Origin: Dendrobates tinctorius
Lineage: Eukaryota
NCBI RefSeq assembly: GCF_039654945.1
Contig: NW_027361707.1
Location: forward strand, 55,738,001-55,802,000
Direction of reading: 5' to 3'
DNA length: 64,000 bases
The position numbers and the translations under genes were made by a program. Numbering within the stretch: position 1 is the stretch's first letter; the number at the start of each line of letters is the position of its first letter. Positions 1-64,000 of the stretch are shown here, in pieces. Below the pieces are notes generated by a model, which saw only the letters and a program-made list of their open reading frames with translations, was not told where the DNA came from and searched no databases.

Positions 1-661
1 ACCATGTCGTGTTTGGAGATCCCCTGTGTGCCTAAACTTTGGAGCTCCCCCACAAATGACCCCATTTTGGAAACAAGACCCCTAAGGAACTTATCTAGAT
101 ACATAGAAAGCACTATGAACCCCCAGGTGCTTCACAGACTTTTATAACGCAGAGCCGTGAAAATAAAAAAACGTTTTTTTTTCCTAAATAAAATTTTTTT
201 AGTCTGCAATTTTTTATTTTCACAAGGATAGCAGGAGAAATTGGCCCCCAAAAGTTGTTGTACAGTTTGTCATGAGTACACTGGTACCCCATATGTGGGG
301 TTTGCAGAGCCCCTTATGTGCCTAAATAGTAGAAACCCCCCACATGTGACCTCATTTTGGAAACTAGACCCCCCAAGGAACTTATCTAGGTGTGTGGTGA
401 GCACCTTGAACCCCCAAGTGCTTCACAGAAGTTTATAATGCAGAGCCGTGAAAGTAAAAAATCATTTCGCTATCGCTCTGATTGGCTGTTTCACTTTTAA
501 CAGCCAATCAGAGTGATCATAGCCACGTGGGGGCGAAGCCTCGCCCCCTTTGGTGAATTACAAAGCCCCCTGTATCTAAGTCATGACACAGGGTATGCGT
601 CATGGGTCGGATTGGCACTGACTTTCATGACGCATACGCTGTGTCACAGGTCAGGAAGGGG
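1..661 (-). mobile_element. Terminal part of a piggyBac-like (TTAA) non-autonomous element, same family as 12534-21971, opposite orientation, runs off the window start
   Basis: Ends ...GGTCAGGAAGGGG then TTAA (662-665). The reverse complement parallels the CCCCTTCACGACCCATGACG end at 17609. 1-470 is the reverse complement of the ~390-bp internal repeat unit. Confidence 0.8.
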
Positions 662-1307
662 TTAAGGAAATTTTTTGCCACTGGTAAATTATAATGTTTG
701 AGTATCTCTGCAGGCTTTGCAGAAGATGCACAACTGCTACATAAAAATACGCTATTTATTTAACAAATATATAACTTTTGTTATTTTTTATATTGTTTTT
801 ATGAGACATGCCAACAGCAAACTCAGGTAGATTACTGGTAGATAGTGATGTTTGCTTAGCTCATCAGGTTTGCACCAGTCGCACAACTGCTAGATAAATA
901 TTAGCTATTTCAGCAATAGGTGAGGAATATTATTTAGCAATTAGCTTTTAAAAAGGATGCTGAATATTATTTAGCTGTAAAAAATGTGTATGCTGGTACT
1001 CAGGAATATTTTGTAGCTCCAAAAAATTTGTTTAATATTTGCTGGTACTAACTAATATTATTTGGTTGTAAAAAGAGCTGCTTTGTATATTATGGTAGAG
1101 GATGAAACCCTGCCTATCTCTCCCTAATTCCACAGTCTGTTCCTAAACTATAAAACACAATGCAAACTAGCAGAGATCTCCAGCATATACTTGCAATGAT
1201 GATTGATAACACTCAGATGCCTGCCTTTCATCCTCCTTCCTTTTAAATCTTTCCCTAGTCCCTACACTATCTCCATCTAACAATGAACTGATCTTCTTCC
1301 TCAGTTA

Positions 1308-1703
1308 GGGTACCGTTACATTTAGTGATGCACCAGCGATCCCGTCAACGATATGGATCGCTGGTGCATCGCTAAGTGGTCGCTAGGGAGCTGCCACACA
1401 GGCAGATCTCACCAGCGACATAGCAGGGGTCGGGGGTCGTTACTTACCTGTCAGACGCGGTGATCCTGACGTCCTCCCGCCTGCGTCCACGCGTCGCTCG
1501 TCGGCGCCACAGGAAGCCCAGCAGGAAGCGCCCGACGAGAAATGGTCCAGGACGTTCTCGCGCGATCAGCGATAACCAGTGGGGGAGCCATTCGGAGGTA
1601 AGTATCAGACATAGCGATATCGTTAGTAATATCACTGCTACGTTACAAAATCGGTGACGTTACAGCGATATTGCTAGCGATATCGCTATGTGTAACGGGC
1701 CTC
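1308..1703. mobile_element. PIF/Harbinger-type MITE
   Basis: Imperfect TIRs GGGTACCGTTACA / TGTAACGGGCCTC flanked by TTA/TAA. Internal CAGCGA/TCGCTG motifs are shared with 8513-8929 and 42572-51873. Confidence 0.75.
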
Positions 1704-2080
1704 TAACTCTTGAAAGAGATTTTTGTAATCACAACCTCTCCCTATTTGCTTCTTTCACTCTCCCTTTGTTCACACTATGATCTCACTATGCTGTTTCCAG
1801 CTGCAATGTGCACAAGATGACGCCGGCAGCCATGTACTATCCCCTATGATGCTGTAAGGTCATCCATTGACAGCACTGCCACACCAAAGATGGTGCTGGC
1901 ATTACTGTCATTGGCAAGCAAGCCCAGCATGTTCACTGGCTGCTCGTAAAGGGCCAAACATGCTGGGCGGGTCACTCGAATATACCGAGATGAATAGCAA
2001 AGTACTCGCCGAGTAATAGCCCAAATAGCGTACTATTCGTGCGAGTAACGAATAGTGCCGATTGTATGCGCTCATCACTT
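1704..2080. mobile_element. Terminal fragment of a hAT-type non-autonomous element (TAGTGATGAGCG terminus family)
   Basis: Ends CGCTCATCACT (to ~2080), the reverse complement of the TAG(T/A)G(A/T)TGAGC termini at 37061, 42756 and 53707. The other end was not located. Confidence 0.5.
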
Positions 2081-2173
2081 GTATTACAAGCTCTTTTTAA
2101 GTATCCTTTCAGTTTATTGAAATGTGTTTTCTAAAGGACAAGAATTACACACATTTTTTGTGAAGGTGCTAAA

Positions 2174-2643
2174 TGTGGCACTAGTCACTATTCAAAGACA
2201 TGAAGCAGAGTAATCAAGAGGGCAGAAGTCAGATACCAAGAGAGCATGTTGTAAGCTAAGGGGAAAGACAGAGGCATAGTCAGGTCATTGTATAATGTCA
2301 GAACTCAAGTATTGTAGAGTATCAAGACAAAATGGCTAAGCAAATGGATGATCACAGACAAGTCAGACAACAAAGATCAGAATAGAAGAACTCAGAGCAC
2401 AGAGCAAACTCTCACCACTTGAGATAAACTACAACTGGCAGTAGTTGGAAGTAGCCAGCCAGCAAAATAGCCCGCCCTGCTCCGATTGAGCAGCTGGATT
2501 GTCAGCTCAGCATGCACCAGCCTCTGATTGGATGGCTGAGCTGTGCATCACCATACTGACAGCTCAGGATGCTCCAGCCCCAGATTGGACGGCCAAACTG
2601 TCACTCACTCCTTCTGGACTCACCTATAGGAGGAATTGTGACA
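2174..2643 (-). mobile_element. Solo LTR (Gypsy-like)
   Basis: TGTGGCA...TGTGACA termini with perfect 5-bp TSD CTAAA (2169-2173, 2644-2648), 470 bp. Strand is inferred. Confidence 0.7.
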
Positions 2644-2785
2644 CTAAACATATTTAGTCGTGGCTACATGTCTAGGAACGTATTAAGATGAAAGAAATAT
2701 TAGTAATTCCTCTATAATTGTAATTATTTTCTAATGTATTTCTGGCTTTTGCTCATTAAAACTGAATTAAAAGAAATTGCAGATA

Positions 2786-4404
<1,619 letters not shown>

Positions 4405-5039
4405 TATGGAAAACATGGATGCTTAGTATTGATTTAGTAAAATATCTGTGTTAAATTGAGTTTTATAGCTTTTGTAAAAACTTGTCAACAGCCACCATTA
4501 ATAATAAAATAAAAGAACCCATATGTAACAGTTCTGGCTGATCTCCAGCTTAGATGGAGACATACTGCTATAATGTCTACCATAAACAGGGCACACAGAG
4601 AAGAGATCTCAGAGAAGAGAAGATCTTGCTCCCGCATCTCATACATTGGTGACACTGCAGCAGCATAAAGTAGATTAAAATGAGGAGTACTGCTTTAAAT
4701 CTATATTACAAGTTGAATTACTGTGTATATTCAAGATATTTAACATTTTAGGTATTTTTCAGAGTATTTTCCAGCAAGTAATATAAATTCTCCTGTATCT
4801 AGGTATTGTTGTTGCATACTTGTTATGACACCCCTTCAAGTTCTTTAGATTTCTTGTCAGACAGCAGAGTGATTTCTGTTATAAAGTCTGTCAATAAGAA
4901 TGAGAGCAATCTAAATGGCTTTTCCTTCCTAGTACTGGTCACATAAGGTCAACTTTCTGAGTGGGAATTAAAGGACAATAAAAAAACTAAAATATTTTCT
5001 TTAAATTGTTTGAATTCAAATTTGATGTAAATACTACTA

Positions 5040-6240
5040 CTACTAATAATAATAATAACAATTGTTTCTATCTTTATAGCATCAACATATTCCTCAACAC
5101 TTTATAATTCAGTGGAGGCAGAAACAAGCCAGTATCAAGCCAGAAACAGAGTGCTGCTACATTTAGGAAGGGCAAAAAGGGAAAATTTATGTTAGTGAGG
5201 AGAAATGATAGGCTAGTCTAAAGAAATGCAATTTTACGGCATGCTTAAAAATGTGGATACTGGGAATTAATCTAATTGTCCGGTGTAGTGCATTTCCGAG
5301 AACTGGCACAGCCTAAGAGATGTCTTACAGGCAGGAGTGAGAGGTTCAGATTATTCATTATGTTAGTCTTAGGTAATTATAGGAACAGAGGACACGGGAA
5401 GGGTGGTGCAGAGATGAGGGAAGTGATATAGTGTAGTCCAGAACAGTGGAGTGCATTGTGGGTAAGATTGATGAGTTTATTTTGAACTCTGTAGCAGATG
5501 GGCAACCACTGCAATGACTGGCAGAGGATGGAGGCATCAGTGTAGTGGTTGGACAGTAATATGATCCTGGCTGGTGGATATAGGAAGGATTGGGGAGAGG
5601 AGGGCTTAGGCCTCTTTCACACTTCAGTTATTTGCATCAGTTAAAATCCGCCAAAAAGGCAGACTAGCGGATCCATTCTCAACTGATGTGAACGGATGGC
5701 ACAGGATCCGTTTTTAGACGGATCCTGAAAATGAGGAAATTTAAAGGAACTGCTGGCCGGGAAGGAGAGAGAGAGAGAGAGAGAGAGAGAAAGAATGAAT
5801 TTTTTTTGTCCAGCACCCAGACAGAATTTGGGGTTAAATCAGTGTCTGGAGAATCCGCCGGCCAAAAAAACGTTGCAAGCTCCGTTTGGAAATCTTTGAG
5901 GATGTTGACAGACACTAACATTGTGGCGGATCCTCAAAAAAACGGATGCAACGGACGGCAATCAGTCAGGATCCGCCAATAATGAAAGTCAAGGGGGAAA
6001 AAACAGATCCGCAAAGAAAAATGGCGGATCCGTTTTTTTTCAAAATTGGCGGATGTTGACTGATTGTCAAAAACGGAAGTGTGAAAGAGGCCTTAGAAAG
6101 AAGGAGACCAATTAGTTGAGCATTTTAATAATCTAGATAACAATGAATAAGAGCTGCAGTAAGAGTTTTTGCAGAGCCAAAGGTAAGAAATGATTGAATT
6201 CTAGAGATGTTTTTCAGGTGCAGGTGACATGAGCGAGTGA
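5040..6240 (-). mobile_element. Decayed L2-type LINE 3' fragment interrupted by a MITE
   Basis: (AAT)n tail at ~5045-5060. The sequence parallels the L2 copy at 56833-57930, e.g. ATGATCCTGGCTG and GAATAAGAGC...AGTAAGAG. Confidence 0.6.
5609..6092. mobile_element. PIF/Harbinger-type MITE with internal (GA)n
   Basis: TIR GGCCTCTTTCACACTTC / GAAGTGTGAAAGAGGCC with TTA TSD on both sides. Internal CGGATCCG motifs and (GA)n at ~5766-5789. Confidence 0.85.
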
Positions 6241-7975
6241 TCAGAAATAGGCAGCAAATTTTCTCTTCTCTGTGGGTGTGTGGTAGTTCTTTTTGGTGTA
6301 AATCTCCTCCAGACTAAAGTCCTCCTTCTGCAACCTGACTCATTTTGGAAAACTAAGCGACTTCAGCTTCTCCTCCGACTTTCTGTACCAAACTATCAAT
6401 GTTAGTTTACATTTGTATCCTGTATGTAACCCTTTCTCATGTAGCGCATGATGGAATCAATGGTGCTCTAAAAAAATTAAAAAAATAATAATAATAGATA
6501 AAGGGAGGACATTAGGTTTAAGACAGCAGACAGACAATCACTGATGAACCAAATCTGGTGATGGCTTGTCCAACAGGGGCTGTGTAATCTAAAAGAGTAA
6601 AATAATATTTAATTACCACTTAAGGTCTCAATTACTTTTAGTTCAAAGCATATAGCTATAAGATATGGCCACAAAGTATAAAAGCGTCAAATGATAGCCC
6701 TATATCTCAGAGAAGTTGTGAAGTCTTAATATACTCATGTGCATGAGCTGTAACTTTCTGCAGAAATTCTAAGTTTAACATTTCCTGTGCGAAAGTGGAC
6801 TTTTTCTATTAGCTTCAGATTGTAAATCTTAAGTGACCTGCATAGTAGTTATTCACTAGTTATGCAACATGATTTAATAAGCATTTATTCATCTGTCTTA
6901 GTGTACAGAAGTTCTTTGAGCCTTGTAGTTGTCTTCTATGAAATGAACAATCTTATCGGAGCATTTCGTGAAAAATGTGAAAACAACTCATTTGTATTCA
7001 AATCAAAGCTAAGTATTATATATGGACCCCATGGACTTCTGATATTTGACTCTTACTGTTTACACATTTTTACATATAACTATTATATCATTTCTCAAAA
7101 ATAATCCCTCATAACGATTCCTTCCCTGGGAACATGAATCCATCTCATTACTTGGTATACTTAGATCCATTGGTATTCTGCTAGTGCTTTCTGACTCGGT
7201 TATTCTGTCTGAAAACCGCAATAACATTTTCCATCATTAACTTTTTCACCTTCCAGGATTCTAAAACTTGTATGAGTCTTCTCATACATTTTTCTTTTTT
7301 TTTTTTTAAATATAGATACAGCGGTCTTATGTCTGCCATATATGCAACTTAGCAACATAGTCACTAGAGACACGAGTGGCAGAACAACCACATAGACAAA
7401 GGAATATATTTGACCCAAAAACATAATATTTTAGATTCCTGTAGAGTAATGTGTTTAAACCTCTTCATTTGGGAATTCTGTAGAACTGCATGCAAGGGAA
7501 CACTCATCCCACAGGTATGCCCGTTCAGTCAGTGAAACTAAATGGTGTCCCTAAGTGACTATTCATTTTCTAGATCTTTTTTCTTTTGTGGTGAGTCTGA
7601 CACATGAAATCTTCTGTGCACATTTCTTCGTAATCATTAAACATTCCAGCTGGTAGTAAATTAGCCAGAAATTTTGCAGACAATAAAACATCTATCCATC
7701 ATCTCCATTCTATTTGGGAGAGAGGACTTAACCATGACGATACTTCCCTACATTTTGTATCCTAGTTGTTAAAATTTCTATTTTAAATGTCGGCTAGGCC
7801 CAGCCCTACCATAACAATGTTTATCCCAAAGCATATTCTTCTCCATATACCTCAATGTTTCATGTCATCATAGTATAGTACCTTACAATAAAAAATATAT
7901 ATTTTTGCATCACTGCTAAAGCATAGAGAATGAAATAACTAAAAAATTACATAAATATTTTGAGGACAGAATTAA

Positions 7976-8417
7976 AGGGAATCTGTCGCCAGTTTTTTTC
8001 TACCTAATCTAAATCAGCATAATGTAGAGACAGTGATGTTTCACTTACTAGGCTGCATCCTGTAGCTTTGATAATCTCCTTGTGATAAAATAGTTATTTT
8101 ATCACTCGAGGACTAGTAAACTTGCTGCCAGATAGTGAAACTTATTCATGACCTCTGTATAACCTCATCCCCACCACTGATTTGTAATTTTCTGTGTTCA
8201 CTGTGCATGGGCAGAAAACAGCCAATTAAAGGTGGGGACGGGGGTTATACAGAGCTCACCATTCAGGAAACTGGTTGCTCTTCAGTAGAGAAAATATGGA
8301 TATTTTTTAAATGACAGAAAACAGCACAGGAAGTGATAAATCACTGCAATCATAGTCCATGTCCCTATATTATGCTGCTCTCAGATGGGCCGGTAAAAAC
8401 CTGGTGTTAGATTCCCT
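7976..8417. mobile_element. T2/Kolobok-type MITE
   Basis: TTAA-AGGGAATCTG...AGATTCCCT-TTAA, with internally inverted halves. Confidence 0.8.
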
Positions 8418-8512
8418 TTAAAAGAAGGAATGGCAGAGAGAGGATTTCATTTGTTGGCATGCTCCTCCAGTGACTGGTTGGCATGCTGGTGAACGTTAAA
8501 TGTGCAACGTTA

Positions 8513-8929
8513 AGGCCTCGTCACACACACCGAGTCCGCTAGCAATTTCGCCAGCGACATCGCTGTGCGTGACACATCAGCGACCGGCCCCCCCGCCGGG
8601 TATCGCTGATCATGCAGGAATGTCCTGGGCCGTTTTTTGATCGTTGCTCTCCCACTGGCCAGCACACATCGCTGCATGTGGCAGCAGGAGAGCAACAATC
8701 AGCGACGCTGCACACTGGTATCTAAGGTAAACAGCGGGTATCCAAGAGCCGCGCGGCTCATAGAAACCCACTGTTTACCTTAGATGCCAGCTTGCTCGCT
8801 GGTCCTGATCGCTGGAGGGGCTGTCTATGTGACAGCTAACCAGCAATCAGCCTAACAATGTCCCAGCGATCCCATCCATGTCGGATCGTTGGTGGGATCG
8901 TTGGGACATCGTTATGTGTAACGGGGCCT
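8513..8929. mobile_element. PIF/Harbinger-type MITE
   Basis: TIR AGGCCTCGTCACAC / GTGTAACGGGGCCT with TTA TSD on both sides. Same family as 1308-1703. Confidence 0.85.
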
Positions 8930-10214
8930 TTAGAGTCAGAGTTGGAAGATAGAAACTGTGACACAGAATTTAGTAGCCAAGTGAGAGGCCAAAGTAGATT
9001 TAGACAAATGAAAGCAGAGGACTGAGACCTCATTAAGCATTGATGAGGATGCTTTTAAGAGATAACGATGCTGGAATAAAGTGACTGTGTCTTGTAGTTG
9101 TAATGAGTGAAGACCAGTCTGCGGAGTCAAGAAAAAGTTGAGAGAGTTGTAAGAAACAGAGGGCACCTGGTGTACCTACAGCATGACTAATCAGGTCAGC
9201 CTTAATTGTTCCTGCAAATTTTCCCATTGTGAGATATTAGAAAAATGGTTTACAAGCACTAAATTACATTTTATAGACCCTATTACTGATTCAGTTGAGA
9301 GACTGCACACTTGCACACAGTAAGTATCATTTAGTTGAGTACAAAGTGTTTTATGTCACTTTACTAAACATTCCGGTAGAGCTCCATTAATTGGTTGTCC
9401 TGTCATATTCATCAAAGACTAACATTTTAGGACAATTCTTATCACCTATTGAGACTGATACCATTATTAAAGAATTGTTGATTATCGTTTGCTTTCTCAT
9501 TCCATTAACCCGTCCCTTAGTAAGTACAGAGCTACATCTACCTTTACCTACATGGTGTCTGATATTCGTATTACTTCTCGCACTGTGCAACCAATCAACT
9601 TAGTTGTTCAAAGCCCTTGAATTCGAGCAATTTATATTTTACATTTTGTCATTTCTCTCCCAATAAAGTTTATACAGTTTTGTGCGTGTTCTAATTTTTT
9701 TTATTGTAGTTGTGAAATACTTTTGAATTCTATCGGGAAGAAACATTCAAAACAAAATATAGTGATTATTAAACTCACAGCTCAGTAAATAACACCTAGC
9801 GGAGATTAATTCTTTCCAAATATGAAAAGCCCTCAAGGTTCAATAAACATAATTTGGTAATATAAAAAATGTAAAACTGCAGTATTAGCTTGGGCCGGGA
9901 TGTTTTGCTTGCATAGATCAGCAATTTTAAAGTTTAGCCAGAACAAATCTCAAATCAGCACACTCCTGTTGTCTTTGTAATATGGCTATAGTTTTAAGCC
10001 TTTGATTCAGTATTTCTATAACACGAATGCTTCAAACAAGAAATTGCCCATTAATTTCTAAAATAAACTTTATTTGGAGCATTTAAGTTGCCTTTCTTGA
10101 TACATCATAAAATGTACAGGTCTCTTGAAATGTTCTGCTGTTTGGATGTGAAAGGAAGAGAATAAGAAGCTCCTGTATGGACCTGTAATATGGCTATGGA
10201 CATGTTTTCAAACA

Positions 10215-10948
10215 CAAAGTGGTGAACATTCAGGGAAATGACATTGAGATAGTTGACACCTATAAGTACCTTGGTGTGATCCTCAATAATAAACTTGACT
10301 GGGCCCATCACTTGGATGCAGTGTACAGGAAGGGCCACAGTAGGCTTTATCTGCTCAGAAGGCTGAGAGCCTTCGGTGTTAGAGGGGCACTCCTTGCATC
10401 CTTCTTCAACTCTGTTGTGGCATCAGTCATCTTCTTTGGTGTGGCGTGCTGGGGTAGTGGCATATCAACCAGGGACAGGAATCGGCAGGACAAACTGATT
10501 AGAAGGGCCAGCTCTGTCCTGGGATGCCCCTTTGATCCTGTTCAGGAAGTAGGCAACAGGAGGATACTGGCCAAGGTGAGCTACATGGTGCAGAATGATT
10601 CCCATCCCATGCATGAGACCGTGACAAAGATGTGCAGTACTGTCAGTGACCGGCTACTTCATCCTAAATGTGAGAGGGAGCGCTATCGAAAGTCCTTCCT
10701 TCCTGCTGCAGTTAGGGTGTATAACCAGCACTGTCCAAAGCGGAGAACGACCCAAACAGTGAACTGATAGATCCAAAGTTGTGATCGTCCGGTTATATCT
10801 TTTTTTTTTTCGTATATGTACCTATCTACTGTCAATGTAATGCCTTTATGCATCTGTATCTGTACTTGTTCCTGCCTTGCTGCTGTAATGCTCCCCATGG
10901 TGGGTCGATTAAAGGATTATCTTATCTTATCTTATCTTATCTTATCTT
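10215..10948 (+). mobile_element. 5'-truncated Rex1/Babar-like LINE (C-terminal part of the RT ORF plus 3' tail)
   Basis: ORF 10219-10767 reads VDTYKYLGVILNNKLDW...RLYLLRRLRAFGV...YRKSFLPAAVRVYN (RT thumb and downstream domain). The 3' end is an (ATCTT)n tail at ~10919-10948. Confidence 0.8.
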
Positions 10949-12546
10949 TTATGTGTTTGTGAGATTGATGGGATATGGATTTCAGGGGTGCCAAAAAATC
11001 ACTCTAAGTTGTCCATGAAATTTAGATGCAAAGCTAGGGCATGCACCAATTGAATGCTTTACTAAAGACGAGGAAATGACTATACAAACTCAGTCAATCA
11101 GATCTTACAATTCCTTGTGGACACAATTACAAAATGTCAATAAATTATGTAAATGGAGTTAACCTACACTGTAAAGTAAATGTTAAACTGCAAAAACCTT
11201 GTGGTCTCCTGAGGTCAAGGAGAAAAAAAAGAAGCTGTGAAAAAACAGCTTTAGCCTCTTGGGTCAATGAGCACTTTGTAGAAATAAGCAATACCGCTTT
11301 CTTCAATGGACCGACTGGGTTTAAGCAAACCCAAATCAGCTCTGCTAGTGACAAATATCACTATAGGTAGTTGTTTTCCCCAGTAAATGAGATCCTATGA
11401 ATTCTCAAGCAATAGTAAAAAATAATCTATAAAATATTCAACAAAAAATTTTAAGGCGTAGATGTCTTCCACAGGTGTATATCTTTTTTGTCTAAATTTT
11501 TTTTTTGTCTAGCTAGTTATTACATTAGAGGAGTTGTTAACTACTCAAACAAGACCTTCTCAATTACATATCCTCACATGTAAAATACGTAAAACTAGGC
11601 TATATTCATCTCTGGTGCAAGCGCCATTCCAGCAACATTGGCACCAGGTCTGCTGGAACTTGGGAGATGTTGTTAGGTCACATGAATCTTGCCTCTAATC
11701 AGAAGCCACTAATAAGCTGCTTCACTCTCACTTCCTTCAGACAAAAGTGAAATCTGGAGGGGGTGAGAGATCATTAGAAATTCTTACTCCTTACAGATGT
11801 CAGTTTTGCCCAAAGGAAGTGAAAGTGAAGTGGCTCGTTAGCTGCTGTATGGCTGCAGAACTTAAGTGGCATAACATGATGCCAATGTCACTGGAATGGC
11901 AGGGATATCAGAGGTGAGTATAGGCTGATTCTATTTTAGAAGGGGGACTATGGTGATCGAGAATGTGTTATCCGACTGTAGTAAAAAACAAATTTATTAA
12001 TTCCATCTAATATACAAGCAAGCATAACCTAAAATAAAAACAGTGAAAAGATACAATGCAATAAGTAACTAAATAGTACTAAAACATGTAAAAAATAGGG
12101 CACTTAGTTGACACTCTTTTGATCATGAAAGACTGTAGCGCAAAACAGATATATTAATTCAATCTAATATACAGACGATGTAAATGTAACAGCATAACCA
12201 GCCTTAAACTATGCAAAATTTACCACTGTGGATCATGTTGAATGACAAGCTTCGTGTATCTTTAAATACTTTTGCATTGCTTTCTTGTTGAACATTGACT
12301 CATAGTAACTCCTTTCCCCCTAAAGCCTGATTTCACCTTCCTGACTAGGCCAATTTTTACAATTCTGACCACTATCAGTTTTTGAGGTCATAACTCTGAA
12401 ATTCTTCAATGGATCCCACTGATTCTGAGAATGTTTTCTCATGATGTATTGTACTTTATGATAGTGGTAAAATTTCTTTGCTATGACTTGCGTTTATTTG
12501 TGAATAAAGCAGAAATTTGGTGTAAATCTTTAACCTCTTCACGACC

Positions 12547-13185
12547 CATGACGCCTACGTAGGCGTCATGAAAAGTCGTGCCCAAACGACCTATGACGCC
12601 TACGTAGGCGTCATGCTATAAATAGCCCCCCCCTGCGGGTCGGGTGACTGGGGTCACTGAAAGGTCACCCGATCCGCACACAGAGAACACTCTCCAGCTA
12701 ATCCCAGGGGGTGTGGCTTAGCCCCCACGTGCCTACGATCACTCTGATTGGCTGTTAAAAGTGAAACAGCCAATCAGAGCGATTTGTAATATTTCACCAA
12801 TGAAACTTGGTGAAATATTACAATCCAGCCATGGCCGATGCTGCAATAGCATCGGACATGGCTGGACACCGACATCTGACCCCCCCACACCAACTGGCGG
12901 GGCCGATCGGCCCCCGCCACCGATGGACGGCGGCGATCGGTCGCCGCCATCATTATCTGCTCCCCCTCCCCTTCCTATCACTCCCTCCCACCTTCCGAGC
13001 CCCCTGGGACCTCCGATGGTGCTCCCGGTGTCCTGTCGTGGCTCCCGGCGTCCCGGCGTCCGGATCATGGGCGCCGCCATCTTGGAAAATGGTGGGCGCA
13101 TGCGCAGTGCATGAATTTGCCGGCTGCCCGTTCATTTTTCATTTTGATCACTGTGATACACTCTCACAGTGATCAAAATGAAAAA
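12547..13185 (+). promoter_or_regulatory. Palindrome/hairpin-rich, CpG-rich left end with promoter-like motifs (copy 1)
   Basis: 24-bp perfect palindrome CATGACGCCTACGTAGGCGTCATG (12547-12570, repeated at ~12593-12614), inverted CCAAT pair (~12745-12780), GCCGCCATCTTG (13073-13084, YY1-like) and GCGCATGCGC (13096-13105, NRF1-like). Function is inferred. Confidence 0.4.
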
Positions 13186-13264
13186 AAAAGTAAATACACC
13201 CCCCTTTTATCATCCCCATAGCCAGGCGCAAATAAAAAAATAAAAAAAATATTTTTTTTTCCAT

Positions 13265-13640
13265 TTAGGGTTCGAACTAGGGTTAGGGTTGGAATTAGGG
13301 TTATAGATAGGGTTAGGGTTAGAAATAGGGTTAGGGCTAGAATTAGGGTCAGGGTTCGAATTAGGGTTAGGGTTGGAATTAGGGTTAGGGTTGGAATTAG
13401 GGTTAGGGCTGGAATTAGGGTTAGGGCTGGAATTAGGGTTAGGGTTGGAATTAGGGTTAGGGCTGGAATTAGGGTTAGGGCTGGAATTAGGGTTAGGGCT
13501 GGGGTTAGGGTTAGGCTTGTAGTTAGGGTTAGAGTTGGGATTAGGGTTAGGGGTGTGTTGGCATTAGGGTTGTGGTTAGGGCTATTAATAGGGTTGGGTT
13601 AGGGTTAGGGGTGTGTTGGGGTTAGAGTCGGAGATAGAAT
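13265..13640 (+). repeat. Degenerate interstitial telomeric (TTAGGG)n array inside transposon copy 1
   Basis: Runs of TTAGGG with an 18-nt higher-order unit TTAGGGTTAGGG(C/T)TGGAA. Confidence 0.95.
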
Positions 13641-13644
13641 TGAG

Positions 13645-16600
13645 GTGTTTCCACTGCTTAGGCACATCACAGGGTCTCCGAACGCAACATGGCGCCACGA
13701 ATTATTCCAGCCAATTTTGCGTTCAAAATGTCAAACAGCGCTATCTCCATTCCGAGCCCTGACGTGTGCCCAAACAGTGGTTTACCCTCACATATTGGGT
13801 ATCAGCGTACTCAGGAAAAATTGCACAACAACTTTGGGGGTCTAATTTCTCCTGTTACCCTTGGGAAAATAAAAAACTGGGGGCTAAAAAAATGATTTTT
13901 GTGAAAAAAAATGATTTTTTTATTTTCACGGCTCTGAGTTATAAACTTCGGTGAAGCACTTGGGGGTTCAAAGTGCTCATCACACATCTAGATAAGTTCC
14001 TTGGGGGGTCTAGTTTCCAAAATGGGGTCACTTGTGGGGGGTTTCCACTGTTTAGGCACATCACGGGGTCTCCGAACGCGACATGGCGCCACGATTTATT
14101 CCAGCCAATTTTGCGTTCAAAATGTCAAACAGCGCTATCTCCATTCCGAGCCCTGACGTGTGCCCAAACAGTGGTTTACCCTCACATATGGGGTATCAGC
14201 GTACTCAGGAAAAATTGCACAACAACTTTGGGGTCTAATTTCTCCTGTTACCCTTGGGAAAATAAAAAACTGGGGGCTAAAAAAATGATTTTTGTGAAAA
14301 AAAATGATTTTTTTATTTTCATGGCTCTGAGTTATAAACTTCGGTGAAGCACTTGGGGGTTCAAAGTGTTCATCACACATCTAGATAAGTTCCTTGTGGG
14401 GGTCTAGTTTCCAAAATGGGGTCACTTGTGGGGGGTTTCCACTGTTTAGGCACATCATGGGGTCTCCGAACGCGACATGGCGCCACGATTTATTCCAGCC
14501 AATTTTGCATTCAAAATGTTAAACAGCACTCCCTCCATTCCGAGCCCCGACGTGTGCCCAAACAGTGGTTTACCCCCACATATGAGGTATCAGCGTACTC
14601 AGGAAAAATTGCACAACAACTTTGGGGGTCTAATATCTCCTGTTACCCTTGGGAAAATAAAAAATTGGGGGTTAAAAAAATGATTTTTGTGAAAAAAAAT
14701 GATTTTTTTATTTTCACAGCTCTGAGTTATAAACTTCGGTGAAGCATTTGGGGGTTCAAAGTGCTCACCACACATCTAGATAAGTTACTTGGGTGGTCTA
14801 GTTTCCAAAATGGGGTCACTTGTGGGGGGTTTCCACTGTGTAGGTACATCAGAGATTCTGCAAACGTAACATGACACCCGCAGACCATTCCATCAAGTTG
14901 GTATTTCAAAATGTCACTACTTCCCTTCCGAGCCCCGACGTGTGCCCAAACAGTGGTCCCTCCCCACATATTGGGTACCAGCGTACTCAGGACAAACTGG
15001 ACAACTACTTATGAGGTCCAATTTCTTCTGTTACCCTTGGGAATATAAAAGATTGCGGGCTAAAAAATCATTTTTTGAGGAAAAAAAAAGATTTTTTATT
15101 TTCACGGCTCTGCGTTATAAACTTCTGTGAAGCACTTGGGGGTTCAAAGTGCTCACCACACATCTAGATAAGTTCCTTGGGTGGTCTAGTTTCCAAAATG
15201 GGGTCACTTGTGGGGGGTTTCCACTGTTTAGGCACATCAGAGGCTCTGCAAACGTAACATGACGCCCGCAGACCATTCCATCAAGTCGGTATTTCAAAAC
15301 GCCACTACTTCCCTTCCAAGCCCCGACGTGTGCCCAAACAGTGGTCCCTCTCCACATATTGGGTACCAGCGTACTCAGGACAAACTGGACAACAACTTTT
15401 GGTGTCCAATTTCTCCTGTTACCATTGTGAAAATCAAAAATAGCAGGCTAAAAAATCATTTTTTGAGGAAAAAAAAATATTTTTATTTTCACAGCTCTGC
15501 GTTATACACTTCTGTAAAGCACCTGGGGGTTCAAAGTGCTCACTATGCATCTAGATAACTTCCTTAGGGGGTCTAGTTTCCAAAATGGGGTGATTTGTGA
15601 GGGAGCTCCAAAGTGTAGGCAGACAGGGCCTCTCCAAACACGACATGGTGTCCGCTAACGATTGGAGCTAATTTTCCATTCAAAAATGGCGCTCCTTCCC
15701 TTCTGAGCCCTGCCGTGCACCCAAACAGTGGTTCCCCACCACATATGGGGTGCCAGCGTACTCAGGACAAACTGAACAGCATCTTCAGCGGTCCAATTTA
15801 TCCTGTTACCCTTGTGAAAATAAAAAATAGCGGGCTAAAAAATCATTTTTGAGGAAAAAAAATGATTTTTTATTTTCATGGCTCTGCCTTTATAAACTTC
15901 TGTGAAGCACTTGGGGGTTCAAAGTGCTCACTACACATCTAGATAAGCTCCTTGGGGGGTCTAGTTTCCAAAATGGGGTCACTTGTGGGGGGTTTCTACT
16001 GTTTAGGCACATCAGGGGCTCTGCAAGCGCAACATGATGCCCGCAGAACATCCCATCAGTCTGCATTCCAAAATCGCGCTCCTTCCCTTCTGAGCTCTCC
16101 CATGCGCCCAAACAGTAGTTTCCCCTGACATATGGGGTATCGGTGTACTCAGGACAAATTACACAACAACGTTTGTGGTCCAATTTCTCCTGTTAGCCTT
16201 GTGAATATAAAATATAGCGGGCTAAAAAATCATTTTTGAGGAAAAAAAATTATGTTTTATTTTCACTGCTCTGCGTCATAAACTTCTGTGAAGCACTTGG
16301 GGGTTCAGTGTGCTCACCACACATCTACATAAGTTCCTTGGGTGGTCTAGTTTCCAAAATGGGGTCACTTGTGGGGGAGCTCCAATGTTTAGGTACACAG
16401 GGGCTCTCCAAACACGACATGGTGTCCACTAACGATTGGAGATAATTTTCCATTCAAAAAGTCAAATGGTGCTCCTTCCCTTCGGGACCCAGCCGAGTGC
16501 CCAAACAGTGGTTTATGACCACATATGAGGTATCGGTGCACTCAGGAGAAATTGCCCAACAAATTTTAGGATCCATTTTATCCCATTGCCCATGTGAAAA

Positions 16601-17060
16601 TGAAAAAACTGAGGCTAAAAGAAAATTTTTGTGAAAAAAAAGTCCTTTTTTTTACTGATCAATTTGTGAAGCACCTGGGGGTTCAAAGTGCTCACTATGC
16701 ATCTAGATAAGTTCCTTGGAGGGTCTAGTTTCCAAAATGGGGTCACGTGTGGGGGAGCTCCAATGTTTAGGCGCACAGGGACTCTCCAAACGCGACATGG
16801 CAACCGCTAAATATTCCAGCATATTTTCCATTCAAAAAGTCAAATGGTGCTCCTTCCATTCTGAGCTCTGCCGTGCACCCAAACAGTGGTTTATGACCAC
16901 ATATGATGTATCGGTGCACTCAGGAGAAATTGCCCAACAAATTTTAGGATCTATTTTATCCTGTTGCCCATGTGAAAATAAAAAATTGATGCTAAAAGCA
17001 AATTTTTGTTGGAAAAATTAAAATGTTCATTTTTTTCCTTCCACATTGCTTTAGTTGGTG
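13645..17060 (+). repeat. Tandem array of ~9 units of ~380-394 bp inside copy 1
   Basis: Unit starts at ~13647, 14041, 14435, 14829, 15217, 15603, 15993, 16378 and 16755. Each junction carries TCTAGTTTCCAAAATGGGGT. Confidence 0.95.
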
Positions 17061-18370
17061 TGAAGCACCTGAAGGGTTAATAATCTTCTTGAATGTAATT
17101 TTGAGTATCTTGAGGGGTGCAGTTTTTAGAATGGTGTCACTTTTGGGTATTTTCTACCATATAGACCCCTCAAAGTGACTTCAAATGTGAGGTGGTCCCT
17201 AAAAAAAATGGTTTTGTAAATTTTGTTGTAAAAATGAGAAATCGCTGGTCAACTTTTAACCCTTATAACTTCCCAACCCCAAAAAAAATTGTTTCCAAAA
17301 TTGTGCTGATGTAAAGTAGACATGTGGGAAATGTTATTTATTAACTATTTTGTGTCACATAACTCTCTGGTTTAACGGAATAAAAATTCAAAATGTGAAA
17401 ATTGCGAAATTTTCAAAATTTTCGCCAAATTTCCGTTTTTTTTCACAAATAAATGCAAATATTATCGACCTAAGTTTACCACTAACATGAAGCCCAATAT
17501 GTCACGAAAAAACATTCTCAGAATCGCTAGGATCCGTTGAAGCGTTCCTGAGTTATTACCTCATAAAGGGACACTGGTCAATATTGCCAAAAATGGCCAG
17601 GTCATTAACCCCTTCACGACCCATGACGCCTACGTAGGCGTCATGAAAAGTCATGCCCAAATGACCTATGACGCCTACGTAGGCGTCATGCTATAAATAG
17701 CCCCCCTGCGGGTCGGGTGACCAGGGTCACTGAAAGGTCACCCGACCCGCACACAAAGGACCCTTCAGAGTTAACACCTGGGGGTGTGGCTTAGCCCCCA
17801 CGTGCCTACGATCGCTCTGATTGGCTGTTAAAAGTGAAACTGCCAATCAGAGCGATTGTAATATTTCACCAATGAAAATTGGTGAAATATTACAATCCAG
17901 CCATGGCCGATGCTAAAGTAGCAACGGACATGGCAGGACACTGAGACCCGACCCCCCCCCACACCGACTGACGGCACCGATCGGCTGCCGCCACCGTCTG
18001 ACGGCACCGATCGGCAGCCGCCGTCATAATCTGCCCCCGCCTTCCCTCCGCCCCCCCAGCCCTCCGATCACCCCTCCGATCACCCCTCCGATCACCCACT
18101 CTCACCCTCCTTTGTGCCTCCGACCTCCCGCTATACGTCCCGGTGTCCCGCCGTCCAGCGTCATGGGCGCCGCCATCTTGCAAGATGGCGGGCGCATGCG
18201 CAGTGCACCGAATCGAATCTGCAAGGCTGCAGATTCATTTATTTTGATCACTATGATAAACTTTCATAGAGATCAAAATAAAAGAAAAGTAAATCACCGC
18301 CCCCCTTATCACCCCCATAGGTAAGGACAAATAATAAAATAAAAAAAATATATATTTTTTTCTTTTTCCA

Positions 18371-18745
18371 TTAGGGTTAGGTCCAGGGCTAGGGTTAGAG
18401 TTAGGGTTAGGGCTAGGGCTAGGGTTAGGGTTAGGGTTAGGGCTAGGGTTAGGGCTAGGGTTGGAATTAGGGTTAGGGTTAGAAATAGGGTTGAGGTTGG
18501 ACTAAGGGTTAGGGTTGGACTAAGGGTTAGGGTTGGACTTAGGGTTAGGGTTGGACTTAGGGTTAGGGTTGGAATTGGGATTAGGGTTGGCTTGGGTTTG
18601 GGATTACGGTTAGGCTTGTGGTTAGGGTTAGAGTTGGGATTTCGTTAGGGGTGTGTTGGGATTAGGGTTGTGGTTAGGGTTATGATTAGGGTTGGGATTA
18701 GGGTTAGGGGTGTGTTGGGGTTAGGGTTGCAGATAGAATTGAGGG
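18371..18745 (+). repeat. Degenerate interstitial telomeric (TTAGGG)n array inside transposon copy 2
   Basis: TTAGGG/CTAGGG runs and a TTAGGGTTGGAC variant. The 3' degenerate tail aligns with that of 13265-13640. Confidence 0.95.
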
Positions 18746-18746
18746 G

Positions 18747-21390
18747 TTTCCACTGTTTAGGCACATCACAGGGTCTCCAAACGTGACATGGAGCCACCAT
18801 TTATTCCAGCCAATTTTGCGTTCAAAAAGTCAAACGGTGCTCCCTCCATTTCGAGCCCCGACGTGTGCCCAAGCAGTGGTGTACCCCCACTTATGGGGTA
18901 TCAGCGCACTCAGGAAAAATTGCACAACAATTTGGCCATCTAATTTCTCCTGTTACCCTTGGGAAAATAAAAAAATGGGGACTAAAATAATTATTTTTGT
19001 GGAAAAAAAAGATTTTTTATTTTCACGGTTCTGCGTTATAAACTTCTGTGAAGTACTTGGAGGTTCAACGTGCTCACCACACATCTAGATAAGTTCCTTG
19101 GGGGGTTTAGTTTCCAAAATGGGGTCACTTGTGGGGAGTTTCCACTGTTTAGGTACATCAGGGACACTGCAAACGTAACATGACGCCCACAGACCATTCC
19201 ATCAAGTCTTCACTTCAAAGCATCACTACTTCCCTTCCGAGCCCCAACGTGTGCCCAAACAGGGGTCCCCCCCACTTATGGGGTACCAGCGTACTCAGGA
19301 CACACTGGACAACAACTTTTGGGATCCAATTTATCCTGTTACCCTTGTGAAAATAAAAAATAGTGGACTAAAAATCATTTTTTGAGGAAAAAAAATATTT
19401 TTTATTTTCACGGCTCTGCGTTATAAACTTCTGTGAAGCACTTGGGGGTTCAAAGTGCTCACCACACATCTAGATTAGTTCCTTGGGTGATCTAGTTTCC
19501 AAAATGGGGTCACTCGTGGGGGGTTTGCACTGTTTAGGTACATCAGGGGCTCTGCAAACGTAACATGACGCCCGCAGACCATTCCATCAAGTCGGCATTT
19601 CAAAACATCACTACTTCCCTTCTGAGCCCCAACGTGTGCCCAAACAGTGGTCCTCCCCACATATGGGGTACCAGCGTACTCAGGACAAGCTGGACAACAA
19701 CTTTTGGGGTCCAATTTATCCTGTTACCTTTGTGAAAATAAAAAATAGCAGGCTAAAAATTTATTTTTTGAGGAAAAAAAATATTTTTATTTTAACGGCT
19801 CTGCGTTATAAACTTCTGTGTAGCACCTGGGGGTTCAAAGTGCTCAGTATGCATCTAGATAAGTTCCTTAGGGGGTCTAGTGTCCAAAATGGGGTCATTT
19901 GTGGGGGAGCTCCAAAGTTTACGCACACAGGGGCTCTGCAAACACGACATGGTGTCCGCTAACGATTGGAGCTAATTTTCCATTCAAAAAGTCAAATGAC
20001 GCTCCTTCCCTTCTGAGCCATGCCGTGCGCTCAAACAGTGGTTTCCCCCCACATATGGGGTACCAGTGTACTCAGAACAAACTGGACAACAACTTTTGGA
20101 GTCCAATTTATCCTGTTACCCTTGGGAAAATAAAAAATAGCGGGCTAAAAAATCATTTTTGAGGAAAAAAAAATATTTTTTTATTTTCATGGCTCTGCAT
20201 TTATAAACTTCTGTGAAGCACTTGGGGATTCAGAGTGCTCACTACACATCTAGATAAGCTCCTTGGGGTTCTAGTTTCCAAAATGGGGTCACTTGTGGGG
20301 GTTTCTACTGTTTAGACACACAGGGGCTCTGCAAACGCAACATGACGCCCGCAGAACATTCCATCAAAGTCTGCATTCCAAAATGGCGCTCCTTCCCTTC
20401 TGAGCTCTCCCGTGTGCCCAAACAGTGGTTTCCCCCCACATATGGGGTATCGGCGTACTGAGAACACATTGCACAGCAACTTTTGTGGTTCAATTTCTCC
20501 TGTTAGCCATGTGAAAATAAAAAATAGCGGGCTAAAAAATCTTTTTTGAGGAAAAAAAAAAAAAATTTTTATTTTCACTGCTCTGCGTTATAAACTTCTG
20601 TGAAGCACTTGGGGGTTCAAAGTGCTCAGCACACATCTAGATAAGTTCCTTCGGGGGTCTAGTTTCCAAAATGGGGTCACTTGTGGGGGAGCTCCAATGT
20701 TTAGGCACACAGGGGCTCTCCAAATGCGACATGGTGTCCGCTAACGATTGGAGCTAATTTTCCAATCAAAAAGTGACATGGCGCTCCTTCCCTTCGGGGC
20801 CCTGCGGTGCGCCCAAACAGTGGTTTATGACCACATATGAGATATTGATGTACTCAGGAGAAATTGCCCAACAAATTTTAGGATCCATTTTATCCTGTTG
20901 CCCATGTGAAAATGAAAAAACTGAGGCTAAATAAAATTTTTGTGAAAAAAAAAGTACTTTTTTTTTTACAGATCAATTTATGAAGCACCTGGGGGTTCAA
21001 AGTGCATACTATGCATCTAGATAAGTTCCTTGGAGGGTCTAGTTTCCAAAATGGGGTCACTTGGGGGGGAGCTCCAATGTTTAGGCACACAGGTACTCTT
21101 CAAACGCGACATGGCAACCGCTTAATATTCCAGCATATTTTACATTCAAAAAGTAGAATGGCGCTCCTTGCCTTCTGAGCCCTGCCGTGCGCCCAAACAG
21201 TGGTTTATGACAACATATGAGGTATCGGTGTACTCAGGAGAAATTGCCCAACAAATTTTAGGATACATTTTATCCTGCTACCCATGTGAAAATGAAAAAA
21301 CTGATGCTAAAAGAAAATTTTGATTGGAAAAATTAAATTGTCCATTTTTTCATTCCATGTTGCTTTAGTTCCTGTGAAGCACCTGAAGGG
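18747..21390 (+). repeat. Tandem array of ~7 units of ~385-390 bp inside copy 2
   Basis: Unit starts at ~18747, 19138, 19523, 19908, 20300, 20690 and 21070. Confidence 0.95.
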
Positions 21391-24300
21391 TTAATAATCT
21401 TCATGAATGTAGTTTTGAGTAGCTTGAGGGGTTCAGTTTTTAGAATGGTGACACTTTTGGGTATTTTCTGCCATATAGACCCCTCAAAGTGACTTCAAAT
21501 GTGAGGTGGTCCCTAAAAAAAAATGGTTTTGTAAATTTTGTTGTAAAAATGAGAAATCGCTGGTCAACTTTTAACCCTTATAACTTCCTAACGAAAAAAA
21601 ATGTTGTTTCCAATATTGTGCTGATGTAAAGTAGACATGTGGGAAATGTTATTTATTAACTATTTTGTGTCATTTTTATTCTGGTTTAACAGAATAAAAA
21701 TTCAAAATTTGAAAATTGCAAAATTTTCGCCAAATTTCCATTTTTTCACAAATAAATGCAAAAATTATCGACCTAAATTTACCACTATCATGAAGCCCAA
21801 TATGTCACGAAAAAACAGTCTCAGAATCGCTAGGATGCGTTGAAGCGTTCCTGAGTTACTACCTCATAAAGGGACATTGGTCAAAATTGCTAAAAATGGC
21901 CTGGTCATTAAGGTCAAAATAGGCTGGGTCATGAAGGGGTTAAGGTCAAAATAGGCTGGGCCATGAAGGGGTTAAAAATGCAATTTTCAAACTTTTAATT
22001 TTTATGCCCTTAAATCAGAGCGTCATATTGCCCAAAATAGTTAATAAATAATATTTCCCATATGTCTACTTAACATCAGCGCAATCTTTGAAACATAATT
22101 TTTTTGTTAGTAAGATATAAGGGTTAAAATTTGACCATCATTTTCTCATTTTTACAACAAAATTTTCAAATCCATTTTTTTAGGGATCACCTCACATTTG
22201 AAGTGACTTTGAGGGGTTTATATGATGGAAAATACCCAAAAGTGACATCATTTTAAAAACTGCACCCCTCAAGGTACGCAAAACCACATTCAAGTAGTTT
22301 GTTAACTCTTCAGGTGCTTCACCGGAATTTTTGGAATGTGGAAGAAAAAAATAAGCATTTACTTTTCTTTCACAAAAATTTTCACTTAGACCTTTTTTTA
22401 TTTTTGCAAGGGTAACAGGAGAAAGTGGACCATACAGTTTGTTGTGCAATTTCTCCTGAGCATGCTGATATCCCAAATGTGGGGGAAATCCACTGTTTGA
22501 GCACATGACAGGGCTGGGAAGGGAAAGAGCGCCATTTCACTTTCTGAATGTAAAATTTGCTGGCATAATTAGCAGACACCATGTCATGTTTGGAGAGCCC
22601 CTGATGTGCCTAAACAGTGCAAACCCCCAACAAATGACACCATTTTGGAAAATAGACCTCTTAGGGAACCTATCTAGATGTGTATTGAGCACCTTGAACT
22701 CACAAGTGCTTCACTGAAGTTTATAACGTAATGCCGTGAAAATAAAAAAATAACATTTTTCCCAGACAAATCTTTTTTAGCTCCAAATTTTGCATTTTCA
22801 TAAGGGTAACAGGAGAAAGTGCTTCATACAATTTGTTGTACAACTTCTCCTGAGTATGCAGATACCCAATATGTGGAGGAAAACAACTGTATGTGTGCAT
22901 GGCAGAGCTTGGAAAGGAAGGAACGCCGTTTGACTTTTTGAATGTAAAATTTGCTGGAATAATTAGCGGATGCCATGTCACGTTTGGAGAGCTGCTGATG
23001 TGCCTTAAACAGTGGAAACCCCCAACAAGTGAAACAATTTTGGAAACTAGAGAACTTATCTAAATTTTTATTGAGCACCTTGAACCCACATGTGCTTCAC
23101 AGAAATTTATAACGTTAAGCCGTTAAAATAAAAAGATCACATTTTTCTTGGGTAAATCTTTTTAGCTCCAAATTTTGTATTTTCACAAGGGTAACAGAAA
23201 AATATTGCGCCCAAAATTTGTTGTGCAACATCTCCCGATAGCTCATATGTCATCAAAAACTACTTTTGAGGCACAGTGCAATGCTCAAAACAGAAGAAGC
23301 GCCACATTATAGTACAGATTTTGCTCCACTTGTTTGAGGGTGCCATGTTACAATGGCAGAGTCTCTCATTTGCCAACACAGCAGAAATCTCCATATGTGA
23401 CCCCATTTTACAAACTAAACCTCTCAATGAATTCATCTAGGGGTGCAGTGATTATATTAACACCACAGGTGTGTTACAGACTTTTATACCATTGTGCAGT
23501 GAAGATAAAATAATGTCCATTTTTACCACCAAGATTGTGTGTTAGCCCCAAGTTTTTAATTTTTATACTGGGAAATGGGCAAAAATGGCACCAAAATTTA
23601 TCATTTATCCCACAATTACTACTGAATATGGCAATACCCCATATGTGGCTGTGCAGTACTACTTAGCCATATGGAGAGACTCTGGATGGACGAAATGCTA
23701 TATGCCTCCTAGAAGGCAGATATTCCAAGAATAGTTTGTGGATTTAATATAAAGAGCCCCTAAGTGAGAGAAAAGCAGGATCCCCCCTCAAATGACTTTA
23801 CGTTGGAAATTATAACCCTTTGGGAATTTAACTACAGATGTAGTGACAATTTTCTATAGGTGTTTTCCAGAAACAAGCAGCAGTGGATGTTGCTGAGCGA
23901 AAATTGCAAACTGCCATTGTAGTAACCAGCACATTATGCCCAGCTCATGTTTCTGGAGACACACACCCGTATGTTAGGTGGGCTTTCATCACTACAGAAA
24001 TGCCAAACATGTGGGCGCTAAATGTGGTTTAGGCACGCTGGGGCTGAGAAGGCAGGGAGGCATTTGGATTTGGGAGCGGAGAATTTGCTAAATTTCTTTT
24101 GAGAAATGAGAAGCCATTTTGCTTTTCCAGAGCCTTTGTGCTACCAGTAACGTGGAAGCCCTCTATATTTCCGCTAACAGGTGATGGACCTGAGTAGGGA
24201 CTAGCTTTTCTTGTGGATTGAGTGTAAGCTTTTATTGGGAACATTTTACATTACATTACGGATCGCATTTATCCGGTGCTATACGCTGAGCACTTACATT

Positions 24301-24802
24301 TCAGTTTCCATCTAAATCTCCAAGTAATGTGACAGATGGAACCTCCAAAGTATCCATTCACTATAATGAGGAAGCAGAGTTACTCTGGACTCCATCTGGC
24401 TTATCTTGAACAGTGTCCTTCTTTTCAGAAGAACACAAAACTGTAGCCGATGGCACTTTTATGGAATCCTTAAAAGATAGACACTGCCGGATCAAAGGTC
24501 TTATGGCATCCACAGTGTCTCTATCTGCCTCATTATAGGGAATCTTCCACTGGGGCTCTGTCTGTATCACGTATTACAGAGACTTACACTGAAACCCCGA
24601 TGTAAGCGCTCAGCGTAGAGCGCAGTATATATGTGCGCCGAGCCTTACTGCTATCTTTGGGAGACAGTAGGTGAAGAATTGGTTTCATTTATTTTTTACA
24701 CTGTTCCTCATGCGGTATAAATGATTAGGTGGCTTTATTTTTATACAAGATTTATAATCGGGTTTTTATTTTTGACTTCCGTGATACACTAAAAGACACC
24801 CA

Positions 24803-25228
24803 GGCTACTTTCACACTTGCGTTTTTTTGCGCTGCACACCGTGTGCAGTGCAAACGCACATAAAAAACACATCATGCGTTTGTGTGCGTTTTTTGTGGGT
24901 TTGGGTGCGTTTTTTAAAAAAAAGCATGCTTTTTTGCGCATACGTGCGCATTACCATGCGCACGTATGTGCACCCATAGACTAGAATGGGTGTTTGGGTG
25001 AAAAAAAACGCATTGCGTGCGCATGCGTTTTTTTGGGGCAAATCGGGCGCACAAAAAATGCAACAGGATGCATTTTGTGCGCCTGAGTGCGCACTACAAA
25101 AAAACGCATGTGCATACAAACGCGTACAAACGCATGTGTATACGCACCCATGTAAAGCATAGGAAAAAACGCATGCTTTTTTTGCGCAAAAAAACAGCGC
25201 AAAAAAAAACGCAAGTGTGAAACCAGCC
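24803..25228. mobile_element. PIF/Harbinger-type MITE nested in the outer piggyBac-like element
   Basis: TIR GGCTACTTTCACACTTGCGTTTTTTT / AAAAAAACGCAAGTGTGAAACCAGCC followed by TAA. Internal AAAACGCA repeats. Confidence 0.75.
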
Positions 25229-27433
25229 TAATTATTGCGAAAACTAGTTTTTGCATCACCATATTTGGAGAACTATAATTTTTCCTTATTTCTGCCGACA
25301 GAGTCATGATATGGCTTGTTTTTTTGCGGGACGAGCTGATGTTTTCATTGTTTTTTTTATAACATCTCGCATGTGGTAAAATTGGTAAGACTGCTTTATT
25401 CTTTGGGTCAGTACAATTACAATGATACCCAGTTTATATAGTTTTTTATGTTTTGGGGCTTTTACACAATAAAAACTATTTTATAGAAAAAATAATTATT
25501 TTTGCATTGTTTTATTCTGACAGCTATAACTTTTTTTTCCGCTGATGGAGCTGTATAGCTGTATGGCGGCTTGATTTTTGCAGGACAAGATGACCATTTC
25601 TATTTGCATTTGTCATTTTGTCTTTTTGATCGCATTTTATTGCACTTTTTGTTTGGCGGTATGATGATAAAGCATTGTTTTTTCACGCGGTTTTTACTTA
25701 TTTTTTCATGTTTTTCACTGAAGGGGTTACATATGTACTTTTATTGTTTGGTTTTTTTATATAAATAAATGTATTTATTGGAAAAATATTTGTTTCTTTT
25801 TTATTTATTTGGTGATTTTTGAACATTTTTTTACACTTTTTAATTTTTTTAACTTTTTTACATTGGGTCATCCTGGGACATCACTTTATAGTGTCAGATC
25901 ACTCGTCTGATACTCTGCACTGCAGAGTATTTAATCAGACAGCATCTATCAGGCAAGGAAAGAGGCATGTCAGCATCTGCTCTCATCAGGAGCTCTCATG
26001 CCACCTTCCCGGCAGAACTCTGAAGGACCCCGTGGCCATCTTGCGGTAAGTGGGTCTCCATGGAGATCATTAGGGCAATGGGATCGCATCACGTTTTCCT
26101 GATGGAATCATGCAGGGACTTCGTTCCCTGCGCGATGCTACTCTATGCTGCTGGTTAAATACCCACGATTGGTGCTAGCACCATTCATGGGCGCTGTGGC
26201 AGGGTATCAGATCTCACACAGAGCTGAAACTTGCACCTGATTGCTTCGGCGCTGAGCATGAGTCCGTGCCATCGTGCCACCGTACATATACTTCTCTTTG
26301 CAGGAACTCAGCTCCCACAGAGCATGCCCATGTCGGGAAGGAGTTAAGTCACATCCAAACAAGATAAACCGCAGCACCCCATAAAGCCACCCCAACATTT
26401 GAAGTGAATCACATTGTGTTAAACAGAAAAAAATAAATAGACCTAAGCCAGATTTTTGGGGGTCTAAAAATTACAATATAAGCTAAAATTTGCCAAAAGC
26501 TGGTGAATTTTCTAACAAAGTTTAGGCACACTCATAATATGAAATCTGATTATTTATTTTTATGCCAGTTTTTGGGTCCATAAGGTTTTGTTTTAACTCA
26601 GTATGCTCTGGGTATAATGTTATTGTTGTCTTTTTTTCCAATGCCCATCTGTATATTAAAATTTGTAAAAAGAATGCATGTGCAAGATAACAAATTAACA
26701 ATACTGCTACAAATAAAATAAAAACACATAGAAACACATTACTTGCCTAAATAACATTTTTAATGAATTTTTTTCCTGCTTTTAAAAAAAACAAAAAACT
26801 ATCAATTGTGGATGAAGTCTGTATTCAAAGTCTTGTTTTAGAATTTTTCATTTTCGATTCTACATACTATATATAAAATATAACTGATGCACTGATGTTA
26901 ATCACAGCAGGGGCAGACATGCCATTGATGCAATCTGTGCAGCCGCACATGGGCCCAAAACGTAGGAGGCCCATTTCATCCTACAAAGCAAGTGGAATTG
27001 TGATTTATAACGACTATTGGACTATAGTGGGCCCATACATTGTTCTTGTAACAGGGGCCCTCATCTATCTGTGTCTTCCAGTAATGCAAAGTGAGGGTAA
27101 TGATATCAAACCATGTAAGGGTCATAATGCCTATTTGGCGTTGATGTTAAAAATTATAGAATATATTAGTCGGTTATTAATTTTGTATATGGGCTAATGC
27201 AAATGTAATAAATCACGCTGATGAGAATTGTTAGTACTCGCATATTGTCCTTTTTTTGTAAGAAAGCAAATTCTATTCATCAGGTTCTAGCATTTTGTGA
27301 CTAACTTGTAAAGACCCCTATTAACTTAATTCTTATGCTTTTATTAATTTTATTAACTTAATTCTTATACTTTTATTAACTATAATTAAAATCCAGACCG
27401 ATAACACAAATGTAATCACGCTGATGTAAAACA

Positions 27434-27467
<34 letters not shown>

Positions 27468-28110
27468 TTTATTTTTATAGCGCCGGCATATTCCGCAGCA
27501 CTTTACATTTCAGAGGGGATTTGTACAGACAATAGACATTACAGCATAACAATAATCACATACAGTAGATTATAACAAATACCAAGAGGAGTGAGGGCCC
27601 TGCTCGCAAGCTTACAGTCTATGAGGAAAGAGGTAGACACGAAAGGTGGGTGGTAACAGTTGCCCTGATTGTATGGACCAGCCATAATGTTAAGTGTGTA
27701 ACAGTACAGACACAGAGGGCTAATGGATGCATAAAGCATGTGGGAACATGATGCTGGGAACCTGGTTATGGTAAAACTTTTGGCTCTGCCACACAGGGAT
27801 AGGTTAGGTTAATGTGTTGAGGCGATAGGCCAGTCTGAATAAATGCGTTTTCAGGACACGCTTAAAATTGTGGGGATTGGGGACTAATCGTATTGACCTG
27901 GGAAGTGCATTCCAAAGAATTGGCGCGGCACGTGTAAAGTCTTGGAGACGGGAGTGGGAGGTTCTGACTATTGAGGATACTAACCTCAGGTCATCAGCAG
28001 AACGGAGGGCGTGGGTAGGGTGGTATACTGAAACAAGGGAGGAGATGTAGGGTGGTGCTGAGCCATGGAGGGCTTTGTGGGTGAGGGTAATAAGTTTATA
28101 CTGAATTCTG
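27434..28110 (-). mobile_element. 5'-truncated L2 LINE, 3' end (young family)
   Basis: (AAT)n tail at 27434-27464. Near-identical to 56833-57490 and to the reverse complement of 34709-34993. Confidence 0.85.
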
Positions 28111-28115
28111 GCTGA

Positions 28116-28750
28116 GCAAGATCAAAATCTTTTCAGCATTATGATGAGAAAACAATGCTGAAAGATGGTTGGATACTCTTCCTCACCCTATTCTGTACTT
28201 ATTCAAACTAATACCTAACCATGTAGGTTGGCACCCTAAAATACGATAATGGTGCACTTACGACACCCTAGTGTACCCATAATAAACATTAAACAGCTCA
28301 GTACTCAGATAGGCCCTGATGTATCTAGATTTACTTTAGAAACTGTACTGATGTGTATATAAGACCAGATGTGTCCCCTACAATTATATGTTTATTATCA
28401 TATCATGCTTATGTTGGGTATGTTACTTAGTAGGAAATTATCTTTATTAATCCGCCTCAAAACGTTTCACTAATCGGCTCATCGGGAGGCCTAAAAATGT
28501 TAGCTCATGATATTCAGCATTAGTGTTATTTTCATGATAAGTATAATAGCTGTTTAATGTTTAAATTAGGGCTCACTAAGGGGTCCTATGGACAGCCACT
28601 GGTGAGCGGGAGCGCCATTATCATATCTTAGGGTGTCAACCTCCACGGTTAGGTAGTATAAGTTTGAATAGTTACAGAGTAAGAGGTAGCTTATCCAACA
28701 AATCTTCAGCATTATTATCTCATCATAATATTGGCAAGAGTTTGATCTAT
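28116..28750. mobile_element. Penelope-like remnant with inverted arms and a degenerate hammerhead motif
   Basis: ~28118-28300 is an imperfect inverted copy of ~28548-28750. An HHR-like motif lies between the arms at 28454-28490. Confidence 0.45.
28454..28490 (-). ncRNA. Degenerate minimal type-I hammerhead ribozyme-like motif
   Basis: Minus strand reads GCCUC-CCGAUGA-GC-CGAUUA-GU-GAAA-CGUUUU-GAGGC. Helix I is perfect (5 bp) and the core differs from CUGAUGA at U4. Confidence 0.5.
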
Positions 28751-29289
28751 TTGTTTTTTGTCATCGAGTTCACAATTGTGTTTGCGGTCCGTTTTTTAAT
28801 TACCGTACATCTAATAAAAGTATAAGTTTTAACTTAATAGGGATCTTTAGATGTTAGCCAAATTAATTGAGACCTCTTTGTCCTTTGTCATAACCTTTAT
28901 GTAAAGTTCTAGATTGTGAAATACATGGAGAATGATTTTTTTTTTGGACAATTTTCTTTTTCGATATGGAGATTATTGATTGCAGAACAGCAGGGAGTTA
29001 CAAAGTCTATCAATTTAACTAACTTATTATGGGCTGCTTACTATTTTTTTACTTTTGACTTTTTTGATTTTTCAAAATGATTAACTTCACACATAGCACT
29101 TTTTAAGGACGCAATGTTGATTTGTGCCATCTGTACTTACATTTTTGCTTCTTTTTTTCTGCCAGATTTTAGATTTAAGATTAGATTTAAGGAAAAAGGG
29201 GCATATGAAAAGGGGGTCTGTCGGTATAGAATCACTGTTCAAACCAAATACAGGTGCTCTGTGCACCCTTGTCGTAGCAAAGCATTTAA

Positions 29290-29686
29290 AGGGTTGTCTA
29301 CTACTCAGACAACCCTTTCTGAATCCCTATGTTTGACGCCAGTAAAATAATAACACGTATACTCACCTCTGGTGCTGGCTCCCTGGGATTACGGGACAAT
29401 ATCGCATGCGATCCCTGCCCCCCAAAAGTACTGGATTTTCTCTCCCCTCCTTCAGACAAACCAAAACATCTAGAAAAAGTGAGAGAGCAGCTACAGCTCT
29501 CACTTCATCCCGATATTAATTACGTCAATTTCCTTCATATGTCAATGTCACTTGATTCCCGGAAGATTCAGTACCAACACCACTCGAACAGCACTGGCAC
29601 TGGAGGTGAGTATACAATAAGTGTTATTATTTTACTGGGGGGAAAATAAGGAATCATAAGGGGTGGTGCGAGAAGTAAAACACCCT
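29290..29686. mobile_element. T2/Kolobok-type MITE (diverged)
   Basis: TTAA-AGGGTTGTCTACTACTC ... GAGAAGTAAAACACCCT-TTTA, with inverted subterminal AGTAAAATAATAACAC / GTGTTATTATTTTACT. Confidence 0.65.
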
Positions 29687-31052
29687 TTTAGTGCACTTTT
29701 CCACCTACTTTTTTTTCCCTCTATCTCATTTTCCACACCCTTGTTTGCCTGACAGCTCTGGTTTTATAGAGTGAAGATAGACAGAAAACCTTAAAAATAG
29801 ATTTCTCCTGTGACTTTTTTCACTTGTTTTGTGTTTTTAGGACCTTTAGTTTTTTTTTCAGTATTTTTATTGTGTTTTTTTTAACATGAGGAATCTTTGA
29901 ATTAAAATATCAATGAATCACATGATTTGACTAGTGATAGACACAAAAAAATATATTAAAAAAGTGAAAAAAGTACTGAAAAGATGCCTAAAAAGTGGTT
30001 TTAAAATAAAATTGTTGGCATCTTTGCCTTTGCAAATAACGTTTATGTAAAGAAAGCCGGAAACACACAGATTTACTCTATTGCATCCGTCTATGCACTT
30101 CCTGTGCTCAAGGTGACTGCAGTCAATAGATTCAAGAGGCGTTCTAAGGCAAAACTCTGAATTATTCCTACTTGAAAAGTTTTCATTAGCCAAATGAACA
30201 TTTAAATGTTGTAATTTCTTTTTTGATGGTCTGCAGTAACATTTTCTGGAAAGACATTTACCAGTCACAGAAATAACTGTTGATATGTAACCGGACAAAT
30301 GATCCTTGAAGTGTTTCATTCAACTATGAAATAGACAAATGTGTAATATGGCAACATTAAAAGGAGTCCGTCCTCAAATTCTTCCAAAACAAATAACAGA
30401 ACAGTGTATTGCATTTAAAGAAATTGTGAAATGAGAACTGTCTTGGTGCTGATCAGCTCTCATTTAATATCATTTTGAGGAAGTTTCAACTGAGAAGCGC
30501 CAAAGGAATGCAAGCAAAAAATATGTAAAATCAAATGGCGGAAAAATATTATCCTCAACTTATCTATTAAAATAAAGAAACAGTGGAGAGACCCTATAAG
30601 AAAAAATACTCAGTGGTTATTGGGGAGTATTTTATTGACAGGCTAAGCTTTATATGCACTTTAACATCTAGTTTTAGGTGTTGGTTTTGTAAGGCCATGT
30701 GTTAAAGGAGCTGTTTTTCAAGAAATAACATGTTACCCGAGTTGCTTGTGACAATTATACTTGATATTGAATAAAACTAGCTGTTTTGAAAATTTTCTTC
30801 CCATTATTATACATTTATATATCATTTACATGTTTATCGCTCCTGTGATTTCCATAATTCACCACATTTTCCTTTTTGTTAACATGTATATGGAACTATT
30901 CTTTGGAAACTGTATGGAAGATCTGTTTAGGCATTGTATTATGATGGTACTCTGAATGGTTTGCTGTCTGAATTGCACGAATGTAGTCTTTGGCATTGTT
31001 CGAGGATATGCAGGTGATCAATTCGTGCAGCTCCAACAAGTGCAGCTTTTAA

Positions 31053-31543
31053 ATGGAACCTGTCACTAGAAAAAAATGCTATTAACCTGCAGGGTAACAG
31101 CATTATTAACCTGCCTGGAGCCGACACTTAACCGAGTGCTTCGGTGGGAAAATTCACTTTATTGTCTCTGGCAGCGTTCCGGTTTCACTTGTGGTGCGGC
31201 ACTGTCGCTGGCTAATTCACCGCTCTGATAATACGGAGCGGTGGGTGTAACCATGCGCCCAGGCCTGACTGACAGAAGGCCCTAATGCAGAGCCAGTTTT
31301 AGTCAGGGCTGGAGGTGTGGGTACAGCAGCCGCCCTGTATACTCTGAGCTGTGACTGAACCCTGAACCAGTGACTGCGTCACCACCGTGACTGAAGCCAT
31401 AATGGTGCCGAGGAGAACAAAGTTAATTTCCTCCCAGCAGTGTTCAGCTAAGTGGAGTGCCAGGCAGGTAAATAACGCTATTAATCTACAGATTAACCTC
31501 ATATCTGCAGATTAATTGCATTTTTTCTGATGACAGGTTCCCT
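31053..31543. mobile_element. T2/Kolobok-type MITE
   Basis: TTAA-ATGGAACCTGTCACTAGAAAAAAATGC ... GCATTTTTTCTGATGACAGGTTCCCT-TTAG. Confidence 0.75.
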
Positions 31544-32010
31544 TTAGGTGCATTTTAGAAATATCAAAGAAATGTATTCACATTGTATATATTGTTCAAT
31601 GTTACCACCAACACCTTTGATGCTACCACCACCACATCCTTATTTCTCCACAGGTACAGTATGTCTCCTGATTCCTGATTATGACATCCATCAAATCTGA
31701 GTGACTGAATTGATTCCAGTTCACACCTCAATATCTGTCTACAGTATTTTTGATTTGTGTTTTCAACCCCTGCTATGTAAACTAGCAAACTGTTTTGTAT
31801 TAGCTCCTTTCACTTAGTTCATCCCCTCCTTTGACTTTCTGACCTGTCTCCTCATGGCTATTCCCTTTTGCTCACACCGGGTATATTTCATGTGCAATTA
31901 AAGGTGTATAAAATTGGAGGCCTATGCCTATGCTGATGGTTGGTTATGTGTGCAGCTCCATCAACTTAGTGCAGCTTTTAAGTGCACATTAGATATATAC
32001 CAGAAATGTA

Positions 32011-33203
32011 CCATATATTCTCGAGTATAAGCCAACCTGAGTATAAGAAGAGGCTCCTTATTTTTCAACAAAAAACAGGGAAAACTTATTGACTCGAGTA
32101 TAAGCCTAGGGTGGGAAATGCAGCAGCTACTGGTAAATTTCAAAAATAAAAATAGATACCAACAAAAGTAAAATTAATTGAGACATCAGTATGATAAATG
32201 TTTTTGAATTTCCATATTAAATCAGGAGCCCCATATAATGCTCCATAAAGTTCATGATGGGCCCGATAAGAAGCTCCATGCAAAATACACCCCACATAAT
32301 GCTCCATAAAGTTCATGATGGGCCCCAAAAGATGCTCCATACAAAAAAATATTCCCCATATAATGCTGCATAAAAGGTTAATAATATGCCCCATAAGATG
32401 CTTCATAGAATAATATGCCCCATAAGATGATCCATAGAATAATATGCTCTTGCTGCTGTGATTAAAAAGAAATTACATACTTCTCATCGCTTGGGGCAAG
32501 GTGCCGGTGTTCTGAGCAGGTGGGGACATCAGCACGCTATGGGGGCCAGGTGTCGGAGTCGCTGCTGGCTCATGCCCTTGCCACTTGTAATATTCACCTG
32601 TTCCCGTTCCACCTCCGTGTGCTGCTGTGTCTTCCGGGTCCTCTGGCTGTGACTGTTCAGGCAGAGGGGGCGCACTAAACACATCATCGCACCCTCTGAC
32701 CTGAACATTACAGCCAGAGGACACGGAAGACACAGCGGCGCTTGGTGGTGGAACAGGGACAGGTGAATATCGCATGACTCCCACCATCCTCCCCGTCATA
32801 CTCACCCGCTCCTGGCACGGTCTCTGCACCTCCCTGCTTCTTCGTCATTCCCAGGTGGCAGCTCATTCCAGTGCTCAGCGGTCACATGATACCGCTCATT
32901 AAAGTAATGAATATGCACTCCACACCTATGGAAGTGGAGTTGCGTGCATATTCATTACTTTAATGAGCGGTACCACGTGACCGCTGAACACAGGAAGAGC
33001 TGCCGGCGCCGGAGACTATCTGAGAAGCAGGGAAGTGCAGAGACCATGCCAGGAGGGGGTGAGTATGATGTGACAGCCACAGGCTCCTGCCGCTCCCCCT
33101 CCTCCGCCGACCCCCTGGGACAATGACTCAAGTATAAGCTGAGACGGGCACTTTCAGCCTAAAAAAATGGGATGAAAAACTACTTATACTTGAGTATATA
33201 CGG
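32011..33203. mobile_element. Tc1/mariner-superfamily (pogo/Tigger-like) non-autonomous element
   Basis: TA-CCATATATTCTCGAGTATAAG ... CTTATACTTGAGTATATACGG-TA. Internal CCCATA..ATGCTCCATA minisatellite (32225-32445) and a ~110-bp hairpin (32875-32990). Confidence 0.75.
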
Positions 33204-33257
33204 TACTTGAAGTGAAAACATAGTAATAACAACCAATTACTAACTATATCGACCTCC

Positions 33258-33735
33258 TGTGACATGAGTCACTATAGTAATACTAAGTCACAAAAATGGA
33301 GAAAAAGACAACTATAACAGATAGTAATGTAAAACTACTTACTGGATAAGTAAAGGGAGGTCAAGCGATCCGAGGTCAGGTCTAGGAAATGGCGCAGTAC
33401 AACAAGGGGTAGTCAGAGACAGAATCCAATTCATGAGCCGGGGTCAGGAAAACCAGTAAGGCAATATAGTTTACAGAGAGCAGGCAAAAGAGAAGTCAGG
33501 TCACAAGCAAATAATCTAAGTCCAGGAAGGTCATAAAATCAGGCGCAGAGCACAGAGTGATCAGACTTACTGTACACTGGCAACAGCAAGTGTATGATTG
33601 ACACAGAGTGAAGGACCTAGCAGACTTAAGTAGAAGACTAATCAAGGAAAGTGAACACAGGTGATGCAGCACAACCCCAGCACAACCCCTACACAAAGTA
33701 ACATATCAGACAGGAACAGAGTGGAGATCGTGATA
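33258..33735 (-). mobile_element. Solo LTR (Gypsy-like, diverged)
   Basis: TGTGACA...CGTGATA termini with 5-bp TSD CCTCC/CCTTC. Similar in size and composition to 2174-2643. Confidence 0.55.
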
Positions 33736-34708
33736 CCTTCCTTTTCATTTTCCTACAATTATTTTTCACCATGCTTACAAAAGCCCTTACAGTTATTGCT
33801 GCATTAATCCTTTGCTGTCCACAAACCCCAAAACCCACAACTTAAATATTTATTTCTCCATCTCGTTTTTCCCCCAACATGACCTCATTGACAGATGTGT
33901 TCCTAAACGTACATTAATGTCAGTCCTCACTTCTGCTAAACAGGACTACCTCTCAATTCTCATATCTTATATATCAAATAACCCCAAATAGTTACTCAAC
34001 ACTGTTAATTTCCTCCTCTGCCCACCATTGCCTCCTCTAACCTCCCTAATTTCTGCAGAAGACTTTGCCACAGGTTTCAAAAAGAAGATTGACCAAATCA
34101 GGTACTGTTTTCACTGCTCAACCAACACAACCCCTCCATATAGCAGACCAATTCCTTTCCTGTATAACCTTCCTCTCCACCATTACTGATGGTAAGCTTA
34201 CTCATCTTCTCTTCAAATCACACATCACCAATTGTGCATTTGACCGCTTCTCATACCAACTTCTCAGCAAACTTCCCACCACACTTATTCCAGCCCTAAC
34301 TCATCTCTTCAACCTCTCATTAAGTTCTAGTGCCTTCTGTTTCAAACATGCAGCAATCACACATATCCTGACTAAATCATCCTTGACCTGGCCGCTACAT
34401 CCAACTATCGTCCCTTATGGCTGCTCCCGTTTGCCTCCAAGCACTTTTAACAGCATGTCCACATCAAACTTTCCTGTAAGCCCTCATAAAACTCATTCTT
34501 CAACGAAATACAATCTGGCTTCTGTCCCCACCACTACACTGAAACTGCCGATACCAAAATTTCACAACTTACTGCCTAAGCAAACAGACCATTCTCTACA
34601 CTCCTCCTTCTAGACTTTTTTCTTTTGTCTTCATAAGAGTCAACCATTCTTTTCTTCTACAAATTCTCTTTTCCTTTGCTAACAAAATCCTGTCCTCTCC
34701 TAGATGTC

Positions 34709-34993
34709 CTCGTACTCAGCCCTCTGTGTCTGTACTGTTACACACTTAACATTATGGCTGGTCCATACAATCAGAGCAACTGTTACCACCCACCTTTCGT
34801 GTCTACCTCTTTCCTCATAGACTGTAAGCTTGCGAGCAGGGCCCTCACTCCTCTTGTTATTTGTTATAATCTACTGTATGTGATTATTGTTATGCTGTAA
34901 TGTCTATTGTCTGTACAAATCCCCTCTGAAATGTAAAGTGCTGCGGAATATGTCGGCGCTATAAAAAAAATAAATAAAATTTATTATTATTAT
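34709..34993 (+). mobile_element. Short 3' end of the young L2 family inserted in the old L2
   Basis: Reverse complement of 27465-27722, ending in (ATT)n. Confidence 0.8.
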
Positions 34994-35640
34994 CTGTAGA
35001 TTTGGCATCTGCCATTCCCATTGTACCTCCTTATCTGCCCTCTCTCTGTTGGTGTCCCTCAAGACTCTGTTTTAGGACCCCTACTTTTCTCCATCTGCAG
35101 TGGCATATAAGAGTTTGGGCACCCCAGGTCAAAATTACTGTAATTTTGAACAGTTAAGCAAGTTGAAGATTTAATGATCTCTAAAAGGCCTAAAGTTAAA
35201 AATGACACATTTTCTTTGTATTTTAGACAAAAAAATATTTTTATCTTTTGCATTTTAAAAATTACAAAAAGGAAAATGGGCAGATGCAAAAGTTTGGGCA
35301 CCTTGCATGGTTAGTACATAGTAGCAACCGCTTCTGAAAATACCAAATCTTGTAAACTTTTGGTTGCCAGACAAGAGTCTTTCAGTTCTAGCTTGAGGGA
35401 TTTTCATCCATTCTTCCTTGGAAAATTCTTACAGTTTGGTGAGGTCTTTGGGTCATCTTGCATGCACTACTATTTTGAGGTCTAGCCACAGATTTTCAAT
35501 GATATTCAGATCAGGAGACTATGAGGGCCATTGTAAAACTTTCAGCTTGCACATTTTTGAGGTAGTCTATTGTGGATTTTGATGTGTATTTAGGATTATT
35601 ATAATCCATTTGTAGAAGCCATACTTTTTTCAACTTTAAC

Positions 35641-36416
35641 ACTGTAGCAAAGCCACAGAAGAGGACTAAAAATCCTCCAAAAATTAAAAAATACAGCTGA
35701 AAAAGGGCAGCACTGCTTACCTGCCCAGGTCTCTGAACAAATGCACTACGTGATGCACCCAACCCATGTAGCAAAGATTTTGCAAAACACAGGAGCAAAA
35801 TACTAAATAGACAGCCACTCACAACCTACCTATTCATGGAGGGGGCGACTGCTTAGTATACATTTGCACAATAGAGGCCTTTATAGGGCGCTGTTCACAT
35901 GCAGGTAATGCACAGTGTTTGGTTCTCAGCTTGCGGCTTTGCTACTTAGTTTAGTGTTATGACTCTCAAGCATGAGGACCATTGACGCTGAATTGCGAGC
36001 TTGCATATCTTGGCCAAAATATCGACCAATACATCACATAATTATATGTATTTTGTGCATTTTATTGTTCAGGGTGCAGCCAAGCCCAGCACATTAGGTC
36101 TTGTATACAGGGGTGTCCACATGGATTGCATTTAGAGAGTGCTGGCCAGCCCATCTGATCGAATAGTATAGGCGTGACTAATAGGCTGAGATCAAGACAC
36201 TATGCATTACCTGCATGTGAACAGCACCCTATACAGGCCTCTATTGTGCAAATGTACACTAAGCAGTCACCCCCTCCATGAACTGGTAGGTTGTGAGTGG
36301 CTCTTTATTTTGCACCTGTGTTTTGCAACATCTTTGCTATATGGGTTGGCTGCATCCTGTAGTCCATTTGATCAGAGACCTGGGCAGGTAAGCGGTGCTG
36401 CCCTTTTTCAGCTGTA
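35641..36416. mobile_element. Penelope-like insertion with ~230-bp inverted arms
   Basis: 35687-35918 is an inverted copy of 36197-36422. Flanked by a ~14-16-bp duplication TTTTTTCAACTT(T/C)A. A degenerate HHR-like motif lies at 35967-36003. Confidence 0.55.
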
Positions 36417-37509
36417 TTTTTTCAACTTCAGTTTTTTTTCAGATGGTGTTATGTTTTCATAAATAATTTGTTGAAATTTCATTAATTCCATTCATTCTTC
36501 TACCCATGAAATGTTTTCACTATCATTGGCTGCATCGGGCTTGTTTAGATGTTCTTGTACATACTTCTGCCCTTGAATATTATGGTTTTCGTCTTAAAAC
36601 TCTTCCATGAAAGCCATATTTGTGAAGGTGTCTCTGAGTAGTAGAACAATTTACCGCAATCCCAGAGTCTGCTAAATCTTTCTGAAGGTCTTTTCCAGTC
36701 AAGCGGGGTTCTGATTTGCCTTTCTAGCAATCCTACGAGCAGCTCTCACTGACATTTTGCTTGGTCTTCCCAACAATTTCTTGACCTCCATGGTTCCTGT
36801 TAACTGCCATTTCTAAATTACATCTTCAATCTTCTTATAACCTTCTCTTGCTCTGTGTTGTCCTCCACCATTTTAATTTTCAGAATGCTAGGCAGCTGCT
36901 TAGAAGAACCCTTGACTGCTGTTTTTTGACACAGGGTTAGAGGAGGCTGGGCTTTTATAAAGTTGGGAAATTTTCATCACTTGTAACGATGATAGTGAAC
37001 AAGCCATAACCTTAACAAGCTAATTAAGGTCTGAAACCTTGGTCAAACTTATATGATCACTAGTGTTGAGCTTTCCGATACCGCAAGTATCGGGTATCGG
37101 CCGATATTTGCCGTATCGGAATTCCGATACCGAGTACCGATTCTTTTTTCGTATCGGATACCGGAATCGGAAGTCCAAAATGCAATGAGCCACTTTTGTG
37201 GCTCTGATTGGCTGCCGAAATGACGTCATCATGATACGCCGTCAGTTCGGGCCTTCGGGGGGTCTGTGCCGACTGTCCAGGGGTCTGTACCGGCCTGCCG
37301 GGGGGGCTGTGCCGACTGCCCGGGGGTCTGTACCGGCCTGCCGGTGGTCTGTGCAGGCTCCGGGGGTCTGTGCAGGCATCGTCCGATGGGACTACAAGTC
37401 CCATCGGGCGATGCCTGCTACCATGACAGTGATTGACACATTAGCCAATGATGGGACAGTAGTAGTCCCATCATCCGGCTAATGTGTTGAATGTAAAAAA
37501 AAAAAAAAA

Positions 37510-38110
37510 AATACATGCTACATACTACATGCATGCTACATACATAATACATACATAATACATATATACTACATGCATGCAACATACATACAACATATAT
37601 ACTTCATGCATGCAACATGCATACTACATATATACTACATGTAACATACATACTACATATATACTACATGCAACATACATGCTACATACATACTACATGC
37701 TACATACATGCAACATACTACATGCATACTACATACATACTACATACATGCTACATACATACTACATATATACCACATGCATGCAGCATGCATACTACAT
37801 ATATACTACATGTAACATACATACTACATATATACTACATGCAACATACATGCTACATACTACATACATGCTACATACATACTACATACTACATACATGC
37901 TACATACTACATGCATACTACATACAGTACATACTACATACATGCTACATACATACTACATATATACCACATGCATGCAACATGCATACTACATATGTAC
38001 TGCATATATACTACATGCATGCAACATACATATATACTACATGCAACATACATATATACTACATACAATACATACATATAGACATACAGTACATATAACA
38101 TAGAGTACAT
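37510..38110. repeat. Complex (TACA/CATG/CATA) microsatellite, mirrored at 38675-38971 and 40578-40832
   Basis: Low-complexity ATACTAC/ATGC arrays that form part of both palindrome arms. Confidence 0.9.
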
Positions 38111-38971
38111 ACTCACCGTCACTTGTCACTTTGATCCCCAAAGCCATTGTCGCCTGAGGAATAAATATCAAAATAAAAAAACACCAATATACTTACCCCG
38201 ATCCGCAGAAGTCCACGAGGGTCCCACGTCGATCTTGCATGGAGAACAGCAGCATCAGCTGATGCTACCGTTCTCTACCAGCTCCAGGAATACAATGACG
38301 GAAGGTAGGTATCTTTCCGCACTGTATTCCTCCACCACTGTTAAAAAAAAAAAGTCCCTAGTCTCACTTTATGCCATTGCTGCGTGGGAAATTCCCACGC
38401 AGCAATGGCATAAAGTGAGACTAGGGACTTTTTTTTACAGTGGTGGAGGAATACAGTGCGGAAGGATACCTACCTTCCGTCATTGTATTCCTGGAGCTGG
38501 TAGAGAACGGTAGCATCAGCTGATGCTGCTGTTCTCCACGCAAGATCGACGTGGGACCCTCGTGGACTTCTGCGGATCGGGGTAAGTATATTGGTGTTTT
38601 TTTATTTTGATATTTATTCCTCAGGTGACAATGGCTTCGGGGATCAAAGTGACAAGTGACGGTGAGTATGTACTCTATGTTATATGTACTGTATGTCTAT
38701 ATGTATGTATTGTATGTAGTATATATGTATGTTGCATGCATGTAGTATATATGCAGTATATATGTAGTATGCATGTTGCATGCATGTGGTATATATGTAG
38801 TATGTATGTAGTATGTATGTAGTATGCATGTAGTATGTAGCATGTATGTAGCATGTAGTATGTATGTAGCATGTATGTAGTATGTAGCATGTATGTTGCA
38901 TGTAGTATATATGTAGTACGTATGTTACATGTAGTATATATGTAGTATGCATGTTGCATGCATGTGGTATA

Positions 38972-40577
38972 CAGTGGGGAAAAAAAGTATTTAGTCAGTC
39001 AGCAATAGTGCAAGTTCCACCACTTAAAAAGATGAGAGGCGTCTGTAATTTACATCATAGGTAGACCTCAACTATGGGAGACAAACTGAGAAAAAAAAAT
39101 CCAGAAAATCACATTGTCTGTTTTTTTTTCATTTTATTTGCATATTATGGTGGAAAATAAGTATTTGGTCAGAAACAAGCAATCAAGATTTCTGACTCTC
39201 ACAGACCTGTAACTTCTTCTTTAAGAGTCTCCTCTTTCCTCCACTCATTACCTGTAGTAATGGCACCTGTTTAAACTTGTTATCAGTATAAAAAGACACC
39301 TGTGCACACTCTCAAACAGTCTGACTCCAAACTCCACTATGGTGAAGACCAAAGAGCTGTCAAAGGACACCAGAAACAAAATTGTAGCCCTGCACCAGGC
39401 TGGGAAGACTGAATCTGCAATAGCCAACCAGCTTGGAGTGAAGAAATCAACTGTGGGAGCAATAATTAGAAAATGGAAGACATACAAGACCACTGATAAT
39501 CTCCCTCGATCTGGTGCTCCACGCAAAATCCCACCCCGTGGGGTCAGAATGATCACAAGAACGGTGAGCAAAAATCCCAGAACCACGCGGGGGGACCTAG
39601 TGAACGAACTGCAGAGAGCTGGGACCAATGTAACAAGGCCTACCATAAGTAACACACTACGCCACCATGGACTCAGATCCTGCAGTGCCAGACGTGTCCC
39701 ACTGCTTAAGCCTGTACATGTCCGGGCCCGTCTGAAGTTTGCTAGAGAGCATTTGGATGATCCAGAGGAGTTTTGGGAGAATGTCCTATGGTCTGATGAA
39801 ACCAAACTGGAACTGTTTGGTAGAAACACAACTTGTCGTGTTTGGAGGAAAAAGAATACTGAGTTGCATCCATCAAACACCATACCTACTGTAAAGCATG
39901 GTGGTGGAAACATCATGCTTTGGGGCTGTTTCTCTGCAAAGGGGCCAGGACGACTGATCCGGGTACATGAAAGAATGAATGGGGCCATGTATCGTGAGAT
40001 TTTGAGTGCAAACCTCCTTCCATCAGCAAGGGCATTGAAGATGAAACGTGGCTGGGTCTTTCAACATGACAATGATCCAAAGCACACCGCCAGGGCAGCG
40101 AAGGAGTGGCTTCGTAAGAAGCATTTCAAGGTCCTGGAGTGGCCTAGCCAGTCTCCAGATCTCAACCCTATAGAAAACCTTTGGAGGGAGTTGAAAGTCC
40201 GTGTTGCCAAGCGAAAAGCCCAAAACATCACTGCTCTAGAGGAGATCTGCATGGAGGAATGGGCCAACATACCAACAACAGTGTGTGGCAACCTTGTGAA
40301 GACTTACAGAAAACGTTTGACCTCTGTCATTGCCAACAAAGGATATATCACAAAGTATTGAGATGAAATTTTGTTTCTGACCAAATACTTATTTTCCACC
40401 ATAATATGCAAATAAAATGAAAAAAAAACAGACAATGTGATTTTCTGGATTTTTTTTTCTCAGTTTGTCTCCCATAGTTGAGGTCTACCTATGATGTAAA
40501 TTACAGACGCCTCTCATCTTTTTAAGTGGTGGAACTTGCACTATTGCTGACTGACTAAATACTTTTTTTCCCCACTG
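38972..40577 (+). mobile_element. Intact Tc1/mariner transposon (1606 bp)
   Basis: TA TSDs (38970-38971, 40578-40579). ~207-bp TIRs begin CAGTGGGGAAAAAAAGTATTTAGTCAG and look identical by eye. Confidence 0.97.
39339..40361 (+). CDS. Tc1-family DD34E transposase, 340 aa, uninterrupted
   Basis: N-terminal HTH ([12 protein letters not shown]...RSGAPRKI), [15 protein letters not shown] and [11 protein letters not shown], with 34 residues between the second D and E. Ends KGYITKY. Confidence 0.97.
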
Positions 40578-40967
40578 TATATGTAGTATGTATGTAGTAT
40601 GCATGTAGTATGTTGCATGTACGTAGCATGTAGTATATATGTAGCATGTATGTAGTATGTAGCATGTATGTTGCATGTAGTATATATGTAGTATGTATGT
40701 TACATGTAGTATATATGTAGTATGCATGTTGCATGCATGTAGTATATATGTTGTATGTATGTTGCATGCATGTAGTATATATGTATTATGTATGTAGTAT
40801 GTATGTAGCATGTATGCAGTATGTAGCATGTATTTTTTTTTTTTTTTTTACATTCAACACATTAGCCGGATGATGGGACTACTACTGTCCCATCATTGGC
40901 TAATGTGTCAATCACTGTCATGGTAGCAGGCATCGCCCGATGGGACTTGTAGTCCCATCAGACGATG

Positions 40968-41270
40968 CCTGCACAGACCCCCGGAGCCTGCACAGACCAC
41001 CGGCAGGCCGGCACAGACCCCCGGGCAGTCGGCACAGACCCCCGGGCAGTCGGCACAGACCCCCGGAGCCTGCACAGACCACCGGCAGGCCGGCACAGCC
41101 CCCCAGGCAGTCGGCACAGACCCCCGGGCAGTCGGCACAGACCCCTGGAGCCTGCACAGACCACCGGCAGGCCGTACAGACCCCCGGGCAGTCGGCACAG
41201 ACCCCCGGGCAGTCGGCACAGACCCCCGGCAGGCCGGCACAGCCCCCTGAAAGGCCCGGTACAGACCCCA
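40968..41270. repeat. GC-rich ~21-bp minisatellite (CACAGACCCCCGGGCAGTCGG), mirrored by a shorter array at 37255-37375
   Basis: Directly visible tandem units. Confidence 0.85.
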
Positions 41271-41477
41271 GAGAGGCTGTACAAGGCAAAAATAGGGTTT
41301 TTCTTATTCCGATACCGGAAGTCCCATAGACTTGAATGGGACTTCCGGTATCGGAATCGGCGATACCCGATATTTTTTTTAGATAGGCCGATCCTTTCCG
41401 ATCCGATACTTTTAAGTATCGGACGGTATCGCTCAACACTAATGATCACACAAATCTCCAAGTGTGCCCAAACTTTT

Positions 41478-41773
41478 GCCCCTTTGCATCTTATATTCCG
41501 GTGCTGACCTTTGGACCGTGTTCAGACTACCGTTTGTTATTGCCCCTTTGCATCTGATATTTGGCTGCTGACTTTTGGACTGTGTTCAAACTACCTGTTT
41601 TTTATAGCCCCTTTTGCTTATCCGCTATTTCTCTGGCATTCTGATCCTGGCTTGTGACCTGACTTGCGACTTCGTATTTTCCCTTGGTTTGCTACGTGAT
41701 CTTTTGGTATTGACCCAGGAATGTCTGACTGCACTGATTCACGGCCTAGCCGTGGGTTGTGACTTGTGTCACA
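41478..41773 (+). mobile_element. Partial LTR inside the terminal repeat of the decayed Tc1
   Basis: TGACC/GACTAC-type internal repeats, ending TGTGTCACA like the other solo LTRs. The 5' end is missing. Confidence 0.45.
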
Positions 41774-43379
41774 TATATATTTTTTTTGCATAAAATATTA
41801 AGGAATGTGTATTTTATTGCATGTACCGTATATCTTTAGGTCCTTTTTAGATCATTTCATCTTCAACTTGGTTAACTCTTCACAATAACAGTAAACTTAA
41901 CCAAAGGTGCCCAAACTTTTACATGCCACTGTATAGTTTTGGCCTCAGACAATTAATAAAGTCCCATTGCTGCCAGTACCACCGACAGTATATGCTGATG
42001 ACACTAAGATCTACCTTTGTGGCCCAAATGTCACCTTTCTGCTGTCCAGAATCCGTGTCTATCATCCTCCATCTTCTCATTATATTTCCCAAAACTCAAT
42101 GTGGATAAAACCAAACTCATCATCTTACCTACTTCTCTGTTAAATCTCCTATCTGATCTATCTATCACAATAAATGACATCACACTTTCCCCTATTTCTG
42201 CTGCCTCGGAGTAATTCTTTATTCTGCCCTGTTCTTTGAACTGTACATCCAAGCTCTTACCACCTCTTGTCACCTCCAATGTTAGTGCATTGCCCTCATG
42301 ATCTCACACCATGGATACCGCAATATTCTTCTCTGTGGCCACCCAGCTAATACTCGCGCACCTCTCCAGTCCATCCTTAACTATTCCACCAAATTAATCC
42401 ATGTCTCTCCACACTACTCCCCCACTTCTCCCCTCTACAAATCCCTTCATTGGCTTACAAGTCCCCAAAGAATCTAGTTAAAACTACTAACATTGACCCA
42501 TTATCTGACTCCTCCATATATCTCTGAACTAATCTATTGATATCTCCCTACATGTCCTCCTGTCCTCCTAAGGGTCCCATTACATTTAGCAATGCACCAG
42601 CGATCCTGACAATGATACGACCTGGTTAGGATTGCTGGTTCATCGCTAAATGGTCGCTAGTGAGCTGCCAAACAGGCAGATCTCACCAGCGACGCAGCAG
42701 CGATAAGCGATCCGTCGGCGGTCGCTCTTACCTGTTACACCGCAGCGATGATGACTAGAGATGAGCGACTTTGCCTTTTCTGGGTCGAGTCGGGTTTCAT
42801 GAAACCCGACTTTCTCAAAAGTCGGGTAGAACGAAATCGGCAGACTATAGGGAAAAGTCGAGGGTCCGACTGAAACACGAAACCCAATGCAAGTCAATGG
42901 AGAAGCAAAGTCGGCAGGGAGTGGAGGACAGTAAACACACCTACAGTGCCCATTTCAATGCCAAAAACATCAATTCTTATTACTGAAGCTTGTCAACCTT
43001 AATTTACTTTATAATAATAGTTACGCACTGAAAACTGGGGGTTATTTGGATAAAGTTGTGGGGGGGTAGGGCTGGCTCAAGGTTTTCATGTGCCCTGGGC
43101 CAAAGAGCGCCCCTTTAACACATACCACAACTCATGATGCTCCGATACGGCACAGAAAGATAGGTATAGTACAATGACAAATACTTCACTGCTTACATGA
43201 CATGACTGATCTATTTTAAATTCTACAATAGCTCAAAAAAAGGACAGTATAATACTCCATATAGTATTATGGCCACGACATTGTGCGCCATACAGAATAA
43301 TGAGCCCCATATATTTCTCCATACAGAATAATTGGTCATATATAATGTTCCATACAGTATACTCCACATAATGCTACAG

Positions 43380-44040
43380 TATATGATGGTCCCCATGGAC
43401 GATGCTCCAGTGTGTTATGGGCCCAAATAATGCTCCGTATATAATGGGCCCCATTTCTAATGCTCCAGTGTATAATGTGCCCCATTTATGCTGCTCCAGT
43501 GTCTGATCTGCCCCATTTAGAATGCTCCAGTATATGATGGGCCCCATGGATGATGCTCCAGTGTCTTATGGGCCCAAATAATGCTCCATATATAATGTGC
43601 ACCATTTCTAATGCTCCAATGTATAATGGGCTCCATAAATGCTGCTCCAGCATCTGATGTCCCCCATTTGGAATGCTCCAGTATATGATGGGCCTCATGG
43701 ATGATGCTCCAGTGTCTTATGGGCCCTAATAATGCTCCATATATAATGGGCCCCATTTCTAATGCTCCAGTGTATCATGTGCCCCATAGATGCTGCTCCA
43801 GTGTCTGATCTTCCCCATTTGGAATGCTCCAGTATATGATGGGCCTCATGGATGATGCTCCAGTATCAGATGTCCCCCATTTGGAATGCTCCAGTATATG
43901 ATGGGCTTCATGGATGATGCTCCAGTGTCAGATGTCCCACATTTGGAATGCTCCATTACATTATGGGCCCCATAGATGCTGCTCCAGTGTCTGATCTGCC
44001 CCATTTTGAATGCTCCAGTATATGATGGGCCCCATTTTTA
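43380..44040. repeat. ~30-bp minisatellite (ATGCTCCAGT..ATGATGGGCCCCAT) inside the hAT element
   Basis: About 20 tandem ATGCTCCA-containing units. Confidence 0.85.
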
Positions 44041-44042
44041 AT

Positions 44043-44590
44043 TAACCCAGGCATGGTATGTGAAAAGAGCTCCATGGAATAATCTGAAGTGTGTGCTGCC
44101 ACGTCCTTCACTTTTGGTGTGGGTGAAGGACCCAAGGAAAGTGGTTGCTCCTGACCAGAAGCCTGCACTTATGACTCAGTGCTTGCATTTTTTTAAACTT
44201 CAGAAGAGGAGGCGATAGAGCTAAAGGCTGTTTCAGCAATGTAAGCCAAAAACAGTTCCTGATGCTCCGGCTTTAAAAGCAGTCTACTTACTCCCATATT
44301 ACAGGCCTTCCAGAGCTACACCATGATGCAGACTCAACACCTCCTGCCTTAGCTGCTATTGTGTTTTTGGCACTACCAGCAGATGCACCATCACCACCAT
44401 CAGTACCAGGTGGCCCCGCACATCCACGTCCGCATCCTCTTCCACCATACTTCCTCATGTTTTAGAAAATTGACCCAAAATACGAGCAGATATATGGTAC
44501 TGTATCAGAAACGTACAGCTCTATACAGTCTAGGGATAACAGTAAATCTCAGTATATATTTCATGAGTCATACACAGACGCTCTCAGGCT
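44043..44590 (-). pseudogene. Diverged second copy of the hAT transposase N-terminus and upstream sequence
   Basis: Aligns with 49429-49976. ORF 43956-44168 contains PKVKDVAAHTSDYSMELFSHTMPGL versus PKVKDAATHTSDYSMELFSHTMPGL in 49186-49851. Confidence 0.85.
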
Positions 44591-45429
44591 CAGTATGGAT
44601 TACTCAATAAAGTAAAAGGATGAAAAAGGGTACAGTATCACCAGATACAAGGTATATATAGTATAGTGTAAACATTCTGAATCTCCGTATACATTTCAGG
44701 AGGCTGACACAAACGCTCTCAGGCCCAGTATGGAGTACACAAGAATATGAAAAGCTGTAAATGGGTAGTGTAACACAAGCGTACACCTGTATACAGTGTT
44801 GGGCAAATTTTAAATCTCGGTATATATTTCCGGAGTCACCCTCAGATGCTCACTCAGTCTGGGTTTGACCATAATAAAAAATGTTGTAAAAAAGGTACTG
44901 GATAACAAGATAGCAAGTATATATATTATAGAGTACAATTGAAATCTCTGTAAACATAGTCCCGTTGTCAGTCTCAGACGCTTGCTCAGTATTTATTTGA
45001 CCGTAATACTAAATGTCGAACAAAGGTACTGTATAACAAGATACAAGCTGTATCGAGTATAGGGTAAAATTGGCATCTCTGATTCACAGTATATATAGAA
45101 GGCGTAAACCACACACGCTCACTCACTATGGATGATACCGTAATACAAAATTTGGAACAAAGGTACTGTATCAGCATATACCAGGTGTATCCAGTCTTGG
45201 GGTAATTGTAAATTTTCGTCTATACTTCCGGAGTCAGACACAGACACTCACAGGCTCAGTATGTATTACACGAGAATTTAACAAGTAGAAAAAGGGAAAG
45301 GTAGTCGAAGCGTGCAACAGTATACAGTGTTGTGGTACTTTTAAATCTTCACATATATTTCAATCTCAGTAAGCCAGTCCAGACTCTCCACTACTGGAAA
45401 CTACATCGATACAAGTACAGGCGGAAATT

Positions 45430-45965
45430 CGAGTGTTATCAGAAATTTGGGAATTACTCATCGCGGGAAAACCTCCCGGTAGATGTTGCAGAGGCGATGC
45501 AGACCATCAATTACTGTGTCTGTGGAGACAGCAAAAGCGGTTCTTTGTGAAGAAAGGATTGCTTTATCGCAGTAGCGTGGATCACATCACCGTTACTCGT
45601 CTCCATCAAACTGTGATCACAGGGAGAGATGTACACATGGTCCTCACAGCCTATCATGATGTGTCTGGTCATTTTTGAGTGCCAAAGACAGAAGCCACAG
45701 ACCATAGGCAATTATATTGGATTGGCATGAGAGGAGACATTGAAAAATCGTGACAGGAATGTCATACGTCTGTGACTATCACAACTGTGAAAGGGGATCA
45801 TAAAGCACCACTGCATCCGCTTGTAAGTTGACATCCATTACAAATGGTAGCCATTGATCATCTGAAGGTAGAGGCCAGCAGGACAGGGCATAGCTACATC
45901 TTAACCATCATCGATCAATACACCAAATTTCTAGTGGCCGTCCCTGTGAAGAATTTAACTGCCCA
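45430..45965 (+). pseudogene. Gypsy-type retrotransposon integrase fragment
   Basis: LWRQQKRFFVKKGLLYR...VLTAYHDVSGHF, then YWIGMRGDIEK..EC (zinc-binding region), then KAPLHPLVS*HPLQMVAIDHLKVEASRTGHSYILTIIDQYTKFLVAVPVKNLTA (start of the rve core). Contains stops and frameshifts. Confidence 0.85.
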
Positions 45966-46344
45966 GATTACATAGCGGTGGAGCAGGGAGAGGTAAGTAT
46001 TGCAACTTGCAAGTGCTGTGGCCATGACCAAGCAGGGGTGGCACACTCGTGGTCGACGATACTGGCACAGAGCCCCTCATAGTACGCTGGTGTGTCTGAT
46101 GGTGAGTGGGCCCCCCACCGTCGGAGACACTGTATTGTACTATGAGGGGCCCTGTGCCAGTGTCGTTGGCCATCTGTGGGCCCTCCACCTGTTCAGAGCA
46201 ACGGCACTTGCCTGGGTGCGCCAGGTGTTGACCCCAGCAATTGGGGGGGTGGGCAGCCCACTTAGGGAGGTCAGGTTTAAAAAATGGCATATGTTGATGT
46301 GTTGGCTGGACATTCAGCTGCTGCAAAGGGCGGAATTGGGCAAG

Positions 46345-49300
46345 TCAGAGGAAGAGGAGGACAAAAGCGAGGCAGTTTTCTGGGGAAGGAGGGACAAAAT
46401 CCTTTGCAACCCATGCATGGTTCATTTTAATGAAGGTTAGATCATCAACATTTTTGGTCGACAGACGGGTCCTTTTTTCTGTCAGGATTGTTCCAGCAGC
46501 ACTGAAGACTCTTTCAGATAACACACTAGCAGCAGGGCAAGCAAGCTCCTGTAAGGCATATTGTGCCAATTCAGGCCAGGCGTCCAGTTTAGAGGCCCAA
46601 TAGTCAAAGGGGAATGACTTGTGAGGGAGAGCATTGATATGGGAGGAGAAGTAGTTTGTAACCATATTTGACAACTGCCTCCTGACACTTTTAATCGATG
46701 CCGTATTAGCAGTCGTGTGAGCGGTACTTGAGAAATCATTCCACAACATGGTCATTAATCCCCTGTCTCCACTGTCACTTCAGCTGTGTGCACCACGAAC
46801 ACCTCTTCCATTGTGCCTACTACGGCTCGTGGGAGAAGCAGCACCGCTGCTGTGTGCTGGGAAAGCCTCAAACAAATGGTTTACCAGAGTTGCTTGTTTG
46901 TTAGCCAATATTATCTCTAGGTTCTCCTGTGGCATGATGTTGTGTAATTTGCCTTTGTAGCATGGATCGAGGATGCTGGCCAGCCATTAGTCGTCATCTC
47001 TCATCATTTTGGAAATGTGGGGGTTCCTTTTTTGGATCCGCAAGGCATAATCGCACATGTGGGCCAATGTTCCAGGTGTCAATGATGCACTGCCAGTGGT
47101 GGGTGGAGGAGCACTTTCTGGCAAATCCACATCCCTACAGTCACGCACAAACACTGTAACTGACCTTGGAACGCCAACATTTTCTCTTGCCCCCTGAGAA
47201 GCATCCTCCTGCCCAAAATAATCATCCTCCTCATCCTCCTCCTCTTCCTCTTCTTCCTCCACCTCATCCAGGACAGTTCCCTTACCAGACAATGGCTGAC
47301 TGTCATCAAGGCTTTCATCCTCCTCCTCTGCAGACGCCTGATCCTTAATATGTGTCAAACTTTGCATGAGCAGACGCATAAGTGGGATGCTCATGCTTAT
47401 GATGGTGTCATCTGCGCTAACCAGCCGTGTGCATTCCTCAAAACACTGAAGGACTTTACAGAGGTCTTTCAGCTTTGACCACTGCACACCCGACAATTCC
47501 ATGTCTTCCCTCAAACTACCTGCCCGTGTATCCTCCCACAAATGCATTTCAGCCTGCCTCTGTTCGCACAGCCTCTCAACCATGTGCAGGGTGGAGTTCC
47601 ACCTTGTTGCAACATCTATGATTAGGCGGTGCTTGGGGAGGTGGAGCAATCGCTGCGGCTTCTGCATACAACTGGAGTGTACGGCCGAGCGACGGATGTG
47701 CGAGTACAGTCTTCGATCCTTATGGAGCAGGGATGTTAACGCCGGATAAATTTTAGGGAAGCACTGCACCACCAGGTTCAATGTGTGAACCAGGCAAGGT
47801 ATGTGTGTGAGGTTTGCACAGGCTACGGCTGCCACAAAATTACGGCCGTTATCACTGACTACCTTGCCTGCCTCAAGATGTAGACTGCCCGGCTATGACT
47901 CTGTTTGTCGCAGCAAGCAGTCGGCCAGTACCTCCGCGATGTGTCTGTTGTCGCCCAAAGGCATCATCTTTAACACAGCCTGCTGACGCTTACCACTAGC
48001 TGTTCCATAGTGGGACACCTCGTGTGCAACACTGCCAGCTGCGGATGGAGTGCTCGTGCGACTGCGCTCTGTGGATGAGCTTTTGCTGATAAAGGAAGAG
48101 GAGGATCGAAAGCCTACAGCCAACTGTTTCCTAAACCGTGGGCTAGGCAGCACTGTTCCACTGCCGCTGTCTTAAGTGGAGTCTGCATCCACCACATTAA
48201 CTCAGTGCGCAGTGATGGACACGTAACGGCCCTGGCCATGCCTGCTGGTCCATGCATCTATTGTGAGGTGCACCTTTCCACTCACTGACTGTTTTAGTGC
48301 AATAACAATGCGGTCTTTCACATGCTGGTGAAGGGCAGGGATGGCTTTTTGAGAAAAGAAGTGCCGACTGGGTAGGTCATAGCGTGGGACAGCATAGGCC
48401 ATGAGGTCGCGGAAAGCTTCGCTTTCAACCAAACGGTAGGGCATCATCTCTAATGAGATTAGTTTGGCAATGTAGGCATTCAAACCAAGTGTACACGGAT
48501 GAGAGGATGAGTACTTTCTTGTCCTACTCAGAGTGTCTGGTAGGGTGAGCTGGACTGGAGAGCTGCATATGGGGGAAGTAGCGGTGGACCGGATGGAGTG
48601 AGAGGGGGTTGGTGATGGTATTGGTAGTGATGGCCTAGATTCAGTGTTGTGTTGCAAAACCATTGTGATTCCCTGAGTGGTTTGGCCTTACGACAACACC
48701 TCCACATTAAGTGCTGGTGGTGTGCTTAACGGTGGCGGTGGCCTTACAGTTGGGGAAGCGATGGAGCATTGCTGGCTACCTTCACTCGGAGAGGTTTTGC
48801 AGTCCGTCCACGCTTGCAAGTGCATGTTGATTAAATGTCTAAGCATGCAACTGGTATTCAAATTTCTGAGTTGTTTACCTTGGCTAAAGGTCCTTCTGCA
48901 CTTCTTACAGGTAACCTTTGCCTCATCAGTAGGATTTTGGACAATGAAGTGCCACACTGCACTCTTCCTACTATGGTATACATTTTCTGGCCTTGCACGC
49001 TGTGCTAAGTTGACCATCAGGCCAAGCTGTCCTGCAACTCTTTTAGTTTTTGGTCCATGTTTTGGACAGCTATGAGCCTGCCAGATAACCTGCCTGCTGC
49101 GGATCCTTCTCCTTTTCTGAACTTTTGCCAGCGCCACCCTTCTCCCCCAATGGATGCCAATCCGGGTCAAGAACTGGGTCATCCATCACCTCCTCTTCAA
49201 AGTCATCTGCACCTTCCTCTTTACCTTCTTCTGTATCACCATGTAGGTGGTATAGTATGTGGGAAGGGACACCTGAGTTTCATCAGGGTCAGATTCTGGG

Positions 49301-49851
49301 TCAATAGACTGCGAGGGCAATATAGTGCTCTGGGTCGATGTACCAGCAGAATCATCTAGCAGGGGCTGTGCATCAGTGCACTCCATGTCAGATTCATCTT
49401 GGACTGGGGAATTCTGGATTTGACTCGATAACCCAGGCATGGTATGTGAAAAGAGCTCCATAGAGTAATCTGAAGTGTGTGTTGCCGCATCCTTAACTTT
49501 TGGTGGGGGTGAAGGAGACAAGGAAAGGTGTTTTTCCTGACCAGAACCCTGCACTGACGACTCCGTGCTTGCAGGTTTCGAACGTTCAGAAGAGGAGGCA
49601 ATAGAGCTGGTGGCTGTTTCGGCAATGTACGCCAAAACCTGTTCCTGATGCTCCGGCTTTAAAAGCGATTTTCCTTCTCCAAGAAAAGGCAACCTTACAG
49701 GCCTTCTTGGGCCAGAGGAAGATGCAGGCTCAACACCTCCTGCCTTAGCTGCTATTGTGCTTTTGCCAGAACCAGCCGATGCACCACCACCATCAGTACC
49801 AGCTACGCCCCCCTGCCCACGTCCGCGGACTCTTCCACCATACTTCCTCAT
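46345..49851 (-). pseudogene. hAT transposase pseudogene with BED zinc finger (ZBED-like), originally ~1150 aa
   Basis: Colinear fragments: BED finger SAVWHF...CKKC...MLRHLINMH (48688-49182), VHLTIDAWTS (48202-48663), VVSDNGRN (~47840-47862), HIPCLVH and DVATRWNST (46987-47835), and C-terminal WPELAQYA...SVLSERVFSAAG...FIKMN (46345-46755). Confidence 0.92.
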
Positions 49852-50129
49852 GTTTGGGAAAATGTACCAAAAATACCAGCAGAGAGATGGTACTGTATGA
49901 GGAGCGTCCAGCTGTGTAAGGTGTATGAAAAAAATTAAATCTACGTATATATTTTGTTAGTCACAGACGCTCTCACAATATATATTGGACCGTAATCCAA
50001 CAAGCAGATATACGGAACTGTATCAGAAGTGTACAGCTGTATACGTTTTTTGTGTAACTAACAATCTCCGTATATGTATTTACGGAGTGTCACACACACA
50101 CGCTGACTCTGTATAGATGTGACTGTAAT

Positions 50130-50935
50130 GTGAAAGGCAGATATACAATACTGTTTGAGAATCAGACAGCTCTATACGGTGTGTGTATTGAAAATTGTCA
50201 ATCTCTGTCTATTTGTACAGGGACTGACACACGCTGTCTCTGTCTAGTTTTGACCGTGGTCAAACAGCAGATATATAAAACTGTTTGAAAAGCGGACAGC
50301 ACTCACTCTAAGGTGTAAGTCTGGAAAAACGGAAAAACTCCTCTGCTTTTTTTTCCAGAGTCACACACAGATAGCTTCTTTTTGTCCATGATACAAGGCG
50401 GTACACGGTAGTGTGTGAGGATCGTACACCGCTATACGGTGTCTGTATGGAAAATTGTCACTCTCCATCTATTTCTATAGGGACTGACTCATGCTGTCTC
50501 TGTCTAGTTTTTATCGTAATCAAACAGCAGATCTACGAAACTGTTTGAAAAGCGGACAGCACTCTAAGGTGTAGGTCTGGAAACACGGAAAAACTCCTCT
50601 GCTTTTTTTTCCAGAGTAACACACAGCTTCTATTTGTCCATGATACCAGCCGGTACACGGTACTGTGTGAGGATCGTACACCGCTATACGGTGTCTGTAT
50701 GGAAAATTCTCAATCTCCGTCTATTTGTATAGGGACTGACACACGCTGTCTCTGTCTAGTTTTCACCATAATCGAACAGCAGATATATGAAACTGTTCGA
50801 AAAGCGGACCGCACTCTAAGGTGTAGGTCTGGAAAACCGGAAAAACTCCTCTGCTTTTTTTCCAGAGTAACACACATATAGATTCTATTTGTCCGTGATA
50901 CCAGCTGATACACGGTAGTGTGTGAGGATCGTACA
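50130..50935. repeat. ~255-bp tandem repeat (3-3.5 copies) upstream of the hAT transposase
   Basis: CGGAAAAACTCCTCTGCTTTTTTT recurs near 50330, 50586 and 50838. Confidence 0.85.
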
Positions 50936-53309
50936 ACACCAGGGGCGGACACAGACTGTAGTGGGCCCCTGTGCAAGAAATTTTTCGGGCCCCCCCAACC
51001 CTGTGTGAGGAGCGTACACCGCTATACGGTCTGTGAAAAAATGAATGTTCAGTAACTCACCAGGACAAAGTAATAAAAGTTGGAGTTCTTTGAAAAAAGC
51101 AGTTTGAACAGCAGTGTGCACACAGCAATGCAGCTAGCAGGTAGCCTTACAATGCAGCCTAATCACCACCAGCGCTGCTGCACAAAAGCAAAAATCCTCC
51201 CCTTTCACTGCACACTAACTGTACAGTGAAAAGCGCTATCAGCAGAAGCAGTTTTTTTTTCTTCCTCCCTGCCTAACGCTCTCTCTATTCAGAATCAGCA
51301 GCACCACCTCTCCCTATGCTAAGATCGGCAGAAGTAAGATGGCGGTCTGCGGTCACAGCCTTTTATACCTACTGTGATGCCACACAAAGCCAGCCAATCA
51401 CTTCAATGCCCTTCTCTAAGATAGTGGTGGCCGCTGCCTATGTCATCGCATTGCCCACAGTGTGCGTCCTCCATCATTGGCTGAAAAAAGGCGCTGGAAG
51501 CATCATTTGAAATGCGACTTTGGCGCTCGGGTCGCCAACATCATGGCCAACCTCACGCTATGGTCGAGTTTCGTTTCATGAAACCCGACTTTGGCAAAAG
51601 TCGACGATTTTTTAAATTGACCTACCCGTTTCGTTCAACTCTAATGATGACGACTTCCGCCTGCGTCTATGCATTGCTAGTCGGCGCCAGCGGGACGTCA
51701 ATGAGGAAAAAATGGCCCAGGACATTCGAGCGCGATCAGCGATATCCAATGGGGGGGCCTGTCACAGGTACATGTCACGCAAAATGAGATCCCTAGTGGT
51801 ATCGCTGTTGCATCACAAAATTGGTGATGCTTTAGCGAGATCGCTAGCGATCTCGCTATGTGTAAAAGGCCCTTAAGACCTCCTTCACTGCTCCACATTC
51901 ATACATTACCCACCAAATCATCTCCAATACTTCTCCCAAGTATCCCCAATGCTTAGGAATTCTGGGCTCCAACATGTTCGATTACACACCACATTCTGAA
52001 CCTTCAGATTTAACTTGAAAAAACATATCTTCAAGAAGGTTTACAGCCTGCAATGATCTCACTACCAGCTCACCACCACCAGAGATGCCGCAACCCTCCA
52101 ACCATATTACCTATTTCCAGATTACCATGTAGACTGTAAGCCCAGGGCAGGGTCTTCTTCCCACAGTACTGTTAGTGTTAGTTTGTTCATTGTAATTTTT
52201 TTTTTTTATTTTTCAAGCAACCCTTTCTCATGCATAGCACCATAGAATCAAGGATGCTCTAAACATAAATAAATAATAATGTAGAGATGTAAAGCATGGT
52301 GTCATATTGCTTTTTTGCCTTATTTTTAAAGGGAATGCGTCATCGGAAAATGTTTGAGTTAAATTTATTTTTTTTTTTTAATTTTGGCAATTTTTTAATT
52401 TTCATTTTTTTTTAAATGACAGATAACACCTTTACTCATTGCTGATATAACACAGAATGCACCATTCACATATGTTATGTCACAGCTCCTCCTCCCTTCA
52501 CAATGATCTCATTAGTCAGTCTTTTGCTGCTAATGTAAACGTCAAGTTTCTAAAAGACTAGGCTGTATGATTTTGACCAATTACAGAGGCCAGGTTAAAA
52601 CTGCAAGATTTCTTTTCTTTTTTTTTTACAGATTATTGTATGAAAAAAATAATAGCAAAAACACATTTAATACAAAAATCTGATTTTTCTCTATGAAAAC
52701 CTGCTTTGCGAACACTCTACGTTGTGCGATTTGGAAATAAAAGATTTAATTCCAAACTGTATACGCAGATAAAGCTGTCACTGAACTTGCTCTCTTCATT
52801 ACTGTGTTAGTTTACCACTTTTTTGTCCAGCGGACACCTTTTAGAGGGAACACTTCTTGAAATAATTAATAAGCAAACACTTGATGTCTTGTACATTTAA
52901 ACTGAAATGGAGTAAACACATGTTATACGACAGTAAGGTTTTAAGGTAACCATTTTAATGATTAATGAACATAGAGGAAAAGAACATACTGAATAGAGAG
53001 AGAAAATCAATTACTGTCTTTTCTTACAGTACCAACTAAATTACTAACCTTCGTGCTATGTATCTAAATTTACACTAAATCAAATTGTATTGGCTAAAAT
53101 ATTATTCTAGAAATTATTTACTTTCTTGTATTTTTATTTCTATTTCTTTTAATAAAAATAAATACAGCATTTTACCCATCTGAGCTGAGTATTTATCATG
53201 AGCCATTGCCATTGAAGAGGATTTCCATCAAAATTGTCAAATAGGCCACTTAGTTGTGAGTCAGAAAGTTGAAACGTAGCTAATGTTTAGTTGTTTTATT
53301 TTTTAATGG

Positions 53310-54090
53310 CCTTCAGCTCGATCTCGAGCCATGGCGGCTTGATGGATGGATGATCTGTAAGAAGATCGATCTTGTTCATGCCTAGATAGTTCCATTAGAG
53401 TTTTCGCTGCCTTTATCTTGATAGTATCAAGCCATCAGGTCGCTGGTGTTCCTCTTCGCCTTTTCCTTCTATTCTTCCAACCATGATATCCTTCTCCAGT
53501 GATGTGTCCAAAATAGACAAGTCGTAGCTTGCTGATCCTTGCTTTGAGTGACATATCTGGCTTGATTTGTTCAAAACTGATTTTTTTGTTCTTCTTGTCA
53601 TCCATGGTTTTGATAATATTCTTCTCCAGCATTACATTTCGAGGGTGTCAATTATTTTTCTGTCTTGTTTCTTTATCATCCAGGTTTCGCATCCATATGT
53701 TACCACTAGTGATGATTGAGTATACTCGTTGCTCAGGTCACCTCGAGCATGATCAGGTGTCCTCCGAGTATTTTGGCGTGCTCGGAGATTTAGATTTCGT
53801 CTCCTCAGCTGCATGATTTGCGACTGCTAGACAGCTTGAATACATGTGTGGAATGCTTGTTAGGGAATTCCCACATGTATTCAGCCTGTCTACAAGTCGC
53901 AAATCATGCGGATAAGGCGACAAAAACTAAATCTCCGAGCACGCCAAAATACTTGGAGGACACCCGAGCAACAATGCTACTTGCCCATCAATAGTTACCA
54001 CAGAAAAGGCGAAACTATATATGTGCCATGTCTTCATCACCAGTGAAATGTTCTTCTGTTTGAAGACCTTGTCCAATTATGTCATTGTTG
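53310..54090 (-). mobile_element. RTE-type LINE 3' fragment
   Basis: Minus-strand frames give VVTYGCETW...LEM*CWRR, KLRLVYFGHI and LEKDIMVGRIEGK..RRGTP, typical of the RTE ORF C-terminus. Confidence 0.8.
53707..53993. mobile_element. hAT MITE inserted in the RTE fragment
   Basis: TAGTGATG...CATCAATA with perfect 8-bp TSD GTTACCAC (53699-53706, 53994-54001). Internally palindromic. Confidence 0.9.
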
Positions 54091-54393
54091 ATTTGATTTT
54101 ACTTTCACTTGAATAGACATTGACCGTTTTTAATGAAATGTTACGTTACCAATCACAGGCCTCATATTGACCTCAGCACTGGAATAAAAGACTAGTGGAC
54201 CCAGTACCAGGGAACACGGAGAACAAGGGAGCAGGAGAGGTGGTGAAGGCAGCCTCCATTTTGCTGGATTTGTGTAATTAAAATCCCCCAAAAAATTTGT
54301 TTTGAAATTTTTTCACTGAATAATGAAAAATATATTACAAAATTTGTTTCAAATGTGACTCGTTAGTAATTAATTTGCTCACCTCTACTTGAG

Positions 54394-55275
54394 TGTTAGG
54401 AGTTGAGTTCCTGTGTCTGCTCTGCAGGAATCCAGACCCTTACATTCTGCGGTATTTTGCTCTTTATCTACCGCAAAGGAGATTGCCTTGCAGCAAATCT
54501 CTCCAGGGGCTAAGTCCCTTTGTCCTCCTACTGAGCATGCTCATGAGACGGTTTCCCATTGGAGATCGGGAGTCATGTGCTCAGATCCTGCTCCAGATCT
54601 CATTGGTCCATCTTGGAGATCTGGAAGCTTCCAGAAGGCCCCGGCTGCTATAAAAAGCGCACATGGCCATTCCGCCATGCGCTAGTATAGACCATATTGC
54701 TATGTGTGAATGGTGACGGATGTATGATTCTGGTGACTGACTTATTATGAAACCCCTTCCCTCTGATATTACGCATGTGGATAGGGAATTAGTTTAGCAG
54801 TCAGTGCCAGTCAGTGGCAAGCCTTAGGCCACTGTGCACACCGCACCTCTGCGCTAGCGTCCGACATAGCACCTTCTTTCTAGCTGTGTCATCCAGCAGC
54901 AGTCTCCTGCACTGCGCTGCAGTTGCAGCCCTTCTTGGCGTTTGCAGTAGCGACGCTGCACACAGGGTAGGTCTAGACGGATGCAGCCCCTCTGTCTTAG
55001 TTCCTGCTCCTGTGACCTTATACCGTGTGTGCATTTACCTGAGGCCTGTGACTCTAACAGGCTCAGCCTTTTGTATGTTTTTGTTGCGGCACCTCTGTGT
55101 GTGAACAGAGCCCGCTCTGCGCACTTCGGGTGAGGTTGAACCCGTGCGCATTATATCGCCATATTGCTCGTCTGCCATTACCTAGCAGCGGTGTAACACC
55201 TATTGCACGGTGGACCCCGAGCGGTGAACGCACTTTATTATTATTTTTATTTAGTGCGTTCCGCCGTTCCTAACA
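54394..55275 (+). mobile_element. Solo LTR, 882 bp
   Basis: TGTTAGGA...TCCTAACA termini, 5-bp TSD TTGAG/ATGAG, and TATAAAA at 54649-54655. Confidence 0.8.
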
Positions 55276-56832
55276 ATGAGGCCATATCAATTAAATGTAA
55301 AAATGTCTGCATTAAAAGCCGAATTTGAAATGAATGGATAAAAATGTGAGAGTCTTAGATATGACAGTCAAGTTAAAGGTTGATGTCCTGTCTGAAACAG
55401 AATTGACATGTCGTGAAAATGACATGACTCTGAAATTGATTGATAGTCTGAGAGACAAGTGACAATGAGGTGTTGTGGAGTAAGAACAGAAAAGAGTTGA
55501 ACATAAGAGAATGAAAAGATTTTTAAGCATGCAAAAAAAATTCATCACACAAGCAGCTTGGAAAATTAGTTTTGTTATGAACTTGATGCTGGGCTTTTTT
55601 TTCTTGACATCTGGTGGTGGGAGTATTTGGAAGGGTTTTCACTGAAGATAGACTGCAGCTGAAACAAATTAATTAGGAAATAAGAAAAAAAAGCCGTAAT
55701 GTGAACATCAGAAAGTCTGCAAAACCCTATGTTTCAAATGCAGTGAACTAAACATCATAAAATAGTAGAGAAATGTTATTTAAACTTAAATGGTTCTTTA
55801 CGCTATCTTTTTTAACTTTAAAAGGTATCCAGCATGGGCAAAATATAAAAAATAATGGTAGCGAATAACCAATAGTACAAGCAATTCTAAGAATATTTAT
55901 CAGAGAAATATGCTTCTTTCTCCACTTATGAGCCACTTTGTCTTCTTTCCTCTGCCTCCTGAACTCATTATTAATTCTAAAGGCTCACTTACATGACAGT
56001 ATAAGTTAGATGCTTGCTATTCAATGTTTTAATGTTATTTCTATGGTGAAGGGCATGAGAAAAAAATTGCAGCATGCTGGGGGTTGATCCGCGGATCAGA
56101 TTACACAAGTGTATGAGTGTGTGCATAATATTGGACTGCACTCAGATGTCCTTCCAGAACAGTCCAATTTCTGCAGACAAAAACAATGGAGAAATTAAGT
56201 TTTCCATCTTCTCCATACCTGTGTTCTGGTTTTCTCTTGTCACAGAATTGGATCACACTATGCTGATACTCAGCACCTGTTCACACTTGTTTTAGTCTGT
56301 TCACTGGTACTGGACAGTTTTTTATCCTTTTTTAGCATTCTGTTGGAGGTTTTAGCTGCCTCCTTTAATGACTGAATACTCCTCCCATCAGCCTAAGCTC
56401 TCACACATACATGAAAAAATGGACACGGTGTCTTCAGTGTTTGGAATCAGTGTTTGGTCCGTGTTTCTGTTTTTACCATGAATGTGTAATCAGTGTTTTT
56501 GATGGAAGGATAAATACACAAATGAATGACAAAGCTCATGCTATAGTGTATGATGTTACAGACAGCACATGGATGGCACATGGACTTAAGTTGACACTTT
56601 TCATCCATCATACCAGAGAAAAACAGACATGTCTAAGTGAGTTTTGCATGGACAAGAACGTGTGAAAACACCATAGATTACAATGGGTGATTTCCATGGA
56701 AAAAACGGATAGAACATGTATGCCCAGCATTGACGTCTGAATAAAGCCTAAGTCTGTTTTTATGCAATGCTGGCTCTACCTGCCCTTTAAACTTGTAGGC
56801 TTTCAGCTCTTTAGAGGACTGTTTGATAAATA

Positions 56833-57930
56833 TTATAATAATATGATAATGCATTTTATTTCTATAGCGCAGGCATATTCCGCAGCACGTCACATTTTAG
56901 AGGGGACATGTACAGACGATAGACATTACAGCATAACAATAATCACATAGATCATAACAGATATCAAGAGGAAAGAGGGCCCTGCTCGCAAGCTTACAAT
57001 CTATGAGGAAAGAGGTAGACACGAAAGGTGGGTGGTAACAGTTGCCCTGATTGTATGGATCAGCCATAATGTTAAGTGTGTAACAGTACAGACACAGAGG
57101 GCTAATGGATGCATAAAGCATGTGGGAACATGATGCGGGGAACCTGGTTATGGTAATACTTTTGGCTGTGCCACCCAGGGATAGATTAGGTTAATATGTT
57201 GAGGCGGTAGGCCAGTCTGAATAAATGTGTTTTCAGGGCACGCTTAAATTTGTGGGGATTGGGCACTAATCATATTGACCTGGGAAGTGTATTCCAAAGA
57301 ATTGTCGCAGCACGTGTAAAGTCTTGGAGACGGGAGTGGGAGGTTCTGATTATTGAGGATGCTAACCTCAGGTCATCAGCAGACCAGAGGGCGTGGATAG
57401 GGTGGTATACTGAAGCAAGGGAGGAGATGTAGGGTGATTCTGAGCCATGGAGGGCTTTGTGGGTGAGGGTAATAAGTTTATACTGAATTCTGGAGTGGAT
57501 GGGTAGCCAGTGTAATGACTGGCACAAGGTAGAGGCATAGGTGTAACGATTGGTGAGGAATATGATCCTGGCTGCAGCATTCAAGAAAGATTGGAGGGGG
57601 AGAGTTTGGTAAGAGGGAGACCGATTAGAAGAGAGTTACAATAGTCGAGACGAGAATGAATAAGAGAAACAGTAAGAGTTTTTGCGGAGTCAAAAGTAAG
57701 AAAAAGTCGAATACTAGAAATGTTTTTGAGGTGTAGATAACAAGAGCGAGCTAGTGATCGAATATGGGGGGCAAAGGAAAGCTCGGAGTCAAGTATGACC
57801 CCAAGACATCGGGCATGTTGCTGGGGAGTAATAGTGGAACCACACACGGAAATGGCAATGTTGGGTATAGGTACATTAGTAGCGGGAGGAAACACAAGGA
57901 TTTCAGTCTTTGACAGGTTCAATTTCAGAT
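56833..57930 (-). mobile_element. 5'-truncated L2 LINE (young family)
   Basis: ORFs 57581-57922 (NLSKTEIL...ARCLGVILDSELSF...SRLDYCNSLL) and 57270-57584 (NAAARIIF...LHWLPI) are the L2 ORF2 C-terminus. AAT-rich tail. Confidence 0.92.
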
Positions 57931-58393
57931 ATATAACTTTTCATGGCTGGTGGGCTTTCATGAAATCGCCAAATTATGCCCTAGGTACCTTCATTTTTAT
58001 TAGCATATCCTACTTAGCAGTTCAAACTCCATATATTCAATGTTTCAATTCATCTTAGCACTTACATAGGCTGCTGTATTATTTTGTTTGTATATTATGC
58101 AGTCATAGCAGTTTGCACCTGTTCACATTTGACAGGTGCTCATTAGTTTTTTTTTTTTTTTTTGTAGTATACTGTGGTTGGTGGTGACTGCCTCCATATG
58201 TGGCTGAGCTCCTCTAATCACCCTAAGGCTGTTTTTATTAGTGCTGGATGCTGCCTGCCCTTTACATTTATAGGCTTTTAAAATAAAACAATATTCGTAA
58301 AGCACAACATATGTGACCAGGCTGACAACACAACCAGAAAAGCTTTTACATTGTTCACCATGCATATAAATGGTGAAAAAATTGGAGTGGTGG

Positions 58394-58437
58394 GTACCGC
58401 TTTGAGAAAGCAGGTAAGCGAAACGCGCGTCAGGGAC
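58394..58437 (+). ncRNA. Minimal hammerhead ribozyme-like motif (U3-A8 core variant) in a Penelope-like remnant
   Basis: UUGAGAA-A-GC-AGGUAA-GC-GAAA-CGCGCG-UC-AGGG, with a palindromic helix III and a GUC triplet. Helix I is imperfect. Partial direct repeats 57940-58090 and 58873-58968 flank it. Confidence 0.55.
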
Positions 58438-59995
58438 AGCAAGGAGGGTTTCTGTGGTCCAGACATGCTATGGGTAAGCACCAAACCATCTATACTATGA
58501 ATTCACTGAGAATGCATCACTCTTTCTAGTTAATTTGTTGTCTATCGGGGGCAGTACTGACATTTGATAGTTTCTTTCTGACTAGTCTTTACTAAAAATA
58601 TTGTGGCTTTCCTAAATTGTTTTCCCATGTCCTATTGGACTTTATCTTCTCCCTGCATGTTTCCAAGTCTCCTCCGTATGTAAATTTGGATATCCTATGT
58701 GGCTTATATATATGTATGTAACTTATTTGATAGGATTTTATTAATTTGGTATTTTTATCTTATACTTCTGTTTGGTTGTTGATGGTTGCTCCAATATTTC
58801 CGGTGTTTCATTTGTAGGTTTTTAGTATGTTGGATAAATATTAGGTTTGGGTCCCATCAAAGAACGGTTGCCTTTTCATGACTGATAGGCTCTCATGAAT
58901 AGTCCAAATTTCTTATATTCAATACTTGTATTTTTGCACGTACACAGGCTGCTGTGTTCTTTTGTTTCGATCTCACTCTCACTTACCTATCATGTCTACA
59001 TATATGTCTCAAGAATAAGCAAAAATAAAGATGAATTCACGCTTCACAGCTGCAGAACAATTAACAATTAATGTATGAAGAATACAATATTCAAAGGAAT
59101 ATAAACCCCTTTGTGGTCAAAATGCTCTTTCATTGAGTTTCTCAGCGATGTTAACATTTCCTATTGACAGTACTATCTTGTCCTGCGTCATTATGGATTG
59201 TCATGTTCAGTGATGAATCGTTATAATGGTTTATTAAAAAGTTGCAAGAAAGCAGGAAATCCTTTGTGCATTTTCATTGTTTTAGATAAATATAAACTAA
59301 AAGGCACGATTATCATGGGATGGCGAGAGCACTAGGTAATGCATTTATATCTTCCTAACAACACCACACATTGTTCAGTTTATTAAGCTTCTAAAGATAT
59401 TTTATTCCCAGGTTAATGTATCTTTCCCCAATTGTACAACATCACAAAATTTGTTTTGTTTGGAGAATTAATGCCTCAATTGTTTTATGTGATATAGTTG
59501 TAATCCTATCTTTATTGCAATTTACGATTATTATTTAATTACATTTGTAGTTCTACTCACATATGTGTTGTGAACTGTGACCTCTGATCATAATGATGCT
59601 ATGGTCGATTTCTCATATAATGAATCCAGGCAGTGCTGGATGACTTCATTGACACCGACCTGAACAGTCAGGGTTCTGTCATTTAGACAAAAAAAATCTA
59701 TTCTTGTCATTAAAGGGTTATTCTCAAAATAGTGAGTTATCCTCTATCAATAGGATTACATAAACAGGACTGTACATTATCCCGTCTTGAATGGAGCTGA
59801 GCTGGGCATGTCTGACCTTCGTTCCACTCATTGTCTATGGGATGGCTGGGAAAAGCTGAGTTTAGTACTTGGCTTACTCTGTCAATCATAAATATAAATG
59901 GACAAAACACAAGAGAAAAGCAAAATAAGCCAATACCATGCAGTAAAGAAATAAATAACTACAGTGCATGAAAATAACATAGGGTTCTTGATTAA

Positions 59996-60430
59996 AGGGA
60001 ATCTGTCACCGGAAATTTGCGGGCTATGTAAATGCCCTGCATCCGGTCCGATGTTTCTTCTTTTTTTTCCACCCCATCCGTGGCCACCGACCGTGATATT
60101 TTCCGGAATTAGAGTAGTTCTCCTTCATATTTCGCGCGTGCGCAAAGCAATCTTGCCTTGCGCACGCACAGTATGCTTTGCCCAACTGTGGGCAAAGCCA
60201 AAAATCATTCCTGCGCATGTGCTGGTCCACTATGTCCCGGAACACAGCGAAATACTTTCGGGACAGAGTGTACCGGCGCATGCGCAGTAATGATTTTCGG
60301 CTTTGCCCGCAGTTGGACAAAGCATACTGCGCGTGTGCAAGGCAAGTTTGCTTTGCGCACTTGCGAAATATGGAGAACTACTCTAATTCCAGAAAATATC
60401 ACGGAGAGCAGCCACGGATGGGGTGGAGAA
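59996..60430. mobile_element. T2/Kolobok-type MITE fragment with a ~175-bp-arm internal palindrome
   Basis: TTAA-AGGGAATCTGTCACC start. 60069-60240 is inverted relative to 60255-60426. Confidence 0.7.
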
Positions 60431-60439
60431 AAGAAGTTT

Positions 60440-60848
60440 TCTTGGCGGATCCGTTTTTTTTCCCATTGAGTTGCATTACCGGCCGATCTTGATGGATGGC
60501 CATCCATTGGATCCGTTTTTTTGCGGATCCACCAAAATTTTGACGTCCGCCGACATGCCCGAACGGACCATGCAACGTTTTTTCGGGCGGCAGGATCCGC
60601 ACTTCTCACTGCGCATGCCCGAAAGACTTCACTCAGCTGGAAATTTAACCCTAAACTCTGTTCTGGCGGCTGAAAAATGTCTCTCTCTCTCCTTCCCCAG
60701 GCAGCGGTTCCTTTAAAATTCTTCCTTTAACGGATCTGTTAAAATAACGGTCCTGTAACAAATGTTGTGGTCAGTACAGGAACGGATCCGCTATCCGCCA
60801 TTTTAGCGGATTTTGACTGAAGAAAAAAACTGATGTGTGAAACAGGCC
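60440..60848. mobile_element. Partial Harbinger-type MITE (family of 5609-6092)
   Basis: CGGATCCG motifs, ends GTGTGAAACAGGCC-TTA. The other TIR is missing. Confidence 0.65.
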
Positions 60849-63313
60849 TTAGTGGCCAGTGTGGCATACAGGCAGCTGTAGCACTAAACAATGAAGCAAT
60901 GCTTACCCTCTGTTTCAGGGCTCTGTTCCTTCTGCTCCAGCTGTTTGCACTGGCTCAGGAACTATAGGACATCTGCAGTCAATCAGTGGCCTCAGCAAAC
61001 TGAAGGTATACACCACTGTGGCCAGCAATTGGTTGCAGACATCCAATAGGGTATACGGTCTGCGAAGTTTGCAGTCAATATACAGATCGGTGGAGATTGC
61101 AGACAGACCTGTGGGGAGCGGTAGGGATGCATGATTGGAGCACAGGTTAAGTATTGGTTTCGTATGTGACTGCTACTGATCCCTGTTTGCAGCATCTTGC
61201 GTATCTTGAGCAACCTACTTTTAATAGGAAATATACACGTTTTTAAAGAAAATGTTTAGATATGAATTGGATCAGATTATAAACAGGGATCACTTTAAAG
61301 AATAATATGATGAAGGAGTTTCTATGCATTTATTAGTTGATGATTCAATGTCTGTCTGGGCATTTTACTAACAAGCAGAGAAATACTACCCTTTGGCATC
61401 ATCCCTTAGAACAAATTGTACTTTTTACTGTTAATAAACGTTTGCCAGTTTTCTAAATAATTTGAACTATTGTAAAGAAATTAAAAAGGAAAAAAAAAAT
61501 GGAGGTGAGAAAAACTATGAAAAACGTTTGCTCGTCTCAAACTTTTGATTTTGCAAGACAACATTGTAATGATGATAATGTAGAAGTAATATATTGACAA
61601 AATGTAGCATTATATACTTAGGGCCCCATACACATTAGACTAACATCAGTTAAGCTCATCAATAATGATGAGTTTAGCCTAAAGTTTAATCTTTGCCATG
61701 GTCCAAGAATCTCTCCCGTCAAAAGAACAAGTCAATGATTTGCTTGCTATATTCAATTTAAAACTATTTATCCTTTCGTTGTAAGGGAGAAGGATGCGCT
61801 GTCTGGCAGCATCTCACCAATAAATAACACAGAAATGCTTGGCAGAACAATTGATCATCATGTTTATGGGAGAATCGCGTGAGATAACTTATGGCTGTGT
61901 GAGAGCAGGAGTTTTTTTTATCAATCAGGACTCCATTTTGTTTTTTTATACATGCATCTCTTTTCTTGCAAAATGGAGTCTATGTAAAGAGGGGGGGTCT
62001 TAGGAATTTCTTTGTCTACAGACTTAGAGATAGCGGAGAAGTGAACCCAAAGAAGAGGAGCCACACCTAGACCCAAAAGCTGGGTGTCGATAGTGTTAAC
62101 TGTAGCCAATTAGAAGTATGTATGTTAATGCCAGCACATACTTAGAGATAAGCTGAGCCAATTATATTGTCTCAATGCATGACCATTAAAACCTACATAA
62201 ACCCTGACCAAATGATGCTATATAGGAGTTATGTTCCGATACTAAGTGTGCCAGTGTGGTTCTCTCTCTCTTTGTACAGGTACTTGGATTTTACAATTTA
62301 ATTTGGAGAAGAAGCAATGTCTCAGAATGTCCTACAATACATGGCGATGACAGCTGATTGATCAGCTAGACCATTGTTTAGTTGATAGTTATCTGAAGTG
62401 TATGGGTGGGGGGCTTTAGTAGAGAGTGATTGTTAATAACCTGTCCTGAGTATCCCGGTCTCCCCTCCCTTCTCCTGGGTCTGCTGACCTCTGTTGTGCT
62501 TTACGTTGGATTTTGTAGGCTGCCCAGCATTGATCTCTGACATCATCTCCCTAGACATATTTAAAGCCCATTGACACAGACATGCGTGTCTTGGGATTAA
62601 AATTAAGACTCATAGTCCAATGTTAGGTGTGCTGCACCATCTGTGTTGCTGGTGTTTTATGTTTGTGGATGCTGATTCTGAGATTCCTGGTGAGCCTTTA
62701 CAGTCCTCGCTGCCCATATGCCTTCCTGCTTGCTGAATCGACAACCATAGCCTGTGAGCTCACTCAGACCTAAGGCTTAGATGAGCCTTGGCAGCGATAT
62801 AATTGAATTTTGTATGCAGTTGTACAAGACATCAATTTGTCATTTATAAGAACTTATAGATATGCCAACAACACCATTGCCTACATGACACAAGGAAATA
62901 GTTCTAGAACATGGAAGACAAACAATGAATCCAAAGAATTTCTGGAATGATTTACCTGTCTAATGGCACCTACAATGGATCTACCTTCTAAGTCAACGGC
63001 CGAACCATTTTAGAGTCTTGGAAAATGACTCAATATGTAGGGTCAATGTTCATTTTGTATTTTTTGCTTTTTTTTCTTGGGTTTTGCCTGTGAAATGGCC
63101 ACAGTGTGAACGTGCTATAACACTTTGCATGTATACCAACTCTTGTGCTTCGTGCAAACAGGGGGCTTGGCTCCCTTTTCTGAGCTAAGTATTTCATCTG
63201 TATAGCTTCCCATAGACGGATATCTCAGTTGGGCCCCTGTACTGCTCTACACTTATTCACATGGTAAGGTTTTGATACTAGAGACAGGTGAGGACCATCC
63301 CCATAGATATACT

Positions 63314-63862
63314 TTGTTAGGGTTGGGTGATCGCACGGTCCACCGTGCAGAGATGATATACGGCTGCTAACGAACAATGGCAGAGCTATGCAGTGAGTGT
63401 TCACCAAGAAACACGCTGTGTTAATGCCACACAGTGTGAACTGAACGCAAGATACCAGTCTCTGATAACGTCTCAGAGTGCTACGCTCAGGAAGAGGAAT
63501 ACCAGCTCAGCTAACTGCCGAGTGGCAAAGAAAATATAATAGTTACTTTGGTTGACCACAGAGTGGCGAAAAAATATAAGTACCAAGCTCAGCTAACTGC
63601 CGAGCGGTACGAAATGAGGTGTGTGCAATACCCAGAAAAACAATAGGATTTAAGCACGTGAATTGACTGTGCCCTGTAAAAAGCCCGAGCTAACCACACA
63701 CATGGCTGAAACAGACGCTAGGTCAAGCGAAAATAAAAACCTGCCTTTCTAAGGAAAACTAGGTGCTCATGCAAGCTGACAGAGCGGCAGAGTCTCCACC
63801 CACTCACAAATGACCCAAAGGATACTAGCGCACCCACGTGAGCCTCTGAAACATTTTATACG
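63314..63862 (-). mobile_element. Partial LTR related to 54394-55275, reverse orientation
   Basis: Begins TGTTAGG. Shares GGTCCACCGTGCA, GCTGCTA..AATGGCAGA and ATACTAGCGCA...TTTTATA with the reverse complement of the 54394 LTR. Confidence 0.6.
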
Positions 63863-63868
63863 TTAGGC

Positions 63869-64000
63869 CAGTGGTTCCCAAACTCCAGTCCTTGCGGACC
63901 CCAACAGGTCATGTTTTTAGGATTTCCATAGAGTTACACATGTGAGAGAATTCCTGATTCCTTGGTGATACTTCCATGACCTGTGAAATACTAAGGAAAT
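63869..64000. mobile_element. Start of a hAT-type (Charlie-like) MITE running off the window
   Basis: CAGTGGTTCCCAAACTCCAGTCCT terminus. Only one end is visible. Confidence 0.45.

Follow-up and report, generated by a model that had tools for sequence, protein, structure and literature searches.

How two interstitial arrays of telomere-like repeats come to lie within a single 64-kb window of the Dendrobates tinctorius genome (the window being the whole 64,000-nucleotide stretch analyzed here) is the question taken up here. Interstitial telomeric signals are routinely taken as traces of chromosome fusion or of breaks that have healed, above all in the cytogenetics of amphibians and reptiles. 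Our analysis favors a different source: at a probability of roughly 80%, the arrays belong to a noncoding, non-autonomous cut-and-paste DNA transposon that inserts at TTAA and has inherited its telomere-like array.

Two copies of this element, A and B, are delimited by their termini and target-site duplications, in agreement with an initial annotation that had proposed two TTAA-flanked copies here:

12534-21971, plus strand: copy A, TTAA-flanked, interrupted by nested copy B
12530-12533 (left) and 21972-21975 (right), plus strand: TTAA target-site duplication of copy A
12534-12548, plus strand: left terminal inverted repeat of copy A, CCTCTTCACGACCCA, one mismatch to the consensus terminus
21944-21971, plus strand: final 28 bp of copy A, with the right terminal inverted repeat, pushed away by the insertion of B
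17609-21939, plus strand: copy B, complete and nested in copy A (left arm 17609-18369, array 18370-18729, 388-bp repeat 18730-21340, right arm 21341-21939)
17605-17608 (left) and 21940-21943 (right), plus strand: TTAA duplication of copy B

All four ends of these copies share a 15-nt inverted terminus, CCCCTTCAYGACCCA, and the combination TTAA+CCCCTTCAYGACCCA occurs five times in the 64-kb window against 0.05 expected by chance. The target site of B was the TTAA 28 bp inward from the right end of A; when B and one TTAA are removed, the restored right arm of A, 17037-17608 plus 21944-21975, aligns to that of B with 94.5% identity and a gapless junction. Tandem-repeat evidence at the displaced 28-bp end shows a 32-bp period (2.1 copies, 97%). 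The two copies are 8-10% diverged, and the element measures 4.3-5.1 kb.

Between the termini, copies A and B share a modular interior, given here for A:

12547-12615, plus strand: two sub-terminal copies of a perfect 24-nt palindrome, CATGACGCCTACGTAGGCGTCATG
12738-12866, plus strand: three conserved palindromes in succession, with two inverted CCAAT boxes in the first of them
12871-13130, plus strand: GC-rich block resembling a short CpG island (68% GC, CpG o/e 0.89), with a conserved core
13135-13264, plus strand: hairpin with 22-nt arms, then an A/T-rich stretch with AATAAA motifs, directly upstream of the array
13641-17036, plus strand: internal tandem repeat of ~388 bp, 8.6 units
17037-17608, plus strand: AT-rich right arm, ending at the TTAA hit by B (17605-17608 is also the left duplication of B)

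The palindrome pair recurs unchanged in copy B (17622-17690). These two palindromes near the left end are candidate transposase-binding repeats, and GGTCA motifs that recur toward the right end are putative sites of the same kind. The GC block is 72% identical overall between A and B with its core conserved, and the hairpin differs by one change on both arms that preserves pairing. We take the core of the GC block to resemble YY1 and NRF1 sites, as a likeness of motif only. This CpG-rich, promoter-like arm is probably a relic of the 5' region of a parent element. The 388-bp repeat comprises 6.4 units in copy B; a triplication of the first unit is confined to A. Its units are differentiated by position, at 66-84% identity between neighbors and 90-93% between copies.

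The arrays themselves lie between the left arm and the 388-bp repeat:

13265-13640 (376 bp), plus strand (G-strand): telomere-like array of copy A, 30 perfect TTAGGG, 18-bp higher-order unit x7
18370-18729 (360 bp), plus strand: telomere-like array of copy B, 24 perfect TTAGGG, 18-bp higher-order unit x4

They start 731 bp (A) and 761 bp (B) from the left end of the element and are the only tandem TTAGGG sequences in the window. Less than half of each array (40-48% of bases) falls in perfect TTAGGG, and no perfect run exceeds three units; double sites, TTAGGGTTAGGG, number 10 and 6 in the two arrays. A true telomere repeat would show G at 18538 and 18556, where copy B reads C, and in contigs from four organisms (described below) the majority alternative listed is A, with G not among the listed variants. 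The 'telomeric array' of the initial annotation is more aptly called a degenerate telomere-like tract. Its higher-order variants do differ between copies, as had been noted, but the 12-mer assigned to B proved to be an 18-bp unit, T(T/A)AGGGTTAGGGTTGGAC, of the same design as the unit TTAGGGTTAGGGYTGGAA of A. The other early observations on the arrays were confirmed: a tract of ~370 bp at a matching position, with a degenerate 3' tail common to both copies. The tails are 91.4% identical and share odd variants, while the 5' parts are 83% identical and turn over freely. Elsewhere, A and B are 92% identical at the left end, 90-93% across repeat units position by position, and 94.5% in the right arm. 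Since the tails are as similar (91%) as the rest of the element, the array was inherited rather than gained twice, and was already present in the common ancestor of A and B. With its shared position, homologous sequence on both sides, and a whole bounded by terminal inverted repeats and TTAA, the array belongs to what is mobilized, as first suggested. The suggestion that it evolves inside the element was also sound, given copy-specific duplications of 18 bp and 54 bp and length-variant joints in the contigs of the four organisms. The idea that the array is an outgrowth of the 388-bp unit, from its G-rich end, is unsupported, as the likeness is limited to ~10 nt beside the junction.

Older and more distant relatives flank this nest, with A and B lying together inside a minus-strand copy, C:

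12306-12529, minus strand: right arm of copy C, host of the A insertion (end approximate), 75% identical to the right arm of B
21976-24100, minus strand: remainder of copy C, right arm plus diverged 388-bp units (upper limit approximate)
1-661, minus strand: relative D, continuing beyond the window, with TTAA at 662-665 and a related terminus, CCCCTTCCTGACC

The TTAA flanking copy C has decayed to TTAC, and no array is recognizable in its remainder (21976-24100). TTAA is present at all five readable ends in the window, namely both of A, both of B and the left end of D. In relative D a left arm of ~190 bp, retaining the CCAAT palindrome, runs straight into the 388-bp repeat at a different phase than in A and B; within 1-661 it has neither GC block nor telomere-like array. 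The array is therefore not obligatory cargo, and 'fixed cargo', as it was first described, is too strong for the family.

The array is not confined to the two copies in the window; such confinement would have counted against the initial annotation. In each of four organisms, 77,000-135,000 contigs match 1.65 kb of copy B, and these contigs take in the higher-order unit as well as the point where the array tail meets the 388-bp repeat; single contigs span 18674-18858 in two of the four, organisms C and D. The comparison passed over 18328-18492 as repeats, a stretch that includes the junction of left arm and array. The core of the GC block is covered by contigs in the four organisms, and the 12738-12866 stretch reaches high contig depth in all four. 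As contigs from four organisms carry the higher-order unit and the junction, the cargo is both old and abundant.

Searches for coding content and known RNAs returned little. Pfam gave no family match and no coding relic among the ORFs of the element, including its repeat and right arm, and no piggyBac domain among all window ORFs of at least 130 aa. A 121-aa ORF in the left arm had no relatives in a protein-database search. Transposase ORFs in the window are of Tc1-like and hAT type only; the Tc1-like transposase clusters with chordate sequences. A permissive Rfam search of 12300-22200 detected no telomerase RNA, its hits being hairpin look-alikes below threshold, and a search for tRNA genes came back empty. 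Metagenome contigs scanned for exact matches to the 24-nt palindrome, or to a 22-mer conserved in the 388-bp unit, gave no hit.

From left to right, the element comprises a 15-nt terminus with sub-terminal palindromes, a CpG-rich arm, an array of ~0.37 kb, at least six 388-bp units and an AT-rich right arm. We propose that it inserts into TTAA and duplicates it, carrying the array as a presumed passenger to every new site, so that each insertion would seed a short, degenerate, interstitial telomere-like tract. Turnover of the array would be internal, by slippage or unequal exchange producing the 18-bp and 54-bp duplications. Because the array travels as part of the element, neither fusion nor telomerase action would be needed at the insertion site.

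Which superfamily supplied the mobility must be judged from the ends. PIF/Harbinger elements duplicate a 3-bp TWA. Such a duplication would demand a one-base offset of the termini here, whereas read symmetrically the duplication is a 4-bp TTAA, and the site of B in A reconstructs with exactly one TTAA; the duplication does not fit PIF/Harbinger. The piggyBac superfamily is recognized by a TTAA duplication and a terminus of 12-19 nt starting C[C/A/T][C/A/T], classically CCC...GGG (PMC5381638), and both features are found at the ends of A and B. The initial label, 'piggyBac-like', agrees with these two features, the duplicated TTAA and a CCC-type terminal inverted repeat of 15 nt, which are consistent with piggyBac membership without proving it; mobilization would be in trans. 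That the carrier belongs instead to another superfamily with TTAA-looking flanks, Kolobok (TTAA) or PIF/Harbinger, seems to us unlikely. Kolobok is very abundant in clawed frogs and also duplicates TTAA (PMC6004289), and with piggyBac transposase absent from the 64-kb window the piggyBac assignment comes through the ends; however, Kolobok elements of the T2-MITE type start with AG/AGGRR (PMC6004289), while the ends here read CCCC...GGGG.

Other origins for the arrays can be weighed against the same anatomy. The head-to-tail arrangement of A and B could suggest a local tandem duplication, or arrays of independent origin, with no transposition of the array at all. We regard this as very improbable: the last 28 bp of A follow the complete end of B with TTAA on both sides, the signature of nested insertion, and the divergence of the copies, the idiosyncratic degenerate tails common to the arrays and the recurrence of the array junction in the contigs of four organisms also count against it. 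The junction anatomy already contradicts both readings. Insertion by telomerase or repair, including the TERC-ITS type, in which a telomeric tract lies at a break in continuous sequence and sometimes beside a telomerase-RNA fragment (PMC8537989), was likewise rejected for the arrays seen here, as the tract was inherited within an element of many copies and the Rfam search over 12300-22200 showed no match to telomerase RNA.

An unlikely alternative to the inherited-cargo transposon is that the array and 388-bp repeat are mainly a satellite module, residing in other transposon families or in long arrays of its own and captured once by a TTAA element. In all four organisms the summed contig depth of the array tail and 388-bp units is several-fold to ~100-fold greater than that of the terminus and left arm, although depth summed over collapsed contigs does not measure copy number, and termini with palindromes assemble poorly. 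Given this far greater depth, the module may exist outside the element too, and relative D joins the 388-bp repeat at another phase with the array absent. Yet every 388-bp unit in the window (in A, B, C and D) lies within elements bearing these ends, and the differentiation of units by position is unlike a homogenized satellite. A functional role is, in our view, quite doubtful: the left arm would drive a UUAGGG-containing, TERRA-like RNA, or the array would recruit TRF1/TRF2, to the benefit of element or host. The CpG-rich block (CpG o/e 0.9-1.05) does lie upstream of the G-strand, in TERRA orientation, its YY1/NRF1-like core is retained in four organisms alongside CCAAT boxes, and the double sites of both arrays could be counted in favor. 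Against this, AATAAA motifs intervene between the CpG block and the array, the array is degenerate with a freely turning-over 5' part, relative D manages without it, and a simpler reading of the promoter-like arm is that it survives from the transposase promoter of the parent element.

Human MER75/MER85-type MITEs are among the known non-autonomous piggyBac-like elements. Those of the Xenopus TxpB/Uribo lineage resemble the present element in their TTAA duplication, short CCC...GGG termini, putative sub-terminal repeats, noncoding nature and presumed mobilization in trans (PMC5381638, PMC6004289); unlike them, the element described here is large (4.3-5.1 kb) and modular, combines a telomere-like array with a long 388-bp repeat, and is placed in piggyBac via its ends only. 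Its terminal inverted repeats, target-site duplication, noncoding sequence and internal tandem array are those of a tandem-repeat-bearing non-autonomous DNA transposon. Xmix/Xstir of Xenopus and DTC84 of the clam Donax are MITEs of this sort, likewise noncoding, bounded by terminal inverted repeats and repeat-spreading, and in all of them the boundary between transposon and satellite is blurred (PMC6004289, PMC3879986). Xmix, however, is of Kolobok type with AGGRR termini, and telomere-type hexamer arrays are reported in neither Xmix/Xstir nor DTC84. Vertebrate interstitial telomeric sequences, both short and heterochromatic kinds, share the internal degenerate TTAGGG tract, but they are documented to arise as relics of fusion or when telomerase or repair inserts repeats at a break, at times together with pieces of telomerase RNA, whereas here the tract lies inside a transposon bounded by a target-site duplication. 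Reviews treat the spread of interstitial telomeric repeats by transposons only as a hypothesis or possibility. Our search of the published literature found this hypothesis and no described family with this telomere-like cargo.

The result is useful rather than radically new. It supplies a sequence-level case, a defined and abundant TTAA-inserting element with an inherited tract in several species, and so a concrete vehicle for the transposon hypothesis; it also cautions against reading chromosomal rearrangements from interstitial telomeric signals. The terminus, 388-bp unit and array form a defined probe set, and the element is a clear example of microsatellite-like and satellite-like arrays combined in one unit. 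More speculatively, and with little confidence, this family, with thousands upon thousands of copies across four or more related species, could explain most non-terminal TTAGGG signals in their karyotypes, and its conserved CpG-rich arm could drive UUAGGG-containing, TERRA-like RNA or its arrays bind shelterin at dispersed sites. If so, it would be a mobile source of telomere-type chromatin.

The sequence from 12300 to 22200 was read and scanned for termini, and the initial annotation's coordinates of two TTAA-flanked transposon copies, A (12534-21971) and B (17609-21939), proved exact to the base. TTAA stands on either side of each copy, and the ends read inward from both sides as CCCCTTCAYGACCCA; the window contains this terminus with its TTAA five times, where shuffled sequence would give 0.05. 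B lies at a TTAA 28 bp from the right end of A. Because B's complete end is followed by the final 28 bp of A (21944-21971), the 32-bp terminus is doubled at 21908-21975, as detected by Tandem Repeats Finder. With B and one TTAA deleted, the rejoined right arm of A aligns to that of B at 94.5% identity with a gap-free junction, which rules out tandem duplication as the origin of the pair; B is a nested insertion in A with a 4-bp duplication. A itself occupies a TTAA in the right arm of an older minus-strand copy, C. Related features are as follows.

About 12306-12529 and 21976-24100, minus strand: copy C, roughly 72-75% similar
13265-13640, G-rich strand on plus: telomere-like array of A, 731 bp from the left end
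18370-18729, G-rich strand on plus: telomere-like array of B, 761 bp from the left end
1-661, minus strand: array-less relative D, with flanking TTAA and the related terminus CCCCTTCCTGACC

Both nested insertions (A into C at 12530, B into A at 17605) entered a TTAA of the same family's AT-rich right arm, within about 230 bp of the host element's end. Coincidence could explain this, since the family is very abundant, as could a bias towards the right arm of its own members.

All tandem TTAGGG runs in the 64 kb fall within the two arrays, whose distances from the left end agree with the ~730-760 bp first estimated. The arrays are degenerate: perfect hexamers number 30 in A (48% of array bases) and 24 in B (40%), and at most three perfect units occur in a row. 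An 18-bp higher-order unit is common to both. In A it is TTAGGGTTAGGGYTGGAA, seven times, and the order T,C,C among the units suggests duplications of 54 bp; in B it is T(T/A)AGGGTTAGGGTTGGAC, four times, initially misread as a 12-mer.

Anatomy of the element from left to right end, with A versus B identity
Terminus, a perfect 24-nt palindrome in two copies, and a series of other conserved palindromes, including one that contains two inverted CCAAT boxes: 92%
GC-rich block, 260-290 bp, 68-69% GC, CpG observed/expected 0.9-1.05 (window 0.49): 72%
Hairpin with 22-nt arms, then an A/T-rich stretch with AATAAA motifs: 82%
Telomere-like array: 83% in the 5' part, 91.4% in the degenerate 3' tail
388-bp repeat, 8.6 units in A and 6.4 in B: 90-93%, position by position
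AT-rich right arm, about 600 bp: 94.5%

Pairwise alignment places homologous sequence on either side of both arrays. The array tail, which carries non-hexamer variants such as GGGGTGTGTTGGG, has thus diverged like the element's ordinary single-copy parts: A and B inherited it from their shared ancestor. Neighboring 388-bp units inside one copy are only 66-84% alike, and units pair one-to-one between copies (A3-A8 with B1-B6); A's first unit is triplicated in place at 94-97% identity. These comparisons uphold the proposal that the array is part of the mobile unit, and show that the composite of array, 388-bp repeat and arms moves as a single unit while the arrays change through local duplication.

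Overall, the initial interpretation is partly supported. Relative D limits this picture. Its sub-terminal palindromes are related to those of A and B, the CCAAT palindrome being identical, and its left arm runs straight into the 388-bp repeat at a different phase; neither the GC block nor the array is found in 1-661. The array can therefore be called fixed cargo in the A/B lineage, but not in every relative. The CCAAT palindrome (CTGATTGGCTG ... CAGCCAATCAG; 12738-12783, 17807-17860, and 480-530 on the minus strand) is the best-preserved internal part of the left arm, nearly identical in A, B and D and deeply covered by contigs in all four organisms compared; it looks to be under constraint. 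The conserved core of the GC-rich block consists of what we take to be YY1-like and NRF1-like sites.

No ORF of the 388-bp repeat or right arm has a Pfam match and no protein relatives were found for a left-arm ORF; the element is non-coding. The piggyBac superfamily is defined by its transposase and precise excision, together with TTAA duplication and 12-19 nt termini starting C[C/A/T][C/A/T] (PMC5381638). The TTAA duplication and terminus type are both present here, in keeping with the original piggyBac-like label. The only transposases encoded in the window are Tc1-like and hAT; we consider piggyBac membership likely (roughly 0.7-0.8). Kolobok elements target TTAA too, but have AG/AGGRR termini (PMC6004289), which this element lacks, and a Harbinger-type 3-bp duplication would need the termini shifted one base.

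The window's other elements include an apparently intact, very young Tc1/Sleeping-Beauty-like transposon (38968-40581) with 211-nt, 100% complementary terminal inverted repeats (38968-39178 / 40371-40581) and an unbroken 340-aa ORF (39339-40361; HTH_SB, HTH_Tnp_Tc3_2, DDE_3). A large palindromic structure (37295-41049) encloses it, with a coding core that is Tc1-like, not hAT. On the minus strand lie a broken Tc1-like transposase (3005-4067; two ORFs that match HTH_SB/HTH_Tnp_Tc3_2 and, weakly, DDE_3) and relics of a hAT transposase (46345-49182), in which one ORF carries zf-BED (48688-49182) and another the hAT C-terminal dimerisation domain (46345-46755). Adjoining the remains of copy C is a short element (24800-25235) with inverted ends GGCTGGTTTCACACTTGCG ... 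CGCAAGTGTGAAAGTAGCC and a GCGCA/TGCGC-rich body. Two arrays, at 32229-32447 and 43248-44042, share a related unit of roughly 31 bp (ATAATGCTCCA...GGGCCCCAT), and the second has a 151-bp higher-order period. A separate 252-bp repeat spans 3.1 units at 50149-50935.

A search of sequencing runs matched the left arm in four organisms, with about 0.6 of sampled words in one and small shares in three. Contigs of one run per organism (n=4) were mapped at 80% likeness to 17500-19150 outside the repeat stretch 18328-18492, which holds the left-arm/array junction; 77,000 to 135,000 were placed per run. The array is not limited to A and B: its higher-order part (18508-18563) and the junction of array tail and 388-bp repeat are covered in all four runs, and single contigs bridge 18674-18858 in organisms C and D of this comparison. 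At 18538 and 18556, the third hexamer's last base, the copy has C, with A as the alternative listed, and G, the true-telomere-repeat base, is absent among the listed contig variants, so the contigs carry the element's own variant. Joints going back 36-52 bp inside the array occur in every run and show length variation via slippage, as initially proposed. All four organisms have contigs on the conserved core of the GC block (18116-18227) and on the CCAAT palindrome, and the source organism alone has them on 17948-18115 of the block. Array tail and 388-bp units are covered much deeper than the terminus, so the array/388-bp module may be present outside the element too; the contigs are collapsed, and their summed depth does not equal copy number.

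By analogy with the family, a transposase supplied in trans would bind the termini, probably also the sub-terminal palindromes, then excise the element and reinsert it at TTAA. The array is carried along, most simply as a passenger. Interstitial telomeric sequences are documented to arise by insertion at breaks, in some cases along with telomerase-RNA fragments (PMC8537989), or to be left behind by fusions. Here the array could first have arisen by telomerase/repair insertion into an ancestral element or by capturing unrelated-origin DNA from elsewhere; its flanks contain no telomerase-RNA fragment, and growth out of the adjoining G-rich end of the 388-bp unit found no support. For the promoter-like arm the simplest reading is a remnant of the promoter that served the parent's transposase; its orientation would yield UUAGGG RNA if read-through occurred; AATAAA motifs lie between arm and array. 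With 10 and 6 double TTAGGG sites in the two arrays, TRF1/TRF2 binding is plausible in principle.

Internal tandem repeats in transposons are well known, as in Xmix/Xstir of Xenopus (PMC6004289) and DTC84 of a clam (PMC3879986), which resemble the present element in this respect. The searchable literature, which here excludes Repbase and Dfam, yielded no account of a TTAA element bearing this telomere-like cargo. Reviews name mobile-element transposition as a possible origin of interstitial telomeric sequences, with no worked example (PMC6410037, PMC9693754, PMC6803351). The kind of result is unsurprising, and it is useful for cytogeneticists who take interstitial telomeric signals for fusion scars.

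Follow-up and report, generated by a model that had tools for sequence, protein, structure and literature searches.

A CpG-rich cassette precedes a TTAGGG-type array in the window, which is the whole 64,000-nt stretch of Dendrobates tinctorius DNA that was analysed. This cassette is the left terminal region, or head, of a TTAA-flanked non-coding transposon, and it is found twice (copy 1, 12534-13264; copy 2, 17609-18370, + strand). On the sequence evidence, we consider it rather probable that the cassette is a modular left-end cis-regulatory region of a non-autonomous piggyBac-like transposon, with a relic or accessory promoter that would be mostly silent. A promoter reading of the cassette is plausible in its geometry, and the promoter is a predicted one. 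A dedicated role in producing telomeric repeat RNA (TERRA) is not indicated.

Copy 1 of the element spans 12534-21971 and copy 2 spans 17609-21939. TTAA is present on both sides of each copy (12530-12533 and 21972-21975 for copy 1; 17605-17608 and 21940-21943 for copy 2). The target-site duplication of copy 1 and its 14-nt terminal inverted repeat (TIR), which begins CCYC, occupy 12530-12547 on the + strand. The same terminus is seen at 17605-17622, and in inverted form at 21926-21943 and 21958-21975. Thus, TTAA-flanked matches to the 14-nt repeat lie at 12530, 17605, 21943 and 21975, so that both ends of both copies carry the terminus, and the TIRs begin with CCC and end with GGG. Copy 2 was inserted in a TTAA located 28 nt inside the right end of copy 1, resulting in a doubled terminus. 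Both copies are in turn nested in a third, related and inverted element, the tail and satellite of which are seen at 12342-12533 and 21980-23563. The order within each copy is head, TTAGGG-type array, 388-nt satellite (8.6 units in copy 1 and 6.4 units in copy 2) and A/T-rich tail. The setting is interstitial: a transposon nested in a transposon, flanked by 12 kb and 42 kb of other sequence, and not beside a terminal telomere.

ORF, Pfam and Rfam scans found no conserved ORF, Pfam domain or Rfam family in the element. The element has no transposase, the piggyBac transposase domain was absent from all ten window ORFs that were scanned, and no autonomous partner was seen in the 64-kb window. Coding capacity of the CpG tract was rejected, as the ORFs there differ between copies and have no Pfam match. 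A known RNA family was also rejected, and the only miRNA-like matches were sub-threshold and caused by hairpins. The TTAA, the termini and the subterminal palindromes point to a non-autonomous, piggyBac-like TTAA DNA transposon, a superfamily assignment that is not proven since Kolobok elements likewise target TTAA.

The CRD of the piggyBac transposase binds a palindromic 19-bp subterminal repeat 3 bp from the TIR, as well as a left-internal site (PMC5861402). Palindromic subterminal repeats are common among piggyBac-like elements (PMC5381638). The frog element resembles Trichoplusia ni piggyBac and piggyBac-like elements in its TTAA duplication, TIRs of the form CCC...GGG, palindrome beside the 5' TIR and asymmetric ends (PMC5861402, PMC5381638). 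Unlike piggyBac, it has no transposase gene, its head is much longer and consists of a chain of many palindromes, and its body is made of telomere-type repeats and the 388-nt satellite. The binding motif also differs from the TGCGT...ACGCA of piggyBac.

The series of motifs that the earlier note had listed for the two heads was recovered in full, at the stated positions and in the same order in both copies, by direct reading and by alignment of the heads. The first are perfect 22-nt TGACG-containing palindromes (12548-12569 and 12593-12614; in copy 2, 17623-17644 and 17668-17689), four matches versus 0.00 expected. Taken as 12547-12570 and 12592-12615, they form a 23-nt inverted pair 23 nt apart (12547-12615) that begins at the last base of the TIR. 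Two further motifs add to that list: a TATA-like TATAAATA follows at 12617-12624 on the + strand and is kept in copy 2, and an E-box (CACGTG) at 12726 lies ahead of the listed inverted CCAAT pair, ATTGG at 12747-12751 and CCAAT at 12770-12774, both with good NF-Y flanks in copy 1. The NF-Y-like pair is held in a hairpin with a stem of 19-23 bp, and together with the E-box it occupies 12726-12783. Further to the right is a hypervariable, C-rich CpG tract (12867-13050, + strand) with 30-nt x2 units, each having a CGATCG-centred palindrome. Identity of the tract between the copies is 69%, and family members differ in its length. The 30-nt x2 repeats are located at 12893-12951 and 17962-18022, and their palindrome arms differ among units and copies while staying largely complementary. 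The last part of the series before the array is a conserved core at 13066-13111. It consists of a YY1-like 12-mer, GCCGCCATCTTG, at 13073-13084, a decayed inverted partner at 13085-13097 and a palindromic NRF1-like 10-mer, GCGCATGCGC, at 13096-13105. In copy 2 the partner is intact, forming a 20-nt palindromic double YY1-like site at 18171-18190, and the NRF1-like 10-mer is at 18192-18201.

The matches were compared with 20,000 first-order Markov sequences having the head's own composition. The NRF1 10-mer occurred in 0.08% of them, the YY1 11-mer in 0.045%, two NF-Y sites in 1% and the E-box in 12.6%. The NRF1 and YY1 matches occurred together in 0 of the 20,000. The two copies are homologous, so the motif set counts as one independent occurrence. 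The CRE/ATF reading of the TGACG palindromes was rejected: the full CRE, TGACGTCA, is absent from the head, which holds half-sites only, the palindromes abut the TIR, and they show a paired change between subfamilies. For CTCF, the simple core pattern had no match in the head, while the exact NRF1 10-mer is present. A third exact GCGCATGCGC is seen at 60276-60285, at the centre of another palindromic repeat (60000-60400) with long inverted arms. Thus, unrelated repeat families of the D. tinctorius genome also carry NRF1-like cores.

The modular nature of the head becomes clear from a related, simpler copy at 1-665 on the minus strand, which has TTAA and a similar terminus. In its head (440-665), the TIR and an inverted motif pair come first, then the E-box/CCAAT hairpin, and the 388-nt satellite begins immediately behind it. 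Of the parts found in the two larger heads, this variant has neither the TATA-like box nor any of the hairpins at 12634-12678 and 12784-12866, and it has no CpG tract, YY1/NRF1 core or TTAGGG array. Since only satellite lies past its E-box/CCAAT hairpin, 12784-13640 is a subfamily-specific module. In addition, the E-box/CCAAT module is not tied to the array, because it precedes the satellite in a copy without TTAGGG. Between the subfamilies, the terminus is 77% identical and the E-box/CCAAT hairpin 94%, in a comparison based on two full copies and one partial relative, with family-wide conservation resting on short contigs.

These two levels of conservation suggest different partners for the two parts of the head. 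The motif pair beside the TIR of the simple variant differs from TGACG on both arms, yet the arms stay complementary. Because the TGACG pair abuts the TIR and co-varies as an inverted pair between subfamilies, it is a better fit to predicted transposase-binding subterminal repeats than to CRE sites. The terminus and the TGACG palindromes may co-evolve with a transposase, while host factors that do not change, such as NF-Y and USF, may have kept the E-box/CCAAT module constant. The 5' terminal repeat of piggyBac has promoter activity (PMC1919496), so the E-box/CCAAT module is most simply a relic of an internal transposase promoter. The left end of the frog element is like the T. ni 5' end in this respect, although the promoter of the frog head is a predicted one. 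The "promoter-like CpG cassette" of the earlier note is thus upheld in part. The cassette is CpG-island-like and its YY1, NRF1, NF-Y and E-box matches are non-random, but its TGACG sites are better taken as transposase sites, and the CCAAT/E-box module is family-wide.

Contigs of four public runs from two coded organisms were searched for the head, with a query that reached 31 nt into the array. These contigs show presence and variants, and not transcript starts or strand; their summed depth was not taken as copy number or expression. The segments 12533-12865 and 13051-13235 were present in 4/4 runs at >=85% identity, and 12866-13050 hardly at all. The YY1/NRF1 block was found in contigs of all four runs. 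Several variant joints skip 87-219 nt of the CpG tract, all ending at 13060-13066. In one contig the NRF1 block is connected back to 12784, and in another 12756 is followed directly by the satellite. As the joints keep the boundary at 13060-13066, the YY1/NRF1 core is a conserved unit with a fixed left edge in a C-rich tract of variable length. The inverted host-element tail at 12311-12532 belongs to a repeat found in far more contigs, and with far higher summed depth, than the head (4/4 runs). Loose contig ends at this repeat show TTAA and CCCCTT-type termini of further relatives. In metagenome and viral contigs, the YY1/NRF1 pattern had no match; the CCAAT hairpin and the 23-nt palindrome had none in viral contigs. 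The 23-nt palindrome has one exact match in a metagenome contig (MDSQ01004866.1, L001:369-391), where the flanks are unrelated and no long ORF is nearby. This contig looks eukaryotic, and the shared palindrome may be a common protein-binding motif or part of another transposon family.

An inverted-repeat search revealed that each head is a series of at least ten abutting or near-abutting palindromes. Hairpins run without a gap through 12738-12783, 12784-12823 and 12824-12866; the last two (12784-12866) begin the subfamily-specific module, and the breakpoint 12783/12784 is seen both in the simple variant and in one contig joint. Hairpin H3 at 12634-12678 has a stem of 15-16 bp. Another at 13135-13185 has a 22-bp stem, and copy 2 has a paired change on both of its arms. 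When folded as single-stranded DNA, the head has an energy of -196 kcal/mol versus -96 +/- 5.6 in shuffles (z = -18). When the window was divided into 638 overlapping 300-nt segments and these were ordered by local hairpin energy, the two heads came out at ranks 1 and 3-6. The segments 24801-25300 and 8501-9000 also have very high local hairpin energy, the former with z of about -4 after GC correction.

This organization raises the alternative that the head was selected, or made by mutation, as a string of hairpins or cruciforms, which would serve as dimer sites for transposition or as small-RNA precursors. The transcription factor-like motifs would then be by-products of GC-rich palindromes. 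In fact, most of the listed motifs are inside a palindrome, including the CCAAT pair, the double YY1, NRF1 and TGACG sites; the exceptions are the E-box and the TATA-like box. Three palindromes (12634-12678, 12824-12866 and 13135-13185) contain no recognised motif. Both between units and between copies, the arms vary together, and the majority letters of the contigs restore pairing at 12649, 12673, 12741 and 13093, where the majority letter C rebuilds the double YY1 site in copy 1. However, the full-length YY1 11-mer and NRF1 10-mer match their consensus exactly, each at a chance of <0.1%, and the NF-Y sites have good flanks. Furthermore, conservation between subfamilies is far higher for the E-box/CCAAT module than for the terminus, which fits an unchanging host factor and not a co-evolving transposase. 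Internal hairpins are also not known to be required by cut-and-paste TTAA transposons. A purely structural origin of the head is thus unlikely, with a minor but real share of the probability.

The added module could also have a different history. In this case, 12784-13640, or at least the array junction, would be a true subtelomere-telomere junction, or a transposon break healed by telomerase, that was later mobilised by a simpler satellite-bearing element. The absence of the module from the simple variant and the recurrence of the 12783/12784 breakpoint in a contig joint agree with such a capture. The TTAGGG strand also points, 5' to 3', away from the head, as it would where an end has been healed, and the CpG tract has short tandem repeats, as do subtelomeric CpG islands. 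Telomerase healing and mobile-element spread have both been proposed as origins of interstitial repeats (PMC6410037; PMC6803351). On the other hand, the repeats next to the head are the more regular ones and those on the far side the more decayed, the opposite of the usual proximal-degenerate pattern, and deletion could just as well have given rise to the simple variant. Capture of a chromosome end is rather improbable as the explanation of the cassette, but as an origin of 12784-13640 it can coexist with the other readings.

The composition of the head is that of a CpG island. The GC content of 12600-13134 is 0.60 with a CpG observed/expected ratio (o/e) of 0.81, and the corresponding tract of copy 2 has values of 0.60 and 0.90, whereas the o/e of the whole window is 0.49. 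By the criteria of >200 nt, GC >= 0.5 and o/e >= 0.6, 12501-13200 and 17551-18300 are CpG islands, and they are the two longest stretches of this grade in the window. The GC skew of the + strand switches at the YY1/NRF1 core, from -0.28 (copy 1) and -0.39 (copy 2) on the left to about +0.8 on the right, in the array. Bidirectional CpG-island promoters typically show a skew that is positive along the direction of transcription to either side. The palindromic double YY1 and palindromic NRF1 sites suggest a core that would face both ways. Thus, the YY1/NRF1 core carries the sequence signature, and the signature only, of a methylation-sensitive bidirectional CpG-island core promoter.

CpG sites have been lost unevenly between the two copies: 9/15 (60%) at 13051-13262, 30/51 (52-63%) in samples of the satellite and 3/19 (16%) in the left 333 nt of the head. 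With 60% lost beside the core, as in the body of the element, the core flanks decay like methylated repeat DNA. This decay is suggestive of methylation, although it is confounded by selection acting on master copies and by the variable tract aligning poorly. Similarly, such selection, and not an unmethylated state, could be behind the retention of CpG in the leftmost 333 nt.

The degenerate TTAGGG array (13265-13640, + strand) has an 18-nt higher-order unit in copy 1, and its 3' part is common to copy 2. It begins 160 nt past the NRF1-like site with its G-rich strand on +, in accordance with the spacing of about 160 bp given in the earlier note. The same note proposed that this end of the element mimics a subtelomere. 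The resemblance is real in that a CpG-rich tract lies upstream of TTAGGG with the G-rich strand as sense, but the locus is interstitial, inside nested transposons. As the G-rich strand lies downstream in the same orientation, UUAGGG-type repeats would be part of a + strand transcript. The array is decayed, however, with roughly 1/3 of the hexamers in the 18-nt unit being non-canonical. Directly before it is an A/T-rich palindromic tract (13231-13264, + strand) with AATAAA at 13231 and 13239, which is kept in copy 2 (18333 and 18338). Two AATAAA signals, shared by both copies, come 26-34 nt ahead of the G/T-rich array. AATAAA at such a distance before G/T-rich sequence is the usual geometry of a poly(A) site. 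The tract would thus argue against read-through into the array.

Our preferred reading, a modular left end with a relic or accessory promoter, would assign these parts as follows. The 14-nt TIR and the two TGACG palindromes would be the part recognised by the transposase. The E-box and the double-CCAAT hairpin would be a family-wide host-factor module, most likely left over from the internal promoter of a former transposase gene. One subfamily would then have added the module from 12784, which comprises two hairpins, the CpG tract, the YY1/NRF1 core, the strong hairpin, the AATAAA tract and the array. An unmethylated copy could start RNA in both directions from the YY1/NRF1 core; on the right, the AATAAA signals would have to be read through before the RNA got to the array. 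For most copies, a methylated and silent state is probable.

The layout of the module invites comparison with telomeres. TERRA starts in subtelomeric CpG islands and is promoted by NRF1, which acts on TERRA promoters and the binding of which is blocked by methylation (PMC6600276). In human, more than 100 intrachromosomal TERRA-like promoters have been described in a 2025 preprint (bioRxiv 10.1101/2025.05.15.654290); some are beside interstitial repeats, the repeats are transcribed, and the promoters spread by segmental duplication. Interstitial telomeric repeats are transcribed in plants too, and their spread by mobile elements has been proposed (PMC6410037; PMC6803351). The frog cassette is like the human TERRA CpG-island promoters in its CpG-rich, partly tandem-repeated tract, its NRF1-type site upstream of TTAGGG and the strand that would give UUAGGG, a likeness of layout. 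A further study has reportedly found that NRF1 promotes TERRA. The cassette shares its interstitial location with the human TERRA-like promoters beside interstitial repeats. It differs from them in that the frog copies spread by transposition, AATAAA signals intervene, the array is decayed and transcription is hypothetical.

According to the strongest form of this comparison, the transposon would be a mobile TERRA-like unit, in which an active promoter in the head sends + transcripts into the array, and many interstitial copies supply UUAGGG-type RNA with a role at telomeres or in chromatin. Although the geometry and strand are correct, a CpG island and an NRF1-like site lie 160 nt upstream of the array, the YY1/NRF1 core is conserved across the family in contigs, the array has a positive GC skew of the kind expected to favour G-rich RNA, and human promoters of this type adjoin transcribed interstitial repeats (bioRxiv 10.1101/2025.05.15.654290), we regard such a unit as very improbable, given the poly(A)-site geometry before the array, the decay of the array, the 60% CpG loss beside a core for the methylation-sensitive NRF1 (PMC6600276) and the related copies and variant contigs without array or core. 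There is likewise a slim chance that the transposon packages a bidirectional CpG promoter of the NRF1/YY1 type together with the array, and that demethylation in the germline or early embryo would fire the apparently numerous interstitial copies, adding UUAGGG-type RNA to the TERRA pool. If this were true, TERRA-like loci would be spread by transposition rather than by segmental duplication.

In frogs, the usual interpretation of interstitial telomeric repeats is that they are scars left where chromosomes fused or breaks were repaired. The present transposon family shows such repeats travelling inside a transposon. UUAGGG RNA from internal loci would not be new in itself, because TERRA-like promoters beside transcribed interstitial repeats are known in human and such transcription is known in plants. 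What would be new is one transposon carrying the promoter and the telomere-type array together. If the array does travel with its own promoter, a genome could contain a very large number of methylation-controlled loci able to give telomere-repeat RNA, which would bear on how the TERRA pool is measured and interpreted outside mammals. If it does not, the cassette is still a transposon end of stacked palindromes that combines transposase sites with host-factor sites. The cassette also serves as a warning that promoter-like strings of motifs in repeats need RNA evidence.

Frog MITEs with internal tandem repeats include Xstir/Xmix of Xenopus and the T2 MITEs. Like these satellite-bearing MITEs, the present element is a non-autonomous DNA transposon that carries satellites. 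It is also similar to other NRF1/YY1-core repeats of the D. tinctorius genome, in which an NRF1-like palindrome is centred in a palindromic element (e.g., at 60276). Unlike our element, neither the frog MITEs nor the NRF1-core repeats are described with a telomere-type array downstream of a CpG core.

The window also contains transposon-derived ORFs of other types. Transposase ORFs of the Tc1/Sleeping Beauty type, with HTH_SB, HTH_Tnp_Tc3_2 and DDE_3 domains, are found at 39339-40361 (+) and 3600-4067 (-). The former sits between inverted microsatellite and GC-rich repeat blocks at 37.2-41.3 kb. An ORF at 48688-49182 (-) has a BED zinc finger (E = 1.7e-10) and is probably part of a hAT-type element.
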